Made by a program: the position numbers and the translations under genes. The notes beneath the pieces are model-generated. The model saw only the letters and a list, made by a program, of their open reading frames with translations, was not told where the DNA came from and made no database searches. A stretch of 64,000 bases of DNA from Sphingomonas sp. (lineage in GTDB: Bacteria; Pseudomonadota; Alphaproteobacteria; Sphingomonadales; Sphingomonadaceae), in contig NZ_JAFKLZ010000001.1 in NCBI RefSeq assembly GCF_017304615.1, forward strand, positions 1,450,570-1,514,569, in the 5' to 3' direction. Below, one piece after another: positions 1-64,000 of the stretch (its first letter is position 1; the number at the start of each line of letters is the position of its first letter).

Positions 1-833
1 TCGGCATCTGCCGCCTTGAACAGCGCCAGCACCGGGCTTGCAATGCGGATGATCTGACCCCAGCGGAACGCCTCCGCATTCGTCTTGTCGCCCGCCGGCG
101 GCTCGGTCGGCAATGCGGATTTGGTCAGATCATGCTCCCCGGGGAGCGCGTAGGGCGTATCGCGCGTCAGCAGATTGTAGGCGGCACGCATGTCGATCAG
201 CTGGCCGAACAGGCTCTCCCATCCGTCCGTGACCCCGCACGAAGTCATGGCACCAGCAAACGCGCGCGGGTGCTGTTCGATCAGCGAAAGCACGATGTTG
301 CCACCCATCGATGTGCCCGTAAGGAGCGTGCGCCGGGTGCCGAGCGTGGTCAGGAAGTCGCGCAAGCGCAGCGTGTTCTCGGTCGCGGTCTGCACCCCCA
401 TCCCGGCCTTGTCATATGCGCTGTGCCCGGCTGCATAGCCGTCGTTGTAGGCATCGAGCAGCACCCCGTTTGCGCCGGTGCCCTTGGCCAACGGATCGTC
501 GAGCACGGCGACCGGCGTGCCCGGCGTCGAATAGCCATGGACGTAGAGCAGCGCGCCCTTATTCCAATTGGGGGGAAACGCGACAGCAAATTGTCGACCC
601 GCCAGCTTGCCGTCGAGGATGAACCCGCCGCCTGGCGCCGGCTTAGTCGCGATGTCCGTCGCGCCCAGCGCCCGCGCTCTGGCGACCAGGCTGGCCTGGG
701 CGGGCGTCAGACTCACCGCCGCTGGCGCATCCGCCATCGCCGCACCGCTGCTCGGTATGGAAGCCGTCGCCAGCATGGCCGCCAGCCCCAGACGCCGCAG
801 CGTCCCCGAAACCGTCACGTAGTCGCGCATCAT
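1..833 (-). CDS. secreted alpha/beta-hydrolase, N-terminal 277 aa only (runs off the window); paralog of 8114..9505
   Basis: Hand translation of the minus strand from ATG 833 is stop-free to nt 1 (MMRDYVTVSGTLRRLGLAAMLATAS...). It has a GTSMGG nucleophile elbow. It shares RLRDFL, SLIEQHP.AFAGA, GQLIDMRAAYN and TPYALPGE with 8114..9505. GGAG lies just upstream. It is absent from the ORF track because it is edge-truncated. Confidence 0.75.
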   Translation of the reverse strand, partial: MMRDYVTVSGTLRRLGLAAMLATASIPSSGAAMADAPAAVSLTPAQASLVARARALGATDIATKPAPGGGFILDGKLAGRQFAVAFPPNWNKGALLYVHGYSTPGTPVAVLDDPLAKGTGANGVLLDAYNDGYAAGHSAYDKAGMGVQTATENTLRLRDFLTTLGTRRTLLTGTSMGGNIVLSLIEQHPRAFAGAMTSCGVTDGWESLFGQLIDMRAAYNLLTRDTPYALPGEHDLTKSALPTEPPAGDKTNAEAFRWGQIIRIASPVLALFKAADA

Positions 834-844
834 CCACTCCATGT

Positions 845-2392
845 TCATGAGGCCTGCCGAGGGGCCTCGTCCTGTGGTTTAGGCAAGGCATCGCCGCCGG
901 GCATCCGCCGGATCATCTCCAGCGTCACACCATTGGTCCATCCGAAGCCCGTCTCCGTCGCATATTCTCCGCCATGGCCGACGCCGCCGCGCCGGACATC
1001 GTATTTCTCGATCAGCCGCCCGGTAGCGCTATACTCGGCCTGGACCACGCTCACCCATCGATCGGCGATGCGCCCGGCCAGCGAGTCCAGACCGTAGCGC
1101 TCCAGGCCGGCGACCGCGATCCATTGCAACGGCGCCCAGCCGTTGGGCGCATCCCACTGCTGTTCGGTAACCTCAAGCGTCGTCAGGAGGCCGCCCGGGG
1201 CGACCATCGCAGCCAAGGCCGTCGCCGTCCGCTCCGCCCGGCGTGGCGACGCCATTCCGGCGAACAGTGGAAACGCCATAGCGGCGGTCGGCTGGTCACT
1301 TACCTCCCCCACGTCAAGGTCATAGTCCGCATAGAAGCCGCACACGTCATTCCAGAGATGCGTTTCCATGGCGGCATGGCGCGTCGCCGCCGCGGCGGCG
1401 AAATATCGGGCCACGTCTTTTTCGCCCAGCCCCTCCGCTTCGTCCGCAATGGTGGCCTCCAGACCATGAAGCAGCGCGTTCAGATCGACTGGGAGCAGGC
1501 GCGTCGTGCGGATCGTCTCCAACGTCCGGCGATCTCCCAGCCAGCGGGAACTGAAGTCCCACCCGCTCTCGGCCGCCGCCCGCAGGTCGCGCCACACGTC
1601 CTGCGCGAGCCTGTCAGGAACGCGGGCAGCCAATTCGATGTCCTCACGCCAGGATTCGTCCCGAGGGGACGGCCGATCATCCCAATAGCGATTGAGCAGC
1701 GCGCCATCGGACAGTCGTACAACTCGCCGGTGGGTGCCGCCCGGCGCTAACCCGTCCGCTCCCTGCATCCAGAAACGGTGTTCAGCGATCATCCAGTCCA
1801 GCCGCTGCCGTCGACCGTCAATCGAGCGATCCTTCGAGAGCGCAGCCATCAGGTAGAAGACTGGCGGGTGCGAGCGGCTCAGATAATAGGTACGCGTGCC
1901 GTTGGGAACACGGCCGAACCGGTCAATTAAACTGCCGAACCCGGCGATCATTTCCTCTATCAGATCTTGACGACCCGATCGCGCCAGGCCCAGCATCGTG
2001 AAATAGCTGTCCCAATAATACAGCTCGCGGAATCGTCCGCCTGGCACCACATGGCGATAGGGCAATGGAATCAGCGTCGAGCCGACCTTGGGCGTCTCCG
2101 CTTCACGCGTCAGGCTTGGCCACAGCGAAACGATATGCTCGACGAGCGGCAGATTGTCGGGCGGCGTCGCCGGCGGCGGCACCGGCAGCGTGAAGTTCGC
2201 TGCTACGAAGCCGCGAATTCCATCGGGTCCCGACGGCGGCCGGACGCGCCAGTCGCGCAGGATCGCGGCGGGATCGCGCCGGGGTTCGGCGTCCGCAAAC
2301 GTCTTCGAATCCTCGAACAGCCCGGCCGCCTGGACCGTGGCAAACAACTCGGCGAATACTTCGGACGGCGGCGGCAGGTCGGAGCCCGTCAT
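845..2392 (-). CDS. treF: alpha,alpha-trehalase (GH37), no signal peptide
   Basis: Both GH37 signatures are present (PGGRFRELYYWDSYF and QWDAPNGWAPLQ). ATG 2392 (MTGSDLPPPSEVF) makes an ATGA overlap with the stop of the upstream MFS gene. The 875-aa track ORF is an out-of-frame 5' extension. Confidence 0.9.
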   Translation of the reverse strand: MTGSDLPPPSEVFAELFATVQAAGLFEDSKTFADAEPRRDPAAILRDWRVRPPSGPDGIRGFVAANFTLPVPPPATPPDNLPLVEHIVSLWPSLTREAETPKVGSTLIPLPYRHVVPGGRFRELYYWDSYFTMLGLARSGRQDLIEEMIAGFGSLIDRFGRVPNGTRTYYLSRSHPPVFYLMAALSKDRSIDGRRQRLDWMIAEHRFWMQGADGLAPGGTHRRVVRLSDGALLNRYWDDRPSPRDESWREDIELAARVPDRLAQDVWRDLRAAAESGWDFSSRWLGDRRTLETIRTTRLLPVDLNALLHGLEATIADEAEGLGEKDVARYFAAAAATRHAAMETHLWNDVCGFYADYDLDVGEVSDQPTAAMAFPLFAGMASPRRAERTATALAAMVAPGGLLTTLEVTEQQWDAPNGWAPLQWIAVAGLERYGLDSLAGRIADRWVSVVQAEYSATGRLIEKYDVRRGGVGHGGEYATETGFGWTNGVTLEMIRRMPGGDALPKPQDEAPRQAS

Positions 2393-3612
2393 GCCGCTGT
2401 CCACCGTTGTTGCCGTCGGATCACTGGCAGGATGCCGGCAACCAGCGCCAACGGGACCAGCGTCGCATAGAAGGCAAGCGCGCCATCGAGCTTCTGGAAC
2501 AGCAGCCCCGTCAGGAACGAGCCTATCGTGCCTCCCAGTGCCGAGAAGATGACGATCAGGCCCATCATCGCGGCGTGTCGCCGGCGGGGCAGCGCGCTCA
2601 GCGCAACCGAACAAACCGTGGGGTAGATCGGCGCCAGAAACAGCCCCAGCAGCGGGAAAAGGAACGCGGCCGGTGGCGCATCGAGCCAGCCGATCGCCTG
2701 CACACCCGAGGCTTCCTTCGCCAAAGGCAGCGAGGCCAGCACAAGCAGCGCGACGCAACCGAGGCAGGTCAGCAGAACGAACAGCCAGTCCAGTCGTCGC
2801 AACACTGCTCCTGACACCAGCCGGCCCACTGCCAGCGCGCCGACGAAGATGCTCGACATCTGCACGCTCATTGCAGCGGGCAAGCGTAGAATCTGATTGT
2901 TGAACGTGGGCAACCAGGTGCCGACACCCTGTTCGATCAGCACATACAGGAACAGGGCGGCGAGGACGGTCACGGTCGCGGGCATCAGCGCCAGCCGCAC
3001 CATCTCGCTCCAGCCGGCGGCAGATGGCTCGGCGTCGTCCACGCCCCCCTGATCGACCGGCGTTACAAGCCACAGCAAGGCCGCGCCACAGCAGCCCGCG
3101 CCGAGCAGTCGATACACGTGCAGCCATTGCGATCCGGTCGCGTCGGCTCCGATGAACCACCCGAACAGCCAGACGCCAACCAGCAGGCCGACCATGAACA
3201 CGCCCTCGACCAGACCGGTAATGCTCGCATGGTCGGCCGGATCGCGGGCGAGAACGCCGATCGTGGCATAGGTCGCGACCTTGGCGACGCCAAAGCTCAG
3301 ACCGGTCACGACGAACAGCGCCTGCATCGCCAGGAAGCGGTCCGCGAACGAGGCCGCAACACATGCCATTGCCATGGCCGCCATGACGCCGAGCAACGAT
3401 CGGCGGTAGCCGATCGATGGTATCCGCGTCGCCAACAGAAAGGAAGCGGCGACAACCGAAAGATCCTTGCACGCCTCGAGTGTCGAACCCATTGGCTTGG
3501 TCGTGTCGAAATGGCGGATCGACTGCAGGATCACGACGCCGACGCTGTTCATCAAGATGCCGAGCAGCGCATAGCTGAGCGCCAGCGCGACCAAGACTCT
3601 CGCGCGGCTCAC
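2389..3612 (-). CDS. MFS transporter (sugar-type)
   Basis: 407 aa and hydrophobic throughout, with about 12 predicted TM helices. GTG start makes a GTGA overlap with the upstream esterase stop. The stop overlaps the trehalase ATG. Confidence 0.8.
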   Translation of the reverse strand: MSRARVLVALALSYALLGILMNSVGVVILQSIRHFDTTKPMGSTLEACKDLSVVAASFLLATRIPSIGYRRSLLGVMAAMAMACVAASFADRFLAMQALFVVTGLSFGVAKVATYATIGVLARDPADHASITGLVEGVFMVGLLVGVWLFGWFIGADATGSQWLHVYRLLGAGCCGAALLWLVTPVDQGGVDDAEPSAAGWSEMVRLALMPATVTVLAALFLYVLIEQGVGTWLPTFNNQILRLPAAMSVQMSSIFVGALAVGRLVSGAVLRRLDWLFVLLTCLGCVALLVLASLPLAKEASGVQAIGWLDAPPAAFLFPLLGLFLAPIYPTVCSVALSALPRRRHAAMMGLIVIFSALGGTIGSFLTGLLFQKLDGALAFYATLVPLALVAGILPVIRRQQRWTAA

Positions 3613-4643
3613 TTGCGCCCGTGCCCCAGATACCGGTCGAAGAACCGTGCGATCAGGGAATAGGCTTCGGTCGATTCCGGCATGTCGGGCCAGACGAAGA
3701 AGGCGTGCGGCAAGCCGTCGAACAGGTACAGCTCTGAGGGCACTCCGGCCGCCCCCAGCCGCCGATGCGCCAACGTCAGTGCGCTGACCGCGAAATCACG
3801 TCCGCCCGCCAGCAGCAAGGTCGGCGGCATCGCGCGCACTTCTGCATCCGACAACAGAGGATAGGCGGCGGCGTCGGTCACCGGGATACTCGTCATATAG
3901 GGCGTCGGCAGCGTCGCCGGCAACGCGGGCACGGGCAATGCCGCTCCGCCGGTGATCGGACCCGCGAGATAGGGACTGTCCCCCGAATAAGACGCGCCGG
4001 TGCCGCAAAACGTGCCGATCGCGCCGGGCTTGGGCAGCTTGAGGCGGCGGATCCACGCGGTCGCCTGGGCGGTGATGACGCCGCCGGCAGAGCAGCCGTA
4101 GATGCCGATATTGGCGGCCGGATATCGCTTGAGCAAAGCGCGATAGACGGCGGCGACGTCCTCCGACGCGGCAGGATATTTGAACTCGGGCGTCAGCCGA
4201 TAATCGACCGTCACCACCCGGACGCGCATCGTCGCCGCGATCGGGATCGCCTCGACCAGCGCGCCGCTGCCCGAGCCCCACATGAAGGCGCCGCCATGCA
4301 CGTTGATGAGCACGCGGCCCGCATTGCGCGGCGCGATACCCGCCGCCGGCTCGACGCTGTCGACCATCACGCCGCCGATCGTCTCGCGCCGCTCGCGGGT
4401 CGTGAAGTTCCGCCGCATCTCCGCCAGTCGGTCGTCATTATACTTTTGGTAGAAGGCACGTTGCTTGGCCAGATCGCCCTTGATCGCGTCCGGAGCGGTC
4501 GCCGCCCGCATGCGCGCCAGGACGTCCAGCGCTTGCGGGCTGAGCTGGTTGGAAGGGGGCAGCGTAAAAGATGGCACCACCGTCTGCGCCCCGAGCGGCG
4601 CGGCAGCGAAGGCAGCCAACAGAATCGTCAGGCGCAATTTCAT
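3609..4643 (-). CDS. secreted esterase/lipase, hormone-sensitive-lipase (alpha/beta-hydrolase fold-3) type
   Basis: Signal peptide MKLRLTILLAAFAAAPLGAQ. HGGAF oxyanion motif and GCSAGG nucleophile elbow. Confidence 0.8.
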   Translation of the reverse strand: MKLRLTILLAAFAAAPLGAQTVVPSFTLPPSNQLSPQALDVLARMRAATAPDAIKGDLAKQRAFYQKYNDDRLAEMRRNFTTRERRETIGGVMVDSVEPAAGIAPRNAGRVLINVHGGAFMWGSGSGALVEAIPIAATMRVRVVTVDYRLTPEFKYPAASEDVAAVYRALLKRYPAANIGIYGCSAGGVITAQATAWIRRLKLPKPGAIGTFCGTGASYSGDSPYLAGPITGGAALPVPALPATLPTPYMTSIPVTDAAAYPLLSDAEVRAMPPTLLLAGGRDFAVSALTLAHRRLGAAGVPSELYLFDGLPHAFFVWPDMPESTEAYSLIARFFDRYLGHGRK

Positions 4644-5602
4644 CGGATGCCTCTCAGTCGAGCCCGGAAGAATCGCGCCATCGCCGCAAAGGCGGCGTCG
4701 GTCTCGGGCGCGTCGATATAGCTCCAGAAAGCATGGGGCAGCCCGTCATAGACGATCAGTTTGGCCGGCACCTCGGCAACGTCGAGGCGGCGGCAGAATT
4801 CCGTCGTCGCGCTCAAGAGGAAATCGCGACCGCTGGCGATGCAGAGCGTCGGGGGCCAGCCGGCCAGGTTGCCGCGTGCCGGCGACAGTGCGACATCGGC
4901 CCGGTTGCGCTTGCCCGCGTACATCGCGGCAACGGCGTCGGCGACCGCCGGGTTGGCGAAGCGAGCGATCGTGTCGCCATTGGCGGAGAGATCAGCAGTG
5001 CCGCTGAAGAAGCCCAACGCCGCCGGCAGCGCGACGCGGGTCTCCCGCAAACGCGCGACCAACTGGGCTGACAGGATGGCCCCGGCCGACGTCCCATAGA
5101 CGCCGATCCGCCGCGACGGCCGATCTCGAAGCAGCGCGCGATAGACTCGCTCGGCGTCATCGACTGCCGCCGGGAAAGGATTCTCGGGCGACAGGCGATA
5201 GCGCACCGCCACCACGCGATAGCCGGTCAGGCCGGCGACCGCGGCATTCTCCGTGATCGATCCGGAATCGACGAGGAACCCGCCGCCATGGAGGTTGAGC
5301 AGCACGGGGCCGCCCGCTCGCTCGCTGGCCGGGGTAAAGACGCGGACCGGCACGCCCGCGATCACGTCCTCCTTCATCACGACTTTGTAGCGGTTGAGCC
5401 GCGGCATCCCGATCTCTCGCTGAATCGCCTCGGCGCGGGCACGCCGTTCTGAGAGTGTCGTCGGGTCCGCGCCGCGCGCGTCGTTCGCGGCGAGCCCGGC
5501 CCGTGCTTCCGGCGACAGGAAGGTGGGCCAAGGCGTCGGTGCCGTCTGGGCAGCAGCGCCAGTGGCAAACAGCGCAAGGCTCAGGACGAGTTGGCGGTTC
5601 AC
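4640..5602 (-). CDS. secreted esterase/lipase, HSL type (tandem paralog of 3609..4643)
   Basis: Signal peptide MNRQLVLSLALFATGAAAQ. HGGGF and GTSAGA motifs. GTGA overlap with the GH1 stop. Confidence 0.8.
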   Translation of the reverse strand: MNRQLVLSLALFATGAAAQTAPTPWPTFLSPEARAGLAANDARGADPTTLSERRARAEAIQREIGMPRLNRYKVVMKEDVIAGVPVRVFTPASERAGGPVLLNLHGGGFLVDSGSITENAAVAGLTGYRVVAVRYRLSPENPFPAAVDDAERVYRALLRDRPSRRIGVYGTSAGAILSAQLVARLRETRVALPAALGFFSGTADLSANGDTIARFANPAVADAVAAMYAGKRNRADVALSPARGNLAGWPPTLCIASGRDFLLSATTEFCRRLDVAEVPAKLIVYDGLPHAFWSYIDAPETDAAFAAMARFFRARLRGIR

Positions 5603-6810
5603 CGGCGTTTACTCACGAGATCGGCATACTGTCGTGCGCTGGGTTTTGGACGGCGGCGAAAGGTCGTGCGATCGACCGCAACCAGACCGAAGCGTTGACG
5701 ATATCCGCGCCGCCATTCGAAATTGTCGAGCAGCGACCAGTGGAGATAGCCAATCACCGGCACGCCATCGCGCCGCGCCGTGTCCAACGACGTGAGGGCC
5801 TGTGGCAGATATCGTTGCCGCTGCTCATCGTCGGCCGATGCGATCCCGTTCTCCGTGACGAACACCGGCTTGCCGGTCGCCCGATGGGCATGGCGGACGC
5901 TGTTGCCCAGCGCCTGCGGATAGAATTCCTCGCCCGACTGGGTAAGTTCGGCACCATCTGGCGGAGGCAGAACGCCGCTCCGGCCGACACGTAAGCGCGT
6001 ATAGGTCTGCACCCCGATAAAGTCGTCGTCCCATGCGACCGCAAAGAACGGCGCCTCGGCATGGCGACGATAGACTTCGATCCCGCTATCCGCTTCCGCC
6101 GCTTGCGCGTCCGGAATGGCTAGGCTGAGCCCGACCAGCGTCGCGGGCGCAGCGGCCTTCCATGCCGCCCGCGCAGCGCGGTGCCCGGCCAGCAGATTGG
6201 CGAGTGCCGCATCCTCGCCGCGCGAGTAGACCCAGACGTCGAACCGCTCTGATCCCGACGCGGTCGCCGCGCCAGCAAGCATGGCATCCAACTTTTGCCG
6301 GGCAGGATCGGCCAAAGGGGTGGCGGTCCAGCGACCCATCAGTGGCAGGTTGGGCTCGTTGAACGTCACGACATGGCTAGCGAACGCGCCCAAACGCCGC
6401 GCCACGCGATCGGCAAAGCGTACGAACCGGTCGGGCGCCTCCGCGCTCGCCCAGCCACCCGCTGCCGCGAACCAGCGCGGTGATGTAAAATGGCTGAGCG
6501 TCACGACTGGCGCAATGCCCTGCCCCCGACAGGCGTCTGCGATCTGCACGTAATGATCCAGCCATGCCTGGCTGAACTGCCCCGGCGCGGGCTCGACGCG
6601 CGACCATTCGACCGAAAAGCGGAACGCGTCCAACCCCATCGCTCGCACCAGCGCGACGTCCTCGCGCCAGCGGTTCAGGCTGTCGCAGGCGTCGCCGGAA
6701 GGTTCCACAAACGACGTGTCCTTTAGCTGTTCCAGCAGCCAGATATCGGCATTGACGTTGTTCCCTTCGATCTGATGCCCGGCGGTCGCTACGCCCCAAA
6801 GGAAGCTCAT
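5599..6810 (-). CDS. GH1 beta-glucosidase, cytoplasmic (no signal peptide)
   Basis: N-terminus FLWGVATAGHQIEGNN. Acid/base TFNEPNL and nucleophile VTENGIA motifs. Confidence 0.88.
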   Translation of the reverse strand: MSFLWGVATAGHQIEGNNVNADIWLLEQLKDTSFVEPSGDACDSLNRWREDVALVRAMGLDAFRFSVEWSRVEPAPGQFSQAWLDHYVQIADACRGQGIAPVVTLSHFTSPRWFAAAGGWASAEAPDRFVRFADRVARRLGAFASHVVTFNEPNLPLMGRWTATPLADPARQKLDAMLAGAATASGSERFDVWVYSRGEDAALANLLAGHRAARAAWKAAAPATLVGLSLAIPDAQAAEADSGIEVYRRHAEAPFFAVAWDDDFIGVQTYTRLRVGRSGVLPPPDGAELTQSGEEFYPQALGNSVRHAHRATGKPVFVTENGIASADDEQRQRYLPQALTSLDTARRDGVPVIGYLHWSLLDNFEWRRGYRQRFGLVAVDRTTFRRRPKPSARQYADLVSKRR

Positions 6811-8117
6811 CGGCGCGGCGTTCCGCCGGCCCTGGCGATCCGGCCGAGAACACGCGCGCTAGGCTTGACGATACGGCGGAAGGTCGTGCGATCGACCGCG
6901 ACCAGGCCGAACTTCGGACCATAGCCCGAGAGCCACTCGAAATTGTCGAGCAGAGACCAATGGATATAGCCGATCATCGGCACCCCGTCGGCCTTCGCCG
7001 CCATGACCGATGCGACCGCCGCTGGAATGAAGCGTTGCCGCACCGCATCGTCGGCGGCGTCGATGCCGTTTTCGGTGACCAGCACAGGCTTGCCGGTCGC
7101 CTGGTGCACATAGCGCACGACATTGCCGACCGCCGCGGGAAACCATTCCTTGCCGTCCGGACCGCGCTCGTCAGCCGGCACCTCGACGTCGCGGTTCTGC
7201 CCGACAAAGGCGCGGCCATAGGTCTGGACGCCCACGAAATCGTCCTTGTCCATCACCGCAAAGAACGGGCCGTAAATTTCGGCGCGCTTGCGCTCAATCC
7301 CACTGTCAGCGCCGATTGGCACATTGTCGGGGATGGCGAGGCTGAGCCCCACGGGCAAGTCGCCGCGTGCCGCCTTGATTGCCGCCCGCCCCTTCACATG
7401 GGCGGCGGTGACGCCGGGGATCATCGGTTCGGGATCGCCGGCGTTGAGCAGCGAGAAGCGGTCGGATCCGCTCGCCTTCGCCGCCGCCGCCACGCACGCC
7501 GCCATCCGGTCCAGGAACGGCTTCGGGATCGGCTTCACCGCCCATTTGCCGCCAAGCGCGAGGTTGGGCTCGTTGAAGGTGAGCGCGTGACCTATCCCGC
7601 CAGCCATGGCGCGCGCCACGCGGTCGCAATAGCGCGCGAACAGGTCGGGCGCGTCCCTGTTTTCCCATCCCCCGGCCGCCGCGAACCAGCGAGGCGTCGT
7701 GAAGTGGTTGAAGGTGACTATCGGCGCCAATCCCTGGTCGCGGCAATGATCGATGATCCGCCGGTAATGGTCGAGATAGGCCTGGCTGAACTGTCCTGGC
7801 GCGGGCTCGATCCGCGACCATTCGACCGAGAATCGATAGCAGTTGAGACCCAGCGCCTTGACGATCGCGACATCCTCGCGCCAGCGGTTGAGACTGTCAC
7901 AGGCGTCGCCGGATGGCTCTGCGAACACGGTCGGTTTGACCTGTTCGAGCAGCCACATGTCGGCGTTGACGTTATTGCCTTCGACCTGGTGCCCGGCGGT
8001 CGCCGCACCCCATAGGAACGGCGCGCGGCGGGTCCCAGCCAGAGCCGGAACGGACGCGGCGATGGCTGCACTCGCCCCCAACCCGAGCGCTGCGCGGCGA
8101 TCGACGGATACGCTCAT
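6807..8117 (-). CDS. GH1 beta-glucosidase with Tat-type signal peptide
   Basis: ATG 8117 gives MSVSVDRRAALGLGASAAIAASVPALAG (twin-arginine), then FLWGAATAGHQVEGNN, TFNEPNL and VTENGID. ATGA overlaps at both ends. The 693-aa track ORF is an artefactual extension. Confidence 0.88.
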   Translation of the reverse strand: MSVSVDRRAALGLGASAAIAASVPALAGTRRAPFLWGAATAGHQVEGNNVNADMWLLEQVKPTVFAEPSGDACDSLNRWREDVAIVKALGLNCYRFSVEWSRIEPAPGQFSQAYLDHYRRIIDHCRDQGLAPIVTFNHFTTPRWFAAAGGWENRDAPDLFARYCDRVARAMAGGIGHALTFNEPNLALGGKWAVKPIPKPFLDRMAACVAAAAKASGSDRFSLLNAGDPEPMIPGVTAAHVKGRAAIKAARGDLPVGLSLAIPDNVPIGADSGIERKRAEIYGPFFAVMDKDDFVGVQTYGRAFVGQNRDVEVPADERGPDGKEWFPAAVGNVVRYVHQATGKPVLVTENGIDAADDAVRQRFIPAAVASVMAAKADGVPMIGYIHWSLLDNFEWLSGYGPKFGLVAVDRTTFRRIVKPSARVLGRIARAGGTPRR

Positions 8118-9505
8118 TTGATCGCGTCGGCGGCCGGGCGCTTGCCGGTCTCGACCCAGCGACGCAGCAGCGGGAAGGTGCCGCTGTTCTGCGCCGGCGT
8201 GAACCCGCAATGGGTGTAGCCCTCCAGCCCGCCGGGCAGCGGAATGCGCGTCGGCGCCACGGCATATTGCACCAAGTTGCGGCTGTTGCCGGCCCGCGCG
8301 ACGATCCGCCCGAGCGCCTCCGACTGAGCGAACGGCACCAGTGCGTCGATCATCTGGTGAATAGTAATCAAGGGCACCGTGAACCGTCCGGTCGCCTCGT
8401 GCCACTGCCGGGCATAGGCAATTGCCTTGGGGCTCGCCGCAAAGCGCTGAATGCGCCGATTGAAGTCCGCCGCCTCGGCCGCGGTCATCTCGGGCGGCAC
8501 ATACACCTTGCCGACATTGCCGACGGGCACGCCGCCCATCGTGGCAACGATATCGTCCATCCCGAGCGCGCCCGAATAGAGCGGGGCCGCGAGCGCGGAA
8601 GGGTCTGGCGCGAATCCGCCAATGGCCGCGACCTGGCGAATGATCCGGGCCTCCTTGCCCTGCGGATCCTTCTTGGCTGCGAGGAACAAGGCGAGGACGG
8701 GCATCAGCAGCTTGGTCTTCTGCTGGTTGCGGAATGCCTCTCCATCGGTCGTGTCGCCGGCCGCCGGGATCGTTGGGAGCGCGGAGCGTGTGACGTCGCG
8801 TTCGCCTGGCAACGCGTAAGGCGTACCCTCGGTTAGCACGTTGTAGGCGGCGCGCATGTCGATCAATTGACCGACCAGGCTTATCCATCCTTGGGTAACT
8901 CCACAGGCCGAGACCGCACCGGCGAACGCCTTGGGATGCTGTTCGATCAGCGACATGACGATACTGCCACCCATCGAACCGCCAGCGATATACATCCGCG
9001 TCGCGCCCACCTTCACCAAGAAGTCGCGCAAACGCAGCGTGTTTACCGCTCCTGTTTCAGTACCGACCCCCGATTTGTCGAATACCGCCAGGCCGACCGC
9101 GAACCCATCGCCGTAGGCCTGCTTGAGCATGCCGCCGCCCGGATCCTTGACGATCGGATCGTCAGGCACTGTCGGGATCGTGCCGGGCGTCGAATAGCCA
9201 TTGGCGAAAAGCAGCCCCTGACGGTTCCACGATGCCGGGAACGCCAGAACGAATGTCCGCCCTGCCAGCTTGCCGTGAACCACCATGCCGCCGCCCGACG
9301 CCGGTCGGGTCGCGATGTCCGTCGCTCCGGCAAGCCGCATGCGCGCCAGGAGCGACTGCTGTCCCGCGCTCGCAGCGAACGGCGCAGAAGCGGGAGAAAT
9401 GGCCGGCGGGACGGTTTGCGGCGTGGCCGGCGGCACACTCGACTGCGCGCCGGCGACGCTGGCGAGACCCACCGCGGACCCCAGCAACAAGTATAATCTA
9501 CCCAT
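8114..9505 (-). CDS. secreted alpha/beta-hydrolase (family not recognised)
   Basis: ATG 9505 gives MGRLYLLLGSAVGLASVAGAQ (signal peptide). GGSMGGS nucleophile elbow. Paralog of 1..833. Confidence 0.75.
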   Translation of the reverse strand: MGRLYLLLGSAVGLASVAGAQSSVPPATPQTVPPAISPASAPFAASAGQQSLLARMRLAGATDIATRPASGGGMVVHGKLAGRTFVLAFPASWNRQGLLFANGYSTPGTIPTVPDDPIVKDPGGGMLKQAYGDGFAVGLAVFDKSGVGTETGAVNTLRLRDFLVKVGATRMYIAGGSMGGSIVMSLIEQHPKAFAGAVSACGVTQGWISLVGQLIDMRAAYNVLTEGTPYALPGERDVTRSALPTIPAAGDTTDGEAFRNQQKTKLLMPVLALFLAAKKDPQGKEARIIRQVAAIGGFAPDPSALAAPLYSGALGMDDIVATMGGVPVGNVGKVYVPPEMTAAEAADFNRRIQRFAASPKAIAYARQWHEATGRFTVPLITIHQMIDALVPFAQSEALGRIVARAGNSRNLVQYAVAPTRIPLPGGLEGYTHCGFTPAQNSGTFPLLRRWVETGKRPAADAIK

Positions 9506-9528
9506 GGTTGAACTCCGCGGCGTGGGAA

Positions 9529-11964
9529 TCAGAAGTGATAGCGGACCGAAACCCCGTATTGCGCCGGCTCGCCATAGATCGCACCGGTCCAGCCGGAGCC
9601 GTAATAGGATGGATTGGCGGTCACCAAATAGTTCCGGTTGGTCACGTTCGTGCCGAATACCGCCAGATCGATGGGCTGCTTGCCGATATTGTTCCATTCG
9701 GCGCGCAGGTTCAGGAGACCATAAGCCGGGATCGTGTCGTAAGGCTGAGAATCCGGCGCGACGCGCTGCGAACTCTGCCACGACCAAGTCGCCTGTAGCG
9801 CGATGCGCCCGACGCTTTCCGGAAGAGGCAGCGTGTAACGCGCGTCGACGCTGTATTTGTGCTTCGGCACATACAGAAACGGCGTGTTGCTGAAGTCCTG
9901 GCTCGGCTGCGTCGACGTGGGAAGCGTGTTCCAGACATCGTATTTGGCGTCGTTATAGGAATACGTGACGCCGAGCTGGAGGGCGCGCGACAAGCGCAGC
10001 TGACCTTCGAATTCGACACCGAACACATGGGCCTTTTGAGCATTCGTCGCGGCGTCGGATCCGAGATAGACTTGGCGCTGCACCACCTGGATGTCGTTAT
10101 ACCAGGTGTAGAAAGCTGCCACGTTCGTCCGAAGACTAACACCACCGCCCAGCGCCCAGTCCCGCTTGAGTCCCACCTCCGCGTCGGTCACCTTCTCTGG
10201 CTTGAACGGGAACAGCGGATCGTTGGCGCCGCTTGGCGACAGAATAAGAATGACCGGGTTGATGCCGCCGCTCTTGTAGCCCCTGCGACTGACCGCATAG
10301 AGCAACGTGTTGTCGTCGGCCTGCCAGTCCAGCCCACCCTGCCAAGTGGGCCCGCCGCTCTTGCCGTCGAAGCCGGGATAGGTGCAGTTGGGATATTTGA
10401 GCGTCGGCAATTGACCTTTGGTCGTAGCGATAAAAGCGTCATAGACGCATAGATTGCTGCCCAGCGCCTGAGTGGTCAGCGCCGTCGGCAGCAGAGCCGC
10501 CGGCACGTTGGCGACAAGATTGGCGAACGACGAAGCGGGCAGATACGAGCTGATGTGCCCGCCATAGGTATCCCAGGTCCACCGATACCCGGCCGTGAGA
10601 CTCAGCCGCGGCGTGATCTTGAAATTGGCGTTGGCGTACAGCGCCTTGCTGGTCCCGTGGACCTCGGCGCGATCCTGCACGCTCAACACCGGGTAGATAT
10701 AGGGGGCGACGGGCAGGATGATCGGCGTCGCAGCGATGCCGAACGGAGCCTGCATCGGATTGATCGTCCGGAACGTTAGCGAATCGTTCGGGGTGCGGTC
10801 CTTCAGGTAGAAGCCGCCGACCTGCAGGCTGAGCCGCGGGCCATTATAGCGCAGCTGAAGCTCCTCGGTGATCGTCCGCAGGTTGTTGTTCCAGCCGCCC
10901 TCGAAGGCGCCATACAGATCGCTGATCGCCAAGCTCGACGCATCGCTGTCCGACGCGGTATTGGATTGGCTGGTCCCGTAACTGAAGATGTTCTTGATCG
11001 AGAAGGTGTCGGAGAGCTTGAGTTCACTGTTGTTGAGGATCAAGAAAGAGCGAGCAATGTCCTTGGTTGGGGTGCTTAGCGAAATGTTGCGATTACCCCT
11101 CGCCTGTTGCGCCGCGAGCAGCGGCGTCAGCAGCGCCCCATAGGTTTTGGCGGGGTTAACCGCGAGCAGCACGGTACCGCCGCCATTCTCGTCGACCGCG
11201 CGGTAGGAGATTGCGGTGTAGCTGGTGAAGTTAGCGCTCGGGTTGAACTGGATGCCAATGCGGCCGCTCCAATTGTCGCGGTTGAGATAATCGCGCTTGG
11301 TGACGATATCCTTCACATAGCCGTCGCGGAAGTCGAACTGGCCTGCGACGCGGACCGCGAGCACGTCACCGATCAGCGTAAAATTGGCGGCGCCATTGCC
11401 GCTCATCCGGTTAAAGCTGCCGAGCGTCTGCTCGAAATAGCCGGAAAAGCCGTCGAAGTCGGGCCGCTTGGGCTCGATGAGCACCGCACCGCCGGTAGAA
11501 TTGCGACCGAACAGCGTTCCCTGCGGCCCTTTCAGCACCTGCAGGGACTGAAGGTCGTAAAAGACGCCGGGACCGCTCGCCGTATTGGGCACTTCCGCGA
11601 AGTAGGCGACCACGCCCGGGCCACTCCCCGTGCCGGCCCCACCGCTGCCGCCCATTCCGCGCAGGGTAAATTGCTCCTGGTTACGACTGACATGGCCGAG
11701 GACCGACAGCGAGGGCGTGAAGTTCTGAAGGTCGGTAGCGTTGCCGATCGCCTTGCTGCGCAAATCCTCTTGGCTGAGCGCGGTGACCGAAACGGGCACC
11801 TTTTGGCTGCGCTCCTCGGTCCGGCGGGCGGTGATGATGATGTCCTGAATCTGATCGTCACTTGCTGTCGGCTCGGCTGGGGCGGTCTGCGCCACGGCCG
11901 GCATTGCTCCGATCGTCAGCGCCAAGGGCGCCGCTCCAAAAAGTAGCGCAGTCGTGCGGATCAT
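9529..11964 (-). CDS. TonB-dependent receptor
   Basis: ATG 11964 is preceded by AGGGGAGGA. Signal peptide MIRTTALLFGAAPLALTIGAMPAVAQ. Plug-region motif DIIITARR. Long beta-barrel ending in the aromatic terminus ...VSVRYHF. Confidence 0.9.
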   Translation of the reverse strand: MIRTTALLFGAAPLALTIGAMPAVAQTAPAEPTASDDQIQDIIITARRTEERSQKVPVSVTALSQEDLRSKAIGNATDLQNFTPSLSVLGHVSRNQEQFTLRGMGGSGGAGTGSGPGVVAYFAEVPNTASGPGVFYDLQSLQVLKGPQGTLFGRNSTGGAVLIEPKRPDFDGFSGYFEQTLGSFNRMSGNGAANFTLIGDVLAVRVAGQFDFRDGYVKDIVTKRDYLNRDNWSGRIGIQFNPSANFTSYTAISYRAVDENGGGTVLLAVNPAKTYGALLTPLLAAQQARGNRNISLSTPTKDIARSFLILNNSELKLSDTFSIKNIFSYGTSQSNTASDSDASSLAISDLYGAFEGGWNNNLRTITEELQLRYNGPRLSLQVGGFYLKDRTPNDSLTFRTINPMQAPFGIAATPIILPVAPYIYPVLSVQDRAEVHGTSKALYANANFKITPRLSLTAGYRWTWDTYGGHISSYLPASSFANLVANVPAALLPTALTTQALGSNLCVYDAFIATTKGQLPTLKYPNCTYPGFDGKSGGPTWQGGLDWQADDNTLLYAVSRRGYKSGGINPVILILSPSGANDPLFPFKPEKVTDAEVGLKRDWALGGGVSLRTNVAAFYTWYNDIQVVQRQVYLGSDAATNAQKAHVFGVEFEGQLRLSRALQLGVTYSYNDAKYDVWNTLPTSTQPSQDFSNTPFLYVPKHKYSVDARYTLPLPESVGRIALQATWSWQSSQRVAPDSQPYDTIPAYGLLNLRAEWNNIGKQPIDLAVFGTNVTNRNYLVTANPSYYGSGWTGAIYGEPAQYGVSVRYHF

Positions 11965-12026
11965 TATCTTATCCTCCCCTCGTCTCTCGAGACTCTTGCT
12001 CGATGTCACAGTCACCTAGTCATCTA

Positions 12027-12052
12027 TGAAACGCATTTCAACAAAAGTTTCA
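12027..12052. promoter_or_regulatory. candidate LacI-family operator in the divergent TBDR/LacI intergenic region
   Basis: TGAAACGCATTTCA (12027-12040) matches the TGnAAnCGnTTnCA-type LacI/CcpA palindrome at 6/7 per half-site. TGAAAC and GTTTCA also form a perfect inverted repeat at 12027-12032 and 12047-12052. Confidence 0.35.
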
Positions 12053-12103
12053 TCCGATGGCTCGGTCGTTGCGAGAGGGTCGGAGATCACCTACGAATGC
12101 CGT

Positions 12104-13135
12104 ATGGCGAGGAAAGCAGAGGAGCGGGGAATAAAGCGCGCGACGCGCCCGACGATGGACGACATCGCGCGCTTGGCCAGTGTCTCCAAGCCGACCGTGT
12201 CGCGCGTTCTGAACGGCAGCACGCTCGTCAACGCCAAGACCCGCGAACGCGTGTTGGAGGTCGCGCGGGCGCAGGGTTATTCGGTCAATCGCAACGCCCA
12301 GAACCTGCGGCAGGAGCGCGCGAACGCGATCGCGGTAGTACTCGATTTCGGTTCCCACCGCCACGGGGCGATCGGGGACCCGTTCATCTTCGAACTGCTG
12401 GCCGGCGTGTCGGAGGCGCTTTCCGTCCGCGACGTCGGGCTTCTCCTGTCGCCAGCCGGCCTCGATACCGTTGAGGGCTTTGTCGATCTCTACCGGTCGC
12501 GCGGGGCGGACGGGTTCATTGTCTTGGGCCAAGGCTCTCGCGACGCCATGCTCCGGGAGGTGGCCGAGCGAGGCGTCCCAATGGTGGTCTGGGGGGCGGT
12601 CAACGACGAAGCCGGCTACTGCGCGGTGGGGAGCGACAATTTCCGCGGCGGCAAGCTCGCAGGCGAGCGGTTCCTTTCGCAGGAGCGCAGGCGCTGGCTT
12701 TTCGCCGGCGACGTTGGACACGAGGAGATAAACCTGCGCTTTCGTGGCCTTCGGGCGGCGGCTGCGGGCCGGGAAGACGTCACGATCGATTCGCTGATGG
12801 TCGGGTCGATGGCATTCTCCGAGACGTTCGAATGTGCGCGGACATATCTGGAGAACCATCCGACGCCGGACGCCGTGTTCGCGTTCTCCGACACAGCCGC
12901 GATGGCGATCATCGGGGCGTTCAGCGCCAAGGGATATCGCGCGCCCGACGATTACTCTCTCGTCGGCTACAACAATATCCCGCCGGCAGCGTTGTTCACC
13001 CCTGCGATTACCACGATCGAACAGCAGACTTTGGTCGCGGGGGCTATCCTGGTGGAGAAGCTGATACAGACCCTGAACGGCGCGCGCGCGAAGTCGGTGA
13101 TGCTGCCTACCAGGCTGGTCGTGCGCGACACCTAA
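12104..13135 (+). CDS. LacI-family transcriptional regulator
   Basis: HTH motif MDDIARLASVSKPTVSRVLNGS followed by a periplasmic-binding-protein-like sugar domain. The start is uncertain (ATG 12104 or 12155). ATG 12026 overlaps the operator-like palindrome. Confidence 0.85.
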   Translation: MARKAEERGIKRATRPTMDDIARLASVSKPTVSRVLNGSTLVNAKTRERVLEVARAQGYSVNRNAQNLRQERANAIAVVLDFGSHRHGAIGDPFIFELLAGVSEALSVRDVGLLLSPAGLDTVEGFVDLYRSRGADGFIVLGQGSRDAMLREVAERGVPMVVWGAVNDEAGYCAVGSDNFRGGKLAGERFLSQERRRWLFAGDVGHEEINLRFRGLRAAAAGREDVTIDSLMVGSMAFSETFECARTYLENHPTPDAVFAFSDTAAMAIIGAFSAKGYRAPDDYSLVGYNNIPPAALFTPAITTIEQQTLVAGAILVEKLIQTLNGARAKSVMLPTRLVVRDT

Positions 13136-13182
13136 CGACCGCGGCGGCAAACGAACGGGGTAATCTGCCGTCTTCTGCGGTA

Positions 13183-14451
13183 TCATTTCGTGGCGGGCCG
13201 AAGCCCGACCCTCGCCGCTCCCTTCGGGTCGATCACGTTTCCGATACCCTCACGAAACAGCCCCTCGCCGGTGATCAGTACTGCGACGGCCACTAAGTAA
13301 GCGCCTGCCAGCGACGCGATCCCCGCCGCCAGACCGAACTGATCACCGGCGCGCGCCACCACAACCGGAGCGATGCCGCCGCCCACGAAACCCAGCGCCG
13401 TCATTAGGCCAACGGCGGTGGCTCGGGCGCGGGGGGCGACAATATCGTGCATTGCTGCGTAGATACATCCATCGAACACGCCTTTGCCCAGGCTGGAGGC
13501 AACGAGAACGGCCGCTACCCCGCCGGCCGTGGAAACGTACAGCAAAGGCACCAAACACAGACCCGCTACGCCCAGTCCGATCGCTAGCGCGTGAAACCGG
13601 CCGTTGGGCCGCCGTCGCGCCAGCGCATCGGCCAGCCAGCCACCGACCGGCACCGCACAGAAACCGGCGATGTTGATCGTCGCCGATCCCAGCAGCGCCG
13701 AGCCAGTGAGATCGAGCTTGAGGAAGTCGTGCGCAAAAGTCGGTGCCCAGACCATGACGCCGGTCGAGGCACCGTTGGCGAGGAAAAACACACCGCACAG
13801 GGCCAACACGGCCGGATTGCGCAGAAGCTCGCGGAACCGCCCCGTGCCGTCGATTTTCGGCCCGCGCTCGGACGGCGCATCGGCAAGCGCCCGGCGAAGC
13901 AGGAGTGCCCAGACTATACCGGCGACGCCGAACACGAGGAACGGCGCGCGCCACCCGAGCCGGTCCGCGATCAACCCGGCCGCCAGAGCACCAAGGCCTG
14001 CCCCGGCGAACAGGCCGGTCTGATGCAGTGCCAGCGCCCGACTCCGCATCTTGCCGGGGTGCCATTCGCTGATGAGCGCGGTCGCGCTGGGATAGTAGCT
14101 TGATTCGCCCACCGCGACCGCCGCGCGGATCGCCAGCAGCGTCGCGAACCCGCCCGCCAGGGTCATACAGCCCGTGGCGAGGCTCCAGACGATCAGGCCG
14201 TAAGCGATAACGCGAGATCGTCGCCACACATCGCCCATCCGTCCCGACACGAACACCGCCGCCGCGTAGACCCAGAAGAACGTGGAGTTGATGAGAGCGA
14301 GATGGGTGGCGTCGAGTCCGAACTCGTCCCGGATGCGCGGCATCGTGGCGACGAGGATCGACCGATCCGCTGCATTGAGAAACGATGCCACCCACAGCAG
14401 TGCGACCAGTAGCCACGGATACATGTCCCGTCGAGGTTGCACTCTCGTCAC
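13183..14451 (-). CDS. MFS transporter (anion/organic-acid:cation symporter-like)
   Basis: 422 aa, multi-TM, with motifs such as GRMGDVWRRSR between TM2 and TM3. Alternative ATG start at 14424. GTGA overlap with the glycerate kinase stop. Confidence 0.8.
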   Translation of the reverse strand: MTRVQPRRDMYPWLLVALLWVASFLNAADRSILVATMPRIRDEFGLDATHLALINSTFFWVYAAAVFVSGRMGDVWRRSRVIAYGLIVWSLATGCMTLAGGFATLLAIRAAVAVGESSYYPSATALISEWHPGKMRSRALALHQTGLFAGAGLGALAAGLIADRLGWRAPFLVFGVAGIVWALLLRRALADAPSERGPKIDGTGRFRELLRNPAVLALCGVFFLANGASTGVMVWAPTFAHDFLKLDLTGSALLGSATINIAGFCAVPVGGWLADALARRRPNGRFHALAIGLGVAGLCLVPLLYVSTAGGVAAVLVASSLGKGVFDGCIYAAMHDIVAPRARATAVGLMTALGFVGGGIAPVVVARAGDQFGLAAGIASLAGAYLVAVAVLITGEGLFREGIGNVIDPKGAARVGLRPATK

Positions 14452-15743
14452 GACGGCTTACCCGCCGCCGGCTCGACGAGGATCACCCGGAAGTCGTTGA
14501 CGTTCGTGAGCGTCGGCCCCGTAACCACCAGGTCACCTAGCGCCGCGAAGAAAGCATAAGCGTCGTTGCGGGCAAGATGGTCCAACGGGTCGAGCCCGAG
14601 AGCGGCGGCGCGCGATAGAGTGTCGGGCAGGATCATCGCGCCCGCCGCGTCTTCCGTGCCGTCGATCCCGTCCGTGTCGCAAGCAAGCGCACTGATCCGC
14701 CGGTCGCCACCGAGCGCGATGGCCATGCCCAGCAGATACTCCAGATTGCGACCGCCGCGGCCGTGAGGATTGACCACCGTGACGGTGGTCTCGCCACCCG
14801 ATATGATCGCTCTGCGGCTGCTGTCGGCAGCAAGCCGCCGCGCCAGCGCAGCATGGCTAGCCCCGAGATGACGCGCCTCTGCCTGCAACCGGTCGCCGAG
14901 ATTCGTGACGGCGAATCCTTCCTGCTCGGCAAGTTCGCAAGCCGCAGCCAGCGCATCGCGCGCATTCGCGACGATCTCCGTCTGACAGCCGGCGAGGCCA
15001 AGCGCGTCGGGCGAGGGCGTCTCGTTGGCAGGATCCGCCAGGGCGGCAGCCACCGAAGGTGGAACGTCGATGCCGTAACCCGATACGATCGCCCTGGCCT
15101 CGGCCAAGCCGCCCGCATCGGCCACCGTCGGCCCCGACGCCACGAACGCGGGATCATCGCCTGGAACGTCCGAGATGATGTAGGTCGTAGTCCGTGCCGG
15201 TCCGGCGGCGATGGCAAGTCGCCCGCCCTTAATTCTCGAAAGGCGCTTCCGCAGCGTGTTGATCTCGCCGATCGTCGCGCCTGACCGCAGGAGCGCCCGC
15301 GTGACCGCCTGCTTGTCCGCCAGCGTGACGCCGGCGACGGGCGCCGCTGCCAGTGCCGATCCGCCTCCCGAGAGCAGCAGGACCAGCCGGTCCGCCGCGC
15401 CCAGTTGGTCCGCCAACTGCAGGGCGCGCTCGGCGGCACGGACCGACTGGCTGTCGGGAACGGGGTGTCCGGCCTCGATCACCTCGACGACCGCCGGAAA
15501 CTGGTGATGGAGAAGATGGCCATGGCGCGTCACGACGAGCCCGGCGTCCGGCGGACCCGCGCGGTCGATGGCCACGCGCATCATCGCCGCCGCCGCCTTG
15601 CCGATTGCGACGAAGGCGACCCGCCCCCCGTCGCTGCGCGGCAGCGAGGCAGGCATCACCGTCTCCGCGGAGACGGCCGAGACCGCGCGATCGAACAGCG
15701 AGCGCATCGCCTGCCGCTGCTCATCGAATTGCCCTTCGCTCAT
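14448..15743 (-). CDS. glycerate kinase / hydroxypyruvate-reductase-like protein (DUF4147 + MOFRL domains)
   Basis: ATG 15743 (MSEGQFDEQRQAMRSLF) is preceded by GGAG. C-terminal ISGGETTVTV...GRGGRNLEYLLG...CDTDGIDGTEDAAGA is typical of MOFRL glycerate 2-kinases. Confidence 0.75.
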   Translation of the reverse strand: MSEGQFDEQRQAMRSLFDRAVSAVSAETVMPASLPRSDGGRVAFVAIGKAAAAMMRVAIDRAGPPDAGLVVTRHGHLLHHQFPAVVEVIEAGHPVPDSQSVRAAERALQLADQLGAADRLVLLLSGGGSALAAAPVAGVTLADKQAVTRALLRSGATIGEINTLRKRLSRIKGGRLAIAAGPARTTTYIISDVPGDDPAFVASGPTVADAGGLAEARAIVSGYGIDVPPSVAAALADPANETPSPDALGLAGCQTEIVANARDALAAACELAEQEGFAVTNLGDRLQAEARHLGASHAALARRLAADSSRRAIISGGETTVTVVNPHGRGGRNLEYLLGMAIALGGDRRISALACDTDGIDGTEDAAGAMILPDTLSRAAALGLDPLDHLARNDAYAFFAALGDLVVTGPTLTNVNDFRVILVEPAAGKPS

Positions 15744-15862
15744 CCCGCTCCTACCGTACCAGGCCCTTCCCGGACCCTCTAACTTGCGCATGCTGGCCGA
15801 TGCGAGCCATGTTCAATAGCGCTCGTTTGGACAACGGAATGTTCCGATCAGAGCAACCGATC

Positions 15863-16768
15863 TCAATGTGGCTCCCATGACAGGCGGCGGCGGAGCCGCT
15901 CAACGAGGAAGTCGATCAGCGTGCGGACTCTGACCGGAATGCTCTTGGGGTCCGCGAACAACGCATAGAAGTCGAGCATGTTCGACTGCCACCCGGGCAG
16001 CACCTCGAGGAGCCTGCCTTCGGCCAAGTCCGTTTTGCAGAGGAAGCCGGGAAGGCTTGCGATCCCCAGTCCCGCTAGCGTTGCCTGGCGCAGAAGCGAC
16101 AGGTCGTTGGTCGCCAACCGCGCCGCGAACTCCACGGTCGCCTCGGCGCGGTCGCGATGCAGCTGCCAGCGATGCCGCCTGTCCATCCCGCCGAGCGCGA
16201 GGAGGTCGAACCGGGGGAGCTCGATATGGTTCTGCGGCATTCCCATCCGCTCCGCGAGCTCATGGGCGCAGAACAGCCCGCACTCGGCGCTGCCCAGCCG
16301 CGTCGCGACGAGACCTGAATCCGCAAGTGGTCCTACCTCGATCGCGATGTCGAAACCGTTCCTCAACATGGCGATGCCCTCGTCGCTCACGACGGTCAGC
16401 AAGCGAACGTCGGGATACTGCGCGAGGAACTCCGCGAGCAGAGGTCCTAGCAGGCTCTGACTGAGCGCGTGCGGCACGACGATTCGTATGATCCCTTGGG
16501 GATAGCGCTGCTGGCTCTGCAGCGCGCGCTCGCCGTCGCGAAGCACGCCAATCGAGCGCAGGCAGTATTCAAAGAATAGCGCGCCGTCCTCGGTCGCCGT
16601 CACCGCCCGTGTGTTGCGGCGGAGCAACTGGGTTTCCAGATGGTGCTCAAGACGCGTGATTCGCCTACTGACGCTGGACTTGGGCAGTCCCAGCTGCTCG
16701 CCGGCCCTGGTAAAACTTCCGGTTTCGACTACCTTGGCAAAGACCGTCAGATCCCCAAAATCGAGCAT
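15863..16768 (-). CDS. LysR-family transcriptional regulator
   Basis: N-terminal HTH LTVFAKVVETGSFTRAGEQLGLPKSSVSRRITRLE plus a LysR substrate-binding domain. Confidence 0.9.
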   Translation of the reverse strand: MLDFGDLTVFAKVVETGSFTRAGEQLGLPKSSVSRRITRLEHHLETQLLRRNTRAVTATEDGALFFEYCLRSIGVLRDGERALQSQQRYPQGIIRIVVPHALSQSLLGPLLAEFLAQYPDVRLLTVVSDEGIAMLRNGFDIAIEVGPLADSGLVATRLGSAECGLFCAHELAERMGMPQNHIELPRFDLLALGGMDRRHRWQLHRDRAEATVEFAARLATNDLSLLRQATLAGLGIASLPGFLCKTDLAEGRLLEVLPGWQSNMLDFYALFADPKSIPVRVRTLIDFLVERLRRRLSWEPH

Positions 16769-16806
16769 GCGGATTTCCCTTGTTTGCTGCGCATGGCTAG
16801 GTCATT

Positions 16807-16823
16807 GTTGCGCATTCGGCAAC
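16807..16823. promoter_or_regulatory. candidate LysR box (T-N11-A dyad)
   Basis: GTTGCGCATTCGGCAAC is a GTTGC-N7-GCAAC inverted repeat containing TGC-N7-GCA (T-N11-A). It lies between LysR (start 16768) and the divergent TBDR (start 16936). Confidence 0.35.
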
Positions 16824-16935
16824 GAACCGTTGTGATTTTCCTGTATAGCGTTTTACGCTGTCGCCTTTCACTCTTGCGATAACGACGCCGAGAAATCGGT
16901 GCGACCGGTCATCGACCGCATTCGGGGAGGAAGAT

Positions 16936-19410
16936 ATGAAAGCGCAGAAAACCCTGTTGTCGACGTCACGCGCGGCCCTTCTGTCGGGTGCCGCCCTGTT
17001 CGCGCAACCTTCGTTTGCACAAGAGGCCGTCACTCCGGCACCTGCTGCGCCGCAGACCTCGACCACCGACGACGCGCAGCCCGACATCATCGTCACCGGT
17101 ACCAGCGCGAAGCGCGCCGCGCGCGACACCCCACTGTCGGTGACAACGCTCGACGCTGTTCAGCTCCAGCGCACTGCCGCGTCCAGCCAGGCGGACATCC
17201 TCAACACCGTGCCGTCAATCAAGGCGGAGGGCGGCGGCGGCGAAGTCGCGGTCAACGTCTTCGTAAAGGGGTTGCCGCTTGGAGGTACCTATCAGCTCAC
17301 CCCCCTGCAATATGACGGCATCCCCGTACTCAGCGCGTTCGGGCTCAATTCGTCGGCCTACGACGTCTATTATCGCAACGACCTGGGCATCGAGCGGCTC
17401 GAGTTCGTCCGCGGCGGGGTTTCGAATCTCTTCGGCTCCGGTTCGGTGGCCGGTTTGATCAACTACATCTCGCGGACTGGAAGCGACCGGCCGCAGGGCA
17501 CGCTTCAGGTCGAATGGGCCGAGAAGGGCCGCGTTCGCGGTGACATCGCCCTGAGTGGCCCACTCGATGCCAATGCCGGCCTCTACTACGCAGTGTCAGG
17601 TTACTACCGGAATGACGATGGCCCCATCCGCACGGGGCTTCCGACCAAGGGCGGACAGATCCGCGCCAACATCAAGAAAGAATTCTCGGACGGTTCCGGC
17701 TTCGTCACGCTATATGGTCAATACATCAAGGATCGCGTGCAATTCTACCTGCCCTTTCCTTTAGACGGAACAACGCGTGAACGCATACCGGGCAATGACG
17801 GCAGCCTCGTCAACTCGGTCCAAACGGCTGCAGTGAGCAACCTCGGCTTCAACACTCCCGCTGGACGGTTCCAGACGTCCATCGCTGACGGCGTCTATAC
17901 GAACGGCGGTCAAGTCGCACTGGAGTTCAACAAGCAGTTTGGTGACGGTTGGGGATTGAACGGCAAGGCGAAATACTCCCAATATGCCCACAAGTTCGGT
18001 TTCTTCCTCGATGGCGACGGCGTGGCGAACGTGCCGCAGACCCAGGCCGGATTCCTTGCGCTTCGCAGCCTACCGACCAACGCCACGTTCACCTATGCCG
18101 ACGACGGGTCAGCTGTCGCGGCTAGCGCGCTGCTATTCGCCAACCGTTTCCAGGACCGTATCCGGCCGAACCACGACACCACCATCGAGCTCAACCTGAC
18201 CAAGAAGATCACGAGCGGTGGGATCACGCACAACCTGACCTTGGGCGGTTACTTCGCCGACGCCTGGGCGCGCGACAACACGATCACCACCGCCTACCTC
18301 GCGGCCTTCAACAACCAGCCCCGACTCATCAACCTGACGGTGCGCGACAGCCTCGGCAATCCGACGGTCATCTCGAACGGCGGACTGCTCGATGCCGGCC
18401 TCGGCTATACCAACAACACCGCGGCGCAGTCGCGCTACGCGGTCTATCTTGCCGACCAGATCGAGGCCGGGCGACTGGTGGTGGACTTCGGCGGGCGCGT
18501 CGAATGGACCGATGGCGAGATCGGTCGCGCGCAGACGGCAACCTACATCACCGATACGACCACGCCTAACTTGTCGACTGCCCTACGCAACGTCGTCTGG
18601 GAGAACGGCACAGTGGTGTCGGGCAAGGTCAAGGCCTCTAGCTGGGCGCTATCGGCGGGCCTGCTCTACAAGATCTCGCCGAACCTCAACGTCTATATGA
18701 ACGCCAACCGCGGCTTCTTCTTCCCTGCGCTCAACTCGATCTCGATCAGCGCGTCAGGCCAGACCCAATCCTATCAGCCGGAGATCATCCGGCAGGCCGA
18801 AGCCGGCCTCAAGTTCGGCGGCGGCCGGGTAAACGGCTCGCTCTCCGTATTCTACAACGACCTCAAGAACCGCCGCACCGTTCTGCTCGTGAATACCGGA
18901 AATGGCGGCGTCACCGAACAGGTGACCGTGGTTTCGACCCGAGCCTATGGCGTCGAAGCAGTATTGGGCGTCAAGCTGTTCGACCATCTGCGCTTCGACG
19001 GCAACGTCAGCCTGATCGACGACAAGTTCACGTCGCTCGACATCACGCCGCAGTTCATCGGCAACAAGGAACCCCGACAGCCCAACGTGCTCTATAACGC
19101 CGGGCTCTATTACGACGATGGTGCGTTCGATGCGTCGATCGCGAGCACCTATACCGGTCCGAACTACACCGACAATTCCAACGCGATCCGGCTCGGTGGG
19201 TTCAGTACTTGGCGTCTGATTGCCGGCTACAAAATTCCCACCGGGAACCGACAGGGCCTGCGGCTTGGCGTCGATGTCTATAATCTGTTCAACAGTCACG
19301 GCATCACTGAAGGTTCGCCGCGCCAGGTATCGCAGACGATTGGTGCTTATTTTGTAGGGCGTCCGATCCTACCGCGCCGTATCTCGGCCAAGCTTACCTA
19401 CACGTTCTGA
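16936..19410 (+). CDS. TonB-dependent receptor
   Basis: RBS GGGGAGGAAG. Signal peptide ...ALFAQPSFAQ. Motif DIIVTGTS. Ends in KLTYTF. Confidence 0.9.
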   Translation: MKAQKTLLSTSRAALLSGAALFAQPSFAQEAVTPAPAAPQTSTTDDAQPDIIVTGTSAKRAARDTPLSVTTLDAVQLQRTAASSQADILNTVPSIKAEGGGGEVAVNVFVKGLPLGGTYQLTPLQYDGIPVLSAFGLNSSAYDVYYRNDLGIERLEFVRGGVSNLFGSGSVAGLINYISRTGSDRPQGTLQVEWAEKGRVRGDIALSGPLDANAGLYYAVSGYYRNDDGPIRTGLPTKGGQIRANIKKEFSDGSGFVTLYGQYIKDRVQFYLPFPLDGTTRERIPGNDGSLVNSVQTAAVSNLGFNTPAGRFQTSIADGVYTNGGQVALEFNKQFGDGWGLNGKAKYSQYAHKFGFFLDGDGVANVPQTQAGFLALRSLPTNATFTYADDGSAVAASALLFANRFQDRIRPNHDTTIELNLTKKITSGGITHNLTLGGYFADAWARDNTITTAYLAAFNNQPRLINLTVRDSLGNPTVISNGGLLDAGLGYTNNTAAQSRYAVYLADQIEAGRLVVDFGGRVEWTDGEIGRAQTATYITDTTTPNLSTALRNVVWENGTVVSGKVKASSWALSAGLLYKISPNLNVYMNANRGFFFPALNSISISASGQTQSYQPEIIRQAEAGLKFGGGRVNGSLSVFYNDLKNRRTVLLVNTGNGGVTEQVTVVSTRAYGVEAVLGVKLFDHLRFDGNVSLIDDKFTSLDITPQFIGNKEPRQPNVLYNAGLYYDDGAFDASIASTYTGPNYTDNSNAIRLGGFSTWRLIAGYKIPTGNRQGLRLGVDVYNLFNSHGITEGSPRQVSQTIGAYFVGRPILPRRISAKLTYTF

Positions 19411-19411
19411 C

Positions 19412-20680
19412 ATGACCACAACCGCCGCGACCCGCGACGAGGAAGCTCGCGCTATCCTCGTCGCCAACGACCGCGGCGGTTACACGGTCCCGAACGGCCG
19501 GGTCTATCCTTTCCAGTGGAACTGGGATTCGGCCTTCGTCGCCTTGGGATTTGCGACATTCGACCTGGATCGCGCGTGGCGCGAGATCGAAACTCTGTTC
19601 GAAGCGCAGTGGCAGGACGGCTTCCTGCCGCACATCGTCTTCTGGCAGGACGATGCGGGCTACTTCCCGGGTCCCGACCGCTGGCAGACAGGAAGGACTC
19701 CGCGCACCTCGGGCATTACCCAGCCTCCCGTGGCGGCGACCGTGGCTCGCGCGCTGTGGGAGCGTGATCCGATCTCGCGCGGCCGGCTGGCAGCGCTGTT
19801 CCCAAAGCTGCTCGCCTGGCATCGCTGGTTCTGGCGGAATCGTGACTTCGAAGGTCGCGGCGTCGTGGTGGCGATGCATCCGTGGGAGACCGGTCGCGAC
19901 AACTCGCCGGAATGGGACGCCCCGGGGATGGCAGTCGATACATCATGCGTCGCGCCCTACGTCCGCCGCGACACATCGCATCTCGATGCGGCGATGCGGC
20001 CGACCCAGGCCGAATATGACCGCTACGTTGCTTTAGTCGACTTCGGCCGTTCCGCCGGCTGGGACCACGCCGCGATTGCCCGGTCCAACCCCTTCCGGGT
20101 CGCCGACGTCGGCATGTCGATGATCCTGCTCCGCGCCGACCGCGACCTCCAGTCGCTGGCAGTCGAACTGGGCCTCGCCGCGGAGGCCGAAGAGATCGGC
20201 GCGAGGATCGCTCTTGCCGAGCGTGGCATCGAATGGCTGTGGAATGAGGAACTCGGCGCGTGGTGTTCCCGAGATACCATAACCGGCAGATCGTCCGGCT
20301 ACGTTACCAGCGCAACCTTCTTGTCCTGGTACGCCGGTTTAACCGACCCGTCCCGAGATGCCCGGTTGCTCGCCCATGTCGAGCGGATCGGCACTCATGT
20401 GCCCTTCCTGATGCCCAGCTTGGACCCGGCTGATCCAGGCTTTCAGATGGTGCGCTATTGGCGCGGACCGGTTTGGGCGGTGCTGAATTACATGATCGGG
20501 CTGGGGCTGGCCGAGCGTGGCCACGTCGAACTCGCCACCCGAATGCGCGGCGACACGCAGGCCCTGATCGAGCGGGCCGGGTTCTACGAGGCGTTCGATC
20601 CCACCGACGGAGCACCGACGGGTGGAGATTCGTTCTCGTGGACAGCCGCGATCTGGCTATGCTGGACCAATGCTAAATAG
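19412..20680 (+). CDS. six-hairpin (alpha/alpha)6 glycoside hydrolase, GH63/MGH1-like (candidate glucosyl- or mannosyl-glycerate hydrolase)
   Basis: 422 aa with no signal peptide. YPFQWNWDSAFVALG and later acidic/aromatic motifs resemble my memory of GH63-type mannosylglycerate/glucosylglycerate hydrolases. It starts 2 nt after the TBDR stop. The family call is unverified. Confidence 0.5.
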   Translation: MTTTAATRDEEARAILVANDRGGYTVPNGRVYPFQWNWDSAFVALGFATFDLDRAWREIETLFEAQWQDGFLPHIVFWQDDAGYFPGPDRWQTGRTPRTSGITQPPVAATVARALWERDPISRGRLAALFPKLLAWHRWFWRNRDFEGRGVVVAMHPWETGRDNSPEWDAPGMAVDTSCVAPYVRRDTSHLDAAMRPTQAEYDRYVALVDFGRSAGWDHAAIARSNPFRVADVGMSMILLRADRDLQSLAVELGLAAEAEEIGARIALAERGIEWLWNEELGAWCSRDTITGRSSGYVTSATFLSWYAGLTDPSRDARLLAHVERIGTHVPFLMPSLDPADPGFQMVRYWRGPVWAVLNYMIGLGLAERGHVELATRMRGDTQALIERAGFYEAFDPTDGAPTGGDSFSWTAAIWLCWTNAK

Positions 20681-21983
20681 AATTCTCTCGGTTCTCGCGG
20701 CGTTCGCGGTCGTCACGACATCGTCGGCCTCCAGCGGTGCATCGGGGGATCAGCTTACCCCGCGCCATCGAGAGAAAGAAAGCGGTGCCGGGTTCGACGC
20801 CTTGCGGCTTCGCCGCATCGACGACGCGATGCGGGCCGCCATCGCGCGGGGGCAAGTTAATGGCGTGGTCACGCTGCTGATGCGGCACGGCCGGGTCATC
20901 CGGTTCAATGCCTACGGTGACGACGATCCGACCACCGGCAAGCCGCTTTCCAAGGACGCCATCTTCCGCATCTTCTCCATGACAAAGCCGGTCACGGCAG
21001 TCGCGATGATGATTCTCTACGACGAGGGCAAATGGCGGCCTTCCGATCCGATCGCGATGCATCTGCCCGAATTGGCTAATCTCAAGGTCGCGACCGGTTT
21101 CGCTGCCGATGGCACGCCGATCCTCGCGGTCCCGCGCCGCCAGCCGACAGTCGGCGACGTGATGACCCATAGTGCCGGATTCGCCTACGGGCTCAGTCGG
21201 ACGACGCCCATCGACCGTCTTTATGCGGACGCCCGCCTGTTCGACGTTCCCAACCGCGCGACATTTCTGCATCGCCTTTCCAACCTGCCGCTTGCCTACG
21301 AGCCCGGAACCGCCTGGCAGTATAGCGTCGGGATGGACATCGAGGCCGCGATGATCGAGCGGTTGTCCGGGCAGAGTCTGCCGGTTTTCATGGAGAACCG
21401 AATCTTCCGACCGCTCGGCATGGTCGACACCGGATTTTTCGTCCCTCCCGAAAAGATGTCCCGGCTCGCAACGCTCTATGCGCCCGCCCCCTCCACGGGA
21501 AGACTGACACCTTTCGTCGGCGCCCCTCTTGGCTTGGACGCGACCAGACCGCCTGCCGTCGCCAACGGTGGCGGTGGGCTGGTATCGACGGCCCGCGACT
21601 ATGGGCGCTTCGCCCAGATGCTGCTCGATGGGGGTCAGTTGAGTGCGGTGCGGATTATTTCGCCGGCCGCCGCCAGGCTGATGATGGCAAACCATCTGCC
21701 CGACAGCTTCGCCGGCAACGGATACGGCATCGGCAACTTCGCATACGTCCCGGGCACGGGCTTCGCCTGGAACGGCGGCACCTATACCGATCCGGCGCTG
21801 GCCGGGCAGATTGTGGGAAAGGGCACCTATTTCTGGGACGGCGCCGCAGGCACCTGGTTCTGGATCGATCCGGTCAACGACATTGTCTTCGTCGGCATGA
21901 TACAGCGCCTCGGCGGCCCCGGCGGCCCGGCCTTGCAGGAGGTGACACGACCGCTCGTCTACCAGGCGCTACGACCGCGATGA
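20670..21983 (+). CDS. serine hydrolase, beta-lactamase/EstB (class C-like) family, secreted
   Basis: ATG 20670 gives MLNRILSVLAAFAVVTTSSASS (signal peptide). S-x-x-K motif FSMTKPV, and YSVG in the Y-x-N position. Overlaps the upstream stop by 11 nt. Confidence 0.8.
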   Translation: MLNRILSVLAAFAVVTTSSASSGASGDQLTPRHREKESGAGFDALRLRRIDDAMRAAIARGQVNGVVTLLMRHGRVIRFNAYGDDDPTTGKPLSKDAIFRIFSMTKPVTAVAMMILYDEGKWRPSDPIAMHLPELANLKVATGFAADGTPILAVPRRQPTVGDVMTHSAGFAYGLSRTTPIDRLYADARLFDVPNRATFLHRLSNLPLAYEPGTAWQYSVGMDIEAAMIERLSGQSLPVFMENRIFRPLGMVDTGFFVPPEKMSRLATLYAPAPSTGRLTPFVGAPLGLDATRPPAVANGGGGLVSTARDYGRFAQMLLDGGQLSAVRIISPAAARLMMANHLPDSFAGNGYGIGNFAYVPGTGFAWNGGTYTDPALAGQIVGKGTYFWDGAAGTWFWIDPVNDIVFVGMIQRLGGPGGPALQEVTRPLVYQALRPR

Positions 21984-22077
21984 AGCGTTGACACAACGCT
22001 GCGTTCGATCACGGTTCCGTGACGTTGAAGCGGCAAGGTGAACGCGTAGCAAGATATGCCAGGATGGTGCGGGCCGC

Positions 22078-22923
22078 CTAGGCGGGGCGCTCCAAGAACA
22101 GATAATGCCCGCTATGGGGAATTTCATAGGCGACGCCGCAACGCTGGCCGGCGACGAACCTCGCTTCTTCCCGCATCATCCACGGGCGTATTTTTGCCAG
22201 CGAGTAGGCAATCACCGCACGACGCGTCGCGGGCGTCGCCGTAGCGGGCACCTGTTCTGCCACGTCCTTCGACGTGTATAGGGCAAGCGACGGCACCTTG
22301 ATCTTGGTATAACGGGGTGGTGCGGCCATGTCGCCGGCGAGGATCGCGCCGGCTATTGCCGGGGGCGTGCGTGGGCGCAACCCTTCGGGATTGGCCCGCA
22401 TCGTCGCTGCCAGATCGCTGGAGACTGCCGGAGACCCGACGCCAAGCGCGCCTGCACGCCATCGCGCCATCGCGCCATCGCGCCATCGCCGAGAGGCTAA
22501 TGAGGTCGGCACCCGCGGGACCCGGTATCGGTGGCAGACCTGCCATGATGCCGGGACCGCCGAGCGGTCGTAGGCGGCATCGAGGGAGATCAGCCGCCGT
22601 ACCCGATCCGGGTGGTCGGCGCCCAGCGAGCCGAGTTCGCCACCTGCGAGGCTGTGTCCGACAAAGGAAGCCCGGCGGATGCCGAGCCCATCCACGACCT
22701 CGATCACATCGCCGACCAGCCGCGTGTTGCCGTAATCTCCGGTAGCTGCGTCCCCCGACAGGCCATACCCCCGTCTGGTGATGGCGATCACCCGGCGCCC
22801 ACGCCTAAGTAGAGGTGCCAGCTCGTCGAAAATCCGCGCCGAGTTTCCCAGCCCGGCAAGCAGCACGATCGCGGGACCCTTGCCGCCCCAGTCGACATAG
22901 TCGATCCGGGTGCCGTCGGACAT
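22078..22923 (-). CDS. alpha/beta-hydrolase; possibly 5'-frameshifted (signal peptide in another frame at 22924..23063)
   Basis: DGTRIDYVDWGGKGPAIVLLAGLGNS, GHSLAG nucleophile elbow, and C-terminal catalytic His context PHSGHYLFLERP. Confidence 0.65.
   Translation of the reverse strand: MSDGTRIDYVDWGGKGPAIVLLAGLGNSARIFDELAPLLRRGRRVIAITRRGYGLSGDAATGDYGNTRLVGDVIEVVDGLGIRRASFVGHSLAGGELGSLGADHPDRVRRLISLDAAYDRSAVPASWQVCHRYRVPRVPTSLASRRWRDGAMARWRAGALGVGSPAVSSDLAATMRANPEGLRPRTPPAIAGAILAGDMAAPPRYTKIKVPSLALYTSKDVAEQVPATATPATRRAVIAYSLAKIRPWMMREEARFVAGQRCGVAYEIPHSGHYLFLERPA
22457..22488. repeat. four perfect tandem copies of the octanucleotide CGCCATCG inside the hydrolase CDS
   Basis: Read directly: cgccatcg x4, encoding RRWRDGAMARWRAG on the minus strand. 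Confidence 0.95.
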
Positions 22924-23059
22924 GGTGCAAAAGGCGTCGACGCCAACGCCGGCATGCCCGCACGAGCGCGCGACGATGCGGACGCTGCCGGCGGCGGGGC
23001 CGCCTGTGCCGGCGCGACGACCATCGCCGATAGAGCAAGCAGAGCGCCCGCGAGCCGTT

Positions 23060-23404
23060 TCACAACTTGTAATCCAACGTCAGTCCGATCATGCGCGGCC
23101 GCACCAGAAACTGTTGGGGTCCGCGGATGCCCGTCGTCGCCTGTGAAATACCGCGGACATTGCCGGCGTTCTCGACGAAGGCCGCGATACCGACCGGACC
23201 GATTGTCACGCCCGCTCTCAAGTCGAAAAGGTTATAGCCGCCCTGGATCTGCGGATTCGGCGCGAGCTCGCCGGGCGCGCGAGAAAGGTAACGATAGCTG
23301 ATGCCGAAGCTCGGCGCCAACGGCATGCCAACGGGGGCATAGCTGATCGAATCCGTTATCTGCCAGCGCGGGGCACCCGGCAATCGGCTTCCGGCGGGGG
23401 CCAG
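23060..23404 (-). pseudogene. TonB-dependent receptor, C-terminal roughly 110 aa stump only
   Basis: ...AGSRLPGAPRWQITDSISY...GYNLFDLRAGV...IAAFVENAGNVRGI...PRMIGLTLDYKL is typical of the last barrel strands of a TBDR. No plug or N-terminal barrel lies upstream. The left boundary of the fusion is approximate. Confidence 0.7.
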
Positions 23405-24192
23405 CGACGGTCTTCCAGTCGACGAACAGCCGGACTAGCAAACCACTTTCCAGGGCTCCCTTGCATGCCCGGGAAGTCGACGACGTGATGCAGAGGCCGC
23501 CTTTGGCGGCTGCGATTGCGCCGAAGGTGTCGTTGGTCGATAGGTGCGGCGTCAGGTCGAGACTAGCTGTCTCATCTCCGCGCTGGAATTGCCATGACGA
23601 GCCCCGTGATGCCGCCGGTCCCGAAATAATCCGATGGATCGAAAGATCGGAGGGGTGCTCTGGCGTTCCATGCCGCGCGAGATAAGCCGGCGCCGCGACG
23701 ATCACGCGATGCATCGTGCCAATCAACCGGGCAGTGCCGGCCGTTTCCGGGAGTGCGCCAACGCGAATGCCCACATCGACCGCGTCGCGGACCATGTCCT
23801 GTCACCAGTCGTCGAGCATCAGTTCGATATGAAGACGCGGATGGCGTTCGGCGAAGGGGGCGAGCCGTGGAATGACCACCTGGATACCCATGGTAGACGG
23901 CATGGCGACCCGCAGCGCGCCTTGCAGGTCGCCGCTTTCCCGGACGCTGCTCTCCGCGTCTTCCAGCGCCGCAAGGATAAGGCTCGACGCGCGCGAGAAA
24001 TTCCGCGCCTGCCTCGGTCGGGACCACCGCTCGCTTGGTACGGGACAGGAGCCGCGCGCCGAGTCCGGCTTCGGGCTCGGCAATCATCCGGGACACTTGC
24101 GATTGCGCGAGACCACATTCCCGCGCCGCTGCGGAAAAGCTGCCGAGCCGGGCCACGCGAGAGCAGAGGCTAAGCGACTGAATGTCCTTCAC
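23405..24192 (-). pseudogene. LysR-family regulator pseudogene (one frameshift, one in-frame TGA, 3' truncation)
   Basis: The HTH (MKDIQSLSLCSRVARLGSFSAAARECGLAQSQVSR...) is in one frame. The continuation (SSLILAALEDAESS...RLHIELMLDDW) is in another frame after a CGCGCGCG run at about 23987-23995. An in-frame TGA sits at 23802-23804, followed in the same frame by QDMVRDAVDVGIRVGALPE. The reading loses sense after ...LVRLFVDWKT. Confidence 0.8.
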
Positions 24193-24343
24193 CGTGCAAC
24201 CCGTTCCAACTCATCTATTGATGCTGTTCTAGCACAAATATTAGCGGAAAGCAGTGGCTACCGGCATTACCGCCCCCGCGCCATTTCCCCTTCATCGGAT
24301 CGATGATGATTGCCGACGACGAGACACATGAAGGGAGCCGGTC

Positions 24344-25474
24344 ATGAAAATATCGGGTTCCGTAGTTCTGCTAAACGGCGCCTATGGCGGCATGGGCCGA
24401 GACTTCGCAGGTGAGCTGCTGAAACGTGGCGCCGCCAAATTCTACGTCGCAGCACGCGATACGACGTCGCTGCGGGAGATGCTGGCAAGCGACGACCCGC
24501 GGTTGGTTTCGCTGCCGCTCGATGTCACGGACCCGGACCAGGTCGCCGCTGCAGCAGGCGTCCCGACCGACGTCACGCTGCTCGTCAACAATGCCGGGTA
24601 CGCAGCGTTCGAAGGAGCGATCGCCGCCACCGAGGTGGAGGATGCCCGGCGTGAGATGGAGGTCAAATATTTCGGCACGCTCGCGATGACGCGGGCTTTC
24701 ACGCCCATCCTCGCCAATAATGGCGGAGGAGCCGCGCTCACGACGCTCGGCTTGGTGGCGGGTAATGTGCCTGCGGCAGCGATAAACGGCCTGATCCTGG
24801 GCGGTCTCTATGCACTGGCCTGGAAGGTCGCGCCGATCCACCTCCCGGCCGACGACTGGAAAGTCTGGGCGCTGGGATTCGTCGCTGTCGAGTTCGCCTA
24901 TTACTGGTTCCACCGCGCTAGCCACCGCATTCGCTGGCTCTGGGCGACTCATGCGGTCCATCATTCGGCCGAGCAGATGACCTTGCTCTCGTCGCTGCGG
25001 CTGGGCTGGACCAACCTGTTGTCGGCGGGCTGGATCTTCTACCTGCCGTTGATCCTGGTCGGGTTCGACCCGCGGCTGGTGGTGGTTCTGCTCGCATTCA
25101 ACCTGCGCTATCAGTTCTTCCTTCATACCGAAGCCAGGATATCGCTGGGGTCGCTGGAATGGCTGCTCAATTCACCATCGCACCACCACTGCGTGCATCA
25201 CGGCCGCAACGACGCCTATCTCGATCGCAATTATGGCGGCGTCCTGATCGTCTTCGACCGGTTGTTCGGTACCTTTCGCGCGGAACGGGAAGAGGACCCC
25301 GTCGAGTTCGGCCTGAAAGATCGGCCGCCCGTGACCAACCCTTTCAAGCTCGTCTGGCGAGAATGGTCGGACGTATTCGGTGCCATGCGGACGGCTGGAA
25401 ACGTGCGCGGTGCCATCGGCGTGGCGATCTCTCCACCAGGCAGCCATGTCGGCAAACCGGACACTCCTCTCTAG
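24344..25474 (+). CDS. chimeric ORF: truncated SDR N-terminus fused in frame to a sterol-desaturase/fatty-acid-hydroxylase domain
   Basis: Residues 1 to about 128 are SDR-like (LLNGAYGGMGRDFAGELLKRGA, NNAG, EVKYFGTLAMTRAF) but the catalytic YxxxK region is missing. The remainder has His boxes HRASH, HAVHH and HHHCVHH, plus DRLFGTF. Confidence 0.7.
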   Translation: MKISGSVVLLNGAYGGMGRDFAGELLKRGAAKFYVAARDTTSLREMLASDDPRLVSLPLDVTDPDQVAAAAGVPTDVTLLVNNAGYAAFEGAIAATEVEDARREMEVKYFGTLAMTRAFTPILANNGGGAALTTLGLVAGNVPAAAINGLILGGLYALAWKVAPIHLPADDWKVWALGFVAVEFAYYWFHRASHRIRWLWATHAVHHSAEQMTLLSSLRLGWTNLLSAGWIFYLPLILVGFDPRLVVVLLAFNLRYQFFLHTEARISLGSLEWLLNSPSHHHCVHHGRNDAYLDRNYGGVLIVFDRLFGTFRAEREEDPVEFGLKDRPPVTNPFKLVWREWSDVFGAMRTAGNVRGAIGVAISPPGSHVGKPDTPL

Positions 25475-26623
25475 GCACGACTTTCCGATGGTGTCCTACG
25501 GCCACAACAAGGGGGGAGTGAACGCTTAATCGATCGGGCGAATTTGAAACTCAACCCTCTTGGCCGGGTGGCCGACGCGCATGTCCAAGCCTCCGCTAAA
25601 ACCGTCGGCACGCGCCCTCAAGCGTGTCCTCAACGCCCGGCCAGCCGATAAGACCTCAAATGATCTCTTGGAGAATCGGCTGATCGACTTGCGCGCCCCC
25701 TTAACGAGCGAGGGGCCACGAGCTGGCTGCGAGAAGGCCGACGGTCCGCTAGTCCGAAGAACTGGCCTCGCGCACCTCGATATACATCACGGTCCTAGAA
25801 ACGTGTACCCGTCTCCGCCGTTTTGCTTGGCGCAGGATCAGCGAGTGCATCGCCGAATAGACCAGGGACAGCCACTGATGCGACACGGCGTTCAAAACCA
25901 GATTCTATCAGCATTGATGCCCATAGTCGGATCAGTCATCGCGCGATATGGAAACGCGGATGTCCGGTCACACCGATGCTCTTCTTGCACCTGAGTCCGA
26001 TCTTTGGCGCGCCGTTCGCCCAGGCGTTCGGATCGCGGTTGTGCGGGGGACCATCCCCCATTCCGATTTCGATGGTTGGGAGAGCCTCGTCCGAAAAGAA
26101 GGCATATTGGCCGTCGAGGCTCTCCGCTGGCTCGACGACACGTCGCAGAGCGCCAAAGCGAAATGGAGCACGTCCCCGACCCGCCTGACATCAGAAGAAT
26201 TGGCTGTGGTCGATTAGGCGAGAACCATGCTGCGCGCGGCCATCGCCAGCGTCGCGGGCTGAACAGAGCGACGAATAGAAGCATATATGAGCTGCCGGTC
26301 AGCGGCCGGCCGGATGCGGGCTGGAGCTCCAGAGGAATAAGCTCTGCCAAATTACGACGCGGACGAACCCAACGAAAAAAAGCCGATCATTCTAATACGA
26401 ACGGCAAAGCCAATGGAATCTCATCTGCCAACGACTCGAGGCCGTCCAAGGCCCCAATTGGTCGATCACATAATGAGCTAGGCCCTCGAAGACACGGTGG
26501 GTGCGACAAGAACTTGACCGTGCGAACCGCGCAAAGACGGCCGTCAAAATGTTGGGAAAAATGTTGGGGAGATTTCACTCCGCCGGAAAAACGGAATAAA
26601 ATCAATGTCTTACACGACGGAAT

Positions 26624-26699
26624 GGTGGAGCCGAGGGGGATCGAACCCCTGACCTCTGCAATGCCATTGCAGCGCTCTCCCAGCTGAGCTACGGCCCCA
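26624..26699 (-). tRNA. tRNA-Ala (anticodon GGC)
   Basis: Reverse complement is GGGGCCGTAGCTCAGCTGGGAGAGCGCTGCAATGGCATTGCAGAGGTCAGGGGTTCGATCCCCCTCGGCTCCACCA. It folds as a cloverleaf with the G3:U70 pair, anticodon loop AUGGCAU, and an encoded CCA. Confidence 0.93.
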
Positions 26700-26778
26700 A
26701 TCCTTCGCGGGAAGGCGCCGCCCCTAGACGAAGCAGCGCCCCTTTGACAAGCGGGTGTTTCCCGCCTGCCCTACAAAA

Positions 26779-27093
26779 TCAATGGTCGTCTTCGTCGCCG
26801 CCGGTCTCGACGCCCAGATCGTCGTCGCCGCCCAGATCGACTTCATCGTCCGCCGACGGCTCTTCGTCCTCGGCGATGTCGATGTCTTCACCCTCGAGAT
26901 CCGCATCGTCCTTTTCAGGCTTGTCGGTCTTGATGACCTCGAACGGCAGAGGCTGCTTGGACTTCAGGATCGGTTCCGGGTTGAACGCGGTGTTGCACGC
27001 GATGCACACCACCGGGTCTTCCTTGCCCAGATCGTAGAAACGCGTCGCGCATTTCGGACACGTGCGCTTCGTGCCCCATTCCGGCTTGACCAT
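26779..27093 (-). CDS. TIGR02300 FYDLN_acid family zinc-ribbon protein with acidic tail
   Basis: MVKPEWGTKRTCPKCATRFYDLGKEDPVVCIACNTAF followed by a D/E-rich tail. Confidence 0.85.
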   Translation of the reverse strand: MVKPEWGTKRTCPKCATRFYDLGKEDPVVCIACNTAFNPEPILKSKQPLPFEVIKTDKPEKDDADLEGEDIDIAEDEEPSADDEVDLGGDDDLGVETGGDEDDH

Positions 27094-27191
27094 GCCGCTA
27101 GTTACCTTTCGATTTATGCGATTTTCGGGTTGTGAACCCTAAAGTGGCGCGCGCCTTGCCATAGCGCAAGGGCACTGTCAAAGCCCCGGCG

Positions 27192-28520
27192 ATGAGCCAT
27201 TCCGCGCCGCAGCCTGTCGAGATTTCCCCAAGAGGTGCGTTGACCGGCCGCGTGACCGTGCCCGGCGACAAGTCGATCAGCCACCGTTCGCTGATGCTGT
27301 CCGGGCTGGCGGTCGGGGAAAGCCGGATCGAGGGGCTGCTCGAGGGCGAGGATGTGCTGGCCACCGCCGCCGCCATGCGCGCGATGGGTGTCACGATAGA
27401 ACGATCCGACGACGGCGTCTGGCGCGTGTGGGGTGTCGGGGTCGGCGGGCTGCTCCAGCCTCAGGCGGCGCTCGACATGGGCAATTCGGGGACGTCGACG
27501 CGATTGCTCGCGGGGCTGGTCGCGAGCCATCCGATCACCGCGACCTTCACCGGCGACGCCTCGCTGTCGAAGCGGCCGATGGGGCGCGTGATCGAACCGC
27601 TGTCGCTGATGGGCGCGGATATTACCGCGAGCCCCGGCGGCCGCCTGCCGATGATGGTGCGCGGGATCAATCCGGCGGTGCCGATCGATTATACCCTGCC
27701 CGTCGCCTCGGCGCAGGTGAAGTCGGCGGTGCTGCTCGCGGGCCTCAACACGCCGGGCGTCACCCGCGTCATCGAGCCGGTGGCGACGCGCGATCACTCC
27801 GAACGGATGCTGGCGGGGTTCGGCGCGACGTTGACGGTCGAGGCCACCAATCGCGGGCGAGTCATCGCGATTACTGGTGAGGCCGAGTTGAAGCCGCAGC
27901 AGATCGTCGTGCCCGGCGATCCCAGCTCGGCGGCGTTCTGGGCGGTGGCGGCATCGATCGTGCCGGGCAGCGAGGTGACGATCGCCAATGTCGGCCTCAA
28001 CCCGACCCGCGCCGGGCTGTTCACGGCCCTGCGGATGATGGGCGCCGACATTACCGAGGTCGATCCGCGCACCGTCGGCGGCGAGCCGGTCGCCGACCTC
28101 GTCGTCCGCCACGCACCGCTCACGGCGATCGACGTGTCGCCCGACCTCGCGCCGAGCATGATCGACGAATATCCGGTGCTGTTCGTCGCCGCCGCCTTCG
28201 CGCAGGGCCGCACGGTGGCGCGCGGGGCGCATGAGCTGCGCGTCAAGGAATCGGACCGCATCGCCGCGATGGCCACCGCGCTCGGCGCATGCGGCGTCGC
28301 GATCGAGGAGTTCGAAGATGGCCTGGCCGTCACCGGCACCGGCGGCGATCCGATCCCGGGCGACGCGACGATCGCCTCGCTGCTCGATCATCGCATCGCG
28401 ATGGCGATGGCAGTGGCCGGACTGCATGCCCGTCAGCCGATAACGATCGACGACGCCGCGCCGGTCGCGACGAGCTACCCGGACTTCTTCACCACGCTCG
28501 ACGGATTGCGCGTCGCGTGA
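27192..28520 (+). CDS. aroA: 3-phosphoshikimate 1-carboxyvinyltransferase (EPSP synthase)
   Basis: VPGDKSISHRSLMLSGLAVGESRIEGLLEGEDVLATAAAMRAMG plus C-terminal ELRVKESDRI. Confidence 0.93.
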   Translation: MSHSAPQPVEISPRGALTGRVTVPGDKSISHRSLMLSGLAVGESRIEGLLEGEDVLATAAAMRAMGVTIERSDDGVWRVWGVGVGGLLQPQAALDMGNSGTSTRLLAGLVASHPITATFTGDASLSKRPMGRVIEPLSLMGADITASPGGRLPMMVRGINPAVPIDYTLPVASAQVKSAVLLAGLNTPGVTRVIEPVATRDHSERMLAGFGATLTVEATNRGRVIAITGEAELKPQQIVVPGDPSSAAFWAVAASIVPGSEVTIANVGLNPTRAGLFTALRMMGADITEVDPRTVGGEPVADLVVRHAPLTAIDVSPDLAPSMIDEYPVLFVAAAFAQGRTVARGAHELRVKESDRIAAMATALGACGVAIEEFEDGLAVTGTGGDPIPGDATIASLLDHRIAMAMAVAGLHARQPITIDDAAPVATSYPDFFTTLDGLRVA

Positions 28521-29500
28521 TCGGCCGCCGCGCGTTGCTCGCGGCAGGAGCGGCGTTCGCGGCTAGTTTTGTCCTGCCGCGCTCGCTGGCCGCGCGGGAG
28601 CCTGACGGCTATGCGCCGCCCGATCTCGAAAAGATGGTCCCGGTCGAGGGCGGGCGCGTCTATGTCCGCGTCAACGGTGACTTGCGCGGTCCCAAACCGC
28701 CGATCGTGATGCTCCATGGCGGACCCGGCGGCACGCACGCCCATTTCCTCCCCGCCCTCGTGCTCGCCGACGAGCGGGCGGTGATCCTCTACGACCAGCT
28801 CGACAGCGGCCAGTCGGACCGGCCCGGCGACCCCGCGAACTGGCGCGTGTCGCGGTTCGTCGACGAGGCGGAGTTGATCCGCAAAGCACTCGGCGTCGAT
28901 CGCTGGCATCTGCTGGGACATAGCTGGGGCGGCACCCTCGCGCTCGAATATGGCGCGCGGCGGCCGGCGGCGTTGCGCGGACTGGCGCTGGCCAGCCCGC
29001 TCATCTCGACCAGAAGCTGGATCGCCGACGCCAATGCATTGCGCGCTTCATTGCCCACCGGCGTCCAGGCCGACATCGCGCAATGCGACGTCGCGCCGGG
29101 GCCGGTCTGCGACACTGGCACGAACGCCTTCTATCGCGCCTTCAACGGCCGCGAGCCGGCGACGACGGCCGCCGTCGCCTATGCCCGCGCGCATCCCGAT
29201 GGGTTCAACCCGAAACTCTATTACGCGATGTGGGGCGCCAGCGAGTTCGTCTCGACCGGCAGCTTGCGCGACTATGATGGCGAGCCGCTGCTGGCGAAGC
29301 TGGACGGCAAGCGGACCTTGTTCCTGGGCGGCCAGTATGACGAGGCACGCCCCGCCACGCTCGCCGGTTTCGCCGCGCGCGTGCCCGGCGCCGAATTCGC
29401 CACCATTCCCGGCGCGGCGCACGGTATCTTCGCCGATCGGCCCCAGGAAACGGTCGCGTTGATCCGCGCGTGGCTGGCGCGACAGGATGCGCTCGCCTAG
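28517..29500 (+). CDS. proline-iminopeptidase-like alpha/beta-hydrolase with Tat-like signal
   Basis: GTG 28517 (GTGA overlap with the aroA stop) gives VIGRRALLAAGAAFAASF. Motifs MLHGGPGG and GHSWGG. Confidence 0.75.
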   Translation: MIGRRALLAAGAAFAASFVLPRSLAAREPDGYAPPDLEKMVPVEGGRVYVRVNGDLRGPKPPIVMLHGGPGGTHAHFLPALVLADERAVILYDQLDSGQSDRPGDPANWRVSRFVDEAELIRKALGVDRWHLLGHSWGGTLALEYGARRPAALRGLALASPLISTRSWIADANALRASLPTGVQADIAQCDVAPGPVCDTGTNAFYRAFNGREPATTAAVAYARAHPDGFNPKLYYAMWGASEFVSTGSLRDYDGEPLLAKLDGKRTLFLGGQYDEARPATLAGFAARVPGAEFATIPGAAHGIFADRPQETVALIRAWLARQDALA

Positions 29501-29524
29501 GTTCGGGCGAATGAAGGGAATCGC

Positions 29525-30160
29525 ATGATCATCGCCGTCGACGGCCCCGCCGCCAGCGGCAAGGGCACCATCGCCCGCGCGCTCGCCAAGCATTACAAGC
29601 TCGCCCATCTCGACACTGGCCTGCTCTATCGCGCCGTAGCGGAAAACGTGCGCCGCATGGAGCTCGACCCGGCGATCGAGGCCGACGCGGTCGCGGCGAG
29701 CAATTTCCCCGACGAATTGCTCGACGACCCCGTGTTGCGTAGCGACGACGCCGGGCAGCGCGCGTCGATCGTCTCCGCCCACCCGCTGGTCCGCGCCGCC
29801 TTGCTCCAGCGCCAGCGCAAGTTCGCGCAACAGCCAGGCGGCGCGGTGCTCGACGGGCGCGACATCGGGACCGTGATCGCACCCGACGCCGACGCCAAAT
29901 TGTTCGTTAAGGCGACACCCCAGATTCGCGCGCGCCGCCGCCATGCGGAGCTGAAGGGACACGGCTCGACGATCAGCCTCGACAAGGTGCTGGCCGACAT
30001 CCGCGCGCGCGATCTGCGCGATACCGGCCGCAACGCCGCGCCTTTGGTCATGGCGGCGGACGCGGGCATCCTCGACACGAGCTTCCTGTCGATCGAGGCG
30101 GCGGTTATCCGCGCGATCGAATTGGTCGAACGGCAACGCGCGCTGAAGGCGTCAGCTTGA
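29525..30160 (+). CDS. cmk: cytidylate kinase
   Basis: MIIAVDGPAASGKGTIARALA P-loop, 211 aa, conserved position between aroA and rpsA. Confidence 0.92.
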   Translation: MIIAVDGPAASGKGTIARALAKHYKLAHLDTGLLYRAVAENVRRMELDPAIEADAVAASNFPDELLDDPVLRSDDAGQRASIVSAHPLVRAALLQRQRKFAQQPGGAVLDGRDIGTVIAPDADAKLFVKATPQIRARRRHAELKGHGSTISLDKVLADIRARDLRDTGRNAAPLVMAADAGILDTSFLSIEAAVIRAIELVERQRALKASA

Positions 30161-31450
30161 CGCCAGCTTTTCGCGCCACGGCCTGGCGAGACCGTGATAG
30201 AGCCGCTCCTTGCATATCAGCGCGGACACGGCGTGAGCGATCAACGCAGCGAGAAAAAGCGGCAGGATCAACCCGCGACTGGCGGTCGCTTCGACAATGA
30301 TGATCACCGCGGTCAACGGCGCGCGAACGACCCCCGTGAAATACGCGACCATCCCCAGCAACACGACCGCCCCGCCGGGATCGTCGGGAAAGAGAACACG
30401 TAGCACGGCCCCCAATCCCGACCCGGTCGCAAGCGATGGCGCGAAAATCCCGCCAGGCAATCCTCCCGCAGCCGTTGCCAGCGTCGATCCGAACTTGGCG
30501 GGGCCGAACCACCACGGCGCATTGGTGCCGTCGATGATCGCCCGCGCCGCCGAATAGCCGGTTCCCCAGGTCAGGCCGGTCGCTACGCCGAGCAACGCCA
30601 CCGCGACGCCGCAGATCAGCGCCCACACGATCGGCCGTTCGTCGAGGAAGGGCAGCCAGCGCCGCTTCGCCACCCCGACGCCAAGCATCAGACGAGCAAA
30701 TAAGCCACCGGTCAGCCCGCCCAACACGCCCGCCACCGGCGCGACGCGCAACACCGCGCCAATCTTCATCGTCTGCCCAACCGCGCCGAAATAGACGTAA
30801 TCGCCGGAAAGACCGAGGCTGACGACACCCGCGATCAGAATCGTGGTCATCACCAGCAGCGCTACACGTTGCTCGTACGCGTCGGCCAGTTCCTCGATTG
30901 CGAAGGTCACACCGGCCAAGGGCGTGTTGAACGCCGCGGCGACGCCGGCTGCGCCTACGGCGATGATCATCGACGAGCGCAGGGGCGCACGCAGGACGCG
31001 ATGATAGAAAGTCATGATCGCAGCCGAAACTTGTACCGTCGGTCCCTCGCGTCCGACGGAAGCGCCGCACAACAATGCCGCGACAGTGAACAAGCACTTG
31101 AGCGCCGCCGCCTTCAGCGAAATCAGCGTGTGCGACGCCTTCTTCACGTCGTGCGCCGCCGCAATGACCTGCGGAATGCCCGACCCCGCCGCCTCAGGCA
31201 CGATGGCCCGCGTCAGCCAGGCAATCGCGGCAAAGCCCAAGGGCGTGATGGCCAGCGGCCACCATGGATGAAGCCGCGTCAGATCTTCGAAGGCTATACT
31301 GGCGCGGTCGGCCAGCCGCGCGAACAACAGCGCGGCGAGCCCGATAGTGACCGCCCCCGCCCCCATCGCGATGCGGCGCCGCCAGACGGCGGAGGCTGGG
31401 CCATGCCGCTTGAGCAACACGCGCCACCGCCGGTTGAAGGTGATCGGCAT
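30152..31450 (-). CDS. ClC-family chloride channel/transporter
   Basis: GSGIPQ, GREGPTVQ and GIFAPSL selectivity-filter motifs; multi-TM. Confidence 0.88.
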   Translation of the reverse strand: MPITFNRRWRVLLKRHGPASAVWRRRIAMGAGAVTIGLAALLFARLADRASIAFEDLTRLHPWWPLAITPLGFAAIAWLTRAIVPEAAGSGIPQVIAAAHDVKKASHTLISLKAAALKCLFTVAALLCGASVGREGPTVQVSAAIMTFYHRVLRAPLRSSMIIAVGAAGVAAAFNTPLAGVTFAIEELADAYEQRVALLVMTTILIAGVVSLGLSGDYVYFGAVGQTMKIGAVLRVAPVAGVLGGLTGGLFARLMLGVGVAKRRWLPFLDERPIVWALICGVAVALLGVATGLTWGTGYSAARAIIDGTNAPWWFGPAKFGSTLATAAGGLPGGIFAPSLATGSGLGAVLRVLFPDDPGGAVVLLGMVAYFTGVVRAPLTAVIIIVEATASRGLILPLFLAALIAHAVSALICKERLYHGLARPWREKLASS

Positions 31451-31731
31451 GGCGGCCGCATAACCGCGCCCGCGTCAAAAAGCCAAGACCTACGCCACCT
31501 TGCCTTAACGCGCCCTCGGCGCTATGTGCGCCCCCGTCCAGCGAGCAGGTTCTCGCGGAGGTCGGCGTGGCGGGTTTCCTGTCGCGCCCTTTTCGCTTTT
31601 GCGGCGCATCGCTTTCCTCCGCCTTCCCGTTCGTTCGGATGCCGTGCCGGCATGCGGCCGTCGCGGCGTTTTGGCCAAGACCACCGGAGACAACCGGTTG
31701 GCCGGAAAACATTGATTAGGAACTCGAATTT

Positions 31732-33453
<1,722 letters not shown>

Positions 33454-33458
33454 GCACC

Positions 33459-33493
33459 AAAATGGGTAGTATCGCCCCGATACTACCCATTTT
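33459..33493. terminator. rho-independent (bidirectional) terminator after rpsA
   Basis: AAAATGGGTAGTATCG-ccc-CGATACTACCCATTTT: a 16-bp perfect stem with A/T runs on both sides, 6 nt after the rpsA stop. Confidence 0.8.
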
Positions 33494-33644
33494 GTCGCCG
33501 TTTAGTCGCGAATCAGTCCTATTGTCGGACGCACTTTCGTTTTATGGAGTTGCTCAGGGAAGGTTATCACCTCGGCCGATGGGCCTTGGCGATAATGGCA
33601 TACGGCTGTCCGATAGTTTCGTGCGGCTGGTGTTGGGAGACTGA

Positions 33645-33929
33645 GTGAAGATGATCCGTTCGGAACTTATTCAAAAGCTGTCGGACGCCAACCCGGACCT
33701 CGCGGCGCGCGATGTCGAGGCGATCGTCACTACCTTTTTCGACGAAATTTCGCGGCGGCTGGCCGCCGATGGTCGCGTGGAGCTACGCGGCTTCGGCGCC
33801 TTTTCGACTCGCGCACGCGACGCTCGCACCGGCCGCAACCCGCGCACCGGGGAACTGGTGGCGGTGGACGCGAAACGCGTGCCCTATTTCAAGCCCGGCA
33901 AGGAGATGCGGGTCAAGCTGAACGTCTGA
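33645..33929 (+). CDS. ihfB: integration host factor beta subunit
   Basis: [11 protein letters not shown]...[46 protein letters not shown]. The true start is probably ATG 33651. Confidence 0.92.
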
Positions 33930-34090
33930 GGGAACTTAGGGCGAGCGGAGCAAAGCCAGCGCACCTCAAGGGCTACGCACGTTCGGCGCGCCAACCTCCC
34001 AAGTCAACGACCGACTACGACCCGGCTCCGCCGGGTCGCTGATTCCTGGGCAATAGCAGCCGTTCGGCGCCAGCCCTCGGATCAAATCTA

Positions 34091-34178
34091 TGGTGCGGAC
34101 GGCGGGACTCGAACCCGCACACCCAATGGGCGAGGGATTTTAAGTCCCGTGCGTCTACCAATTTCGCCACGTCCGCGC
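34091..34178 (-). tRNA. tRNA-Leu (anticodon TAA), long variable arm
   Basis: Reverse complement is GCGCGGACGTGGCGAAATTGGTAGACGCACGGGACTTAAAATCCCTCGCCCATTGGGTGTGCGGGTTCGAGTCCCGCCGTCCGCACCA. Anticodon loop is CUUAAAA. Confidence 0.9.
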
Positions 34179-34252
34179 TGCCGATCGAATGGCAAGCTAT
34201 GGGACGGGACGCAAGCGAAGCTTGCCGTTGGCGCCGACGCGTCGAAACTGGC

Positions 34253-35728
34253 ATGACGCGGGCGATGACCTTGCGCCGCTGGCTCCTCCCCCTGCTTGCT
34301 TTGTGCGCCGCCCCCGCGTGCCAGCAACGGCCCGACAAGGGCCCGGTGGTCGTGTCGGTGATCGGCAGCCGCCCCGTATTTGTCGACGTCAACAAGCGCA
34401 ACGCCGACGAGGCGCAACGCCTGCTGCTCGATTCGACGGCGCAGGGGCTGGTGCGGTTCGACGCCGCCGGCCAGATCGAACCTGGCCTCGCCGAGCGATG
34501 GAACGTGATCGACGACGGCCGCACCTACATCTTCCGGCTGCGCGAAGCGCAATGGAACGACGGTTCGAAGGTCACCGCGGCCGACGTCGCGGCGATCCTG
34601 AAACGTGCGATCGCGCCCGCGTCGCGCAATCCGCTCAAGCCGTTTCTGACCGCGATCGACGACATCGCGGTGATGACCGACGCCGTGATCGAGGTCCGGC
34701 TGAGCCGCGCCCGGCCCGATTTGCTCAAATTGTTCGCGCAGCCCGAACTGTCGATCCTCCGGGAAAAGCCCATTGGCGGGGCGGGACCGTTTCGCATCGG
34801 CGCGACCGGCGGCGGCATCCTCCTCAGTCCCGCGATCGATCCGGTGCGGTCGCCCGAGGATGAACCCCAGGGGCCGTCGCCCGAACAGGATGTACGGCTG
34901 ATCGGGGAGCGTGCGGCGCGCGCCATAGTCAGGTTCGCCGCGAAAGAATCGGATTATGTCGCCGGCGGCTCCGTCGATAACTTTCCGCTCGTCGCCCGCG
35001 CGCAAATCGCGCCGACCAATATCAAGTTCGATCCGGCGGCGGGCCTGTTCGGGCTGGCGATCGTCCGGCGCGACGGGTTGTTGTCCAGCGTGGAGGGACG
35101 CGCCGCGATCGCCCAGGCGATCGACCGCGCGGCGCTGATCGCCGCGATCACGCCCGACTGGGGCCAGCCGGTCGAGCGGCTGGTGCCAGACAAGCTCGAT
35201 TCGGCGGCGGCGCCGGCGGTGCCAGCGTGGGCAGCGCTGACGCCCGACGCTCGGCTGGCGGCGGCGCGCGACGCCGTCGCGAAATATCGCGCGGACAATC
35301 CCGGCCCGATCGTGTTGCGCATCGCATTGCCCCCGGGTCCGGGCGGCACCATGCTCTACGGCCAGATCGCCGCGCGGTTGATCCTGATCGGCGTGCAGCC
35401 GCAGCGCCTGGCGATGAATGAGGATGCCGATCTGCGGCTGGTGGACGCGGTCGCGCCCTATGACAGCGCGCGCTGGTATCTCGCAACCGCCTGCGTCTTC
35501 TGCAACGACGATGCCCGCGCGGCGCTGGATGCGGCGCGCGACGCGCCCGACATGGCGACGCGCGCGCAACGGATCGCGGAGGCGGACGCGCTGATCTCCT
35601 CCGATGTCGCCTTCATTCCCATCGCGACGCCGCTGCGTTGGTCGTTGGTGTCGTTGCGGCTCAAGCAATGGCAAGGGAACGCGCGGGGCTGGCATCCATT
35701 GAATCATCTGCGCGCCGACACCAATTGA
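34253..35728 (+). CDS. ABC-transporter substrate-binding protein, family 5 (peptide/nickel type), orphan
   Basis: ATG 34253 gives MTRAMTLRRWLLPLLALCAAPAC (signal/lipoprotein-like). Motifs such as AERWNVIDDGRTYIFRLREAQWNDG are typical of SBP_bac_5. Confidence 0.7.
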   Translation: MTRAMTLRRWLLPLLALCAAPACQQRPDKGPVVVSVIGSRPVFVDVNKRNADEAQRLLLDSTAQGLVRFDAAGQIEPGLAERWNVIDDGRTYIFRLREAQWNDGSKVTAADVAAILKRAIAPASRNPLKPFLTAIDDIAVMTDAVIEVRLSRARPDLLKLFAQPELSILREKPIGGAGPFRIGATGGGILLSPAIDPVRSPEDEPQGPSPEQDVRLIGERAARAIVRFAAKESDYVAGGSVDNFPLVARAQIAPTNIKFDPAAGLFGLAIVRRDGLLSSVEGRAAIAQAIDRAALIAAITPDWGQPVERLVPDKLDSAAAPAVPAWAALTPDARLAAARDAVAKYRADNPGPIVLRIALPPGPGGTMLYGQIAARLILIGVQPQRLAMNEDADLRLVDAVAPYDSARWYLATACVFCNDDARAALDAARDAPDMATRAQRIAEADALISSDVAFIPIATPLRWSLVSLRLKQWQGNARGWHPLNHLRADTN

Positions 35729-35736
35729 GTCGGACT

Positions 35737-36159
35737 ATGGTCAATACCACGCGTATGCAGATGCCCGATCTGGGCGCCATCGTCCCCACCGGGCGCGACG
35801 CCGCGTCCGTGCGCCGGCGCGTCGAAGCGCTGGAGCATCTGCTTGAGGGGCTGTTCACGATCCCTGGCATCAAGCGCAAGGTCGGACTCGACGTCATCCT
35901 CGACGTGCTGCCGGTTGGCGGTGACGTGATCGGCGCGGCGATGGGCGCTTATATGGTGTGGGAAGCGCGCAACCTGGGGATTTCCAAGGTCCAGATGGCG
36001 CGCATGTTCGGCAATGTCGGCACCGACTTCCTGCTCGGGTTGATCCCGTTCGTCGGCGCGATCCCCGACTTCTTCTTCCGGTCGAACACGCGCAACCTGA
36101 AGATCATCAAGAAGCATCTCGACAAGCATCACCCCTCGACCGCGGTGATCGAGGGCTAG
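35737..36159 (+). CDS. DUF4112 membrane protein
   Basis: LFTIPGIKRKVGLDVILDVLPVGGDVIGAAMGAYMVWEARNLG...GLIPFVGAIPDFFFRSNTRN matches my memory of DUF4112. Confidence 0.7.
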   Translation: MVNTTRMQMPDLGAIVPTGRDAASVRRRVEALEHLLEGLFTIPGIKRKVGLDVILDVLPVGGDVIGAAMGAYMVWEARNLGISKVQMARMFGNVGTDFLLGLIPFVGAIPDFFFRSNTRNLKIIKKHLDKHHPSTAVIEG

Positions 36160-36875
36160 CGCCGCCGTCCGCTCCCCCGCCAGATCCTGAGCGAGGCGTT
36201 GTCGGCGAGTCCCCCCGTCCCCGCCTTGCAGCGCGTGTAATTGAACCGCGTGTCGAGGCACAGCCACAGTTCGTCGAGCCATCCGCGCTTGGCGGTAACG
36301 CGCACGGCGTCCGCCGGAACACCAGGATTGGCCGCAGCGAAGGCGGCGGTGAACTGGCCGACTGTCAGCGGCCCGCGCGACAGCGCGTTCATGTCGGGAT
36401 AGCGAAGCTTCGCATATAGCCGACTCGATTTGCCGAAATATTCGGACGGCGTGATGCCCATGCACGTGCCGTGCTTCGCCCATTCATGCTGCATCAGCTG
36501 CGCCGACGGCGTCGCGCACATCATCCCCTTGATCGTCGCGGGCGGCAGCAGGGTGGTCGCCGCGCAATATTGCGGCCAGTCCTTCCCGACGCCGTCGGGC
36601 CACAGACCGTGCAGCGTGAAACCGAAGCGGTTGCCGCTGCCACATTGAAAGCGCGCGGCCGGCGTGAACCCGCCAGTGCGGCAGAATTGCGGGGACCAGG
36701 TGATCGCCAGCGTATAGCCACCGATCGGTAGGTTGCGCTGCGGCTCGCTCGCCGACGGCAAGTCCGGGCGCGGACGCGGCGGCGCGCCCGGCGCGGCGCA
36801 GACCAAAGCCTGCGCGCTGGCGATTCCCGGCGCGACCGCCAGCGCCACCGCGGCGATCCGCGCGATACGCTTCAT
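36156..36875 (-). CDS. secreted ribonuclease T2 family protein
   Basis: ATG 36875 gives MKRIARIAAVALAVAPGIASAQA. CAS I motif FTLHGLWP and CAS II motif HEWAKHGTC. Confidence 0.85.
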   Translation of the reverse strand: MKRIARIAAVALAVAPGIASAQALVCAAPGAPPRPRPDLPSASEPQRNLPIGGYTLAITWSPQFCRTGGFTPAARFQCGSGNRFGFTLHGLWPDGVGKDWPQYCAATTLLPPATIKGMMCATPSAQLMQHEWAKHGTCMGITPSEYFGKSSRLYAKLRYPDMNALSRGPLTVGQFTAAFAAANPGVPADAVRVTAKRGWLDELWLCLDTRFNYTRCKAGTGGLADNASLRIWRGSGRRR

Positions 36876-37279
36876 GCTTTCTCTCCGAACCAGACCCGTG
36901 CATCGGGCCGGAACAACAAATAGACGGCGACCGCGTTGAGCACGAGCGCCGCGACGGCCAGCCAGCCCGCGGGATCGTTCGGCACGTTGCCCGCCAGGAT
37001 CGCATAGCCCGACCCGAGCAGCGACAGGCAGAACCATCCCACGACAATCCATTTCGCGACCGCATTCGGCACCCGCGCGGTGAAATACCACAGGGCCAGC
37101 GAAACGGTGTAGATGAACACATAGAGCAGCGGCAGGAACCACGGCCCCAGCGTCGCGCGGATCTGCTCCACCTCCTGCGTCTGGTTGTTCACCGCCCATG
37201 TCATCGCGGTCACGACGACGCCGAGCAACAGCGACCCCAGATAGGCATATTCGTAATAGACGATCGACTTCGGCCGCAT
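36872..37279 (-). CDS. small 4-TM membrane protein, translationally coupled to RNase T2
   Basis: ATGA overlap at 36872-36875. Hydrophobic segments YLGSLLLGVVVTAMTW, WFLPLLYVFIYTVSLALWYF, WIVVGWFCLSLLGSGYAIL and WLAVAALVLNAVAVYLLF. Confidence 0.6.
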   Translation of the reverse strand: MRPKSIVYYEYAYLGSLLLGVVVTAMTWAVNNQTQEVEQIRATLGPWFLPLLYVFIYTVSLALWYFTARVPNAVAKWIVVGWFCLSLLGSGYAILAGNVPNDPAGWLAVAALVLNAVAVYLLFRPDARVWFGEKA

Positions 37280-37310
37280 CGTATCCCCCAAAATCCAATG
37301 TTTCAGCTTG

Positions 37311-38168
37311 TCAGTCTCTTAGGACGAAATCCAGCCCGATGTCGGCGGCCGGGGCCGACTGGGTAAGCCGCCCGACGCTGATATAGGTGACGCCGGTTTC
37401 GGCGATCGCGCGGATCGTGTCGAGCCGCACCCCGCCGGACGCCTCGGTCGGCACGCGGCCGCCGACCAGAGTCACTGCGCCGCGCAGGGTCGGCACGTCC
37501 ATATTGTCGAGCAGCAGGTGAGTTGCCCCCGCCGCCAGCGCGGACTCTATCTGGTCGACGCGATCGACCTCTACGATGATCCGCGCAATGCCCGCGTCCT
37601 TCGCGCGTCGCACCGCCTCGCCGACCGATCCGGCAACCGCGACGTGATTGTCCTTGATCATCGCCGCATCCCACAATCCCATGCGATGGTTGGTCGCGCC
37701 GCCCATCCGCGTCGCATATTTTTCGAGCAGACGCAGCCCGGGGATCGTCTTGCGCGTGTCGAGCAGGGTCGCGCCGGTCCCGGCGATCCGATCGACATAG
37801 GCGCGCGTCATCGTCGCGATGCCCGAGAGATGCTGGACGGTGTTGAGCGCCGATCGTTCGGCCGTCAGCATCGCGCGGGCGTTCCCCGTAAGCCGCATAA
37901 GGTCGCTGCCCGCCGCCGCCGGATCGCCATCCGCCGCAAGGATCTCGATCTCCACACCCGCATCGAGCGCGCGGAAGAACGCCGCCGCGATCGGCAGCCC
38001 GGCGACGACGATCGCATCGCGGCTGTCCATCACGCCGGCAAAGCGCGCGTCGGCGGGGATGACGGCGGCAGAGGTAATGTCACCCCCTTCCCCCATATCC
38101 TCGGCGAAGGTGGCGCGAACGAAGGCGTCGATGTCGAAGCCGGGAATGTCGAAAGCGGTTTCCGTCAT
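37311..38168 (-). CDS. nadC: nicotinate-nucleotide pyrophosphorylase (quinolinate phosphoribosyltransferase)
   Basis: 285 aa with TRKT.PG.R..EKYA...GG..NHR.GL.D..MIKDNH pattern present (DTRKTIPGLRLLEKYATRMGGATNHRMGLWDAAMIKDNH). Confidence 0.92.
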   Translation of the reverse strand: MTETAFDIPGFDIDAFVRATFAEDMGEGGDITSAAVIPADARFAGVMDSRDAIVVAGLPIAAAFFRALDAGVEIEILAADGDPAAAGSDLMRLTGNARAMLTAERSALNTVQHLSGIATMTRAYVDRIAGTGATLLDTRKTIPGLRLLEKYATRMGGATNHRMGLWDAAMIKDNHVAVAGSVGEAVRRAKDAGIARIIVEVDRVDQIESALAAGATHLLLDNMDVPTLRGAVTLVGGRVPTEASGGVRLDTIRAIAETGVTYISVGRLTQSAPAADIGLDFVLRD

Positions 38169-38221
38169 GGTGCGGCCTCTGCCATGATCGGCGCCGAGCG
38201 ACCACCCCGAAGGAGCCGATC

Positions 38222-38743
38222 ATGACCGCCTATGCCGCCCTGCTCCGCGCCGTGAATGTCGGCGGCACCGGCAAACTGCCGATGACCGAGCTGACCGCGA
38301 TGTGCGAGAAGGCCGGGTTCGCGAAGGTGAAGACCTATATCGCGAGCGGCAACGTCGTCTTCACCAGCGGAAAGGACGAGGCGACGGTCAAGGCGACGCT
38401 CGAAAAGGCGATGCAGGATTATGCGGGCAAGCCGGTCGGCGTGATGGTGCGGACCGCGGCGGAAATGGCGGCGGTGGCGAAGGCGAATCCCTTCCCCGAC
38501 TCGCCCGGCAACCGCGTCGTCACGATCTTCCTCGACGACACGCCGCCGCAGCACACCGCCGACGAAGCCAGGAACGTCGATGGCGAGGAGATCGCGCTCG
38601 GCGCGCGCGAAATCTACGTGCGCTACACCGATCACGGCATGGCGGATTCGAAGCTCATCGTCCCGGCCGCCAAGGCCGGCACCGGTCGCAACATGAACAC
38701 CGTCGTCAAGCTCGCGGCGATGGCGGCGGCGTTGGGCGGCTGA
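38222..38743 (+). CDS. DUF1697 family protein
   Basis: MTAYAALLRAVNVGGTGKLPMTELTAMCEKAGFAKVKTYIASGNVVF. Confidence 0.75.
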   Translation: MTAYAALLRAVNVGGTGKLPMTELTAMCEKAGFAKVKTYIASGNVVFTSGKDEATVKATLEKAMQDYAGKPVGVMVRTAAEMAAVAKANPFPDSPGNRVVTIFLDDTPPQHTADEARNVDGEEIALGAREIYVRYTDHGMADSKLIVPAAKAGTGRNMNTVVKLAAMAAALGG

Positions 38744-38834
38744 ATCCGAGCATCGGTCCGCCTCGCTGCGGGACACCCTGACCCATTGCCGCGTGGCGGC
38801 GAATAGCGGAGACTTGGGGAAACGGAGGACCGAC

Positions 38835-39590
38835 ATGGGCAAGGACAAGAAGGATGGCGGCGACGAGCTCCAGCGCGGGCTGGTGCAGATGCAGCTCGCC
38901 CATATGCAGGACGGCACGCGGACGATCGTCGTCGTCGAAGGGCGCGACGGCGCGGGCAAGGACAGCACGATCGCGGCGCTGACCGAGCATCTGTCGGCGC
39001 GCTCGACCCGGATCGTCGCGCTGCCCAAGCCGAACGACCGCGAAAAGACGCAATGGTATTTCCAGCGCTATATCGCGCACTTGCCCGCCGCGGGCGAACT
39101 CGTGATCTTCAACCGCAGCTGGTACAACCGCGCCGGGGTGGAGGTGGTCAATGGCTTCTCGACAGTGGAGGAGCAGGCGCAGTTCCTGAAGGACGTGCCC
39201 GATTTCGAACGGATGCTGGTCGAAAGCGGGATCAAGCTCGTGAAGCTATGGCTCGACATCACCAACGCCGAGCAGAGGGAACGGCTCGACGATCGCGCGA
39301 CTAATCCACTCAAGGCCCTGAAACGCTCGCCCTTGGATGCCGTCGCGCAGGACAAGTGGGACGATTACTCCAAGGCGCGCAACACAATGCTGATCGCCAC
39401 GTCGAGCGCGGTCGCCCCCTGGGTCTGCGTGCGCGCCGACCACAAGAAGAAGGCGCACAAGGCCACGATCCGCCACATCCTCCGCACGCTGGCCCCCAAC
39501 GAGGTGGCGAAGACGGTCGAGGTGCCGGACGCGGAGGTGTTGTTCCCGTTCGAAGCGAAGGCGGTGGAGGATGGGCGGTTGGAGAAGTAG
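38835..39590 (+). CDS. ppk2: polyphosphate kinase 2
   Basis: RBS GGAGG. GRDGAGKDSTI Walker A-like motif, WYFQRYIAHLPAAGELVIFNRSWYNRAGVE. Confidence 0.88.
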   Translation: MGKDKKDGGDELQRGLVQMQLAHMQDGTRTIVVVEGRDGAGKDSTIAALTEHLSARSTRIVALPKPNDREKTQWYFQRYIAHLPAAGELVIFNRSWYNRAGVEVVNGFSTVEEQAQFLKDVPDFERMLVESGIKLVKLWLDITNAEQRERLDDRATNPLKALKRSPLDAVAQDKWDDYSKARNTMLIATSSAVAPWVCVRADHKKKAHKATIRHILRTLAPNEVAKTVEVPDAEVLFPFEAKAVEDGRLEK

Positions 39591-39627
39591 CTCAAGCTTC
39601 TTCGCCAACCGCCTCCAAGAACGCATG

Positions 39628-39849
39628 TCAGCCCCATCTGCCGATATAAATGCCGGTGATACGATGATAATTGCCCGGCCCCGTCGCAGGGCTGGTTTCT
39701 AACGTAATTTCAGCATCTCTACTGAATGCAAGAATGCCGAGAGCAGCATGTGACGAATTGGCATCCGTCGCGAACGTTTCTGGCCTATCGGTGAACTGGA
39801 AATACAGTTCTCCGGTTTCGGCTGCGCGAATTCCTTTTACTTTAGTCAT
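39628..39849 (-). CDS. 73-aa hypothetical protein in a lower-GC spacer
   Basis: ATG 39849 (MTKVKGIRAAETGELYFQF...) sits 5 nt downstream of AGGAGG. No family recognised. Confidence 0.5.
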   Translation of the reverse strand: MTKVKGIRAAETGELYFQFTDRPETFATDANSSHAALGILAFSRDAEITLETSPATGPGNYHRITGIYIGRWG

Positions 39850-39851
39850 TT

Positions 39852-39881
39852 CCACCTCCTGAAGTTACTCAAGGAAGGTGG
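39852..39881 (-). promoter_or_regulatory. 5'-UTR hairpin predicted to sequester the Shine-Dalgarno of the 73-aa ORF
   Basis: The mRNA reads CCACCUUCCU-UGAGUAACUUC-AGGAGGUGG-AA-AUG: a 9-bp stem with a one-nucleotide bulge that pairs the entire AGGAGG. Confidence 0.4.
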
Positions 39882-39930
39882 CAGTGATCACATAGTACGC
39901 AATGACAACGGTCCAAATCGGCCTAATCTC

Positions 39931-40929
39931 TCAATCCCCCGTCACCCGGACCGACCCCAAATCCCCCATCCCCACCGTTCCGCTCGCCATCGCGAGCATC
40001 GCGTCGAGGCTCTTTTTCGCCTTCAGCCGCAGGCTTTCCTCGATCTCGATCCGCGGCTCGAGGTCGCGCAGCGCGATGTAGAGTTTCTCCATCGTGTTGA
40101 GCGCCATATAGGGGCAGATGTTGCAGTTGCAGTTGCCGTCCGCGCCCGGCGCGCCGATGAAATGCTTGTCGGGCGCGGCCTTTTCCATCTGGTGGATGAT
40201 GTGCGGTTCGGTCGCGACGATCAGCGTGTCGCCCGCCATCTCCCCCGCGAACTTCAGGATGCCGCTGGTCGACCCGACATAATCGGCATGGTCGAGGATA
40301 TAGGGCGGGCATTCGGGGTGCGCGGCGATCGGCGCGCCGGGGTGCTGCGCCCTGAGCTTGAGCAATTCGGTCTCGCTGAACGCCTCGTGCACGATGCACA
40401 CGCCCGGCCACAGCAGCATGTCGCGCCCGGTCTTGCGCGCCAGATAGCCGCCCAGATTCTTGTCCGGGCCGAAGATGATTTTCTGGTCCTTCGGGATCTG
40501 GCTCAGAATCTTTTCCGCTGAGGAGCTGGTGACGATGATGTCGCTGAGCGCCTTCACCTCGGTCGAGCAGTTGATGTAGGTCAGGGCGATCGCATCGGGA
40601 TGCTGCGCGCGGAACGCGGCGAACTGGTCGGGGGGGCAACTGTCCTCAAGCGAACACCCGGCGTTGAGGTCTGGCAGCACCACGACCTTGTCGGGCGACA
40701 GTATCTTGGCGGTCTCCGCCATGAACTTGACGCCGCAGAATGCAATCACCTCGGCATCGGTCGCCTGCGCCTTTTTCGACAGATCGAGACTGTCACCGAC
40801 GAAATCGGCCAGGTCCTGGATTTCGGGCTTCTGATAGTAATGCGCCAGGATCACCGCGTTGCGCTCACGCCGCAAACGGTCGATTTCGGCGCGGAGGTCG
40901 AGGCCCTTCAGGTGCGGATGCTGTTCCAT
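39931..40929 (-). CDS. nadA: quinolinate synthase
   Basis: 332 aa with ILAHYYQ, MAETAKIL and a cysteine-rich C-terminal region (CNCNICPYM). Confidence 0.92.
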   Translation of the reverse strand: MEQHPHLKGLDLRAEIDRLRRERNAVILAHYYQKPEIQDLADFVGDSLDLSKKAQATDAEVIAFCGVKFMAETAKILSPDKVVVLPDLNAGCSLEDSCPPDQFAAFRAQHPDAIALTYINCSTEVKALSDIIVTSSSAEKILSQIPKDQKIIFGPDKNLGGYLARKTGRDMLLWPGVCIVHEAFSETELLKLRAQHPGAPIAAHPECPPYILDHADYVGSTSGILKFAGEMAGDTLIVATEPHIIHQMEKAAPDKHFIGAPGADGNCNCNICPYMALNTMEKLYIALRDLEPRIEIEESLRLKAKKSLDAMLAMASGTVGMGDLGSVRVTGD

Positions 40930-40968
40930 GGCACGGACATGGCCCCGTGGCGCGCCGCGATCAAGCGG

Positions 40969-41757
40969 CTAGCGCCCCGTAACCAGCGGACCAGTCGGCG
41001 GTGGCGGAAAATCGAACGGCGGCACGTCGGCGCCCGGCGATCCGGCGGTGACCGAATTGTAGAGCGCGGTGCCGACGGGACTGTAGGTCACCGCTTCGGT
41101 CACGATGAAAGCCGCGATCATCACCGCAATGCCGCGGCCCCACGCCGGATGCACCACGCCGGCGCGGCGATAATCGGCGACCACACCGATTATCGGGAAG
41201 ATCATAACGACGGCGAACGTCGCTTCCCATGCCCAGGGCACCAGCAAAGGGACTGGCAGCAGCCGCCCCAATGCCGGATCGAGCAGCATCGCCATCCCGC
41301 AGTAATGCAGCCGCCGATGCCATTCGGTGCGCCGCCGCATCACGATCGCGGCGATCGTCAGTCCGGCAAATGTAAAGACGGTCACCGGGTCGAAGACCAG
41401 GAACTGGACCGGCCGAAAGAAGAACGGCACGTGGCCCGCGCGCACCATCGCCACCGTCACCGCGCAGCCGAGCACGACCATCAGCACCATCCACCCCGCG
41501 CCGATCCAGCCCAAGGTACGATGCAACGCCATCGACCCGCGAGTGATGAAAATGTTCTGCAGGACGTAGAGCACCATCCAGCCCATGAAGACGAGGGCAT
41601 GTGCGTGAACCAGGGGCGGCGCGCCGAAGCTGGACCGACCCATCGCGAGTTGAAGCGAGAAGCCGGCAACGATGGTCGCCGCCATCACAAACGCCATCAC
41701 CAAGAAGAAATTGTCGTCGCGCGTCGGCGCGATATGCGGTGCGGCCAGTGTCGCCAT
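40969..41757 (-). CDS. multi-TM membrane protein of unknown function
   Basis: ATG 41757 gives MATLAAPHIAPTRDDNFFLVMAFVMAATIVAGF, with about 7 hydrophobic segments. Confidence 0.6.
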   Translation of the reverse strand: MATLAAPHIAPTRDDNFFLVMAFVMAATIVAGFSLQLAMGRSSFGAPPLVHAHALVFMGWMVLYVLQNIFITRGSMALHRTLGWIGAGWMVLMVVLGCAVTVAMVRAGHVPFFFRPVQFLVFDPVTVFTFAGLTIAAIVMRRRTEWHRRLHYCGMAMLLDPALGRLLPVPLLVPWAWEATFAVVMIFPIIGVVADYRRAGVVHPAWGRGIAVMIAAFIVTEAVTYSPVGTALYNSVTAGSPGADVPPFDFPPPPTGPLVTGR

Positions 41758-41797
41758 GATGTTCCCCCCGGAAAATCCCGGGCGAGCGAATATCATT

Positions 41798-42667
41798 TCA
41801 GGGCGCGGGGCGCCAGCCGTCGTCCTGTTCGGCAACCAACCCGCGCGCCTGCAAGTCGATCAGGTGCGCCAGGACCGATCGTTCGGCTGCAGGGAACAAG
41901 CGCGGATCGATCCCGGCGTACATCTTCTCGACCATCGCAGGGACGGTCTGCGGGCCGGTCGCGAGCAGCCGGACGATCTGCCCCTCGCGCTGTTTCCGGT
42001 GGCCGATCAACCCACGGACCAGCCGCTGCGGCCGGTCGACCGGGTCACCGTGCGCCGGATAATAGATCCGGTCTTCGCGGCCCTGCAGCTTCGCCAGGCT
42101 GTTCAAATATGCCGCCATGTCGCCATCGGGTGGCGAGACGATCGTGGTCGACCATCCCATCACATGGTCGCCGGTGAACAGCGCCCCGAAACCTTCTTGA
42201 GCCTCGGGCAGGGCGAACGCCAGATGGTTGCTGGTGTGGCCGGGCGTCGAGAGCGCGGTCAGCGTCCACCCTTCGCCTGACACGCTCTCCCCCTCCACCA
42301 GCACGCGATCGGGCGCATAATCCTTGTCGAAGCTCGCATCGGCGCGCGGGCCTAGATCGTCGAGCGCGAGCGGCGCACATCCGACGATCGGCGCGGCGGT
42401 TGCGCCCTTGAGCGGGACGGCTCCTGGACTGTGGTCGCGGTGGGTGTGGGTGATGACGATCGCGGTCACCGGGCGACCGGCGATCGCGGCGATCAGTGCG
42501 TTGATATGATCAGGATTGTCCGGGCCAGGGTCGATCACCGCTAGATCGGTGGTCCCGACCAGATGCGTCTGCGTACCGGTGTGCGTGAACGGCGACGGAT
42601 TGTTCGCCAACACCCGCGTCACCAGCGGTTCCAGGACCTGCGGGACGCCGGGTTGTTGTTCATCCAT
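41798..42667 (-). CDS. MBL-fold metallo-hydrolase
   Basis: THTHRDHSPG (HxHxDH) and downstream TPGHTSNH. Confidence 0.85.
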   Translation of the reverse strand: MDEQQPGVPQVLEPLVTRVLANNPSPFTHTGTQTHLVGTTDLAVIDPGPDNPDHINALIAAIAGRPVTAIVITHTHRDHSPGAVPLKGATAAPIVGCAPLALDDLGPRADASFDKDYAPDRVLVEGESVSGEGWTLTALSTPGHTSNHLAFALPEAQEGFGALFTGDHVMGWSTTIVSPPDGDMAAYLNSLAKLQGREDRIYYPAHGDPVDRPQRLVRGLIGHRKQREGQIVRLLATGPQTVPAMVEKMYAGIDPRLFPAAERSVLAHLIDLQARGLVAEQDDGWRPAP

Positions 42668-42766
42668 ATCCGGCTGATGCCGAGCGGGCGGCGGTTTGGC
42701 AAGGAACGGGTTCGGGGTGGCGCGTGACCGGCACCACCCCTCGCCCCCTCCCTCCGGCTCGTTCGA

Positions 42767-44317
42767 TCAATCGCGCTCGGCGCGGTCCGATTCCATATCA
42801 CGGATCGATTCGTCGATCCCCTCGAGCGCTTCGCGGCGCGCGTCGGCCGGCATGTCGACGTTGCCGGCAATGCTGGCGCGGGCGCTGCGCAGACCCTTCA
42901 GCGCGCGATCATAGGCCATGCGCTGGATATCCCTGCTCTTGACCGCATTGTCCGCGCTGATCGAGGCGAGCCGCTCGATACGGTCGGTGCAGATGATCAT
43001 GATCTTCTTGTCGCCGCGCGACTTGTCGATGACCATGCTCTCGCGCTTGCCGTTGCCGCCACCGCACCGGCGCGAGCGGACGTCTGGTATGTTCTTGAGC
43101 TCGGGTATGTTCGCCAGTTCGGGCATGTCCGGGACGTCGGGGATATCCTTGATATCCTCGCTGATCGTGTTGCCGTCCTTGTCGATCTTGACGATCTTGA
43201 TCTTCTTGACGCGTGTCGGCGCTTCGGGCGCGGACGGCGGCGAGGCGGCTTTAGGGGGTGCCGGCAATTCGCTACCCTCGGGCATAGCGGGCGGTGCCGG
43301 CGGCGCACTCTGCAGCTTGGCGCCGATCCGCGCGTCGAGCTTCGAGATGTCGATGCCGGTCGCCTTCTCGACGCCGGCGCGCACGCTGGCGGCAGCGGCG
43401 GTGCCGCTGGCGGTGCCCGCCAGTCCGACGATCATCAGCGCAGCGACGGCCGTACCGCCTAGCGCCAGGCGAGTCCGCGACCGCGGTCCGGTGGTAAGCA
43501 TCCTCAATCGTCCTTTCAGGTCATTTATCGTGTGAAGGTGGCAGGCCGCCGACACTGCGCCGCCATGCGCCGCCTTGACGATGGCGCAGGCATAGGTGTG
43601 GCGGTCGATCGGCGATCGCCCAGCGAGCACACGAGCGTCGTTGGCCATTTCCTGGTCGCTGCGGTACGCGCGGAAGGCACGCCACGCGATCGGGTTGAAC
43701 CAGTGCAGCGCGAGCACGCCAAGCGCGATCCAGTTGGCGAAGAGGTCGCCGCGCTGATGGTGGCCGATCTCATGCGCCAGCGCGAGTTCGCGCTCGTCGG
43801 CATCGTAGCGCTCGGAGAAATCGCGCGGGAAAGCAACGTAGCGGCGGAAGATGCCGAACGCGAGCGGCCCCGACGCCGCCTCGGTCTCGATCACGTCGAT
43901 CGCCCCGGCGCGCTCGGCGAGAGTGCTCCCGGCGATCATTCGCTGGCAGAAGCGCCAATGGCTGACCGTGTGCCAGCACAGAAACGCCGCCGCGCCGACA
44001 CCCCACAGCACGGCCAAGGGTAAGCCGAGCGAGGAAAACAGGGATGCGGGCGCAGCGGCCGAGCCTCCGAGCGGCTCGATCACGTAAACCGTCAGCGTCT
44101 GGGTCAAATCGGGGGCCGCCGCCGTAGCGGCCGTTGCCGCGCTCCGCCACGCCGGCAATTGCGGGAGCGGCGGCAGGACCAGCCGGATCGCCGGCAACGC
44201 CCATAGCGCATAGGCGATGCCGGGACCGAAACTCCGGCGCACGGGGCCGCGGATGACGAGCACGATCGCCATCAGCACGGTGGAGGCGATCAGTGCCTCG
44301 ATCATCCAGCCGATCAC
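42767..44317 (-). CDS. M56-family (BlaR1/MecR1-like) membrane metalloprotease signal transducer with non-PBP C-terminal domain
   Basis: N-terminal TM helices, HExxH motif in LALAHEIGHHQRGDL, GTGA overlap with the upstream BlaI-like gene. Confidence 0.8.
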   Translation of the reverse strand: MIGWMIEALIASTVLMAIVLVIRGPVRRSFGPGIAYALWALPAIRLVLPPLPQLPAWRSAATAATAAAPDLTQTLTVYVIEPLGGSAAAPASLFSSLGLPLAVLWGVGAAAFLCWHTVSHWRFCQRMIAGSTLAERAGAIDVIETEAASGPLAFGIFRRYVAFPRDFSERYDADERELALAHEIGHHQRGDLFANWIALGVLALHWFNPIAWRAFRAYRSDQEMANDARVLAGRSPIDRHTYACAIVKAAHGGAVSAACHLHTINDLKGRLRMLTTGPRSRTRLALGGTAVAALMIVGLAGTASGTAAAASVRAGVEKATGIDISKLDARIGAKLQSAPPAPPAMPEGSELPAPPKAASPPSAPEAPTRVKKIKIVKIDKDGNTISEDIKDIPDVPDMPELANIPELKNIPDVRSRRCGGGNGKRESMVIDKSRGDKKIMIICTDRIERLASISADNAVKSRDIQRMAYDRALKGLRSARASIAGNVDMPADARREALEGIDESIRDMESDRAERD

Positions 44318-44682
44318 GACTTCAGATCCTTCAGCAGCGCCTCGATCTCGGCGATGTCCTGGTCGGTCAACTGGTCGCGTTCGGCGAGATGCGCGACGAG
44401 CGGCGTCAGCTTGCCGCCGAACAGCCGGTCGATCAGCCGCTGCGATTCACCCGCGACATAATCCTCCCGCGCGACGATAGGGCGATAGAGGTATCGGCGC
44501 CCATCCTCCTCATGCGCGATCGCGTTCTTGGCGAGCAGGCGGCCGAGCAAGGTCTTGACAGTGTTCGCGCTCCAGTCGCGCTCACGCGGCACGCGTTCGG
44601 CAACGTCCTGGGCGCTGAGCGGGCTTTGCTCCCACAGCACCTCCATGACGGTGTGTTCGGCATCGCTGATACGTTCGGCCAC
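44314..44682 (-). CDS. BlaI/MecI/CopY-family transcriptional repressor
   Basis: 122 aa (ISDAEHTVMEVLWEQSPLSAQDVAERV...). GTG start preceded by AGGAG. Confidence 0.85.
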   Translation of the reverse strand: MAERISDAEHTVMEVLWEQSPLSAQDVAERVPRERDWSANTVKTLLGRLLAKNAIAHEEDGRRYLYRPIVAREDYVAGESQRLIDRLFGGKLTPLVAHLAERDQLTDQDIAEIEALLKDLKS

Positions 44683-44707
44683 GACTCGCTCCTGCTATGA
44701 CTACGCC

Positions 44708-44726
44708 TGTAATCGCATTGATTACT
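44708..44726. promoter_or_regulatory. candidate BlaI-type operator
   Basis: TGTAAT-cgcattg-ATTACT (GTAAT-N7-ATTAC inverted repeat with a TGTA/TACA-like core), 26-44 nt upstream of the repressor start. Confidence 0.3.
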
Positions 44727-44898
44727 ATTGTGGTCAAGCTAGGTTGGAACTGGGTCGCGCAATAGTCGGCAAATTTTACAAGTACGTCGAACCGCGTTGG
44801 AGCGTTAACCATCGAACGTGGCAGAAATCCTGCCTCCGTCCGACTTGGCACGCGCTCTGCAATGTAACGCGTGCCCGAGCGGTTTCCCGCTTCAGCAG

Positions 44899-44939
44899 GG
44901 GTGGACCGGCGCTCCCCCCGATCTCGCGCCGGTCCACCC
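44899..44939. terminator. GC-rich 14-bp perfect hairpin downstream of the glycosyltransferase gene
   Basis: GGGTGGACCGGCGC-13 nt-GCGCCGGTCCACCC, 23 nt beyond the stop at 44962. There is no U-tract, so its terminator function is uncertain. Confidence 0.4.
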
Positions 44940-44961
44940 TCACCCGGGTCTCACCAACAGA

Positions 44962-46251
44962 CTATTCGGCGGCGACGGCGATTCTTTCGTCGTGCGGCAC
45001 GCCCGGAAAACGCCATCCCGCACCCGCATTGGCCCGCGCGGCGGCATGTGCCATCGCCCGGGGATAGATATTGCCGAGCAAATGTTCGAACGTCCGCCGC
45101 CAACTGAAATTGGCCTCGACATACGCCCGCGCGGCCGCACCGATCGCATCATGGTCGGCGCGCCACAACTTGACGACATTATTCGCCATTGCCGTCGTGT
45201 CGTCGACTGGGCCTAGCAGTCCCAGCCCCGACGGTACGCGATCGGGCATCGCGCCTGACGCGACGCCGACCACCGGCAACCCGCTGGCCTGCGCCTCGAG
45301 CACCGAAATGCCGAACGTCTCGTCAGCCATCGCCGACACATAGATGTCCGAAGAGGCGAGTGCGCGGGCGAGTTCGGCGCGGTCTTTCTCGAAACCCGGG
45401 AAAGCGACCGGCAGCCCCACGGCTTCGGCCTGAAGGCGCCCCATCAGCTTGCCGTCGCCGATCATCACCATCGCCGCGCCCATGTCGGCCGGCAATTTCT
45501 TGAACATGTCGATCAGGCGGTCGGCCCGCTTCTCGTTATCGACGCGTCCAGCATAGACCAGCAGCGGACCGTCGCCCGGCAGCCCCAGTTCCCGCCGATA
45601 TGCCGCGTCGCGCTTGGCCGGCGCGAACATGTCGATGTCGACACCCAGCGGCAGCACGTCGGTCCGCGTGATCCTGCGCCGCCCGAGCGCCTCTCGCGCA
45701 TCCTCGCTGAGCGTATAGACCCAGTCGAACTCGCGATACGTAATCTCGGCATAGCCGTAGCTCAGCCATTGCAGCGCGCGCGCGGTCGTTTCGCCAAACT
45801 TCGCCTGGCCGACGCGATAGACATGCGCGTTGGGGAAATCGGTGCGGTACCCGGCGATCAGCGTAGTCTCCGGGAACGTCTTGCGGTGGTTGATCGCGGT
45901 CCAGGGCAGCACCCAAGGGCACAGGGATTCGATCACGTCCGGGCGATATTTGGCCAGTATGTCGCGAACCACGCGGGTGCGCAGGATGAAGCGGTAATTG
46001 GGGCTGCCACGCACCGGGTCGGCGCCGACCTCCGCGAAGATGTGGCGGCCGTTGACGGTGATCTTGTCCTCCGGCCCCGGCACGATCTGGAGCAGGTGGT
46101 GCGGCGTGTGCGTCAGGACATAATCCCGCTTCTCGCGCAGGTACGTGCTGATCCCGCCTCCGCCCGACGGCGCGTAGCTTTGCGTGAGGTCGCACAGGAT
46201 CAGCGGGCCGGCCGTGCCCGGCCGCCGCGGAAAATCGCCATTGAGGAGCAC
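44962..46251 (-). CDS. glycosyltransferase family 4 (GT-B)
   Basis: C-terminal ETFGISVLEAQASGLPVVG (E-x7-E region). GTG start at 46251. Confidence 0.8.
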   Translation of the reverse strand: MLLNGDFPRRPGTAGPLILCDLTQSYAPSGGGGISTYLREKRDYVLTHTPHHLLQIVPGPEDKITVNGRHIFAEVGADPVRGSPNYRFILRTRVVRDILAKYRPDVIESLCPWVLPWTAINHRKTFPETTLIAGYRTDFPNAHVYRVGQAKFGETTARALQWLSYGYAEITYREFDWVYTLSEDAREALGRRRITRTDVLPLGVDIDMFAPAKRDAAYRRELGLPGDGPLLVYAGRVDNEKRADRLIDMFKKLPADMGAAMVMIGDGKLMGRLQAEAVGLPVAFPGFEKDRAELARALASSDIYVSAMADETFGISVLEAQASGLPVVGVASGAMPDRVPSGLGLLGPVDDTTAMANNVVKLWRADHDAIGAAARAYVEANFSWRRTFEHLLGNIYPRAMAHAAARANAGAGWRFPGVPHDERIAVAAE

Positions 46252-46272
46252 AATGCTCTCCCTGTTTATCTG

Positions 46273-46602
46273 TTACGCTGGCGTAACGCCTTGGTCTGCA
46301 AAGAGTTGCGCCAGCTCGCCACTCTCGTACATTTCCATCATTATGTCGGACCCGCCGACAAACTCGCCTTTTACATAGAGTTGCGGGATGGTCGGCCAGT
46401 CGCTGAACGCCTTGATCCCTTGGCGAACCTCCTGATCCTGCAGCACGTCAACGCTGTCGAATTCGACGCCAAGATGGTTGAGGATCGCGACCGCCCGGCT
46501 CGAAAACCCGCATTGCGGGAATAGCGGGCTGCCCTTCATGAACAGCAGCACGTCGGCGCCGTTGACGAGGCCAGCGATGCGTTCCTGGGTCTGGTCGGTC
46601 AT
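46273..46602 (-). CDS. grxD: monothiol glutaredoxin (Grx4 family)
   Basis: CGFS active site (PQCGFS), [12 protein letters not shown] 46602 is preferred over the TTG at 46611. Confidence 0.9.
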
Positions 46603-46629
46603 CGAATTCAATCCTTCATTCCGTCGCGC

Positions 46630-46860
46630 CTATTCGGCAGAGGTCGTAAGTTGCAGGGCGTGCAGCACACCGCCCATGCGCCCGCCAAGCGCATTGTAAA
46701 CCGCCTGATGCTGCCGAACGCGCGGCACCCCCGCAAAAGATGCGCTGATCACGCGCGCGGCATAATGGTCACCGTCGCCTGCCAGATCGGTTATCTCGAC
46801 CCTGGCGTCGGGAATGCCGGCCACGATCAGCGCTTCGATGTCGGCGGCCGCCATCGGCAT
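46630..46860 (-). CDS. BolA-family protein
   Basis: 76 aa with GDGDHYAARVISASFAGVPRVRQHQAVYNAL. Adjacent to grxD, the usual pairing. Confidence 0.85.
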   Translation of the reverse strand: MPMAAADIEALIVAGIPDARVEITDLAGDGDHYAARVISASFAGVPRVRQHQAVYNALGGRMGGVLHALQLTTSAE

Positions 46861-46861
46861 G

Positions 46862-47185
46862 TTATTTCGATTCCAGCAACTGGCGGCGTGCTTCGACCGC
46901 CTGTTCCTCGATCGCCTTGCGGACCATCGCGTCGTCGGCGTCGACCCCCGCCGCAGTCAGATCGCCGAGCAGCTTGCGCACGACATCCTCGTCTCCGGCT
47001 TCCTCGAACTCCGCCTGAATTACGGCGCGCGAATAGGCTTCGGTTTCCTCGGGCGTGAGGTTCATCAGCCCCGCGGCCCATTGCCCGAGCAGCTTGTTGC
47101 GCCGCGCCGTCACGCGGAACGCCATTTCCTCGTCGTGCGCGAACTTGGTCTCGAAAGCGCGCTCGCGGTCGTCGAAGGTGGTCAT
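46862..47185 (-). CDS. DUF1476 protein (alphaproteobacterial ATPase-inhibitor zeta-subunit-like)
   Basis: MTTFDDRERAFETKFAHDEEMAFRVTARRNKLLGQWAA. Confidence 0.8.
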   Translation of the reverse strand: MTTFDDRERAFETKFAHDEEMAFRVTARRNKLLGQWAAGLMNLTPEETEAYSRAVIQAEFEEAGDEDVVRKLLGDLTAAGVDADDAMVRKAIEEQAVEARRQLLESK

Positions 47186-47330
47186 TACTGCTCCCTGGCC
47201 GTTTGTTACGGCTTGGGAGATAGGGTGCGCATGGCGGTATGCCAAGGCGTGTTCAGGCAAAGGCCGGAACCTTGCCGGTTACTGCAAAGGCAGCGACTAT
47301 CGCTCCGGCCTGCACCGGAGCAACCACGCG

Positions 47331-48332
47331 TCAATCCGCGACCTTAACCACCAGCTTTCCGATCGCGCCGCGTGCCGCCATCTTGGCGATCGCCTTGCCG
47401 CCGTCCGCGAACGCGAAGGTTTCGGTGACGCGCGGGGCGATCCTGCCGTCCTTCCATAGCCGGAACAGCCGGTCGATATGCGCGCGGTTGGCCTGCGGAT
47501 CGCGCGCCGCGAACGCGCCCCAGAACACGCCGCACACGTCGCAGCTCTTGAGCAGCGTCAGGTTGAGCGGCAATTTCGGGATGCCCGCAGGGAAACCGAC
47601 CACCAGATAGCGACCTTCCCAGCCGATCGACCGCAGCGCCGGTTCGGCATAGTCGCCGCCGACCGGATCGTAGATCACGTCATAACCCTGCTTGCCGCCC
47701 GCCGCCTTGAATTGCTCGGCAAGCGCCTTGGATTGGTCCTTGTCGAACGGCGCGCGGCCATAGACGATCGTCTCGTCCGCCCCCGCCTCGCGGCACGCCG
47801 CCGCCTTTTCCTCCGACGAGACCGCCGCCACGACCCGCGCGCCAAACGCCTTGCCCAGTTCGATCGCCGCGAGCCCCACGCCGCCCGCCGCGCCCAGGAC
47901 GAGCATGTTGTGCCCCTCCTTCAAATGCCCGCGGTCGAGCAGCGCATGGATCGTCGTGCCATAGGTCAGGATCAGCGACGCACCTTCTTCGAAGCTACGC
48001 CCGTCGGGCAACGGGAAAAGGCTCGATGCCGGGACCGCGATCTTCTCGACCAGCCCGCCCGACCCGGTCGTGCCGAGCACGCGGTCGCCCGGCTTGAACT
48101 CGGTCACCCCTTCGCCGACGCTTTCGACTACGCCCGCCATCTCGCTGCCCGGTGCGAACGGGCGCGGCGGTTTGAACTGATACTTATCCTCGATGATCAG
48201 GACATCGGGATAGTTGATGCTGCACGCCTTGACCGCGACGACGACCTGGCCCGGCCCCGCAACCGGGTCCGGAAGTTCGTCCATCACCATTGTTTCGGGA
48301 CCCCCAGGCGCCTTAGACAGCAACCCCCGCAT
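47331..48332 (-). CDS. NADPH:quinone oxidoreductase / zinc-type alcohol dehydrogenase superfamily
   Basis: [34 protein letters not shown] and the Rossmann motif LGAAGGVG. Confidence 0.85.
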
Positions 48333-48924
48333 GCACACTCTCCCGCCTGAGCCACGGGCGCTCGGCGGCGACCGCGGATTCGTATTTCGAAATCGCGGTA
48401 TCCCTTGCCAGCGTCAGACCGACTTCGTCCAGCCCTTCCATCAGGCACGTGCGGCGAAACGGGTCGAGCGTGAATTCGAAGCGGTCCTGAAAGGGGGTGG
48501 TGACGGTCATCGTCTCCAGATCGACGCTCACCTCGTCGGTCTTCGCGACCTCGACGAGCCGATCGATCGCGTGCTGTGGCAGAACGACGGGTACGATCCC
48601 GTTCTTGACCGCATTGCCCGAAAAGATGTCCGAATAGCTCGGCGCGATGATTGCGGTGATGCCGAGATCCTTGAGCGCCCAGGCGGCATGTTCGCGGCTC
48701 GACCCGCACCCGAAATTGTCGCCCGCGATCAGGATCGGCGAACCGGCATAACGCTCATCGTCGAAGATGTTGCCGGGCTGCTCACGGACCGTCTCGAACG
48801 CGCCCTTGCCCAGCCCCTCCCGCGAGATCGTCTTGAGCCAATGTGCGGGAATGATGACGTCGGTATCGACGTTCTTGGCGCCCCAGGGGTAAGCGCGCCC
48901 CTCAACCCGGCGGACCGGCGTCAT
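48313..48924 (-). CDS. leuD: 3-isopropylmalate dehydratase small subunit
   Basis: ATG 48924. NVDTDVIIP and [17 protein letters not shown]. Confidence 0.92.
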
Positions 48925-48943
48925 CGGCTGACCCACGCAGCTT

Positions 48944-49016
48944 GTGCTCCGGCGAAGGCCAAAGCGCGGGAAATCGAAGACCATTGCTGCCAACGCTCCG
49001 GCCTTCGCCGGAGCAC
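48944..49016. repeat. REP-like nested-palindrome element, copy 1 (left inner arm degenerate)
   Basis: GTGCTCCGGCGAAGGCC...GGCCTTCGCCGGAGCAC form 17-bp perfect outer inverted repeats. It shares GCCAACGCTCCGGCCTTC.CCGGAGC with copy 2. Confidence 0.85.
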
Positions 49017-49039
49017 GGCCACGCGTCCAACCATCGGCG

Positions 49040-49144
49040 TCACTTGGTCGGCTTTTCCGCAGGCGCGGGTCGCGCCATCGCCGCATAGGCAGCCACGCCG
49101 CTCAGAATTGACCCCGCCACCAGCAGAATGAGTACGCGCTTCAT
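49040..49144 (-). CDS. 34-aa putative membrane peptide between leuC and leuD
   Basis: [34 protein letters not shown]. The ATG makes an ATGA overlap with the leuC stop. Confidence 0.35.
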
Positions 49145-50577
49145 CGCCGACCCCCCATCAAGTCGCGGACGTCGGTCAGTCGTCCCGTGACCGCCGCGGC
49201 CGCCGCCATTGCCGGGGAAACCAAATGTGTCCGCGCGCCCGGCCCCTGTCGTCCTACGAAATTCCGATTCGAGGTGGAAGCGCACCGTGCGCCAGACGGT
49301 ACTTTATCCGGGTTCATTGCCAGGCACATCGAGCATCCGGGTTCGCGCCATTCGAATCCGGCGGACAGGAAGATGCGGTCGAGCCCTTCGGCCTCGGCCT
49401 GGCGCTTGACGATGCCCGAACCCGGCACGACCAGCGCGCGCACGCCGTCGGCGACGTGGCGGCCGTCCGCGACCGAGGCGGCGGCGCGCAGATCCTCGAT
49501 CCGGCTATTCGTGCAACTGCCGATGAAGATATAGTCGATGGCCACGTCCTGCATCGCGGTGCCCGCGGTCAGGCCCATATAGTCCAGCGATTTCTGCGCC
49601 GCGACGCGCTTCGACGCATCCTCGAAGCTTTCCGGGTCGGGCACGATGCCGGTGATCGGCACGACGTCCTCCGGGCTGGTGCCCCAGGTCAGCGACGGCG
49701 CGATGTCGCTCGCCGATAGCGTGACTACACGGTCATAGCGCGCTTCCGGGTCGGCAGGCAGCGTGCGCCACCACGCGACAGCCTGCTCCCACAAATCCCC
49801 CGTCGGCGCCATCGGGCGGCCCTTGAGATAGTCGAACGTCTTGTCGTCCGGCGCGATCAGGCCCGCGCGCGCGCCGCCCTCGATCGACATGTTGGCGACG
49901 GTCAGCCTTCCCTCGATCGACAGGTCGCGAATCGTGTCGCCGGTATATTCGACGACATAGCCAGTCCCGCCCGCCGCGCCGATCTTGCCGATGATCGCCA
50001 GTACGACATCCTTGGCCGACACGCCGAACCCAAGCGCGCCCTCGACGCGGATTTCCATCGTCTTGGATTGCTGAAGCAACAGCGTTTGCGTGGCGAGCAC
50101 ATGCTCGACCTCGCTGGTGCCGATGCCGAACGCCAGCGCCCCCAGCGCGCCGTGCGCCGAGGTATGGCTGTCGCCGCAGACCAGCGTGGTGCCCGGCAGC
50201 GTGAAGCCCTGCTCCGGCCCGACGACGTGGACGATCCCCTGCGCCTCGGCGAGCGCATCGATATAGGGCACGCCGAATTCCGCAACATTGCGGCGCAGCG
50301 CCTCGAGTTGATTCGCGCTCTCCGGATCGGCGATCGGTATCGGGTTGCCCGCCGCATCCACACGCGGGCTGGTCGGCAGATTGTGGTCAGGCACCGCCAG
50401 CGTCAGATCAGGCCGCCGCACCCCGCGCCCGGCGGCGCGCAGCCCCTCGAAGGCCTGCGGACTGGTCACTTCGTGGACCAGGTGCCGGTCGATATAGATC
50501 AGGCACGTCCCGTCGTCGCGCCGCTCGACGACGTGCGCATCCCAGATCTTTTCGTACAGGGTCTTCGGGCGACTCAT
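49141..50577 (-). CDS. leuC: 3-isopropylmalate dehydratase large subunit
   Basis: ATG 50577 gives [17 protein letters not shown]. Aconitase-family Cys motifs [11 protein letters not shown] and [10 protein letters not shown]. Confidence 0.93.
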
Positions 50578-50669
50578 GCTGAGCGCCCTACTCGCTTGTT
50601 GCTCGATCGCAAGCGACAAAGGAATTTTGTTGCGCGCTCAAGCGGCCAGCCGCGTTAGCGGTGCAGGCG

Positions 50670-51239
50670 TCAGCCGATCGTCGGAAAATAGAGGATGAAA
50701 TAGGTGATCATCAAGCTCTGGATCGCGGCCGGGATAAGCAGCTGCACCCAGCGATTGCCCGCCAGCCAGGCGATCGCGATGAGCACGAGCGACGGCGGCA
50801 GGATGGCATAGGATGCCCAGTCCATCAGCGCCTCTTTCGGCAGGACCGTGAAATTCGTGATCACGCCGGCGATCACATATCCCGTCAGCGCGGCCAGATA
50901 GAGATGGCGCTCCTCCAAGGCGTGCTCGCCTAGATCGACATTCTCCTGATGACCGGGTTTCGGCACCAGCCAGAGGATATAGAGGAAGATCGCCGACGCC
51001 TGCAGCAGCAGGAAGACCAAGGTCGCCAGGCTCCATTTCGGCACGGTCCGGACCAGCCAGAGGCTCGTCCACAGGTCGAGGATCAGCGAAAGGCCGATCG
51101 TCAGCCACAACGCATAGCCGATCGTCCACCGCACGGTTGGCCGCGCACGGACCAGTTCGCCGACGCCGCTGATCAACTGCGTCAGCGCCAGCGACAGCAC
51201 AACCGAAAACAGGATCAAGAAATATTCGAAAACACTCAT
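50670..51239 (-). CDS. membrane protein of unknown function
   Basis: 189 aa with about 6 hydrophobic helices. No motif recognised. Confidence 0.55.
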   Translation of the reverse strand: MSVFEYFLILFSVVLSLALTQLISGVGELVRARPTVRWTIGYALWLTIGLSLILDLWTSLWLVRTVPKWSLATLVFLLLQASAIFLYILWLVPKPGHQENVDLGEHALEERHLYLAALTGYVIAGVITNFTVLPKEALMDWASYAILPPSLVLIAIAWLAGNRWVQLLIPAAIQSLMITYFILYFPTIG

Positions 51240-51268
51240 GCCGCCCCCCGGGGGACGGTGTAGCGGTG

Positions 51269-51949
51269 TCAGGCCGCGGCGGAAAGCGGCCGCGGCGCCG
51301 GCTCATTTTCCAGCGCGTCGGCCCAATCGGTACGGCGCGGCAGCCACGGGTTGAGGAACAGAACCGGGATCTTGAGGAACAGCAATTCGCGGTGAATCCA
51401 GAAATCGGTCAGCCGCTCAGTCCACTTCGCCTGCCGCCGGCCCGTGCGGGCCAGCCAGTCGCGATACGGCATCCAGTGGCTCGGCTCGTCCTTCTCGACG
51501 ATTCGGAAGATGCGCATCATCACGGGGTCGTGCTTGATCAGCGGCGACTTAAGCAGTTTCTCGACCTGCCACATCCCGCGCATCTCGGTCAGCATGATGA
51601 CTCGGCACAACCGTTCGAACATGTCGGGCGAATCGATCACCTGCTGCGTATCGAGATCGTCGATCGTCACGCGAAACACGATCTCGACGAAGCGGTCGAT
51701 ATGGCCGAGCGCGCGATCGACCTTGAGCGGCATCTTGCCCTGCAGTTCGAACCAGCGCCGGAACATCGTGTAATGCTTGCGCTCGTCGGCGCGGTGCTTC
51801 TCGATCGCGGCGATGAACACATGGTCGTCGGGGCAGCGCACCCGAACCGCCTCCAGCACGCGGTCGATCGAGGTATAACCGCGATGTTCGTTGTAGATGT
51901 AGATCGATGCCAGGACATCGAGGTAACGGCGGCGGAACGCGACGAACAT
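51269..51949 (-). CDS. ferritin-like (di-iron carboxylate) domain protein
   Basis: Repeated E..H-type ligand motifs (NEHRGY, DERKHY, EMRG, EKDEPSH). Confidence 0.55.
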   Translation of the reverse strand: MFVAFRRRYLDVLASIYIYNEHRGYTSIDRVLEAVRVRCPDDHVFIAAIEKHRADERKHYTMFRRWFELQGKMPLKVDRALGHIDRFVEIVFRVTIDDLDTQQVIDSPDMFERLCRVIMLTEMRGMWQVEKLLKSPLIKHDPVMMRIFRIVEKDEPSHWMPYRDWLARTGRRQAKWTERLTDFWIHRELLFLKIPVLFLNPWLPRRTDWADALENEPAPRPLSAAA

Positions 51950-52073
51950 CGGGCAGTGCTACTCCTCGCCACGCCCGCCGACAATCAGGAGGATCGGCGG
52001 CGAGCCTTGCGGCGAATCGTTGGTGCCGCCATAGGGGCGCCGAGTTCACTCCCACCGATCAGGATACGCCGCC

Positions 52074-52301
52074 ATGAAGGTCCGCATCGTCGTCACCCTC
52101 AAGCCCGGCGTACTCGACCCGCAGGGCAAGGCGATCCACAAGTCGCTCGAGGGCCTGGGGTTCGGCGGCATCAACGACGTCCGCGCCGGCAAGGTGATCG
52201 AGATGGATGTGGCCGACGGCACCAGCGACGACGACCTGGACGGCATGTGCCGCAAGCTGATCGCCAATACGGTCATCGAGAATTACCGGATCGAACGATA
52301 G
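52074..52301 (+). CDS. purS: phosphoribosylformylglycinamidine synthase subunit PurS
   Basis: MKVRIVVTLKPGVLDPQGKAIHKSLEGLGF. Confidence 0.92.
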   Translation: MKVRIVVTLKPGVLDPQGKAIHKSLEGLGFGGINDVRAGKVIEMDVADGTSDDDLDGMCRKLIANTVIENYRIER

Positions 52302-52331
52302 AGTGATGGCTTGCGCCCTTCCCATTTCTCC

Positions 52332-52403
52332 GTGCTCCGGCGAAGGCCGGAGCGTTGGAGAGGCAAGACCGGGTCGCCAACGCTCCGGCCTTCTCCGGAG
52401 CGC
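52332..52403. repeat. REP-like nested-palindrome element, copy 2 (intact)
   Basis: 27-nt arms match 25/27 as inverted repeats around an 18-nt loop. Each arm is itself a hairpin: GCTCCGG-N6-CCGGAGC at 52334-52353 and 52382-52401. Confidence 0.9.
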
Positions 52404-52427
52404 AATTGATATCGAAAGGGATCATCG

Positions 52428-53096
52428 ATGACCGCTGCCGTTATCGTCTTCCCCGGATCGAACTGCGACCGCGACCTGGCGGTGGCGATCGCGGCGGTGA
52501 CGGGGCGGAAGCCCGTGATGCTGTGGCATGCGGAGACCGAATTACCCGCGGGATGCGACCTGATCGCGCTTCCTGGCGGCTTTTCCTACGGCGACTATCT
52601 CCGCTCCGGCGCGATGGCGGCGCGGTCGCCGGTGATGCGCGCGGTTATGGAAGCGGCCGAGCGCGGCGTGCCGGTGCTAGGCGTGTGCAACGGGTTCCAG
52701 GTGCTGACCGAAACCGGCCTGCTGCCCGGCGCCCTGATGCGTAACGCCGGGCTGAACTTCGTGTGCCGCGACGTCGAGCTGTCCGTCGAAAACGCGCAGT
52801 CCGCCTTCACCAGCCGCTATGCCGCGGGCGAGAAGATCCACATCCCGGTCGCGCACCATGACGGCAACTTCACCGCCGACCCGGAGACGCTCGACCGGCT
52901 CGAGGGCGAAGGCCGCGTCGCGTTCCGCTATACTGGCAACGTCAACGGCTCGGCACGACAGATTGCGGGCGTGCTCAACGCGGCCGGCAACGTGCTCGGC
53001 ATGATGCCCCACCCCGAACGCAAGATCGAAGCCGCGCATGGCGGCGACGACGGGCGGCGGCTGTTCGAGGGATTGATGGAACTGGTCGGGGCTTGA
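52428..53096 (+). CDS. purQ: phosphoribosylformylglycinamidine synthase subunit PurQ (glutaminase)
   Basis: [29 protein letters not shown] and MPHPER. Confidence 0.93.
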
Positions 53097-53131
53097 CCTT
53101 CGCATCCAATGTTGCTACAGTTGCAACTTAG

Positions 53132-53395
53132 ATGGCGGAGGTTCAATTGTCGACGGTGACCGTAAGAGAATTGAATGCCAACATTTCCAAGGCGATCGCT
53201 CGTGTCGAGGCCGGGGAGACATTGGAAATCATGAAAAATGGCCGGGTCGTCGCTGAGATGCGCCCCCATATGCGCGAACAAAGCGAAGCTTGGCGGCGAG
53301 CGCACAAGGACTCGGCTACGTTTCTCCGTCGGGGAATCAATTTGGGCATAGGTCGCGTCAAAGCCGCCGACAAATACGACGATGCCGAGATATGA
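53132..53395 (+). CDS. type II antitoxin (Phd/YefM-like N-terminus; VapB partner)
   Basis: 87 aa with TVTVRELNANISKAIARVEAGETLEIMKNGRVVA. ATGA overlap with the PIN toxin. Confidence 0.8.
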   Translation: MAEVQLSTVTVRELNANISKAIARVEAGETLEIMKNGRVVAEMRPHMREQSEAWRRAHKDSATFLRRGINLGIGRVKAADKYDDAEI

Positions 53396-53841
53396 GATTC
53401 ACCGTCGATTCCAATGTTTTGGTATATGCGCTGGATGCGGGCACGCCGGACAAACATGTAGTCGCGGTCGATATAATGATCCGCGCTTCGATGCTCGACA
53501 TGGTGCTGACGGCCCAGGCGCTTGCCGAATTTCTCGCAGTCATCCGGCGCAAATATTCGGAGCACTTTGCGGCCGCCCTCGATCAAGCGCGCCGCTGGAC
53601 CGTGCTGTTTCCGCCAATCGCGACGACACACGATCATGTGGTGGCCGGGGGAGACTTCGCGATCCGGCACAAGCTCCAGTTTTGGGATAGCGTCATTTGG
53701 CAAGCGGCGGCTTCCAAACAAGCCGTCTATTTTTTGTCAGAAGACCTGCAGGACGGACTGTCGATCAACGGCATGACGGTGCTGAATCCGTTCAATGACG
53801 ATAACGCTTCTCTGCTTGGCGAAGTATTGCAAGAAGACTAA
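53392..53841 (+). CDS. vapC: PIN-domain toxin VapC
   Basis: MRFTVDSNVLVYAL (first acidic residue). Later conserved acidic residues lie in LAEF and FWDSVIW contexts. 149 aa. Confidence 0.8.
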   Translation: MRFTVDSNVLVYALDAGTPDKHVVAVDIMIRASMLDMVLTAQALAEFLAVIRRKYSEHFAAALDQARRWTVLFPPIATTHDHVVAGGDFAIRHKLQFWDSVIWQAAASKQAVYFLSEDLQDGLSINGMTVLNPFNDDNASLLGEVLQED

Positions 53842-54578
53842 ACCTTCGCCCGGAATGGCGAAAAATCTGTGCCGTCATCGAACACATCGACGCCCTCGGT
53901 TCGCTTCAGCCCGCCCACCACCAGATATGTCACCGGCGTCAGGAGCACTTCCCACGCCACCTTCAGCGCCCATTGCGTGAACAGCAACTTGATCACCAGC
54001 GCGTGGGTGAACCCCTCCGCGCTCCAGAACGCCAGCGGATAGAAGATCAGGCTGTCGACGCCCTCCCCCGCGATGGTCGATCCGATCGTGCGCATCCACA
54101 AATGCTTGCCGGCGCTCCAGATCTTCATCTTCGCCAGCACGAACGAATTGACGAACTCGCCCGCCCAGAACGCGCAGCAACTGGCGAACACGATGCGCGG
54201 CACCTGGCCGAAGATCGTCTCATATGCCTTCTGGTTGGTCCAATCCGGCGCGGGCGGCAGCGCTACGACGACCCAGCTCATCAGCGCCATGAACAGAACC
54301 GCGCCGAACCCCGCCCAGATCACGCGCCGCGCCCGCGCGTATCCATAAACCTCGGTCAGAACGTCGCCGATCACATAGCTGATCGGGAAGAACAGGATGC
54401 CCGCCCCGAACGGCCAGTATCCGTACCCCGGCAACCAAACTTGCGCGACCTTCCCCGCGCCGATCACGTTCGACAGCAACAGGATCGCGACGAACGCCGC
54501 CATCACGAAGTCGTAGTAGCGGAACTCGCGCACCGTATTCGCGGTCACCGCGCGCAATCTGTGATCCCCCTCGGTCAT
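53838..54578 (-). CDS. yhhQ: queuosine-precursor transporter (YhhQ/DUF165 family)
   Basis: FPISYVIGDVLTEVYGY and RTIGSTIAGEGVDSLIFYPLAF are typical of DUF165. Confidence 0.85.
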   Translation of the reverse strand: MTEGDHRLRAVTANTVREFRYYDFVMAAFVAILLLSNVIGAGKVAQVWLPGYGYWPFGAGILFFPISYVIGDVLTEVYGYARARRVIWAGFGAVLFMALMSWVVVALPPAPDWTNQKAYETIFGQVPRIVFASCCAFWAGEFVNSFVLAKMKIWSAGKHLWMRTIGSTIAGEGVDSLIFYPLAFWSAEGFTHALVIKLLFTQWALKVAWEVLLTPVTYLVVGGLKRTEGVDVFDDGTDFSPFRAKV

Positions 54579-54636
54579 TCGGGCGTTATGATCGGCGTTC
54601 CTTCCTCGCGCAATCCGCGCTAGGCGGCTTCGCGAC

Positions 54637-54713
54637 GCGCCCGTAGTTCAACTGGATAGAGCACGAGCCTTCTAAGCTTGGAGTTGCAGGTTCGAGTCCT
54701 GCCGGGCGCGCCA
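54637..54713 (+). tRNA. tRNA-Arg (anticodon TCT)
   Basis: GCGCCCGTAGTTCAACTGGATAGAGCACGAGCCTTCTAAGCTTGGAGTTGCAGGTTCGAGTCCTGCCGGGCGCGCCA. Anticodon loop CUUCUAA; encoded CCA. Confidence 0.92.
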
Positions 54714-54719
54714 ATCACC
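54712..54719. repeat. left 8-bp direct repeat (target-site duplication) CAATCACC
   Basis: Identical to 60359-60366. Overlaps the last 2 nt of the tRNA-Arg CCA. Confidence 0.8.
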
Positions 54720-54742
54720 CGGTATTATGGCGCAATTGCACC
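54720..54742 (+). repeat. left terminal inverted repeat (IRL)
   Basis: cggtattatggcgcaattgcacc versus the reverse complement of 60336-60358, cggtattatggcgcaaacgcacc. Confidence 0.85.
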
Positions 54743-54802
54743 GGACTCCAAACCTTTGAATCTGCGTTTCTTTCTGGTCAAACCGACCGAAAGGGACATC
54801 AC

Positions 54803-55282
54803 ATGGGCATTAGCAACGGTCGCGCTCATCTGGAGCGCAGGATCAGCACCTACCTCTCCGAACTCAACGAAAAACGCCGGCTCGCGAAGGGTGCGACCGA
54901 GGCTGCTGCCGACCTGCCGAGTCTACAAACTCGCATCACTCGGCTGGAAGAACTCATCCACGCGATCGAGACGCTACTTCGTGAAGACGACCCGTCGTGG
55001 AACTGTTCTCGCGTCAAGCCGAAGAAGAAGCACGCATTTCAGTCTCCTTTCCCGCTCGGCGAGGCCGGACCGATGGCGCTTGATGTGCTGCGTGAAGCGA
55101 CCGAGCCGATGACCTGTCGCGACATTGTTAGGACGATGCTCGCGAACATCGGTGTCGCCGATTATGAGCGAGACCTGTTGGACAAATGCACCAACTCGCT
55201 CGCTGCCTATCTCACGAAACACAAGGGTGACCTGATCGAATCGAATGGCGCTTGGCCGCAGAAATGGTGGGTGATTCGTTGA
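54803..55282 (+). CDS. hypothetical protein (coiled-coil N-terminus, possible winged-helix C-terminus), cargo
   Basis: 159 aa. ATG preceded by AAAGGGA. No family recognised. Confidence 0.5.
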   Translation: MGISNGRAHLERRISTYLSELNEKRRLAKGATEAAADLPSLQTRITRLEELIHAIETLLREDDPSWNCSRVKPKKKHAFQSPFPLGEAGPMALDVLREATEPMTCRDIVRTMLANIGVADYERDLLDKCTNSLAAYLTKHKGDLIESNGAWPQKWWVIR

Positions 55283-55305
55283 ATCGAGTTTGGAGCCGAA
55301 AAACT

Positions 55306-55372
55306 ATCTGAGAAAAGACGCGAGTTAGTTCGCTAAATTGTTGGACGGTCACCAATACCAATCTGAGAAAAG
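55306..55372 (+). repeat. 12-bp direct repeat ATCTGAGAAAAG x2 upstream of the transposase
   Basis: Exact copies at 55306-55317 and 55361-55372. Confidence 0.8.
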
Positions 55373-55527
55373 GAGTTGTTGACCGACCCTAAAAATCTGC
55401 ATTTTTCCTCTGCTGCACTAAGGCAACGGAGGCTAAGTCGCAGCATTTTCTTCTCTCGAAACAGGCGCGTGAGCTGAGCGTAAAGGGCATCACGCGCCTG
55501 TCCGACGAAGAGGCATTCTCGAAATAT

Positions 55528-56403
55528 GTGGCGCTGCGCTTCGTCCACAACGGCGGCAAGCCGTTCTGCGAACGTTGCAACTCTCAAGATCTTTATTTCA
55601 TCTCCACGCGGCGCAAATGGAAGTGCGCCAACAAAGGCTGTCAGCGCCATTTCTCGCCAACGACCGATACGCCCTTCGCGAGCCGTAAGCTCAGCTATCG
55701 CGACATCCTCATCGCAATCGCTCTTTTCGCAAAGGAGCCAAAAGGTCTGCCGGCCATTCGGCTGAGTCATCAGCTTGAGGTGGGTTACAAAACGGCGTTC
55801 GTTCTTCTGCATAAGATTCGGGAGCAAGTTGGCATCGAACAGCATCGGCACAAGTTGCGTGGCATTGTCGAAATCGATGGTGGCTATAACGGCGGCTACG
55901 TGCGGCCGTTCAACAATCAGGGCGACCGCATCGATAGGCGCGCCACGCGCTACTCTGAGAAGCGAAAATGCGTCTGCATCATGCGCGAGCGTGGCGGTCG
56001 AAGCAGGGCATTCATTTGCAGCGAGACAGAGGCGGCACGACTTGCACCGGAGGTCATTGAGCCCGGTAGCATTATCGTTTCGGACTACCACCCGGCCTAC
56101 AACCGGTTACGTTCCCAATATCACGTTCTCAGGGTCAATCACGACAAGCAGTTCGCAGACGGGAACGCCTCGACTAACTGGGCGGAGTCGTACTTCGCTA
56201 GACTAGATCGCGCAGAGAAGGGGATCTTCCACCGCTTCGCTGGCGAATATTTCAGCGCCTACGTCAACGAGATTTCGTGGCGCGAGGACACTCGACGACA
56301 GAGCGATTTGCAGAAGTTCGACGCGCTGGCGCATTTGATGACGCGCGGCGGCGTATCACGGCGGTGGAAGGGGTATTGGCAACGACGGAAAGCTGCCGCG
56401 TGA
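55528..56403 (+). CDS. IS1595-family transposase (Zn-ribbon + ISXO2-like DDE domain)
   Basis: FCERCNSQDLYFISTRRKWKCANKGCQRHFSPTTDTPFASRKLSYRDILIAI (CxxC...CxxC ribbon), then EIDGGYNGG and later acidic residues. Homology-like sequence (LSDEEAFSKYVALRF) continues upstream of the GTG start with no start codon. Confidence 0.8.
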   Translation: MALRFVHNGGKPFCERCNSQDLYFISTRRKWKCANKGCQRHFSPTTDTPFASRKLSYRDILIAIALFAKEPKGLPAIRLSHQLEVGYKTAFVLLHKIREQVGIEQHRHKLRGIVEIDGGYNGGYVRPFNNQGDRIDRRATRYSEKRKCVCIMRERGGRSRAFICSETEAARLAPEVIEPGSIIVSDYHPAYNRLRSQYHVLRVNHDKQFADGNASTNWAESYFARLDRAEKGIFHRFAGEYFSAYVNEISWREDTRRQSDLQKFDALAHLMTRGGVSRRWKGYWQRRKAAA

Positions 56404-56606
56404 TGAGCACCTTTCGTTTCCACCTGATCGGCAGCGCCCAACCAGTCGAGCTAGATGTCGTCGCATCCACCATGGCCGAACTGGCCGGGTTGGTATCGCG
56501 GCAACGTTTTATCGAAGGTCGAATGACACAGCCTGACAGCGACGGCGTTTTAAGCGGGATGCTGATCGCCACGTCCCGGATACAGTGCGTGGTCGAAGTC
56601 AGTTAG
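56403..56606 (+). CDS. 67-aa hypothetical, start overlaps the transposase stop by 1 nt
   Basis: TGATG junction. MSTFRFHLIGSAQPVELDVVASTMAELAGLVSRQRF... Confidence 0.4.
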   Translation: MSTFRFHLIGSAQPVELDVVASTMAELAGLVSRQRFIEGRMTQPDSDGVLSGMLIATSRIQCVVEVS

Positions 56607-56988
56607 CGGCATCGTCCCGCATCACGAGGCCGCTATCAGTGTCGACCTCGTATTTTGAAAAGTTGACCTTACCGTTCGTCTGGCCGCGAGAACAAATGAC
56701 CTGATAGTGATGGCCCGACACGCGCGAGACGCTAACGGTCTCCCAACACCCGCTATCCTTGGTCGAGATGATCTCGCGAAACCCGTTGCCCGAGCTATCA
56801 AGGTCGTGCGCCTTTTGAAGGCCGGGATCGCCAGCCAAGAATTGCGCGTCTTTAATGTTGATCGGTTGAGCGGCTTCCGATTGATCGTCGCTTTTGCCTG
56901 AGCCGCCAAACATACAGCTACCGATCCCCAGCAGCATGAGTAGACCCAACATGGCGCTGCCTGCGCCGCCCTGCGCTCGATTGCTCAC
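56599..56988 (-). CDS. putative lipoprotein, cargo
   Basis: LLMLLGIGSC lipobox-like motif after a short N-terminus. 129 aa. The start is either GTG 56988 or ATG 56952. Confidence 0.55.
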   Translation of the reverse strand: MSNRAQGGAGSAMLGLLMLLGIGSCMFGGSGKSDDQSEAAQPINIKDAQFLAGDPGLQKAHDLDSSGNGFREIISTKDSGCWETVSVSRVSGHHYQVICSRGQTNGKVNFSKYEVDTDSGLVMRDDAAN

Positions 56989-57598
56989 GATGTGATCCCG
57001 CGTTCGCCCGGCTGGTGCCGGGACGGTTAGTCACGCGCGAACACGGGTAAGCACGCCCCGCTTATTCGGCAGAGCCTGTTTTATTGAGCGGGCCGCCCGA
57101 CATGGCGGACCCGTGTTCAGTGCGTGATGCACACCCCGCTCAGGTGACTAAGCCGTTGCGGGGCTCGCTAATGTTACAGCGGCTTCCAGCGCGTTAGCAA
57201 GCTCATTGCACCGGCTAGCTTTAACCTTATCTCAATCTAAGAGCTTGCAAGAATCAGTTTAAGATGCGCAGGAAGCTCCACATTTTAGGAACAATCCCTC
57301 ACATTCGGGGTTGATAAGCTGCCTTTTGTATGTTACAAAGGTAGCGCTTTTGAGTAGATAGATGCCGGTTAACCCCGGCGTCGGTCTCCATGAGCCGGAT
57401 TTGTCTACGTGCCTTTTGTGTTTAGGGATGAACCTCAAATTAGTTGAGCATTCCTGAACTAAAATGCCTGGATGGGAAGACTGGAGAGCGCCGGAACTTT
57501 TGTTTCCGTGAGGTAATTCGGTCCACCGCCGCAGCGAAGGGAGAAAGCGTTAGGCAACGAGATTGGGCGGAGTGGCAGAGATGCCCTCCGCCTTTCTG

Positions 57599-58441
57599 CT
57601 AATAATACATATCACTCGCAAACATGTTCAGATGGGTATCACGCTTCTCGTCGTTGCTCACGCCATGGCAATTCCAGAACTGTCCGCTGATCGACGTTCG
57701 ATCAGCCTCGGTTTCTGATACGTTGTAATGTCGGTCCGCCTCAATACGAAAGCCGAACCGAAAACGAGCAGCTAGGTAGCAGTATGGCTTATGATGGCCT
57801 CCTGTCTCCGGTTTTGCGTGGCGTTCATTTCCATACACAAAGAACTTTTTATCGTCGTCAACTGCGTAGCGGGTGCCATAAGAGCTTTGACGCCTAGGAC
57901 GGACTCGCTTCCTTAATGAAAGCAACTGTTTGTCAACTAAATTGTTAAAGTCTGGTCGTAACGTTTCTGCCGAGCACAGCCTCTTGAGTTCGCTCAAATC
58001 ATTACCTGCGAAGTTTCTGAATGGAAGACTCAACAGTTTAACGTCGCTTGCTTGTTCAAATTTCCATGCCAAATGGCTAAAGGCTCGCAATCCTGTTGCT
58101 ATGCTTTTGTGAAAAAAGTTAAGGGGACTCCCGCCCAGCAACCCAAAGTCAATTGGCACGGGAAACATTATATTAGTAACATTTTCAGTTAAATGCTGCC
58201 ATCTCAAATCAATAAGAAGAATGCATTTCTCTGCATCTAAAGTCTCTTCAATGAGGAAGTTTTCCAATCCCTCAATTGAGGGACCATCATGTGGTATATA
58301 GCTGGACGCCGCGAGGGAAACGCGATGCGAGGCATAATAGCCTCTATTGAGCACTTCTTTGGGCGCAACATTATCCTTTAACCTACCGAAGAAACTCGAT
58401 AGATCACGGTCAGGCGAAATCAAACAGACTCGTAGATTCAT
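57599..58441 (-). CDS. 280-aa protein of unknown family (downstream gene of the low-GC cassette)
   Basis: ATGA overlap with the upstream gene. No TM segment and no signal peptide. The C-terminus has FRFGFRIEADRHYNV (238-241 HYNV) and DTHLNMF (270-273 HLNM). I recognise no family. Confidence 0.7.
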   Translation of the reverse strand: MNLRVCLISPDRDLSSFFGRLKDNVAPKEVLNRGYYASHRVSLAASSYIPHDGPSIEGLENFLIEETLDAEKCILLIDLRWQHLTENVTNIMFPVPIDFGLLGGSPLNFFHKSIATGLRAFSHLAWKFEQASDVKLLSLPFRNFAGNDLSELKRLCSAETLRPDFNNLVDKQLLSLRKRVRPRRQSSYGTRYAVDDDKKFFVYGNERHAKPETGGHHKPYCYLAARFRFGFRIEADRHYNVSETEADRTSISGQFWNCHGVSNDEKRDTHLNMFASDMYY

Positions 58442-58866
58442 CGGCGCGTGAGAGCAGCAAGCACCTTTGTCGGAATAATGACTTGTTCGACTAAGTCATC
58501 GGGCAAGCTAGCTATAGCCCTAAAAAATTGTATTAGGACAACTTCATTAGACGACTTAGTAATACGTGGCAAACGCCTTTCGCTATCCGAATGGGCATCG
58601 TCGGCGGTATAAGCAAATTCAGCTTCCGGAGGGATTACCCCAATCTTAGGTTTTTGTATTGGATGCTCCACAACTTTAACCACACCCTGCTCTTCGAGCC
58701 GCTTGGCAAATGTTTTTAGGCGCTCTTCTCCAATTACATCTTTGTAATTTTTTCCGTCTTTGCGTAAATCAGTGGCGATTGAGGTTAGCAAATAAGGGGC
58801 CTCATAGCTTTCCCACTGCTCCTTTGTCTTTGCCGAAATGTAGGAGACAAGCTCATCTTCGGTCAC
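58438..58866 (-). CDS. 142-aa protein of unknown family (upstream gene of the low-GC cassette)
   Basis: GTG 58866 sits 8 nt downstream of AAGGAG. Soluble, with a charged N-terminal roughly 75 aa that may be HTH-like (my inference only). Confidence 0.7.
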   Translation of the reverse strand: MTEDELVSYISAKTKEQWESYEAPYLLTSIATDLRKDGKNYKDVIGEERLKTFAKRLEEQGVVKVVEHPIQKPKIGVIPPEAEFAYTADDAHSDSERRLPRITKSSNEVVLIQFFRAIASLPDDLVEQVIIPTKVLAALTRR

Positions 58867-58974
58867 GTATGCTCTCCTTCAGGCACAGCCTTTGGCCCGC
58901 ATGGCATCGACTATAAGGCACAGACGATAACGAACTAACTCAAGCAGGGCTAGGTCTGCCATATGGTGAGCCCG

Positions 58975-58987
58975 CTTGGTGCGTTTG
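58975..58987 (+). repeat. IRR-like 13-mer CTTGGTGCGTTTG, copy 1
   Basis: Same orientation as the inner part of the right terminal repeat (CGTGGTGCGTTTG, 60333-60345). Confidence 0.7.
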
Positions 58988-59043
58988 TCGCTAATTCCGG
59001 ATCAATCGGGCCTCGGCTATGAGGCACTAAGAGGAGACCGCGA

Positions 59044-59220
59044 ATGGATTATCAGATAGGCGATACGGTGATACTCAAATCCGGCGGTGAGATCATGACC
59101 GTCGAAAGCGTGGAAGGTGGGAGCATCGATTGCGTATGGTTTAACGGCAAGAAGGTCGAGCGGTCATCGTTTGACCCAAGAACGCTAAAGCCATTTGAGA
59201 ACACCTTTGGCGGCTTCTAG
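59044..59220 (+). CDS. DUF2158 (YodC-like) small protein, 58 aa
   Basis: Not in the track because it is under 60 aa. MDYQIGDTVILKSGGEIMTVESVEGGSIDCVWFNGKKVERSSFDPRTLKPF matches the remembered DUF2158 pattern (GD.V.LKSGGP.MTV...C.WF). RBS GGAG. Confidence 0.7.
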   Translation: MDYQIGDTVILKSGGEIMTVESVEGGSIDCVWFNGKKVERSSFDPRTLKPFENTFGGF

Positions 59221-59233
59221 CGACCGCGCACCA

Positions 59234-59246
59234 CTTGGTGCGTTTG
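59234..59246 (+). repeat. IRR-like 13-mer CTTGGTGCGTTTG, copy 2
   Basis: Exact repeat of 58975-58987. The two copies bracket the DUF2158 gene. Confidence 0.7.
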
Positions 59247-59381
59247 CTGGAATAGACCGTCTGGCCCATTTGCGCATTTGCACTACTACACTGAGAATGT
59301 AGCTTGCTGGTGGACGACACCGGAGCTTTTGACCGTTTCGGAATTAAGTAACGGTCCGGCGGCGGTCGAGGATCGCTATGG

Positions 59382-59891
59382 TTAGAAGTTCTGCCAAAGG
59401 GGTCGCTCCATCACCTCACCAGCCAACATTTTTCGCACGACCTCCAATTGCTGGCCCAAAAACTCTACCAGCATATCTCGCTCATCCACAGTCGCTTCTC
59501 GGTCGCCCACGGTTTCAGCCATATTTTCAAAGACGAGGCGAACGGCAAGCAAAACAGCGTTCAGAGCAACAAGGTGCCGCGCCAGCGATCGGCTGCCTTG
59601 GTCATCTAATTCATAAATTGGAAAACGAGCAATCTCATCAATAACGCCGCCAACCGCTAACGCTCCGCCACGGAGGGGCAGTGAGAGAGGAAGAAAGTTA
59701 GGCGTTGTGTGGTAGCTCTCGATGACTTCGTAACCGTGAGACAGCAACCTAGCAGCCGCCTTCTTTAGCTGGCGCTTGTGATACCAAATCGGAATGAACG
59801 CAGTTAGATAGGTTACAACAAGAGCCAGCATCGCGCCGGCGAACTGAGCCCATCCGGCGAGCTTATCATGGGCCTCTAACCACGAAACCAT
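59382..59891 (-). CDS. hypothetical protein with one N-terminal TM helix, cargo
   Basis: ATG preceded by AGGAG. WAQFAGAMLALVVTYLTAFIPIWY, then a soluble helical domain. Confidence 0.55.
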   Translation of the reverse strand: MVSWLEAHDKLAGWAQFAGAMLALVVTYLTAFIPIWYHKRQLKKAAARLLSHGYEVIESYHTTPNFLPLSLPLRGGALAVGGVIDEIARFPIYELDDQGSRSLARHLVALNAVLLAVRLVFENMAETVGDREATVDERDMLVEFLGQQLEVVRKMLAGEVMERPLWQNF

Positions 59892-59954
59892 TCCGCCGCT
59901 CCTGTAAGATAGAGAATTTAGACTGCGATCCGCTGCAAATTGAAAGGTTATCGA

Positions 59955-60311
59955 ATGAAGCGCGACATGGACAAGGTGCGCGGCGTGATGTTGGCACTGG
60001 AAGCAAAGACCGGTCCCTTCGTCCTAACTTACGACACGCCATCTATGGGCGGAACTGACGACGGAGCCGAGACCGTCGAGTATATTGTGTTGCTTCATTC
60101 GGGCGGGTTCTTGGAAAGCACCCAGCGCAACGTTTATCGCCTATCTTGGGCAGGACACGAGTTTCTCGACAGCGTGCGCGATCCCGAGATTTGGCGGCAG
60201 ACGAAAGACGGAGCGGCCAAGATCGGCTCGTGGTCGATCACTTTGCTCGGAGAATTGGCGAAGGGCTTCCTCCGCGCGAAGGCAGCGTCCTTGGGACTAC
60301 CGATCGGCTGA
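59955..60311 (+). CDS. DUF2513 family protein (winged-helix-like), cargo
   Basis: MKRDMDKVRGVMLALEAK...LSWAGHEFLDSVRDPEIW matches my memory of DUF2513. Confidence 0.65.
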   Translation: MKRDMDKVRGVMLALEAKTGPFVLTYDTPSMGGTDDGAETVEYIVLLHSGGFLESTQRNVYRLSWAGHEFLDSVRDPEIWRQTKDGAAKIGSWSITLLGELAKGFLRAKAASLGLPIG

Positions 60312-60335
60312 CTGGCTCAACCTGATCAAGTTCGT

Positions 60336-60358
60336 GGTGCGTTTGCGCCATAATACCG
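60336..60358 (-). repeat. right terminal inverted repeat (IRR)
   Basis: See IRL. Followed by the 8-bp direct repeat CAATCACC at 60359-60366. Confidence 0.85.
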
Positions 60359-60426
60359 CAATCACCCAGCAATCGAGTTTGCGGCGAAATCCGCAAGGCG
60401 CTGCATGTCGCGTTCCCGGGCTGTCG

Positions 60427-61461
60427 CTACATCGCCCAGTGGCGTTTGATCGTAGCCTGGTCGAGCCGCAGGAAGCGCGCCGCATTATTGTAAAGAATGT
60501 CGCGCTTTTGAGCGCGCGACAGGAACGGCGCCTGTTCGATCGCCTCAATCGATCGCTCGATCGCTTCGGGCCAGACCATCTGGTCCGAGCCGAACATGAC
60601 GCGGTTGCCAAAGCCGGCATCGACCAGCGCTTTGAGATAACGGTAAAACGCAGCACGCGGCTGGGTATAAGCGATCACGCCGGTATCCACATAAACCTGT
60701 GGATGCGCGTAGAGAAACGCCAGCGTGTCATCCAGCATCGGATAGCCGGCGTGCATGAGGTTGAGGCGCAGCTTCGGATGCCGCACCAGCACATCTTCGA
60801 GCAACAGCGGGCTGCTCATTCGAGCGCGATAGCCCATGCCGGGAAGATACGGGGTCCCCGGGGGACCGGGGCCAATATGCAGCGATACCGGAAGGTCCAA
60901 CGCCTCCGCCATCGACCATAACGGTTCAAGCTTGGGGCTGTCGGGCGAGATCCCGGCATATTGGGTTCCGATTTCGCCGATGACGGCGATGTCGCCGGCC
61001 TTCTTCGCCGCGGCAAAGGCGGCCAGCATTGCCGGACCATCCGAAAAGTCATCGAAACTGGGAGACAGCCCCGGCAGGATACGTTCCGGCGCCAGCTTGC
61101 GCCACGCGGCCACCGCGCTCTGGCGATCGTTGACCACGCCGATGATATTGCGCCGCTCCATGATCGCGATCGATCGGCGCATAATCTCGCCGTCGGTCGT
61201 CGGAGACCAGATCGGATCGCGACACGTCGGATGCTTGAAGAAGTAGATCAATGCCTCCGGCCAGGAGGTCTTCTGGTCCCAGACCGGCATTGGATAGAGG
61301 GGCGTGCACATCGCCAGCGGCGGTGGCCCCTGCTCGTCAGCGGCGGATGCGTGCAGATGCATGTCGATAATCGGCTCCCGGGCAGAAGCGCCGGAGGGTG
61401 CGGTCGTGATGAAGGCCAACACAAAAGCTGCCACGACCAACAACCGATTTTCCCGGGCCAT
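60427..61461 (-). CDS. secreted amidohydrolase-family (amidohydrolase 2 / TIM-barrel metal hydrolase) protein
   Basis: Signal peptide MARENRLLVVAAFVLAFITTAPSGASA. IDMHLHA metal-binding HxH motif. Confidence 0.7.
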   Translation of the reverse strand: MARENRLLVVAAFVLAFITTAPSGASAREPIIDMHLHASAADEQGPPPLAMCTPLYPMPVWDQKTSWPEALIYFFKHPTCRDPIWSPTTDGEIMRRSIAIMERRNIIGVVNDRQSAVAAWRKLAPERILPGLSPSFDDFSDGPAMLAAFAAAKKAGDIAVIGEIGTQYAGISPDSPKLEPLWSMAEALDLPVSLHIGPGPPGTPYLPGMGYRARMSSPLLLEDVLVRHPKLRLNLMHAGYPMLDDTLAFLYAHPQVYVDTGVIAYTQPRAAFYRYLKALVDAGFGNRVMFGSDQMVWPEAIERSIEAIEQAPFLSRAQKRDILYNNAARFLRLDQATIKRHWAM

Positions 61462-61607
61462 TATTTACGTCTCCGCTGAATCGATTGAATTCGAAGAAGC
61501 GCTTAGAAGGCGGGCAGGAAGACGACAAGTAGCGCGCGACTATCCAAACGGGATACGCGACAGCTTTCACTAAAAGCGCGAACCGGGTTCCAACGGGCGA
61601 AAACTAC

Positions 61608-62639
61608 CTATCGAAAGCGCGGCGCGGGCGCGGGTTGCAGGACGCCGTCGATCTCGACGAAGGTGCGCCGCGCGACATTGTGCGGGTGCGACGCGGCCTC
61701 CGCCATCGACAATACGGGCGCGAAGCAAACGTCGGTGCCTTCCATCAGCGCGCACCATTCATCGCGCGTCTTCGACTTGAAGATCGCGGTCAGCCGCTCC
61801 TTTTGCGCCGGCCATTGCGCACGGTCGAACTGGCCGTCGAACAGTGGGTCGCTTGCGATGCCCAACTTGTCGCGGAGCAGCGCATAAAATTGCGGTTCGA
61901 TCGATCCGATGGCGACGTACCCGCCGTCCGCCGTCTCATAGGTGTCGTAGAACGGCGCGCCCGTATCCAGCAGGTTTGTGCCCTTCGCGTCGGCCCACAT
62001 GCCGGTTGCGCGGAACCCCCACATCATCGCCATCAGCAACGCCGAGCCGTCGGTCATCGCGCAGTCGATCACTTGGCCCGGCGCACCGTTCCTGACCGCG
62101 AGCAACCCGCTGACCATGCCGAACGCCAGCATCATCGCCCCGCCGCCGAAATCGCCGACGAGATTGATCGGCGGCACCGGCTTCTCACCCGCCCGCCCGA
62201 TCGCGCCGAGCACGCCCGACAGCGCGATGTAATTGATGTCGTGCCCGGCGGCGGCGGCATACGGGCCGTCCTGCCCCCAGCCGGTCATACGGCCGATCAC
62301 CAGCTTTGGATTGTCAGCCAGCAGCACATCCGGCCCGATCCCCAGCCTTTCGATGACCCCCGGCCTAAATCCCTCGATCAGGCCGTCGGCGGTCTTCACC
62401 AGGTCGCGGAGCTTCGCGATGTCATCCGGCGACTTGAGATCGAGTTCGACATTGGTCCGCCCGCGCAGCAGCGGGTCGGCGGTCTTGCGAGTCGTTGGAC
62501 TACGCGGATCGCCCGCCTTGCCCGGCCGATCGACGCGGATCACCTCCGCGCCATGATCGGCCAGCATCATCCCGCAGAACGGCCCCGGCCCGATCCCGGC
62601 GAGCTCGACGATGCGAATGCCGGTCAGCGGCCCCGGCAT
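61608..62639 (-). CDS. CaiB/BaiF family III CoA-transferase / alpha-methylacyl-CoA racemase-like
   Basis: ATG 62639 gives MPGPLTGIRIVELAGIGPGPFCGMMLADHGAEVIRVDRP. Confidence 0.85.
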   Translation of the reverse strand: MPGPLTGIRIVELAGIGPGPFCGMMLADHGAEVIRVDRPGKAGDPRSPTTRKTADPLLRGRTNVELDLKSPDDIAKLRDLVKTADGLIEGFRPGVIERLGIGPDVLLADNPKLVIGRMTGWGQDGPYAAAAGHDINYIALSGVLGAIGRAGEKPVPPINLVGDFGGGAMMLAFGMVSGLLAVRNGAPGQVIDCAMTDGSALLMAMMWGFRATGMWADAKGTNLLDTGAPFYDTYETADGGYVAIGSIEPQFYALLRDKLGIASDPLFDGQFDRAQWPAQKERLTAIFKSKTRDEWCALMEGTDVCFAPVLSMAEAASHPHNVARRTFVEIDGVLQPAPAPRFR

Positions 62640-62640
62640 G

Positions 62641-63423
62641 TCAGCGCGGCGCCATCCTGATCGCGCCGTCGAGGCGGACGTCCTCACCGTTGAAATAACC
62701 GTTCTCGATCATCGTCAGCGCGAGGTGAGCATATTCGGGCGGATTGCCGAGCCGCTTCGGGAACGGCACCGACGCGGCCAGCGCATCCTTCACGTTCTGC
62801 GGCGCGCCCTGCATCAGCGGCGTCTCGAAAATGCCCGGCAGGATCGTGTTGATACGGATGCCCTCGCCCATCAGGTCGCGCGCGATCGGGAGTGTCATGC
62901 CGACCACGCCGCCCTTCGACGCCGAATAGGCCGCCTGGCCGATCTGGCCGTCCTCTGCCGCGACCGATGCGGTCATCACCATCGCGCCGCGCTCGCCATC
63001 CTCCAGCGGATCGAGCGTCAGCATCCCCGCCGCCGACTTGGCAACGCAGCGGAAGGTGCCGATCAGATTGATCTGGATGAGCCAGTCGAACGCCTGGAGG
63101 CTGAAATGCTTGATGCTGCCGTCTTCCTTGGATCGGCTGGCGGTCTTCATCGCATTGCCGGTGCCGGCACAGCACACCAGCACACGCTCCTGCCCATGCG
63201 CGGCGCGCGCCTTGGCGAAGCCGGCATCGACGCTGTCGTCGCTAGTCACGTTGACCTCGCAAAAGACGCCGCCGATCTCCGCCGCGACCGCTTCGCCTTT
63301 CTCCGCCTGCATGTCGAAGATCGCGACTTTGACACCCTTCGCCGCAAGCGCACGCGCGGTTGCCGCGCCGAGCCCCGACGCGCCGCCGGTGACGACCGCG
63401 GCCACCGAATTGTCCAGCTTCAT
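62641..63423 (-). CDS. SDR, 3-hydroxyacyl-CoA dehydrogenase type-2-like
   Basis: VTGGASGLG cofactor motif and YSASKGGV catalytic motif. Confidence 0.85.
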   Translation of the reverse strand: MKLDNSVAAVVTGGASGLGAATARALAAKGVKVAIFDMQAEKGEAVAAEIGGVFCEVNVTSDDSVDAGFAKARAAHGQERVLVCCAGTGNAMKTASRSKEDGSIKHFSLQAFDWLIQINLIGTFRCVAKSAAGMLTLDPLEDGERGAMVMTASVAAEDGQIGQAAYSASKGGVVGMTLPIARDLMGEGIRINTILPGIFETPLMQGAPQNVKDALAASVPFPKRLGNPPEYAHLALTMIENGYFNGEDVRLDGAIRMAPR

Positions 63424-63435
63424 GATATCTCTCCC

Positions 63436-64000
63436 TTACAGCCGCTCGACGATCGTGACGTTGGCGATCCCGCCGCCTTCGCACATCGTCTGCAGGCCCC
63501 ATTTCTTGTCGCGCGCCTTCAGCGCGTGGAGCAAGGTCGTCATCAGCTTCGTGCCGCTTGCGCCGAGCGGATGGCCGAGCGCGATCGCACCGCCATTGAC
63601 GTTGAGCTTCGCATGGTCCGCGCCGATCACGCGGAGCCACGCCAGCGGCACTGGCGCGAACGCTTCGTTCACTTCGTAGAGATCGATGTCCTCGATCTTC
63701 ATGCCCGCCCGCTGGAGCGCACGCTGCGTCGCGGGGAGCGGCTCCTCGAGCATGATCACCGGGTCGCCTGCCGTGACGGTCAAATTGTGGATGCGGGCCA
63801 GCGGCGTCAGGCCGTGGTCCTTCAGCGCGCGTTCGCTGACGATCAGCACGCCCGACGACCCGTCGCAGATCTGGCTGGCCGACGCCGCGGTCAGCACGCT
63901 GCCCTCGCCAAGCGGTTTCACCGCGCCCATCGACTCCATGGTCGCGTCGTAGCGGATGCCCTCGTCCTTGGTATGAAGGACGATGTTGCCCTGTTCATCA
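63436..64000 (-). CDS. acetyl-CoA acetyltransferase/thiolase, C-terminal part (5' end beyond the window)
   Basis: NVNGGAIALGHPLGASG and CEGGGIANV thiolase signatures. The frame stays open to the window edge. Confidence 0.85.
   Translation of the reverse strand, partial: DEQGNIVLHTKDEGIRYDATMESMGAVKPLGEGSVLTAASASQICDGSSGVLIVSERALKDHGLTPLARIHNLTVTAGDPVIMLEEPLPATQRALQRAGMKIEDIDLYEVNEAFAPVPLAWLRVIGADHAKLNVNGGAIALGHPLGASGTKLMTTLLHALKARDKKWGLQTMCEGGGIANVTIVERL

Follow-up and report, generated by a model that had tools for sequence, protein, structure and literature searches.

Among described systems, the element analysed here comes closest to those IS1595-family members known as transporter ISs (tIS), which include the ISNha5 subgroup (Siguier, Gagnevin and Chandler, 2009, cited in PMC11891212 and PMC3129680). 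A tIS resembles the element in its one DDE transposase of the IS1595 type, which carries an N-terminal Zn ribbon, in its terminal inverted repeats and 8-bp duplication, and in the passenger genes between its ends. Neither strict target sites (tRNA CCA ends, comM, mnmE) nor an accessory gene that is present throughout and varies together with the target is reported for tIS in the literature searched, which excludes ISfinder. IS1595-family elements have so far been treated as simple insertion sequences, some of them with passengers.

Two mobilisable transposons of Firmicutes, MTnSag1 and tISCpe8, belong to the same family and share with the element the IS1595 transposase, inverted repeats (~25 bp in their case), the 8-bp duplication and the carriage of cargo. 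However, their cargo is lincosamide resistance together with an oriT/mobilisation function, site specificity is not reported for them, and they are without an F1-like gene (the accessory gene described below). For MTnSag1, a circular intermediate has been demonstrated (PMC5704250).

With Tn7-like transposons the likeness is only functional. These use TnsD/TniQ selectors to reach attTn7 at glmS, comM (for Tn6022/AbaR), or tRNA genes (for some CRISPR-associated transposons). Here too, a separate, exchangeable DNA-binding protein would guide a DDE transposase to insert, at a fixed distance, in a conserved chromosomal site where it does no harm, and the site classes are the same (comM and the 3' ends of tRNA and housekeeping genes). 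However, the transposase is of another family, 8 bp are duplicated rather than the 5 bp of Tn7, both orientations are used where Tn7 uses a fixed one, and the putative selector has only ~160 amino acids. No TnsA, TnsB, TnsC or TniQ domain was found in any ORF of the element with Pfam or NCBIfam.

Integrase-type genomic islands and casposons also insert at tRNA 3' ends and, as in the element, leave the tRNA gene intact. They do so, however, with tyrosine or serine recombinases or with Cas1, and duplicate from 14 to ~50 nt of the tRNA (PMC4046053); the element has a DDE transposase and an 8-bp duplication that takes only 2 nt from the tRNA.

The element occupies 5,639 bp (54720-60358) of a Sphingomonas sp. 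chromosome, within a window, the whole stretch of DNA analysed, of 64 kb (Table 1). The original prediction, made from the letters alone, was of an IS1595 transposon with extra genes inserted at the CCA end of a tRNA-Arg gene, a reading that the repeats, the transposase and the relatives all support. That the element is a cargo transposon of the IS1595 family is almost certain. The fuller reading, of a 5,639-bp "transporter IS" from a lineage that homes to tRNA ends, with its target chosen by F1, its transposase begun at a weak ACG and its cargo gathered by fusion, is likely when taken as a whole.

Table 1. Features of the element and its insertion site (positions in the window)
Feature	Position	Strand	Details
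tRNA-Arg(TCT), insertion target	54637..54713	+	Gene intact; ARAGORN; Rfam RF00005, 63.3 bits
Target-site duplication, left copy	54712..54719		CAATCACC; first two bases are tRNA C75-A76
Left terminal inverted repeat	54720..54742	+	CGGTATTATGGCGCAATTGCACC
orf159 ("F1"), accessory protein	54803..55282	+	59/59 elements by hmmsearch
IS1595-family DDE transposase	55426..56403	+	Full form 325 aa, from ACG 55426
67-aa ORF	56403..56606	+	Start overlaps transposase stop (TGATG); kept in tRNA-targeting clade; unknown function
Cargo orf129	56599..56988	-	117 aa from later start; lipoprotein-like N-terminus, motif ...GIGSC
Cargo orf280	57599..58441	-	Second gene of low-G+C two-gene cassette; AF2 pLDDT 92
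Cargo orf142	58438..58866	-	First cassette gene; 4-nt overlap with orf280
Internal right-end relic	58975..58999	-	Minus-strand reading CGGAATTAGCGA-CAAACGCACCAAG
Cargo, DUF2158 protein	59044..59220	+	58 aa; Pfam 8.9e-11; phrog_3261
Second internal right-end relic	59234..59259	-	CGGTCTATTCCAGCAAACGCACCAAG
Cargo orf169	59382..59891	-	Hydrophobic N-terminal segment
Cargo, DUF2513 protein	59940..60311	+	123 aa; Pfam 6.7e-15; phrog_585
Right terminal inverted repeat	60336..60358	-	Pairs with left repeat
Target-site duplication, right copy	60359..60366		CAATCACC; directly outside right end

The boundaries first predicted were all reproduced. The inverted repeats are identical at 16/16 positions at their tips and at 21/23 overall; the direct repeat CAATCACC abuts both ends without a mismatch; and deleting the element with one repeat restores ...GCGCGCCAATCACCCAGCAATCG. 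By the authors' own estimate, a perfect 16-nt inverted repeat directly flanked by an 8-bp direct repeat, also perfect, would arise by chance ~1e-6 times per 64 kb. The 16-mer has no further occurrence in the window, even when 3 mismatches are allowed, and the left repeat fits the family end consensus CGGTATTATGTAGCAAACGCACCAAG, derived from the ends of 38 elements. Hand counts of G+C (33, 25, 22 and 44 of 60) proved exact; the G+C fraction is 0.531 for the element, 0.455 for the cassette at 57599-58866, and 0.64 for the flanks.

The assignment of the transposase is also sound. It matches the full profile of DDE_Tnp_IS1595 (PF12762) at 2.8e-34 and scores 131 bits with NCBIfam NF033547, against a cut-off of 75; the DDE residues D117, D186 and E220 show no variation among the aligned sequences. 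The transposase would bind the ~25-bp ends and cut at their CGG tips. Within the IS1595 family, the N-terminal Zn ribbon is missing only in the IS1016 group. Here, Zn_ribbon_IS1595 (PF12760) gives 29.3 bits (cut-off 25.4) and a complete match only from ACG 55426; from the first canonical start, GTG 55528, the match is just 23 bits and partial. All four Cys are present. The identity predicted for this gene stands, while the predicted length of 0.88 kb (the 291-aa ORF at 55528-56403) is probably too short, its 5' end cut off by the definition of the ORF: a complete Zn ribbon requires 34 additional in-frame residues upstream, from the ACG. All 325 codons, these 34 included, are open and conserved.

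The original prediction would have failed had the repeats bounded no homologous elements elsewhere and had relatives carried the same 5.6 kb without them. Instead, homologous ends and 8-bp duplications delimit 58 related elements in other genomes, which gives, with the one in the window, 59 complete copies of 2.6-7.2 kb. Their shared ends read CGG[T/C]ATTA[T/G]G..GCAA.C.CACCAA, the duplication is perfect in 58 of the 59, and the ends enclose F1, a transposase and cargo throughout. Judged by sequence, the window element is one of many cargo transposons of the IS1595 family that form a large group in Alphaproteobacteria; for the element itself, an intact catalytic core, inverted repeats, an 8-bp duplication and group membership are all established. 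ISNha5-group elements in ISfinder have lengths of 3.4-7.9 kb, ends of the form CGGnnTT, and passengers called "transcriptional regulator". The family may be that subgroup, with which the CGGTATT ends and the winged-helix F1 of the window element are in keeping, but its ends (CGG[T/C]ATT), lengths (2.6-7.2 kb) and passengers allow only a tentative assignment. Plasmid records label such transposases just "IS1595 family transposase".

Insertion at the CCA end of tRNA-Arg, as predicted, follows from ARAGORN, which ends tRNA-Arg(TCT) inside the left duplication. Because the tRNA ends at 54713, the duplication begins at the second C of CCA. The 8-bp duplication thereby rebuilds the tRNA 3' end, and the tRNA gene survives. 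The same is seen elsewhere in the clade to which the element belongs. Its 11 insertions at tRNA genes (the window and 10 other loci) involve genes for eight tRNA species: Arg-TCT (three times), Pro-TGG, Pro-CGG, Trp, Gln-CTG (twice), Gln-TTG, Gly-GCC and Ser-CGA. In 11/11, the duplication begins at C75 of CCA, so that its overlap with the tRNA is always the two final nucleotides. The left end adjoins the tRNA in six and the right end in five, so the position is strict and independent of orientation. At least three clade members (L116, L114, L094) have no recognisable tRNA at the insertion site, and the site of L015 is ambiguous in this respect. The pattern across these loci indicates that the tRNA location is a trait of the lineage rather than a one-off, and that the lineage homes to tRNA-gene ends is very probable. 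In sister lineages, the insertions fall instead at fixed codons within comM, mnmE and genes for glycosyltransferases.

What, then, selects the target? The candidate is F1. An AF2 model of moderate confidence (pLDDT 73) shows a long helix at the N-terminus, a coiled coil, followed by a small domain that resembles a winged helix; structural comparison of the model gave no significant match, and HARE-HTH matches were obtained in 4 of 58 F1 members, the best at 1.5e-5. Target tracking was examined in 37 non-tRNA elements with recurrent targets. There, the nearest F1 neighbour has the same target in 37/37 cases, the nearest transposase neighbour in 20/37; in telling same from different targets, F1 reaches an AUC of 0.935 and the transposase one of 0.583. 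When L063 is set against L051, L084 and L088, the transposases are 94-97% identical, the F1 proteins only ~34%, and the targets are different. When five regions were compared as DNA, clear target tracking appeared in F1 alone; the region adjoining the left end has an AUC of 0.49 for target sharing.

From this co-variation, F1 is inferred to be the target selector, a reading that is probable without being secure. Encoded just inside the left end, F1 would choose the target by reading a feature common to the 3' ends of tRNA genes, with T-arm/acceptor DNA as the likeliest candidate. The case rests on the sister lineages because F1 and transposase are both monophyletic in the tRNA clade; for that clade the role is an extrapolation, and co-variation is, of course, no proof of function.

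The strongest alternative holds that the tRNA bias lies in the transposase itself, which would favour GC-rich sequence that runs into CCA and then a T-rich trailer, while F1 regulates transposase expression (for example as a repressor) or is a cofactor that binds the ends. All 11 duplications at tRNA genes start with CA on the tRNA strand, and the majority, such as CATTTTCT and CAATTTCT, are rich in T; the non-tRNA sites of L116 (GGGGCAC followed by CACTTTTC) and L015 (GTGCGC followed by CATTTCTC) look alike; both orientations are used, in contrast to Tn7 with its dedicated selector; and the F1 gene of the clade precedes that of the transposase, a position typical of a regulator. Against this alternative, transposases as similar as those of the L063 comparison reach different targets while their F1 proteins diverge, and F1 predicts the target in every one of the 37 elements. 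Further, the insertion point in comM is fixed in codon frame even where the duplicated 8 bp vary (for example GAATTCCA, GAATACAG and GAGTTCGG), which argues for a separate reader that recognises neighbouring sequence. The alternative is unlikely.

Selection by F1, generalised, would make the group a minimal two-protein system for site-specific transposition: an exchangeable coiled-coil/winged-helix selector of ~160 aa and a single-subunit DDE transposase that is otherwise ordinary. F1 variants would direct insertion to tRNA CCA ends, two fixed comM codons, the mnmE end or glycosyltransferase genes, the F1 of the window would read a feature common to all tRNA 3' ends, and repeated homing would drive cargo growth by the fusion of tandem copies. 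The evidence favours this general form only slightly. If true, it would offer a much simpler counterpart to the targeted transposition of Tn7, in which what looks like the exchange of one small gene has redirected relatives to comM or mnmE; a tractable model of a DDE transposase steered by an accessory DNA-binding protein; and a compact scaffold for site-specific DNA insertion. It would also explain part of the variation in gene content beside tRNA genes and in comM among Alphaproteobacteria. For annotation, the gene set beside the tRNA is one mobile unit.

A different doubt concerns this copy alone, which might be a fixed, immobile relic: its transposase ATG lost, present once, and now plain chromosome. 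The canonical start codon of the transposase is indeed absent in the window copy, an ACG holds the ancestral start position, and a protein begun at the next start, GTG 55528, would lack part of the Zn ribbon. The exact transposase occurs at one locus only across all samples, and several metagenomes have the same filled site. Against decay stand the 16/16 identity of the repeat tips, the perfect duplication, and the open, conserved 325-codon frame. The ACG itself, which 5 of 12 clade members have as their start, gives the impression of a weak start that is tolerated rather than of decay; it recurs in four other elements with intact ORFs, two of them delimited completely and both of these with intact duplications. 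Such a start would hold transposase levels low. Two metagenome contigs also end precisely where the left junction lies, as polymorphism or repetition would allow. A relic is improbable. Neither a second copy of the exact element nor a clean empty site was found, so current activity is unproven, and the copy could be attenuated or dead, given the absent canonical start. A relative's mobility is indicated by an element that, with an identical transposase protein, lies at two different sites (L119 and L123).

That the locus is an integrase-type island in which an IS merely happens to lie, or else a smaller IS beside unrelated genes, is hardly credible and, as far as sequence analysis allows, rejected: tRNA 3' ends are classic attachment sites for islands and the G+C is mosaic, but the element's ORFs include no integrase or recombinase, no inverted repeats surround the transposase gene alone, the 59 related elements always have F1, transposase and cargo between the same ends, and the direct repeat, with 8 bp of which only 2 nt belong to the tRNA, does not represent a duplicated 3' part of that gene.

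Eight ORFs had been counted as passengers. When the copies were compared for what stays constant, as had been proposed, F1 was found in 59/59 and the 67-aa ORF was constant in the tRNA clade, so these two are not cargo; the other six are true variable cargo of unknown function. The 67-aa ORF has no match in Pfam or PHROGs, orf129 no homologue among 34 elements compared by BLASTP, and orf169 no match in family searches. The confidently predicted fold of orf280 has no solved relative (best PDB match E = 0.05), and none of its 36 homologues has a Pfam domain. PADLOC anti-phage defence models gave 0 matches for the 8 non-transposase ORFs at E <= 0.1. The orf142-orf280 pair is conserved also on an unrelated integrase/MobA island, and an Erythrobacter KY5 element likewise carries a DUF2158 gene as cargo.

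The cargo to the right of the core would have grown by fusion with other family members piled at the same kind of site, and the two right ends that lie decayed within the element would be remnants of such fusion. The first of these internal relics has the orientation of the functional right end (repeat families D2 and D8). In the second, the inner 14 nt have the top score among all ends in the family, and a 22/26 twin of it lies within the L130 element.

The element is an IS1595-type transposon with passenger genes, inserted at the CCA end of a tRNA-Arg(TCT) gene, as the original prediction had it. Its ends, CGGTATTATGGCGCAA in inverted orientation, are identical at 16 of 16 positions and at 21 of 23 over 23 nt, and the 8-bp direct repeat CAATCACC lies directly outside both. 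The 16-mer end has no other occurrence in the whole window, even with up to three mismatches allowed. By the coordinates of the tRNA gene, the duplication begins with the second C of the CCA that the gene encodes. The transposase matches Pfam DDE_Tnp_IS1595 (2.8e-34) and NCBIfam NF033547 (131 bits, cut-off 75), and its residues D117, D186 and E220 do not vary among 30 homologues. The four hand counts of G+C that accompanied the prediction were all exact on recount; overall, G+C is 0.531 in the element, 0.64 in both flanks, and 0.455 in an internal island (57599-58866). An integrase island can be dismissed, as no recombinase is found among the element's genes. A smaller insertion sequence nested inside the element was also rejected; the transposase gene alone is not bracketed by inverted repeats.

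Features of the element and its surroundings, in window coordinates
Feature	Position	Strand	Remark
29-nt inverted repeat, first copy	48990-49018
29-nt inverted repeat, second copy	52330-52358
PIN-domain toxin and antitoxin genes	53143-53850
tRNA-Arg(TCT) gene	54637-54713		ARAGORN; Rfam agrees
Transposon	54720-60358		5,639 bp
orf159 (F1)	54803-55282	+
Conserved DNA block	55390-55430
Transposase, IS1595 family	55528-56403		291 aa; Pfam and NCBIfam
67-aa ORF	56403-56606	+	overlaps transposase stop codon
orf129	56599-56988	-	lipoprotein-like
Sub-threshold sRNA-Xcc1 match	57009-57101	-
orf142-orf280 operon	58866-57599	-
Decayed right end, first relic	58975-58999
DUF2158	59044-59220	+
Decayed right end, second relic	59234-59259
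orf169	59382-59891	-	membrane-like
DUF2513	59940-60311	+

The original prediction had named its own test, which was that these repeats should bound homologous elements elsewhere. Here, the transposase alignment was scanned against one genome per species to give 80 alphaproteobacterial loci, to which look-ups of close homologues added more. Elements were delimited by a search for inverted repeats with a direct repeat of 8 bp on their outer sides. The test was passed: 59 complete elements were delimited, the window's included, ranging from 2.6 to 7.2 kb, 58 of them with a perfect 8-bp duplication. The end consensus of the family, built from the ends of 38 elements, is CGGTATTATGTAGCAAACGCACCAAG, with positions 1, 2, 6-8, 13 and 15 invariant in those ends. 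The family would fit the ISNha5 subgroup of IS1595 in ISfinder (3.4-7.9 kb, 8-bp duplications, ends CGGnnTT, passenger genes). The literature confirms only that the IS1595 family has "transporter ISs" that carry passenger genes, and that ISNha5 is one of them (PMC11891212, PMC3129680, PMC5704250). The observation is real, and the element belongs to a known kind, the transporter ISs of the IS1595 family.

Eight ORFs besides the transposase were taken from the ORF list and from gene calls on identical metagenome contigs. The prediction had counted everything but the transposase as cargo. This holds for six of the ORFs, which have no homologue by BLASTP in the 34 elements compared and which are true variable cargo. 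It does not hold for the other two. The 67-aa ORF is coupled to the transposase gene and constant throughout the window's clade. F1, like the transposase, is universal, being found in 35 of 35 elements by BLAST clustering and in 59 of 59 by HMM. It reads inward, nearly always from 60-90 bp inside one end. In the window's clade that end is the left one, so that F1 precedes the transposase gene; in the other clades it is the right one. The host is a Sphingomonas sp., the exact orf159 being annotated in a Sphingomonas MAG.

The window's clade is distinguished by where its members lie. Eleven loci adjoin a tRNA gene with identical geometry, the 8-bp duplication overlapping the tRNA by its final two nucleotides (CA of CCA). 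The genes are those for Arg-TCT (the window, L022 and L131), Pro-TGG (L016), Pro-CGG (L130, in Erythrobacter sp. KY5), Trp (L014), Gln-CTG (L018 and L019), Gln-TTG (L117), Gly-GCC (L119/L120) and Ser-CGA (L017). The left end of the element stands beside the tRNA at six loci and the right end at five, which means that the orientation of insertion is free. A random insertion would fall at exactly this position with a probability of about 1e-5, an estimate in which a ~4-Mb genome has ~50 tRNA genes. Judged from these loci, the tRNA position is a property of the lineage, and there is good support for homing to the CCA ends of tRNA genes with nucleotide precision. The clade has exceptions: at L116, L114 and L094, Rfam and ARAGORN detect no tRNA or other RNA beside the element, and none was detected at L015 or L115 either. 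One of these, L015, lies at a contig end; it and L116 still read GC(A/G)C, then CA, followed by a T-rich trailer.

What is recognised at these sites is a separate question. Similarity of F1 within the clade does not follow the identity of the tRNA, the three Arg-TCT elements sharing only 37-39% F1 identity. The recognised feature is therefore probably something generic to the 3' ends of tRNA genes. Guidance by an RNA was rejected; the longest exact matches of an element's interior are the same with its own target (9.6 nt) as with the targets of other elements (9.4 nt), which gives no sign of a guide.

Sister-lineage elements also reuse targets, in both orientations. Fourteen lie in comM/yifB between the ...FLDELP and EF... 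codons, and 12 in comM before EALEVS (together L020, L021, L038, L044-L046, L054, L056, L059, L062, L063, L066, L071, L075, L078, L079, L081, L083, L086, L089-L091, L098, L023, L025 and L032). Interruption at these two fixed codon positions is seen across many genera of Alphaproteobacteria; the Tn7-like AbaR/Tn6022 islands, which are unrelated, also have comM as their classic site. Two elements lie at the last codons of mnmE (FCIGK). Further pairs or triplets recur in two GT2 glycosyltransferase genes and at two other sites. These smaller groups (L028 and L074; L053 and L082; L076 and L080; L043 and L060; L051, L084 and L088) each have their own F1 subtype. The target genes were verified by Pfam on reconstructed ORFs.

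This repetition allows one to ask which part of the element varies with the target. It is F1 that the target follows, and not the transposase. For the 37 elements whose recurrent target is not a tRNA gene, the closest relative by F1 has the same target in 37 of 37 cases, and the closest by transposase in 20 of 37. F1 separates same from different targets with an AUC of 0.935 and the transposase with one of 0.583, where permutation gives maxima of 0.66 and 0.62. In one comparison, the comM element L063 and three elements at another site (L051, L084, L088) have transposases that are 94-97% identical and F1 proteins that are ~34% identical. It could be, of course, that F1 tracks the target merely because it lies close to an end. 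At the level of DNA k-mers, however, a clear link with the target is seen for the F1 gene alone (AUC 0.71), and not for the left-end region (0.49), the stretch from F1 to the right end (0.58), the transposase gene (0.48) or the cargo (0.57). This pattern argues against a simple linkage artefact, and closeness to an end is unsupported as an explanation. F1 is thus inferred to be an exchangeable target selector, an inference that is untested and rests on co-variation only. For the tRNA clade, this kind of comparison cannot tell F1 from the transposase, each of them being monophyletic there. In the literature searched, neither homing to tRNA CCA ends nor a swappable selector was found described for the IS1595 family; ISfinder and TnPedia were outside the scope of that search, and a prior description is not excluded.

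AlphaFold (pLDDT 73) models F1 as an N-terminal helix of 58 residues plus a small domain, also helical, at residues 88-139. Foldseek found nothing significant for this fold. When a profile of 58 family members was compared with PDB sequences, the matches were limited to coiled coils and to weak ones with winged helices of MarR type. Four family members match Pfam HARE-HTH, the best at 1.5e-5; the window's F1 matches it at 0.033. Among 1.84 billion clusters the family has 271 representatives. Every one is a stand-alone protein, and their lengths run from 62 to 385 aa, mostly 120-200 aa. A dimeric coiled-coil DNA binder would suit the role of selector, but a role as regulator fits equally.

The transposase probably starts upstream of its GTG at 55528, at ACG 55426, as the frame before the GTG remains open and conserved for 34 codons (TEAKSQHFLLSKQARELSVKGITRLSDEEAFSKY). 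The Zn-ribbon gives a full match above the Pfam cut-off only when those residues are included. The codon at the homologous start position is ATG in L016, L130 and L131, GTG in L116, TTG in L018 and L119, and ACG in the window, L014, L114, L115 and L117; it is AAG in L022, whose transposase is truncated. The recurrence of ACG in otherwise intact elements points to a start that is weak by design, not to decay. Just 5' of the start is a DNA block, ...AATCTGCATTCTTTCTCCGCTGCAAC...(A/G/T)(T/C)GGAGG, which is kept across the tRNA-targeting clade (homologous regions in L014-L131), whatever the start codon. A role as promoter or operator is possible.

Movement of this particular copy is unproven. A clean empty site (GCGCGCCAATCACCCAGCAATCG) was not recovered; contigs with the exact flanking proteins were filled, broken at the junction, or, in ERZ22680345, different after the CCA. 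In that strain, which is 99.35% identical, a different and unexplained sequence, TTCCTGTCGATTTGC..., directly follows the tRNA-Arg CCA (window 54713; L005 1-62), and on the other side the contig (end of L011; window 60373) stops 7 nt past the duplication. The tRNA-Arg locus varies between strains, in a way that remains unresolved. In metagenome 3300023194, two contigs break off no more than 4 nt from the left junction, which is compatible with polymorphism and proves nothing. No second copy was found, the exact transposase occurring at this locus only, and close relatives were few in a metagenome scan. One relative lies at two different sites with the same transposase protein at both, so that the group is mobile now or was recently. 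Inactivity of the window's copy cannot be excluded.

The cargo may retain signs of its assembly. Two decayed right ends, oriented like the real one, flank the DUF2158 gene on either side. Such internal sites are rare in other elements, with seven observed overall, two of them here, and two expected by chance. The second relic keeps CGG and a perfect inner half, which gives the top score in the family. Elements that home to identical sites would land beside one another, so fusion of tandem copies with loss of their inner parts would explain an inferred stepwise growth at the right end. The outer duplication is perfect, which shows that the most recent move carried all 5.6 kb together. The second relic is a distinct end variant, CGGTCTnTnCCAGCAA..., with a 22/26 twin in the Erythrobacter KY5 element (positions 3960-3985 of L130), which also has a DUF2158 gene. 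The shared variant points to a separate sub-lineage of ends, or to a small mobile module.

The orf142-orf280 operon, low in G+C (0.455), recurs as a pair on an island with integrase, MobA and TraD (L133 5576-6840). The model of orf280 is confident (pLDDT 92) and has no PDB match or solved structural relative. The protein has its conserved His and Cys residues in the C-terminal, beta-rich domain. A search for cargo function with PADLOC, Pfam, NCBIfam and PHROGs returned DUF2158 and DUF2513 only, and no cargo ORF matched a known defence system in PADLOC. In a 600-bp stretch of cargo without ORFs, Rfam finds sRNA-Xcc1 at 28.7 bits, below its gathering score (53) and with E = 0.075, which is probably chance. 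A related element carries a skipping-rope RNA motif in its cargo (L116 7774-7883), at 42.4 bits, above the gathering score.

Elsewhere in the window, the tRNA is flanked by the gene for Vut_1, a queuosine-precursor transporter, and just past this is a PIN-domain toxin gene with a small Phd/YefM-like antitoxin gene. A perfect 29-nt inverted repeat, which extends to ~71 nt at 80%, is shared by two intergenic spacers at a distance of 3.3 kb and is possibly a REP- or MITE-like element.

Follow-up and report, generated by a model that had tools for sequence, protein, structure and literature searches.

A coupled gene pair of two undescribed families, carried by an IS1595-family transposon of Sphingomonas sp., as a candidate conflict module

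The window (the whole stretch of 64,000 nucleotides that was analysed) contains a complete IS1595-family transposon, the cargo of which includes two translationally coupled genes encoding proteins of 142 and 280 amino acid residues (aa). We see about an even chance that this pair is a self-contained, horizontally circulating toxin-antitoxin (TA) or abortive-infection conflict module composed of two undescribed families. Since the pair consists of unnamed coupled families found on a transposon, tiny plasmids and defence islands, it may well represent a new TA-like or phage-defence system. Neither protein matched any model in Pfam, NCBIfam, PADLOC or PHROGs when searched as a single sequence, and neither accession nor topic searches of the literature turned up a description of the pair.

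The gene pair and its carrier transposon

The features of the transposon, its insertion site and the gene pair are listed in Table 1. The element combines a DDE catalytic domain in a single transposase with terminal inverted repeats (IRs) flanked by an 8-bp target-site duplication (TSD), an arrangement of ends found in IS1595-family elements (PMC8101967). The assignment of the transposase to PF12762 is clear (E = 2.8e-34; bit score 118.8, cut-off 27), and its N-terminus resembles Zn_ribbon_IS1595 (PF12760; E = 7.7e-5, 23.0 bits, just under the cut-off of 25.4). The insertion took place at the 3' end of tRNA-Arg, and the duplication leaves the tRNA intact. Besides the pair, the cargo includes five further small ORFs. 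A second, diverged transposon in a metagenomic locus (L003), the transposase of which is 80% identical to that of the window, carries the same pair; in that locus, a copy of the right IR (22 of 23 positions the same) precedes the pair by 143 nt. The earlier proposals that the pair is transposon cargo and that the mobile element lies beside a tRNA are thus borne out.

Table 1. Positions of the gene pair, the carrier transposon and the insertion target in the window
Feature	Position	Strand	Basis
tRNA-Arg(TCT), insertion target	54637..54713	+	ARAGORN
Left TSD copy, 8 bp, CAATCACC	54712..54719		Overlaps last 2 nt of tRNA-Arg
Complete IS1595-family transposon ('transporter IS'), 5,639 bp, G+C 53.1%	54720..60358		IR pair; flanks read directly
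Left terminal IR, 23 nt	54720..54742		21/23 complementary to 60336-60358
IS1595-family DDE transposase, 291 aa	55528..56403	+	PF12762 DDE_Tnp_IS1595
G+C-rich stable hairpin directly past large-gene stop codon	57566..57592	-	RNA fold
Large gene, 280 aa	57599..58441	-	ORF; 23 homolog clusters, 439 representatives
ATGA stop/start overlap of small and large genes (translational coupling)	58438..58441	-	Sequence
Small partner gene, 142 aa, GTG start	58438..58866	-	ORF; 44 homolog clusters
AAGGAG ribosome-binding site, spacer to GTG start 7 nt	58874..58879	-	Sequence
Right terminal IR, 23 nt	60336..60358		Pairs with left IR
Right TSD copy, 8 bp, CAATCACC	60359..60366		Flank read

Both ORFs, the GTG start at 58866 and the ATGA overlap were found as the first-pass annotation had described them; the AAGGAG motif is present as well, but its spacer is 7 nt, not 8. 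The hairpin following the large gene (dG -23.8 kcal/mol, z = -3.6) is folded equally well by none of 200 shuffled sequences; it has no U-tract and probably marks the end of the operon. Neither a promoter nor an operator palindrome was found in the searches upstream of the pair, which counts against a TA or abortive-infection module. The module measures 1.27 kb in total.

The base composition of the pair is foreign to the host. Nowhere in the window does G+C fall below that of the pair; measured in 1-kb windows, it reaches 44.6% here, compared with 64.9 +/- 2.8% outside the transposon, and every 1-kb window below 55% G+C falls within the transposon. The contrast is smaller than had been estimated by hand, the values being 45.5% for the pair and 64.9% for host DNA, not 37-42% and about 70%. 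The same tendency is seen among the homologs, where the G+C content of the pair is below that of the flanks in all 25 loci compared (median difference -10 points).

Protein families and predicted structures

The large family is represented by 439 sequences at 50% identity, and homologs of the window protein were found with E-values down to 1e-102 in 23 clusters. The AF2 model of the large protein is confident (pLDDT 89.8, pTM 0.87) and contains a variable, Rossmann/flavodoxin-like N-domain (residues 1-100), a helical middle part (residues 106-177) and a basic, β-rich C-domain. The description of this protein as β-rich is valid for residues 178-280 (41% strand), but the model as a whole is α/β, with 39% helix and 24% strand. 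An alignment of 156 sequences contains 14 invariant residues, P140, D195, E206, H208, H217, C221, R228, G230, H238, N240, C258, H259, H270 and N272 (by type, D, E, R, P, G, two C, two N and five H); all of them are located in the C-terminal half and none in the N-domain. Such enzyme-like conservation counts in favour of the module. The family is basic (median pI 8.85), and the C-domain includes a strand with the conserved basic motif LRxRxRP(R/K). The clustering of histidines in the last 75 residues, reported previously, was found to include six of the eleven histidines of the protein (208, 216, 217, 238, 259 and 270), but the residue given as His258 is Cys258, with the histidine at position 259.

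Foldseek comparison of this model with the PDB and BFVD gave nothing at E<1e-3. The weak matches (E of 8.5e-3 or higher) covered only the N-terminal 100 residues, which are Rossmann-like, and belonged to generic flavodoxin, TIR, receiver, Argonaute-MID and PurE-like domains; membership of the N-domain in the TIR or receiver families was not retained, because this domain holds no invariant residue. PDB sequences were searched with single sequences, a full-length profile, a partner profile and a profile of the C-domain only (52 sequences); with three profiles at E<=10, the large protein matched nothing except two designed proteins (E ~0.3). The nuclease- or phosphoesterase-type site suggested earlier for the histidine-rich part received no homology support, since neither Pfam, PDB sequence nor Foldseek searches pointed to any of the known folds considered (PD-(D/E)xK, HNH/His-Me, GIY-YIG, 2H, metallophosphatase and HD).

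Several readings of C-domain motifs by eye were considered as tentative leads, none being backed by the searches. They comprised a GIY-YIG domain (Y192..Y203-G; several members have F in place of Y203), a PD-(D/E)xK domain (D195..E206-x-H208 on an α-β-β-β-α-β stretch), a 2H phosphoesterase, in which two HxN motifs would replace the two HxT/S, a His-Me finger, a cupin/2OG oxygenase and a papain-like Cys-His-Asn triad.

The small partner has homologs with E-values down to 1e-46 in 44 clusters. It is not an orphan: the first search, which returned only the protein itself, had reached the sensitivity limit of its word index. PDB matches to IgG Fc (E of 0.0015 or higher) were attributed to compositional noise and disappeared when a profile was used. 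AF2 modelling (pLDDT 83, about 92 for residues 1-80) predicts that residues 1-80 form an acidic winged-helix N-domain, residues 91-104 a disordered linker and residues 106-141 a conserved helical C-terminal tail, and the 50 best Foldseek matches are all winged-helix domains, in agreement with the HTH-like N-terminal module proposed from the sequence. The match to the LOTUS domain of TDRD7 (3rco) is characterised by TMt 0.63, rmsd 3.5 Å, prob 0.91 and E = 0.14; the winged helices of ScpA and RPC39 match about as well, and all E-values are weak (0.09 or higher). The modelling suggests a winged-helix fold for the partner, LOTUS-type domains being tentatively the nearest. The OST-HTH domain, for which RNA binding is predicted, is normally coupled to RNases for substrate recruitment (PMC5499597) and is also found in conflict-system effectors (PMC8195603); the Pfam OST-HTH model was matched by none of the 43 family members at E<=10.

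The partner of the window has a pI of 5.5; among the family members, 81% have an acidic winged-helix domain, with a median pI of 5.9. As regards DNA-binding autoregulation, the fold is a winged helix, yet it is mostly acidic, and no operator-like palindrome was found. The acidity makes the role of a classical DNA-binding repressor doubtful; it is unusual for an autorepressing antitoxin and counts against the module. The partner diverges fastest (identity 49%, compared with 58% for the large protein and 80% for the transposase), and the asymmetry between an acidic, faster-evolving partner and a basic enzyme, which is TA-like, counts for the module.

Neither protein contains predicted transmembrane segments (maximum Kyte-Doolittle 19-residue average 1.1), as had been noted before. 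The separate scanning of all 23 large and all 43 small family members against the curated libraries at E<=10 gave no consistent match. Neither protein matched any family of PADLOC-DB v2.0.0 at E<=1, and no toxin or antitoxin family of Pfam, NCBIfam or PADLOC was matched by either protein or by any family member. The initial impression that both families are unrecognised therefore held in four curated libraries and in PDB sequence and fold searches. Because neither protein shows homology to a known toxin, antitoxin or defence protein, the functional assignment is based wholly on genomic context, which counts against the module.

Distribution and genomic neighbourhoods

In all 36 loci (27 non-redundant), the small partner directly precedes the large gene and shares its strand; the loci span Pseudomonadota, Actinomycetota and Acidobacteriota. 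The ATGA overlap is present in 11 of 17 homologous loci, and in the remainder the genes abut as TAAATG or are separated by 1-2 nt. Thus, as in TA loci, two adjacent, co-directional and coupled genes are inherited together. No third gene recurs within 3 kb of the pair, and a three-gene system was ruled out on these grounds.

The pair occurs on 12 plasmids and in none of the INPHARED phages. A ColE1-type Klebsiella plasmid of 4,616 bp carries it as the only cargo apart from mobilization genes, and in Escherichia coli it was found in 5 of 5,426 genomes, on plasmids only; native carriers include an IncF plasmid of E. coli and Klebsiella pKSB2_6C_4. In plasmid maintenance regions, the pair adjoins repA, ParA/MipZ or BrnTA. 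A tyrosine integrase is encoded directly upstream of the pair in three loci (L001, L017 and L035) and nearby in a fourth (L012).

The neighbours of the pair include components of defence systems. In Gallionella, SspH (2457 bits) is encoded directly upstream of the pair, with SspC, SspD and SspG around it; in Brucella thiophenivorans, the pair is flanked by PDC-S06 (3e-120) and Hhe/PDC-S37 (1875 bits). A type III restriction-modification (R-M) pair and HEPN_Swt1 adjoin it in locus L025, GmrSD and a HEPN-helicase in Plantibacter, and a 1463-aa NACHT protein, TacA and TraG in locus L021; PD-Lambda-2/5, integrases and TnsB/TniB are also among the neighbours. The recurrent location in defence islands and mobile-element hotspots can be compared with a small control from one genome, in which none of 50 host ORFs of the window matched PADLOC at 1e-10. 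The homolog neighbourhoods, together with the ColE1-type plasmid, support the defence or addiction context, and the association with mobile and defence loci, that the first-pass annotation had anticipated. About one third of the chromosomal loci have housekeeping neighbours only (spoT, sua5, thiC, proB, MCP), which counts against the module.

Proposed function, alternatives and relation to known systems

The gene pair, its coupling, strict co-occurrence, mobility, defence-island neighbours, fold classes and invariant residues are observations; from them we infer toxicity of the module, its neutralisation, metal dependence, a substrate and a phage phenotype as follows. The 280-aa protein would be the effector; the invariant His/Cys/Asp/Glu/Asn/Arg constellation of its conserved basic C-domain may represent a metal-dependent active site, with a putative structural Zn site probably composed of H217, C221, C258 and H259. 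The basic LRxRxRP(R/K) strand suggests action on nucleic acid or a nucleotide, and the fast-evolving Rossmann-like N-domain could be a regulatory or partner-binding part. The acidic 142-aa partner would be made first from the same mRNA, at a ratio that the ATGA coupling keeps constant, and would either hold the enzyme inactive or direct it, by means of the winged-helix domain and the conserved C-terminal helix. The effector activity would then be released when the module is lost or a phage infects the cell, and the pair would for this reason be retained on plasmids, transposons and integrative islands. The size of the putative toxin, which at 280 aa exceeds that of most type II toxins, counts against such a module.

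The location of the pair beside repA, ParA/MipZ or BrnTA and its position as the only cargo of the 4.6-kb ColE1-type plasmid could also be explained by a pure addiction or stability function, where post-segregational killing by a TA pair would only ensure that plasmids, transposons and islands are inherited, with no anti-phage role; an acidic upstream partner combined with a basic downstream enzyme is typical of TA pairs too. The chromosomal copies, however, are embedded amid Ssp, R-M and PDC/Hhe components, which is typical of defence genes instead, and we regard a purely addictive role as unlikely, while addiction and defence are not mutually exclusive. We also consider it quite unlikely that the pair, instead of a toxin and its neutraliser, is an enzyme of mobile elements that processes nucleic acids and has two subunits, in which a LOTUS/OST-HTH-like small protein would serve as an RNA- or protein-binding adaptor recruiting the substrate; such an enzyme might act in RNA processing, in anti-restriction or anti-defence, or in the establishment of the element. 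Among compact structures, the TDRD7 LOTUS domain matches the partner most closely (TMt 0.63, prob 0.91), OST-HTH domains are normally coupled to RNases (PMC5499597) and occur in conflict-system effectors (PMC8195603), the partner has an acidic winged helix and the pair travels with mobile elements, but no family member matches Pfam OST-HTH even at E<=10, the Foldseek E-values are 0.09 or higher, no INPHARED phage carries the pair, and sites inside defence loci and beside integrases fit host-protective cargo better than anti-defence.

Ordinary accessory metabolism, or spurious or decaying ORFs hitch-hiking in low-G+C foreign DNA, would be compatible with the lack of any functional annotation found for these families and with the housekeeping neighbours in several loci. 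This explanation is extremely improbable and is already largely refuted by the conservation data: 439 representatives retain a conserved length and 14 invariant residues, the structure models of both proteins are confident, the pairing is intact at every locus and no metabolic neighbour recurs.

Returning to a TA or abortive-infection module, a more particular proposal, to which we give somewhat less than an even chance, is that the pair founds a two-component defence/TA system not described before, with an effector of a new enzyme fold (candidate catalytic signature D-x10-ExH ... HxxxC ... RFG ... HxN ... CH ... HxN) under the control of an acidic LOTUS-like partner; IS1595 transposons, ColE1-type plasmids and integrative islands would spread it. 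If it is a working defence or addiction system, it would add new effector chemistry to bacterial immunity. Since nothing related to the conserved domain is found in Pfam, PADLOC or the PDB, its structure and substrate would be new information and not a variation of a known nuclease. Being small, self-contained and naturally present on an E. coli plasmid and a 4.6-kb Klebsiella plasmid, the module is unusually easy to test. The pair also documents how cargo of this kind can pass between transposons, plasmids and islands.

AbiE (AbiEi/AbiEii) is a type IV toxin-antitoxin and abortive-infection module, bicistronic with a 4-nt overlap and found on mobile elements and in defence islands; its upstream protein combines an N-terminal winged helix with a neutralising C-terminal part, and its downstream enzyme is about 280 aa long. 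The pair shares with AbiE the bicistronic arrangement, the 4-nt overlap, the winged-helix upstream protein, the ~280-aa downstream enzyme and the spread on mobile elements and in defence islands, but has no apparent sequence or fold similarity to it; the large protein has neither nucleotidyltransferase motifs nor an AbiEii/NTP_transf Pfam match, and the 142-aa partner is shorter than AbiEi and acidic. With classical type II TA systems, the pair has in common an acidic, faster-evolving upstream partner with a disordered linker and a C-terminal helix, its translational coupling to a basic downstream protein, the plasmid-maintenance context and a patchy distribution. It differs from them in the three-domain architecture and 280-aa length of the toxin candidate, neither protein belongs to a known TA family, and no operator was detected upstream of the pair.

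The similarity to OST-HTH/LOTUS domains coupled to NYN/PIN RNases (PMC5499597) includes the superposition of the partner N-domain, which is nominally best on TDRD7 LOTUS, the same helix-hairpin sequence pattern and the proposed functional tie to an enzyme; unlike in those proteins, the partner is a separate polypeptide and not a fusion, it does not match the Pfam OST-HTH model, and the enzyme is not of the NYN/PIN type. As to the carrier, passenger-carrying 'transporter IS' of the IS1595 family are known, e.g., ISNha5 (PMC11891212, PMC8101967), and the element in the window resembles them in its several kb of passenger genes, its 8-bp TSD and short terminal IRs, and its single DDE_Tnp_IS1595 transposase, which carries a candidate Zn-ribbon. 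It is distinguished by its insertion exactly at the 3' end of a tRNA and by its cargo, a candidate defence/TA pair with five small ORFs. It provides a clear example of an IS1595-type transposon moving a candidate defence module.

The gene pair and its carrier transposon

The first-pass annotation had described a GTG-started 142-aa gene and a 280-aa gene overlapping by ATGA; both reading frames and the overlap were confirmed in the sequence, and the AAGGAG motif upstream of the GTG is present, but at a spacing of 7 nt, not 8. In the public PGAP annotation, the large gene begins six codons further downstream (window 58424–58441), yielding a 274-aa product (WP_294040700.1); the homologue alignment and the conservation of the ATGA overlap favour the ATG giving 280 aa as the true start. 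The pair is indeed the G+C minimum of the whole 64 kb (44.6% in 1-kb windows versus 64.9 ± 2.8% outside the element), but the figures are 45.5% G+C for the pair and 64.9% for the window excluding the mobile element, and not 37–42% and about 70% as first estimated.

The proposal that the pair is transposon cargo is borne out by the boundaries of the element: inverted repeats enclose the entire low-GC block, an 8-bp duplication flanks them, and the transposase inside the block contains a DDE_Tnp_IS1595 domain (E = 2.8e-34), with an IS1595 zinc ribbon near threshold. The IS1595 family is characterized by an 8-bp duplication, one transposase and a zinc finger (PMC8101967), and includes passenger-bearing "transporter IS" (PMC11891212). 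By these features, the 5,639-bp carrier is an IS1595-family element. Its insertion point is the 3' end of tRNA-Arg(TCT) (54637–54713), and the target-site duplication covers the last two tRNA bases (CA of the CCA end), so the tRNA gene is intact, having been regenerated by the insertion. The 3' ends of tRNA genes are usually tied to integrase-mediated islands; here, a transposase-mediated insertion occupies this type of site. Since the pair has a G+C content of 45%, versus about 57% for the transposase, orf159, orf67, orf129 and DUF2513 genes (50–53% for DUF2158 and orf169), the element is a mosaic, which suggests that the element picked up the pair from a source of lower G+C.

A diverged copy of the transposon carrying the pair was found in a metagenomic contig (L003), where an end repeat identical to the window repeat at 22/23 positions precedes the pair by 143 nt; after the pair come a 126-aa gene, a 67-aa gene and the transposase. 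Amino acid identity between the two copies is 80% for the transposase, 73% for orf67, 67% for orf129, 58% for the large and 49% for the small protein; the pair is a stable passenger evolving faster than its vehicle. Given its identity, orf129, which has no match in Pfam and PHROGs, is another passenger that this lineage of transposons has conserved. The small conserved gene orf67 (93% similar to its counterpart, no family match) is translationally coupled to the transposase. The window copy contains an additional 1.5-kb block past the pair (DUF2158, orf169, DUF2513), missing from L003; in a Mesorhizobium locus, too, DUF2158 is found near the pair, at a distance of about 3 kb (L001, 4437–4625).

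Features of the window and of two homologous loci
Feature	Coordinates	Strand	Remarks
Octamer CAATCACC, 8-bp duplication	54712–54719 and 60359–60366		Immediately outside both repeats
Terminal inverted repeats, 23 nt	54720–54742 and 60336–60358		21/23 complementary
orf159, 159-aa ORF	54803–55282	+	Transposon left end; weak Pfam matches only: HARE-HTH, PspB-like (E ~0.02–0.03)
orf67, 67-aa ORF	56403–56606	+	1-nt overlap with transposase stop (TGATG)
orf129, 129-aa ORF	56599–56988	-	N-terminal hydrophobic stretch, then Cys; lipoprotein-like look
Large gene, 280-aa ORF	57599–58441	-	Downstream of small gene
Small gene, 142-aa ORF	58438–58866	-	GTG start
AAGGAG	58874–58879	-	Upstream of small-gene GTG
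Extra passenger block region	58867–60335		Not in L003 transposon copy
DUF2158 gene	59044–59220	+	
orf169, 169-aa ORF	59382–59891	-	No family match
DUF2513/phrog_585 gene	59940–60311	+	
Gallionella locus (L014/L019)	3780–19941		Pair between SspH and oppositely oriented SspC/SspD
Divergent branch, IMG/VR contig (L035)	7082–8663		~80-aa insert between partner's winged helix and C-terminal helix

Protein families and their genomic neighbourhoods

Pfam, NCBIfam, PADLOC and PHROGs contain no match to either protein, in agreement with the lack of a Pfam-type signature remarked on earlier, and scanning 23 large and 43 small family members one by one (E ≤ 10) gave none either. All public sources label both proteins "hypothetical protein". 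Judging from sequence comparison, each represents a real family without annotation. A word-indexed search found 23 clusters of the large protein, and its profile, compared with 1.84 billion representatives, yielded 439 matches at E ≤ 1e-3 (185 at E ≤ 1e-30), nearly all 270–290 aa long. The first search with the small protein returned only itself; a Mesorhizobium gene upstream of a large homologue encodes a protein 37% identical to it (E = 1e-36), and a profile of 17 partners recovered 44 clusters. Orphan status was therefore rejected, the self-match being a sensitivity artefact.

In all 36 fetched loci (27 non-redundant), the partner gene directly precedes the large gene on the same strand; these loci represent Alpha-, Beta- and Gammaproteobacteria, Actinomycetota (Microbacterium, Plantibacter) and Acidobacteriota (Granulicella). 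Only L035 looks like an exception, but its partner, 226 aa long, contains both conserved modules, separated by a longer insert. Where the two genes meet, 11 of 17 loci show ATGA and the rest TAAATG or a 1–2 nt gap. The two genes are one unit; a three-gene system was rejected because no additional gene was found repeatedly within 3 kb of the pair.

The pair was found on 12 PLSDB plasmids and in no INPHARED phage. A mobilizable 4,616-bp Klebsiella plasmid of ColE1 type has it as its only cargo. In E. coli, the pair adjoins repA on an IncF plasmid and occurs in 5 of 5,426 complete genomes, never on the chromosome. A tyrosine integrase is directly upstream in three loci (L001, L017, L035) and an integrase is nearby in L012. 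Other neighbours on plasmids include BrnTA and RepM (Acinetobacter), IS630 and IS66 on either side (Komagataeibacter), a preceding ParA/MipZ pair (Aeromonas) and a TIR protein (A. baumannii); the chromosomal mobile-element neighbours include TnsB/TniB (Alishewanella), pSAM2-type RepSA and, in L021, IS66 and TraG. In Gallionella, full-length SspH is directly upstream, with SspC, SspD and SspG around; the pair is placed inside a phosphorothioate-based Ssp defence locus, beyond mere proximity. Defence-related genes also adjoin it in Brucella thiophenivorans (PDC-S06 and Hhe/PDC-S37 flanking), L025 (N6_N4 methylase with ResIII, and HEPN_Swt1), Plantibacter (GmrSD and HEPN-helicase), L021 (a 1463-aa NACHT protein) and L012 (a Ppl-like ATPase), and PD-Lambda-2_B and PD-Lambda-5_A occur among the neighbours; at the same threshold, none of 50 host ORFs of the window matched PADLOC. 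The G+C content of the pair is below that of its flanks in 25/25 loci. About a third of chromosomal loci have housekeeping flanks only, which fits small solitary insertions.

Predicted structures and conserved residues

The model of the large protein (pLDDT 89.8, pTM 0.87) comprises a four-stranded Rossmann/flavodoxin-like domain (1–100), a helical middle part (106–177) and a beta-rich C-terminal part (180–274). The description "beta-rich" holds only for residues 178–280, and the protein is alpha/beta overall; likewise, 6 of its 11 histidines do cluster in the last 75 residues, but the supposed His258 is Cys258. Fourteen residues are invariant in 156 diverse sequences (P140, D195, E206, H208, H217, C221, R228, G230, H238, N240, C258, H259, H270 and N272), none of them in the N-domain, and a basic strand, LRxRxRP(R/K), is well conserved; L035 has D for N240 and N for E206. 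The family is basic (median pI 8.85). Foldseek comparison with PDB and BFVD revealed nothing at E < 1e-3, the weak matches all falling on the N-domain, and three sequence profiles, one of the C-domain only, found no match in PDB. The effector domain is without a detectable relative.

The model of the small protein has high confidence at residues 1–80, is disordered at 91–104 and forms a small helical tail at 106–141. All top 50 Foldseek matches are winged-helix domains, which upholds the HTH-like N-terminus suspected at first reading; the tightest superpositions were with the TDRD7 LOTUS/OST-HTH domain (TMt 0.63), the ScpA C-terminal winged helix (0.62) and RPC39, all at E ≥ 0.09. The predicted fold is a winged helix, possibly of LOTUS type, without a match to the Pfam OST-HTH model (43 members, E ≤ 10). 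This domain is acidic in 81% of members. As had been stated, neither protein contains a TM-like segment.

Proposed function and relation to known systems

The finding is real, and the first-pass proposal of a candidate toxin–antitoxin or defence cassette carried by a transposon is supported by the element boundaries and the neighbourhoods of homologues (integrases, Ssp, R-M, PDC/Hhe). The pair is most likely a self-contained toxin–antitoxin-like or abortive-infection module, as indicated by the partner, which is acidic, evolves fast and combines a disordered linker with a conserved C-terminal helix, the coupled message, the combination of a hyper-conserved, catalytic-looking domain with a variable N-domain in the putative enzyme, and the rare, patchy occurrence of a plasmid- or transposon-borne module with lower G+C than its flanks, often among defence genes. 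The partner would be produced just ahead of the basic enzyme. We infer, with homology supporting neither point, that the invariant His/Cys/Asp/Glu/Asn set would form a metal-dependent active site, possibly along with a structural Zn site at H217, C221, C258 and H259, and that the basic strand would bind nucleic acid or nucleotide. The suggestion of a nuclease or phosphoesterase is a guess.

Two main rivals can be weighed against this module. A pure addiction module would overlap with it in role. Alternatively, the proteins may constitute a two-subunit nucleic-acid-processing enzyme, whose LOTUS-like partner is a substrate adaptor and not a neutraliser; in favour of this, OST-HTH is a predicted RNA-binding domain, usually serving RNases (PMC5499597, PMC8195603). 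That the two are housekeeping genes or an artefact is effectively excluded by the conservation data.

The literature searched contains no mention of the accessions and no description of such a pair. Homology to every toxin–antitoxin or defence family tested fails, and the pair is therefore a member of none. AbiE-type or type II toxin–antitoxin operons seem closest in architecture. The kind of system is familiar, but each of its two components represents a new family. New candidate defence systems are numerous; this pair stands out by its compactness, wide distribution, lack of a structural match and ease of testing.
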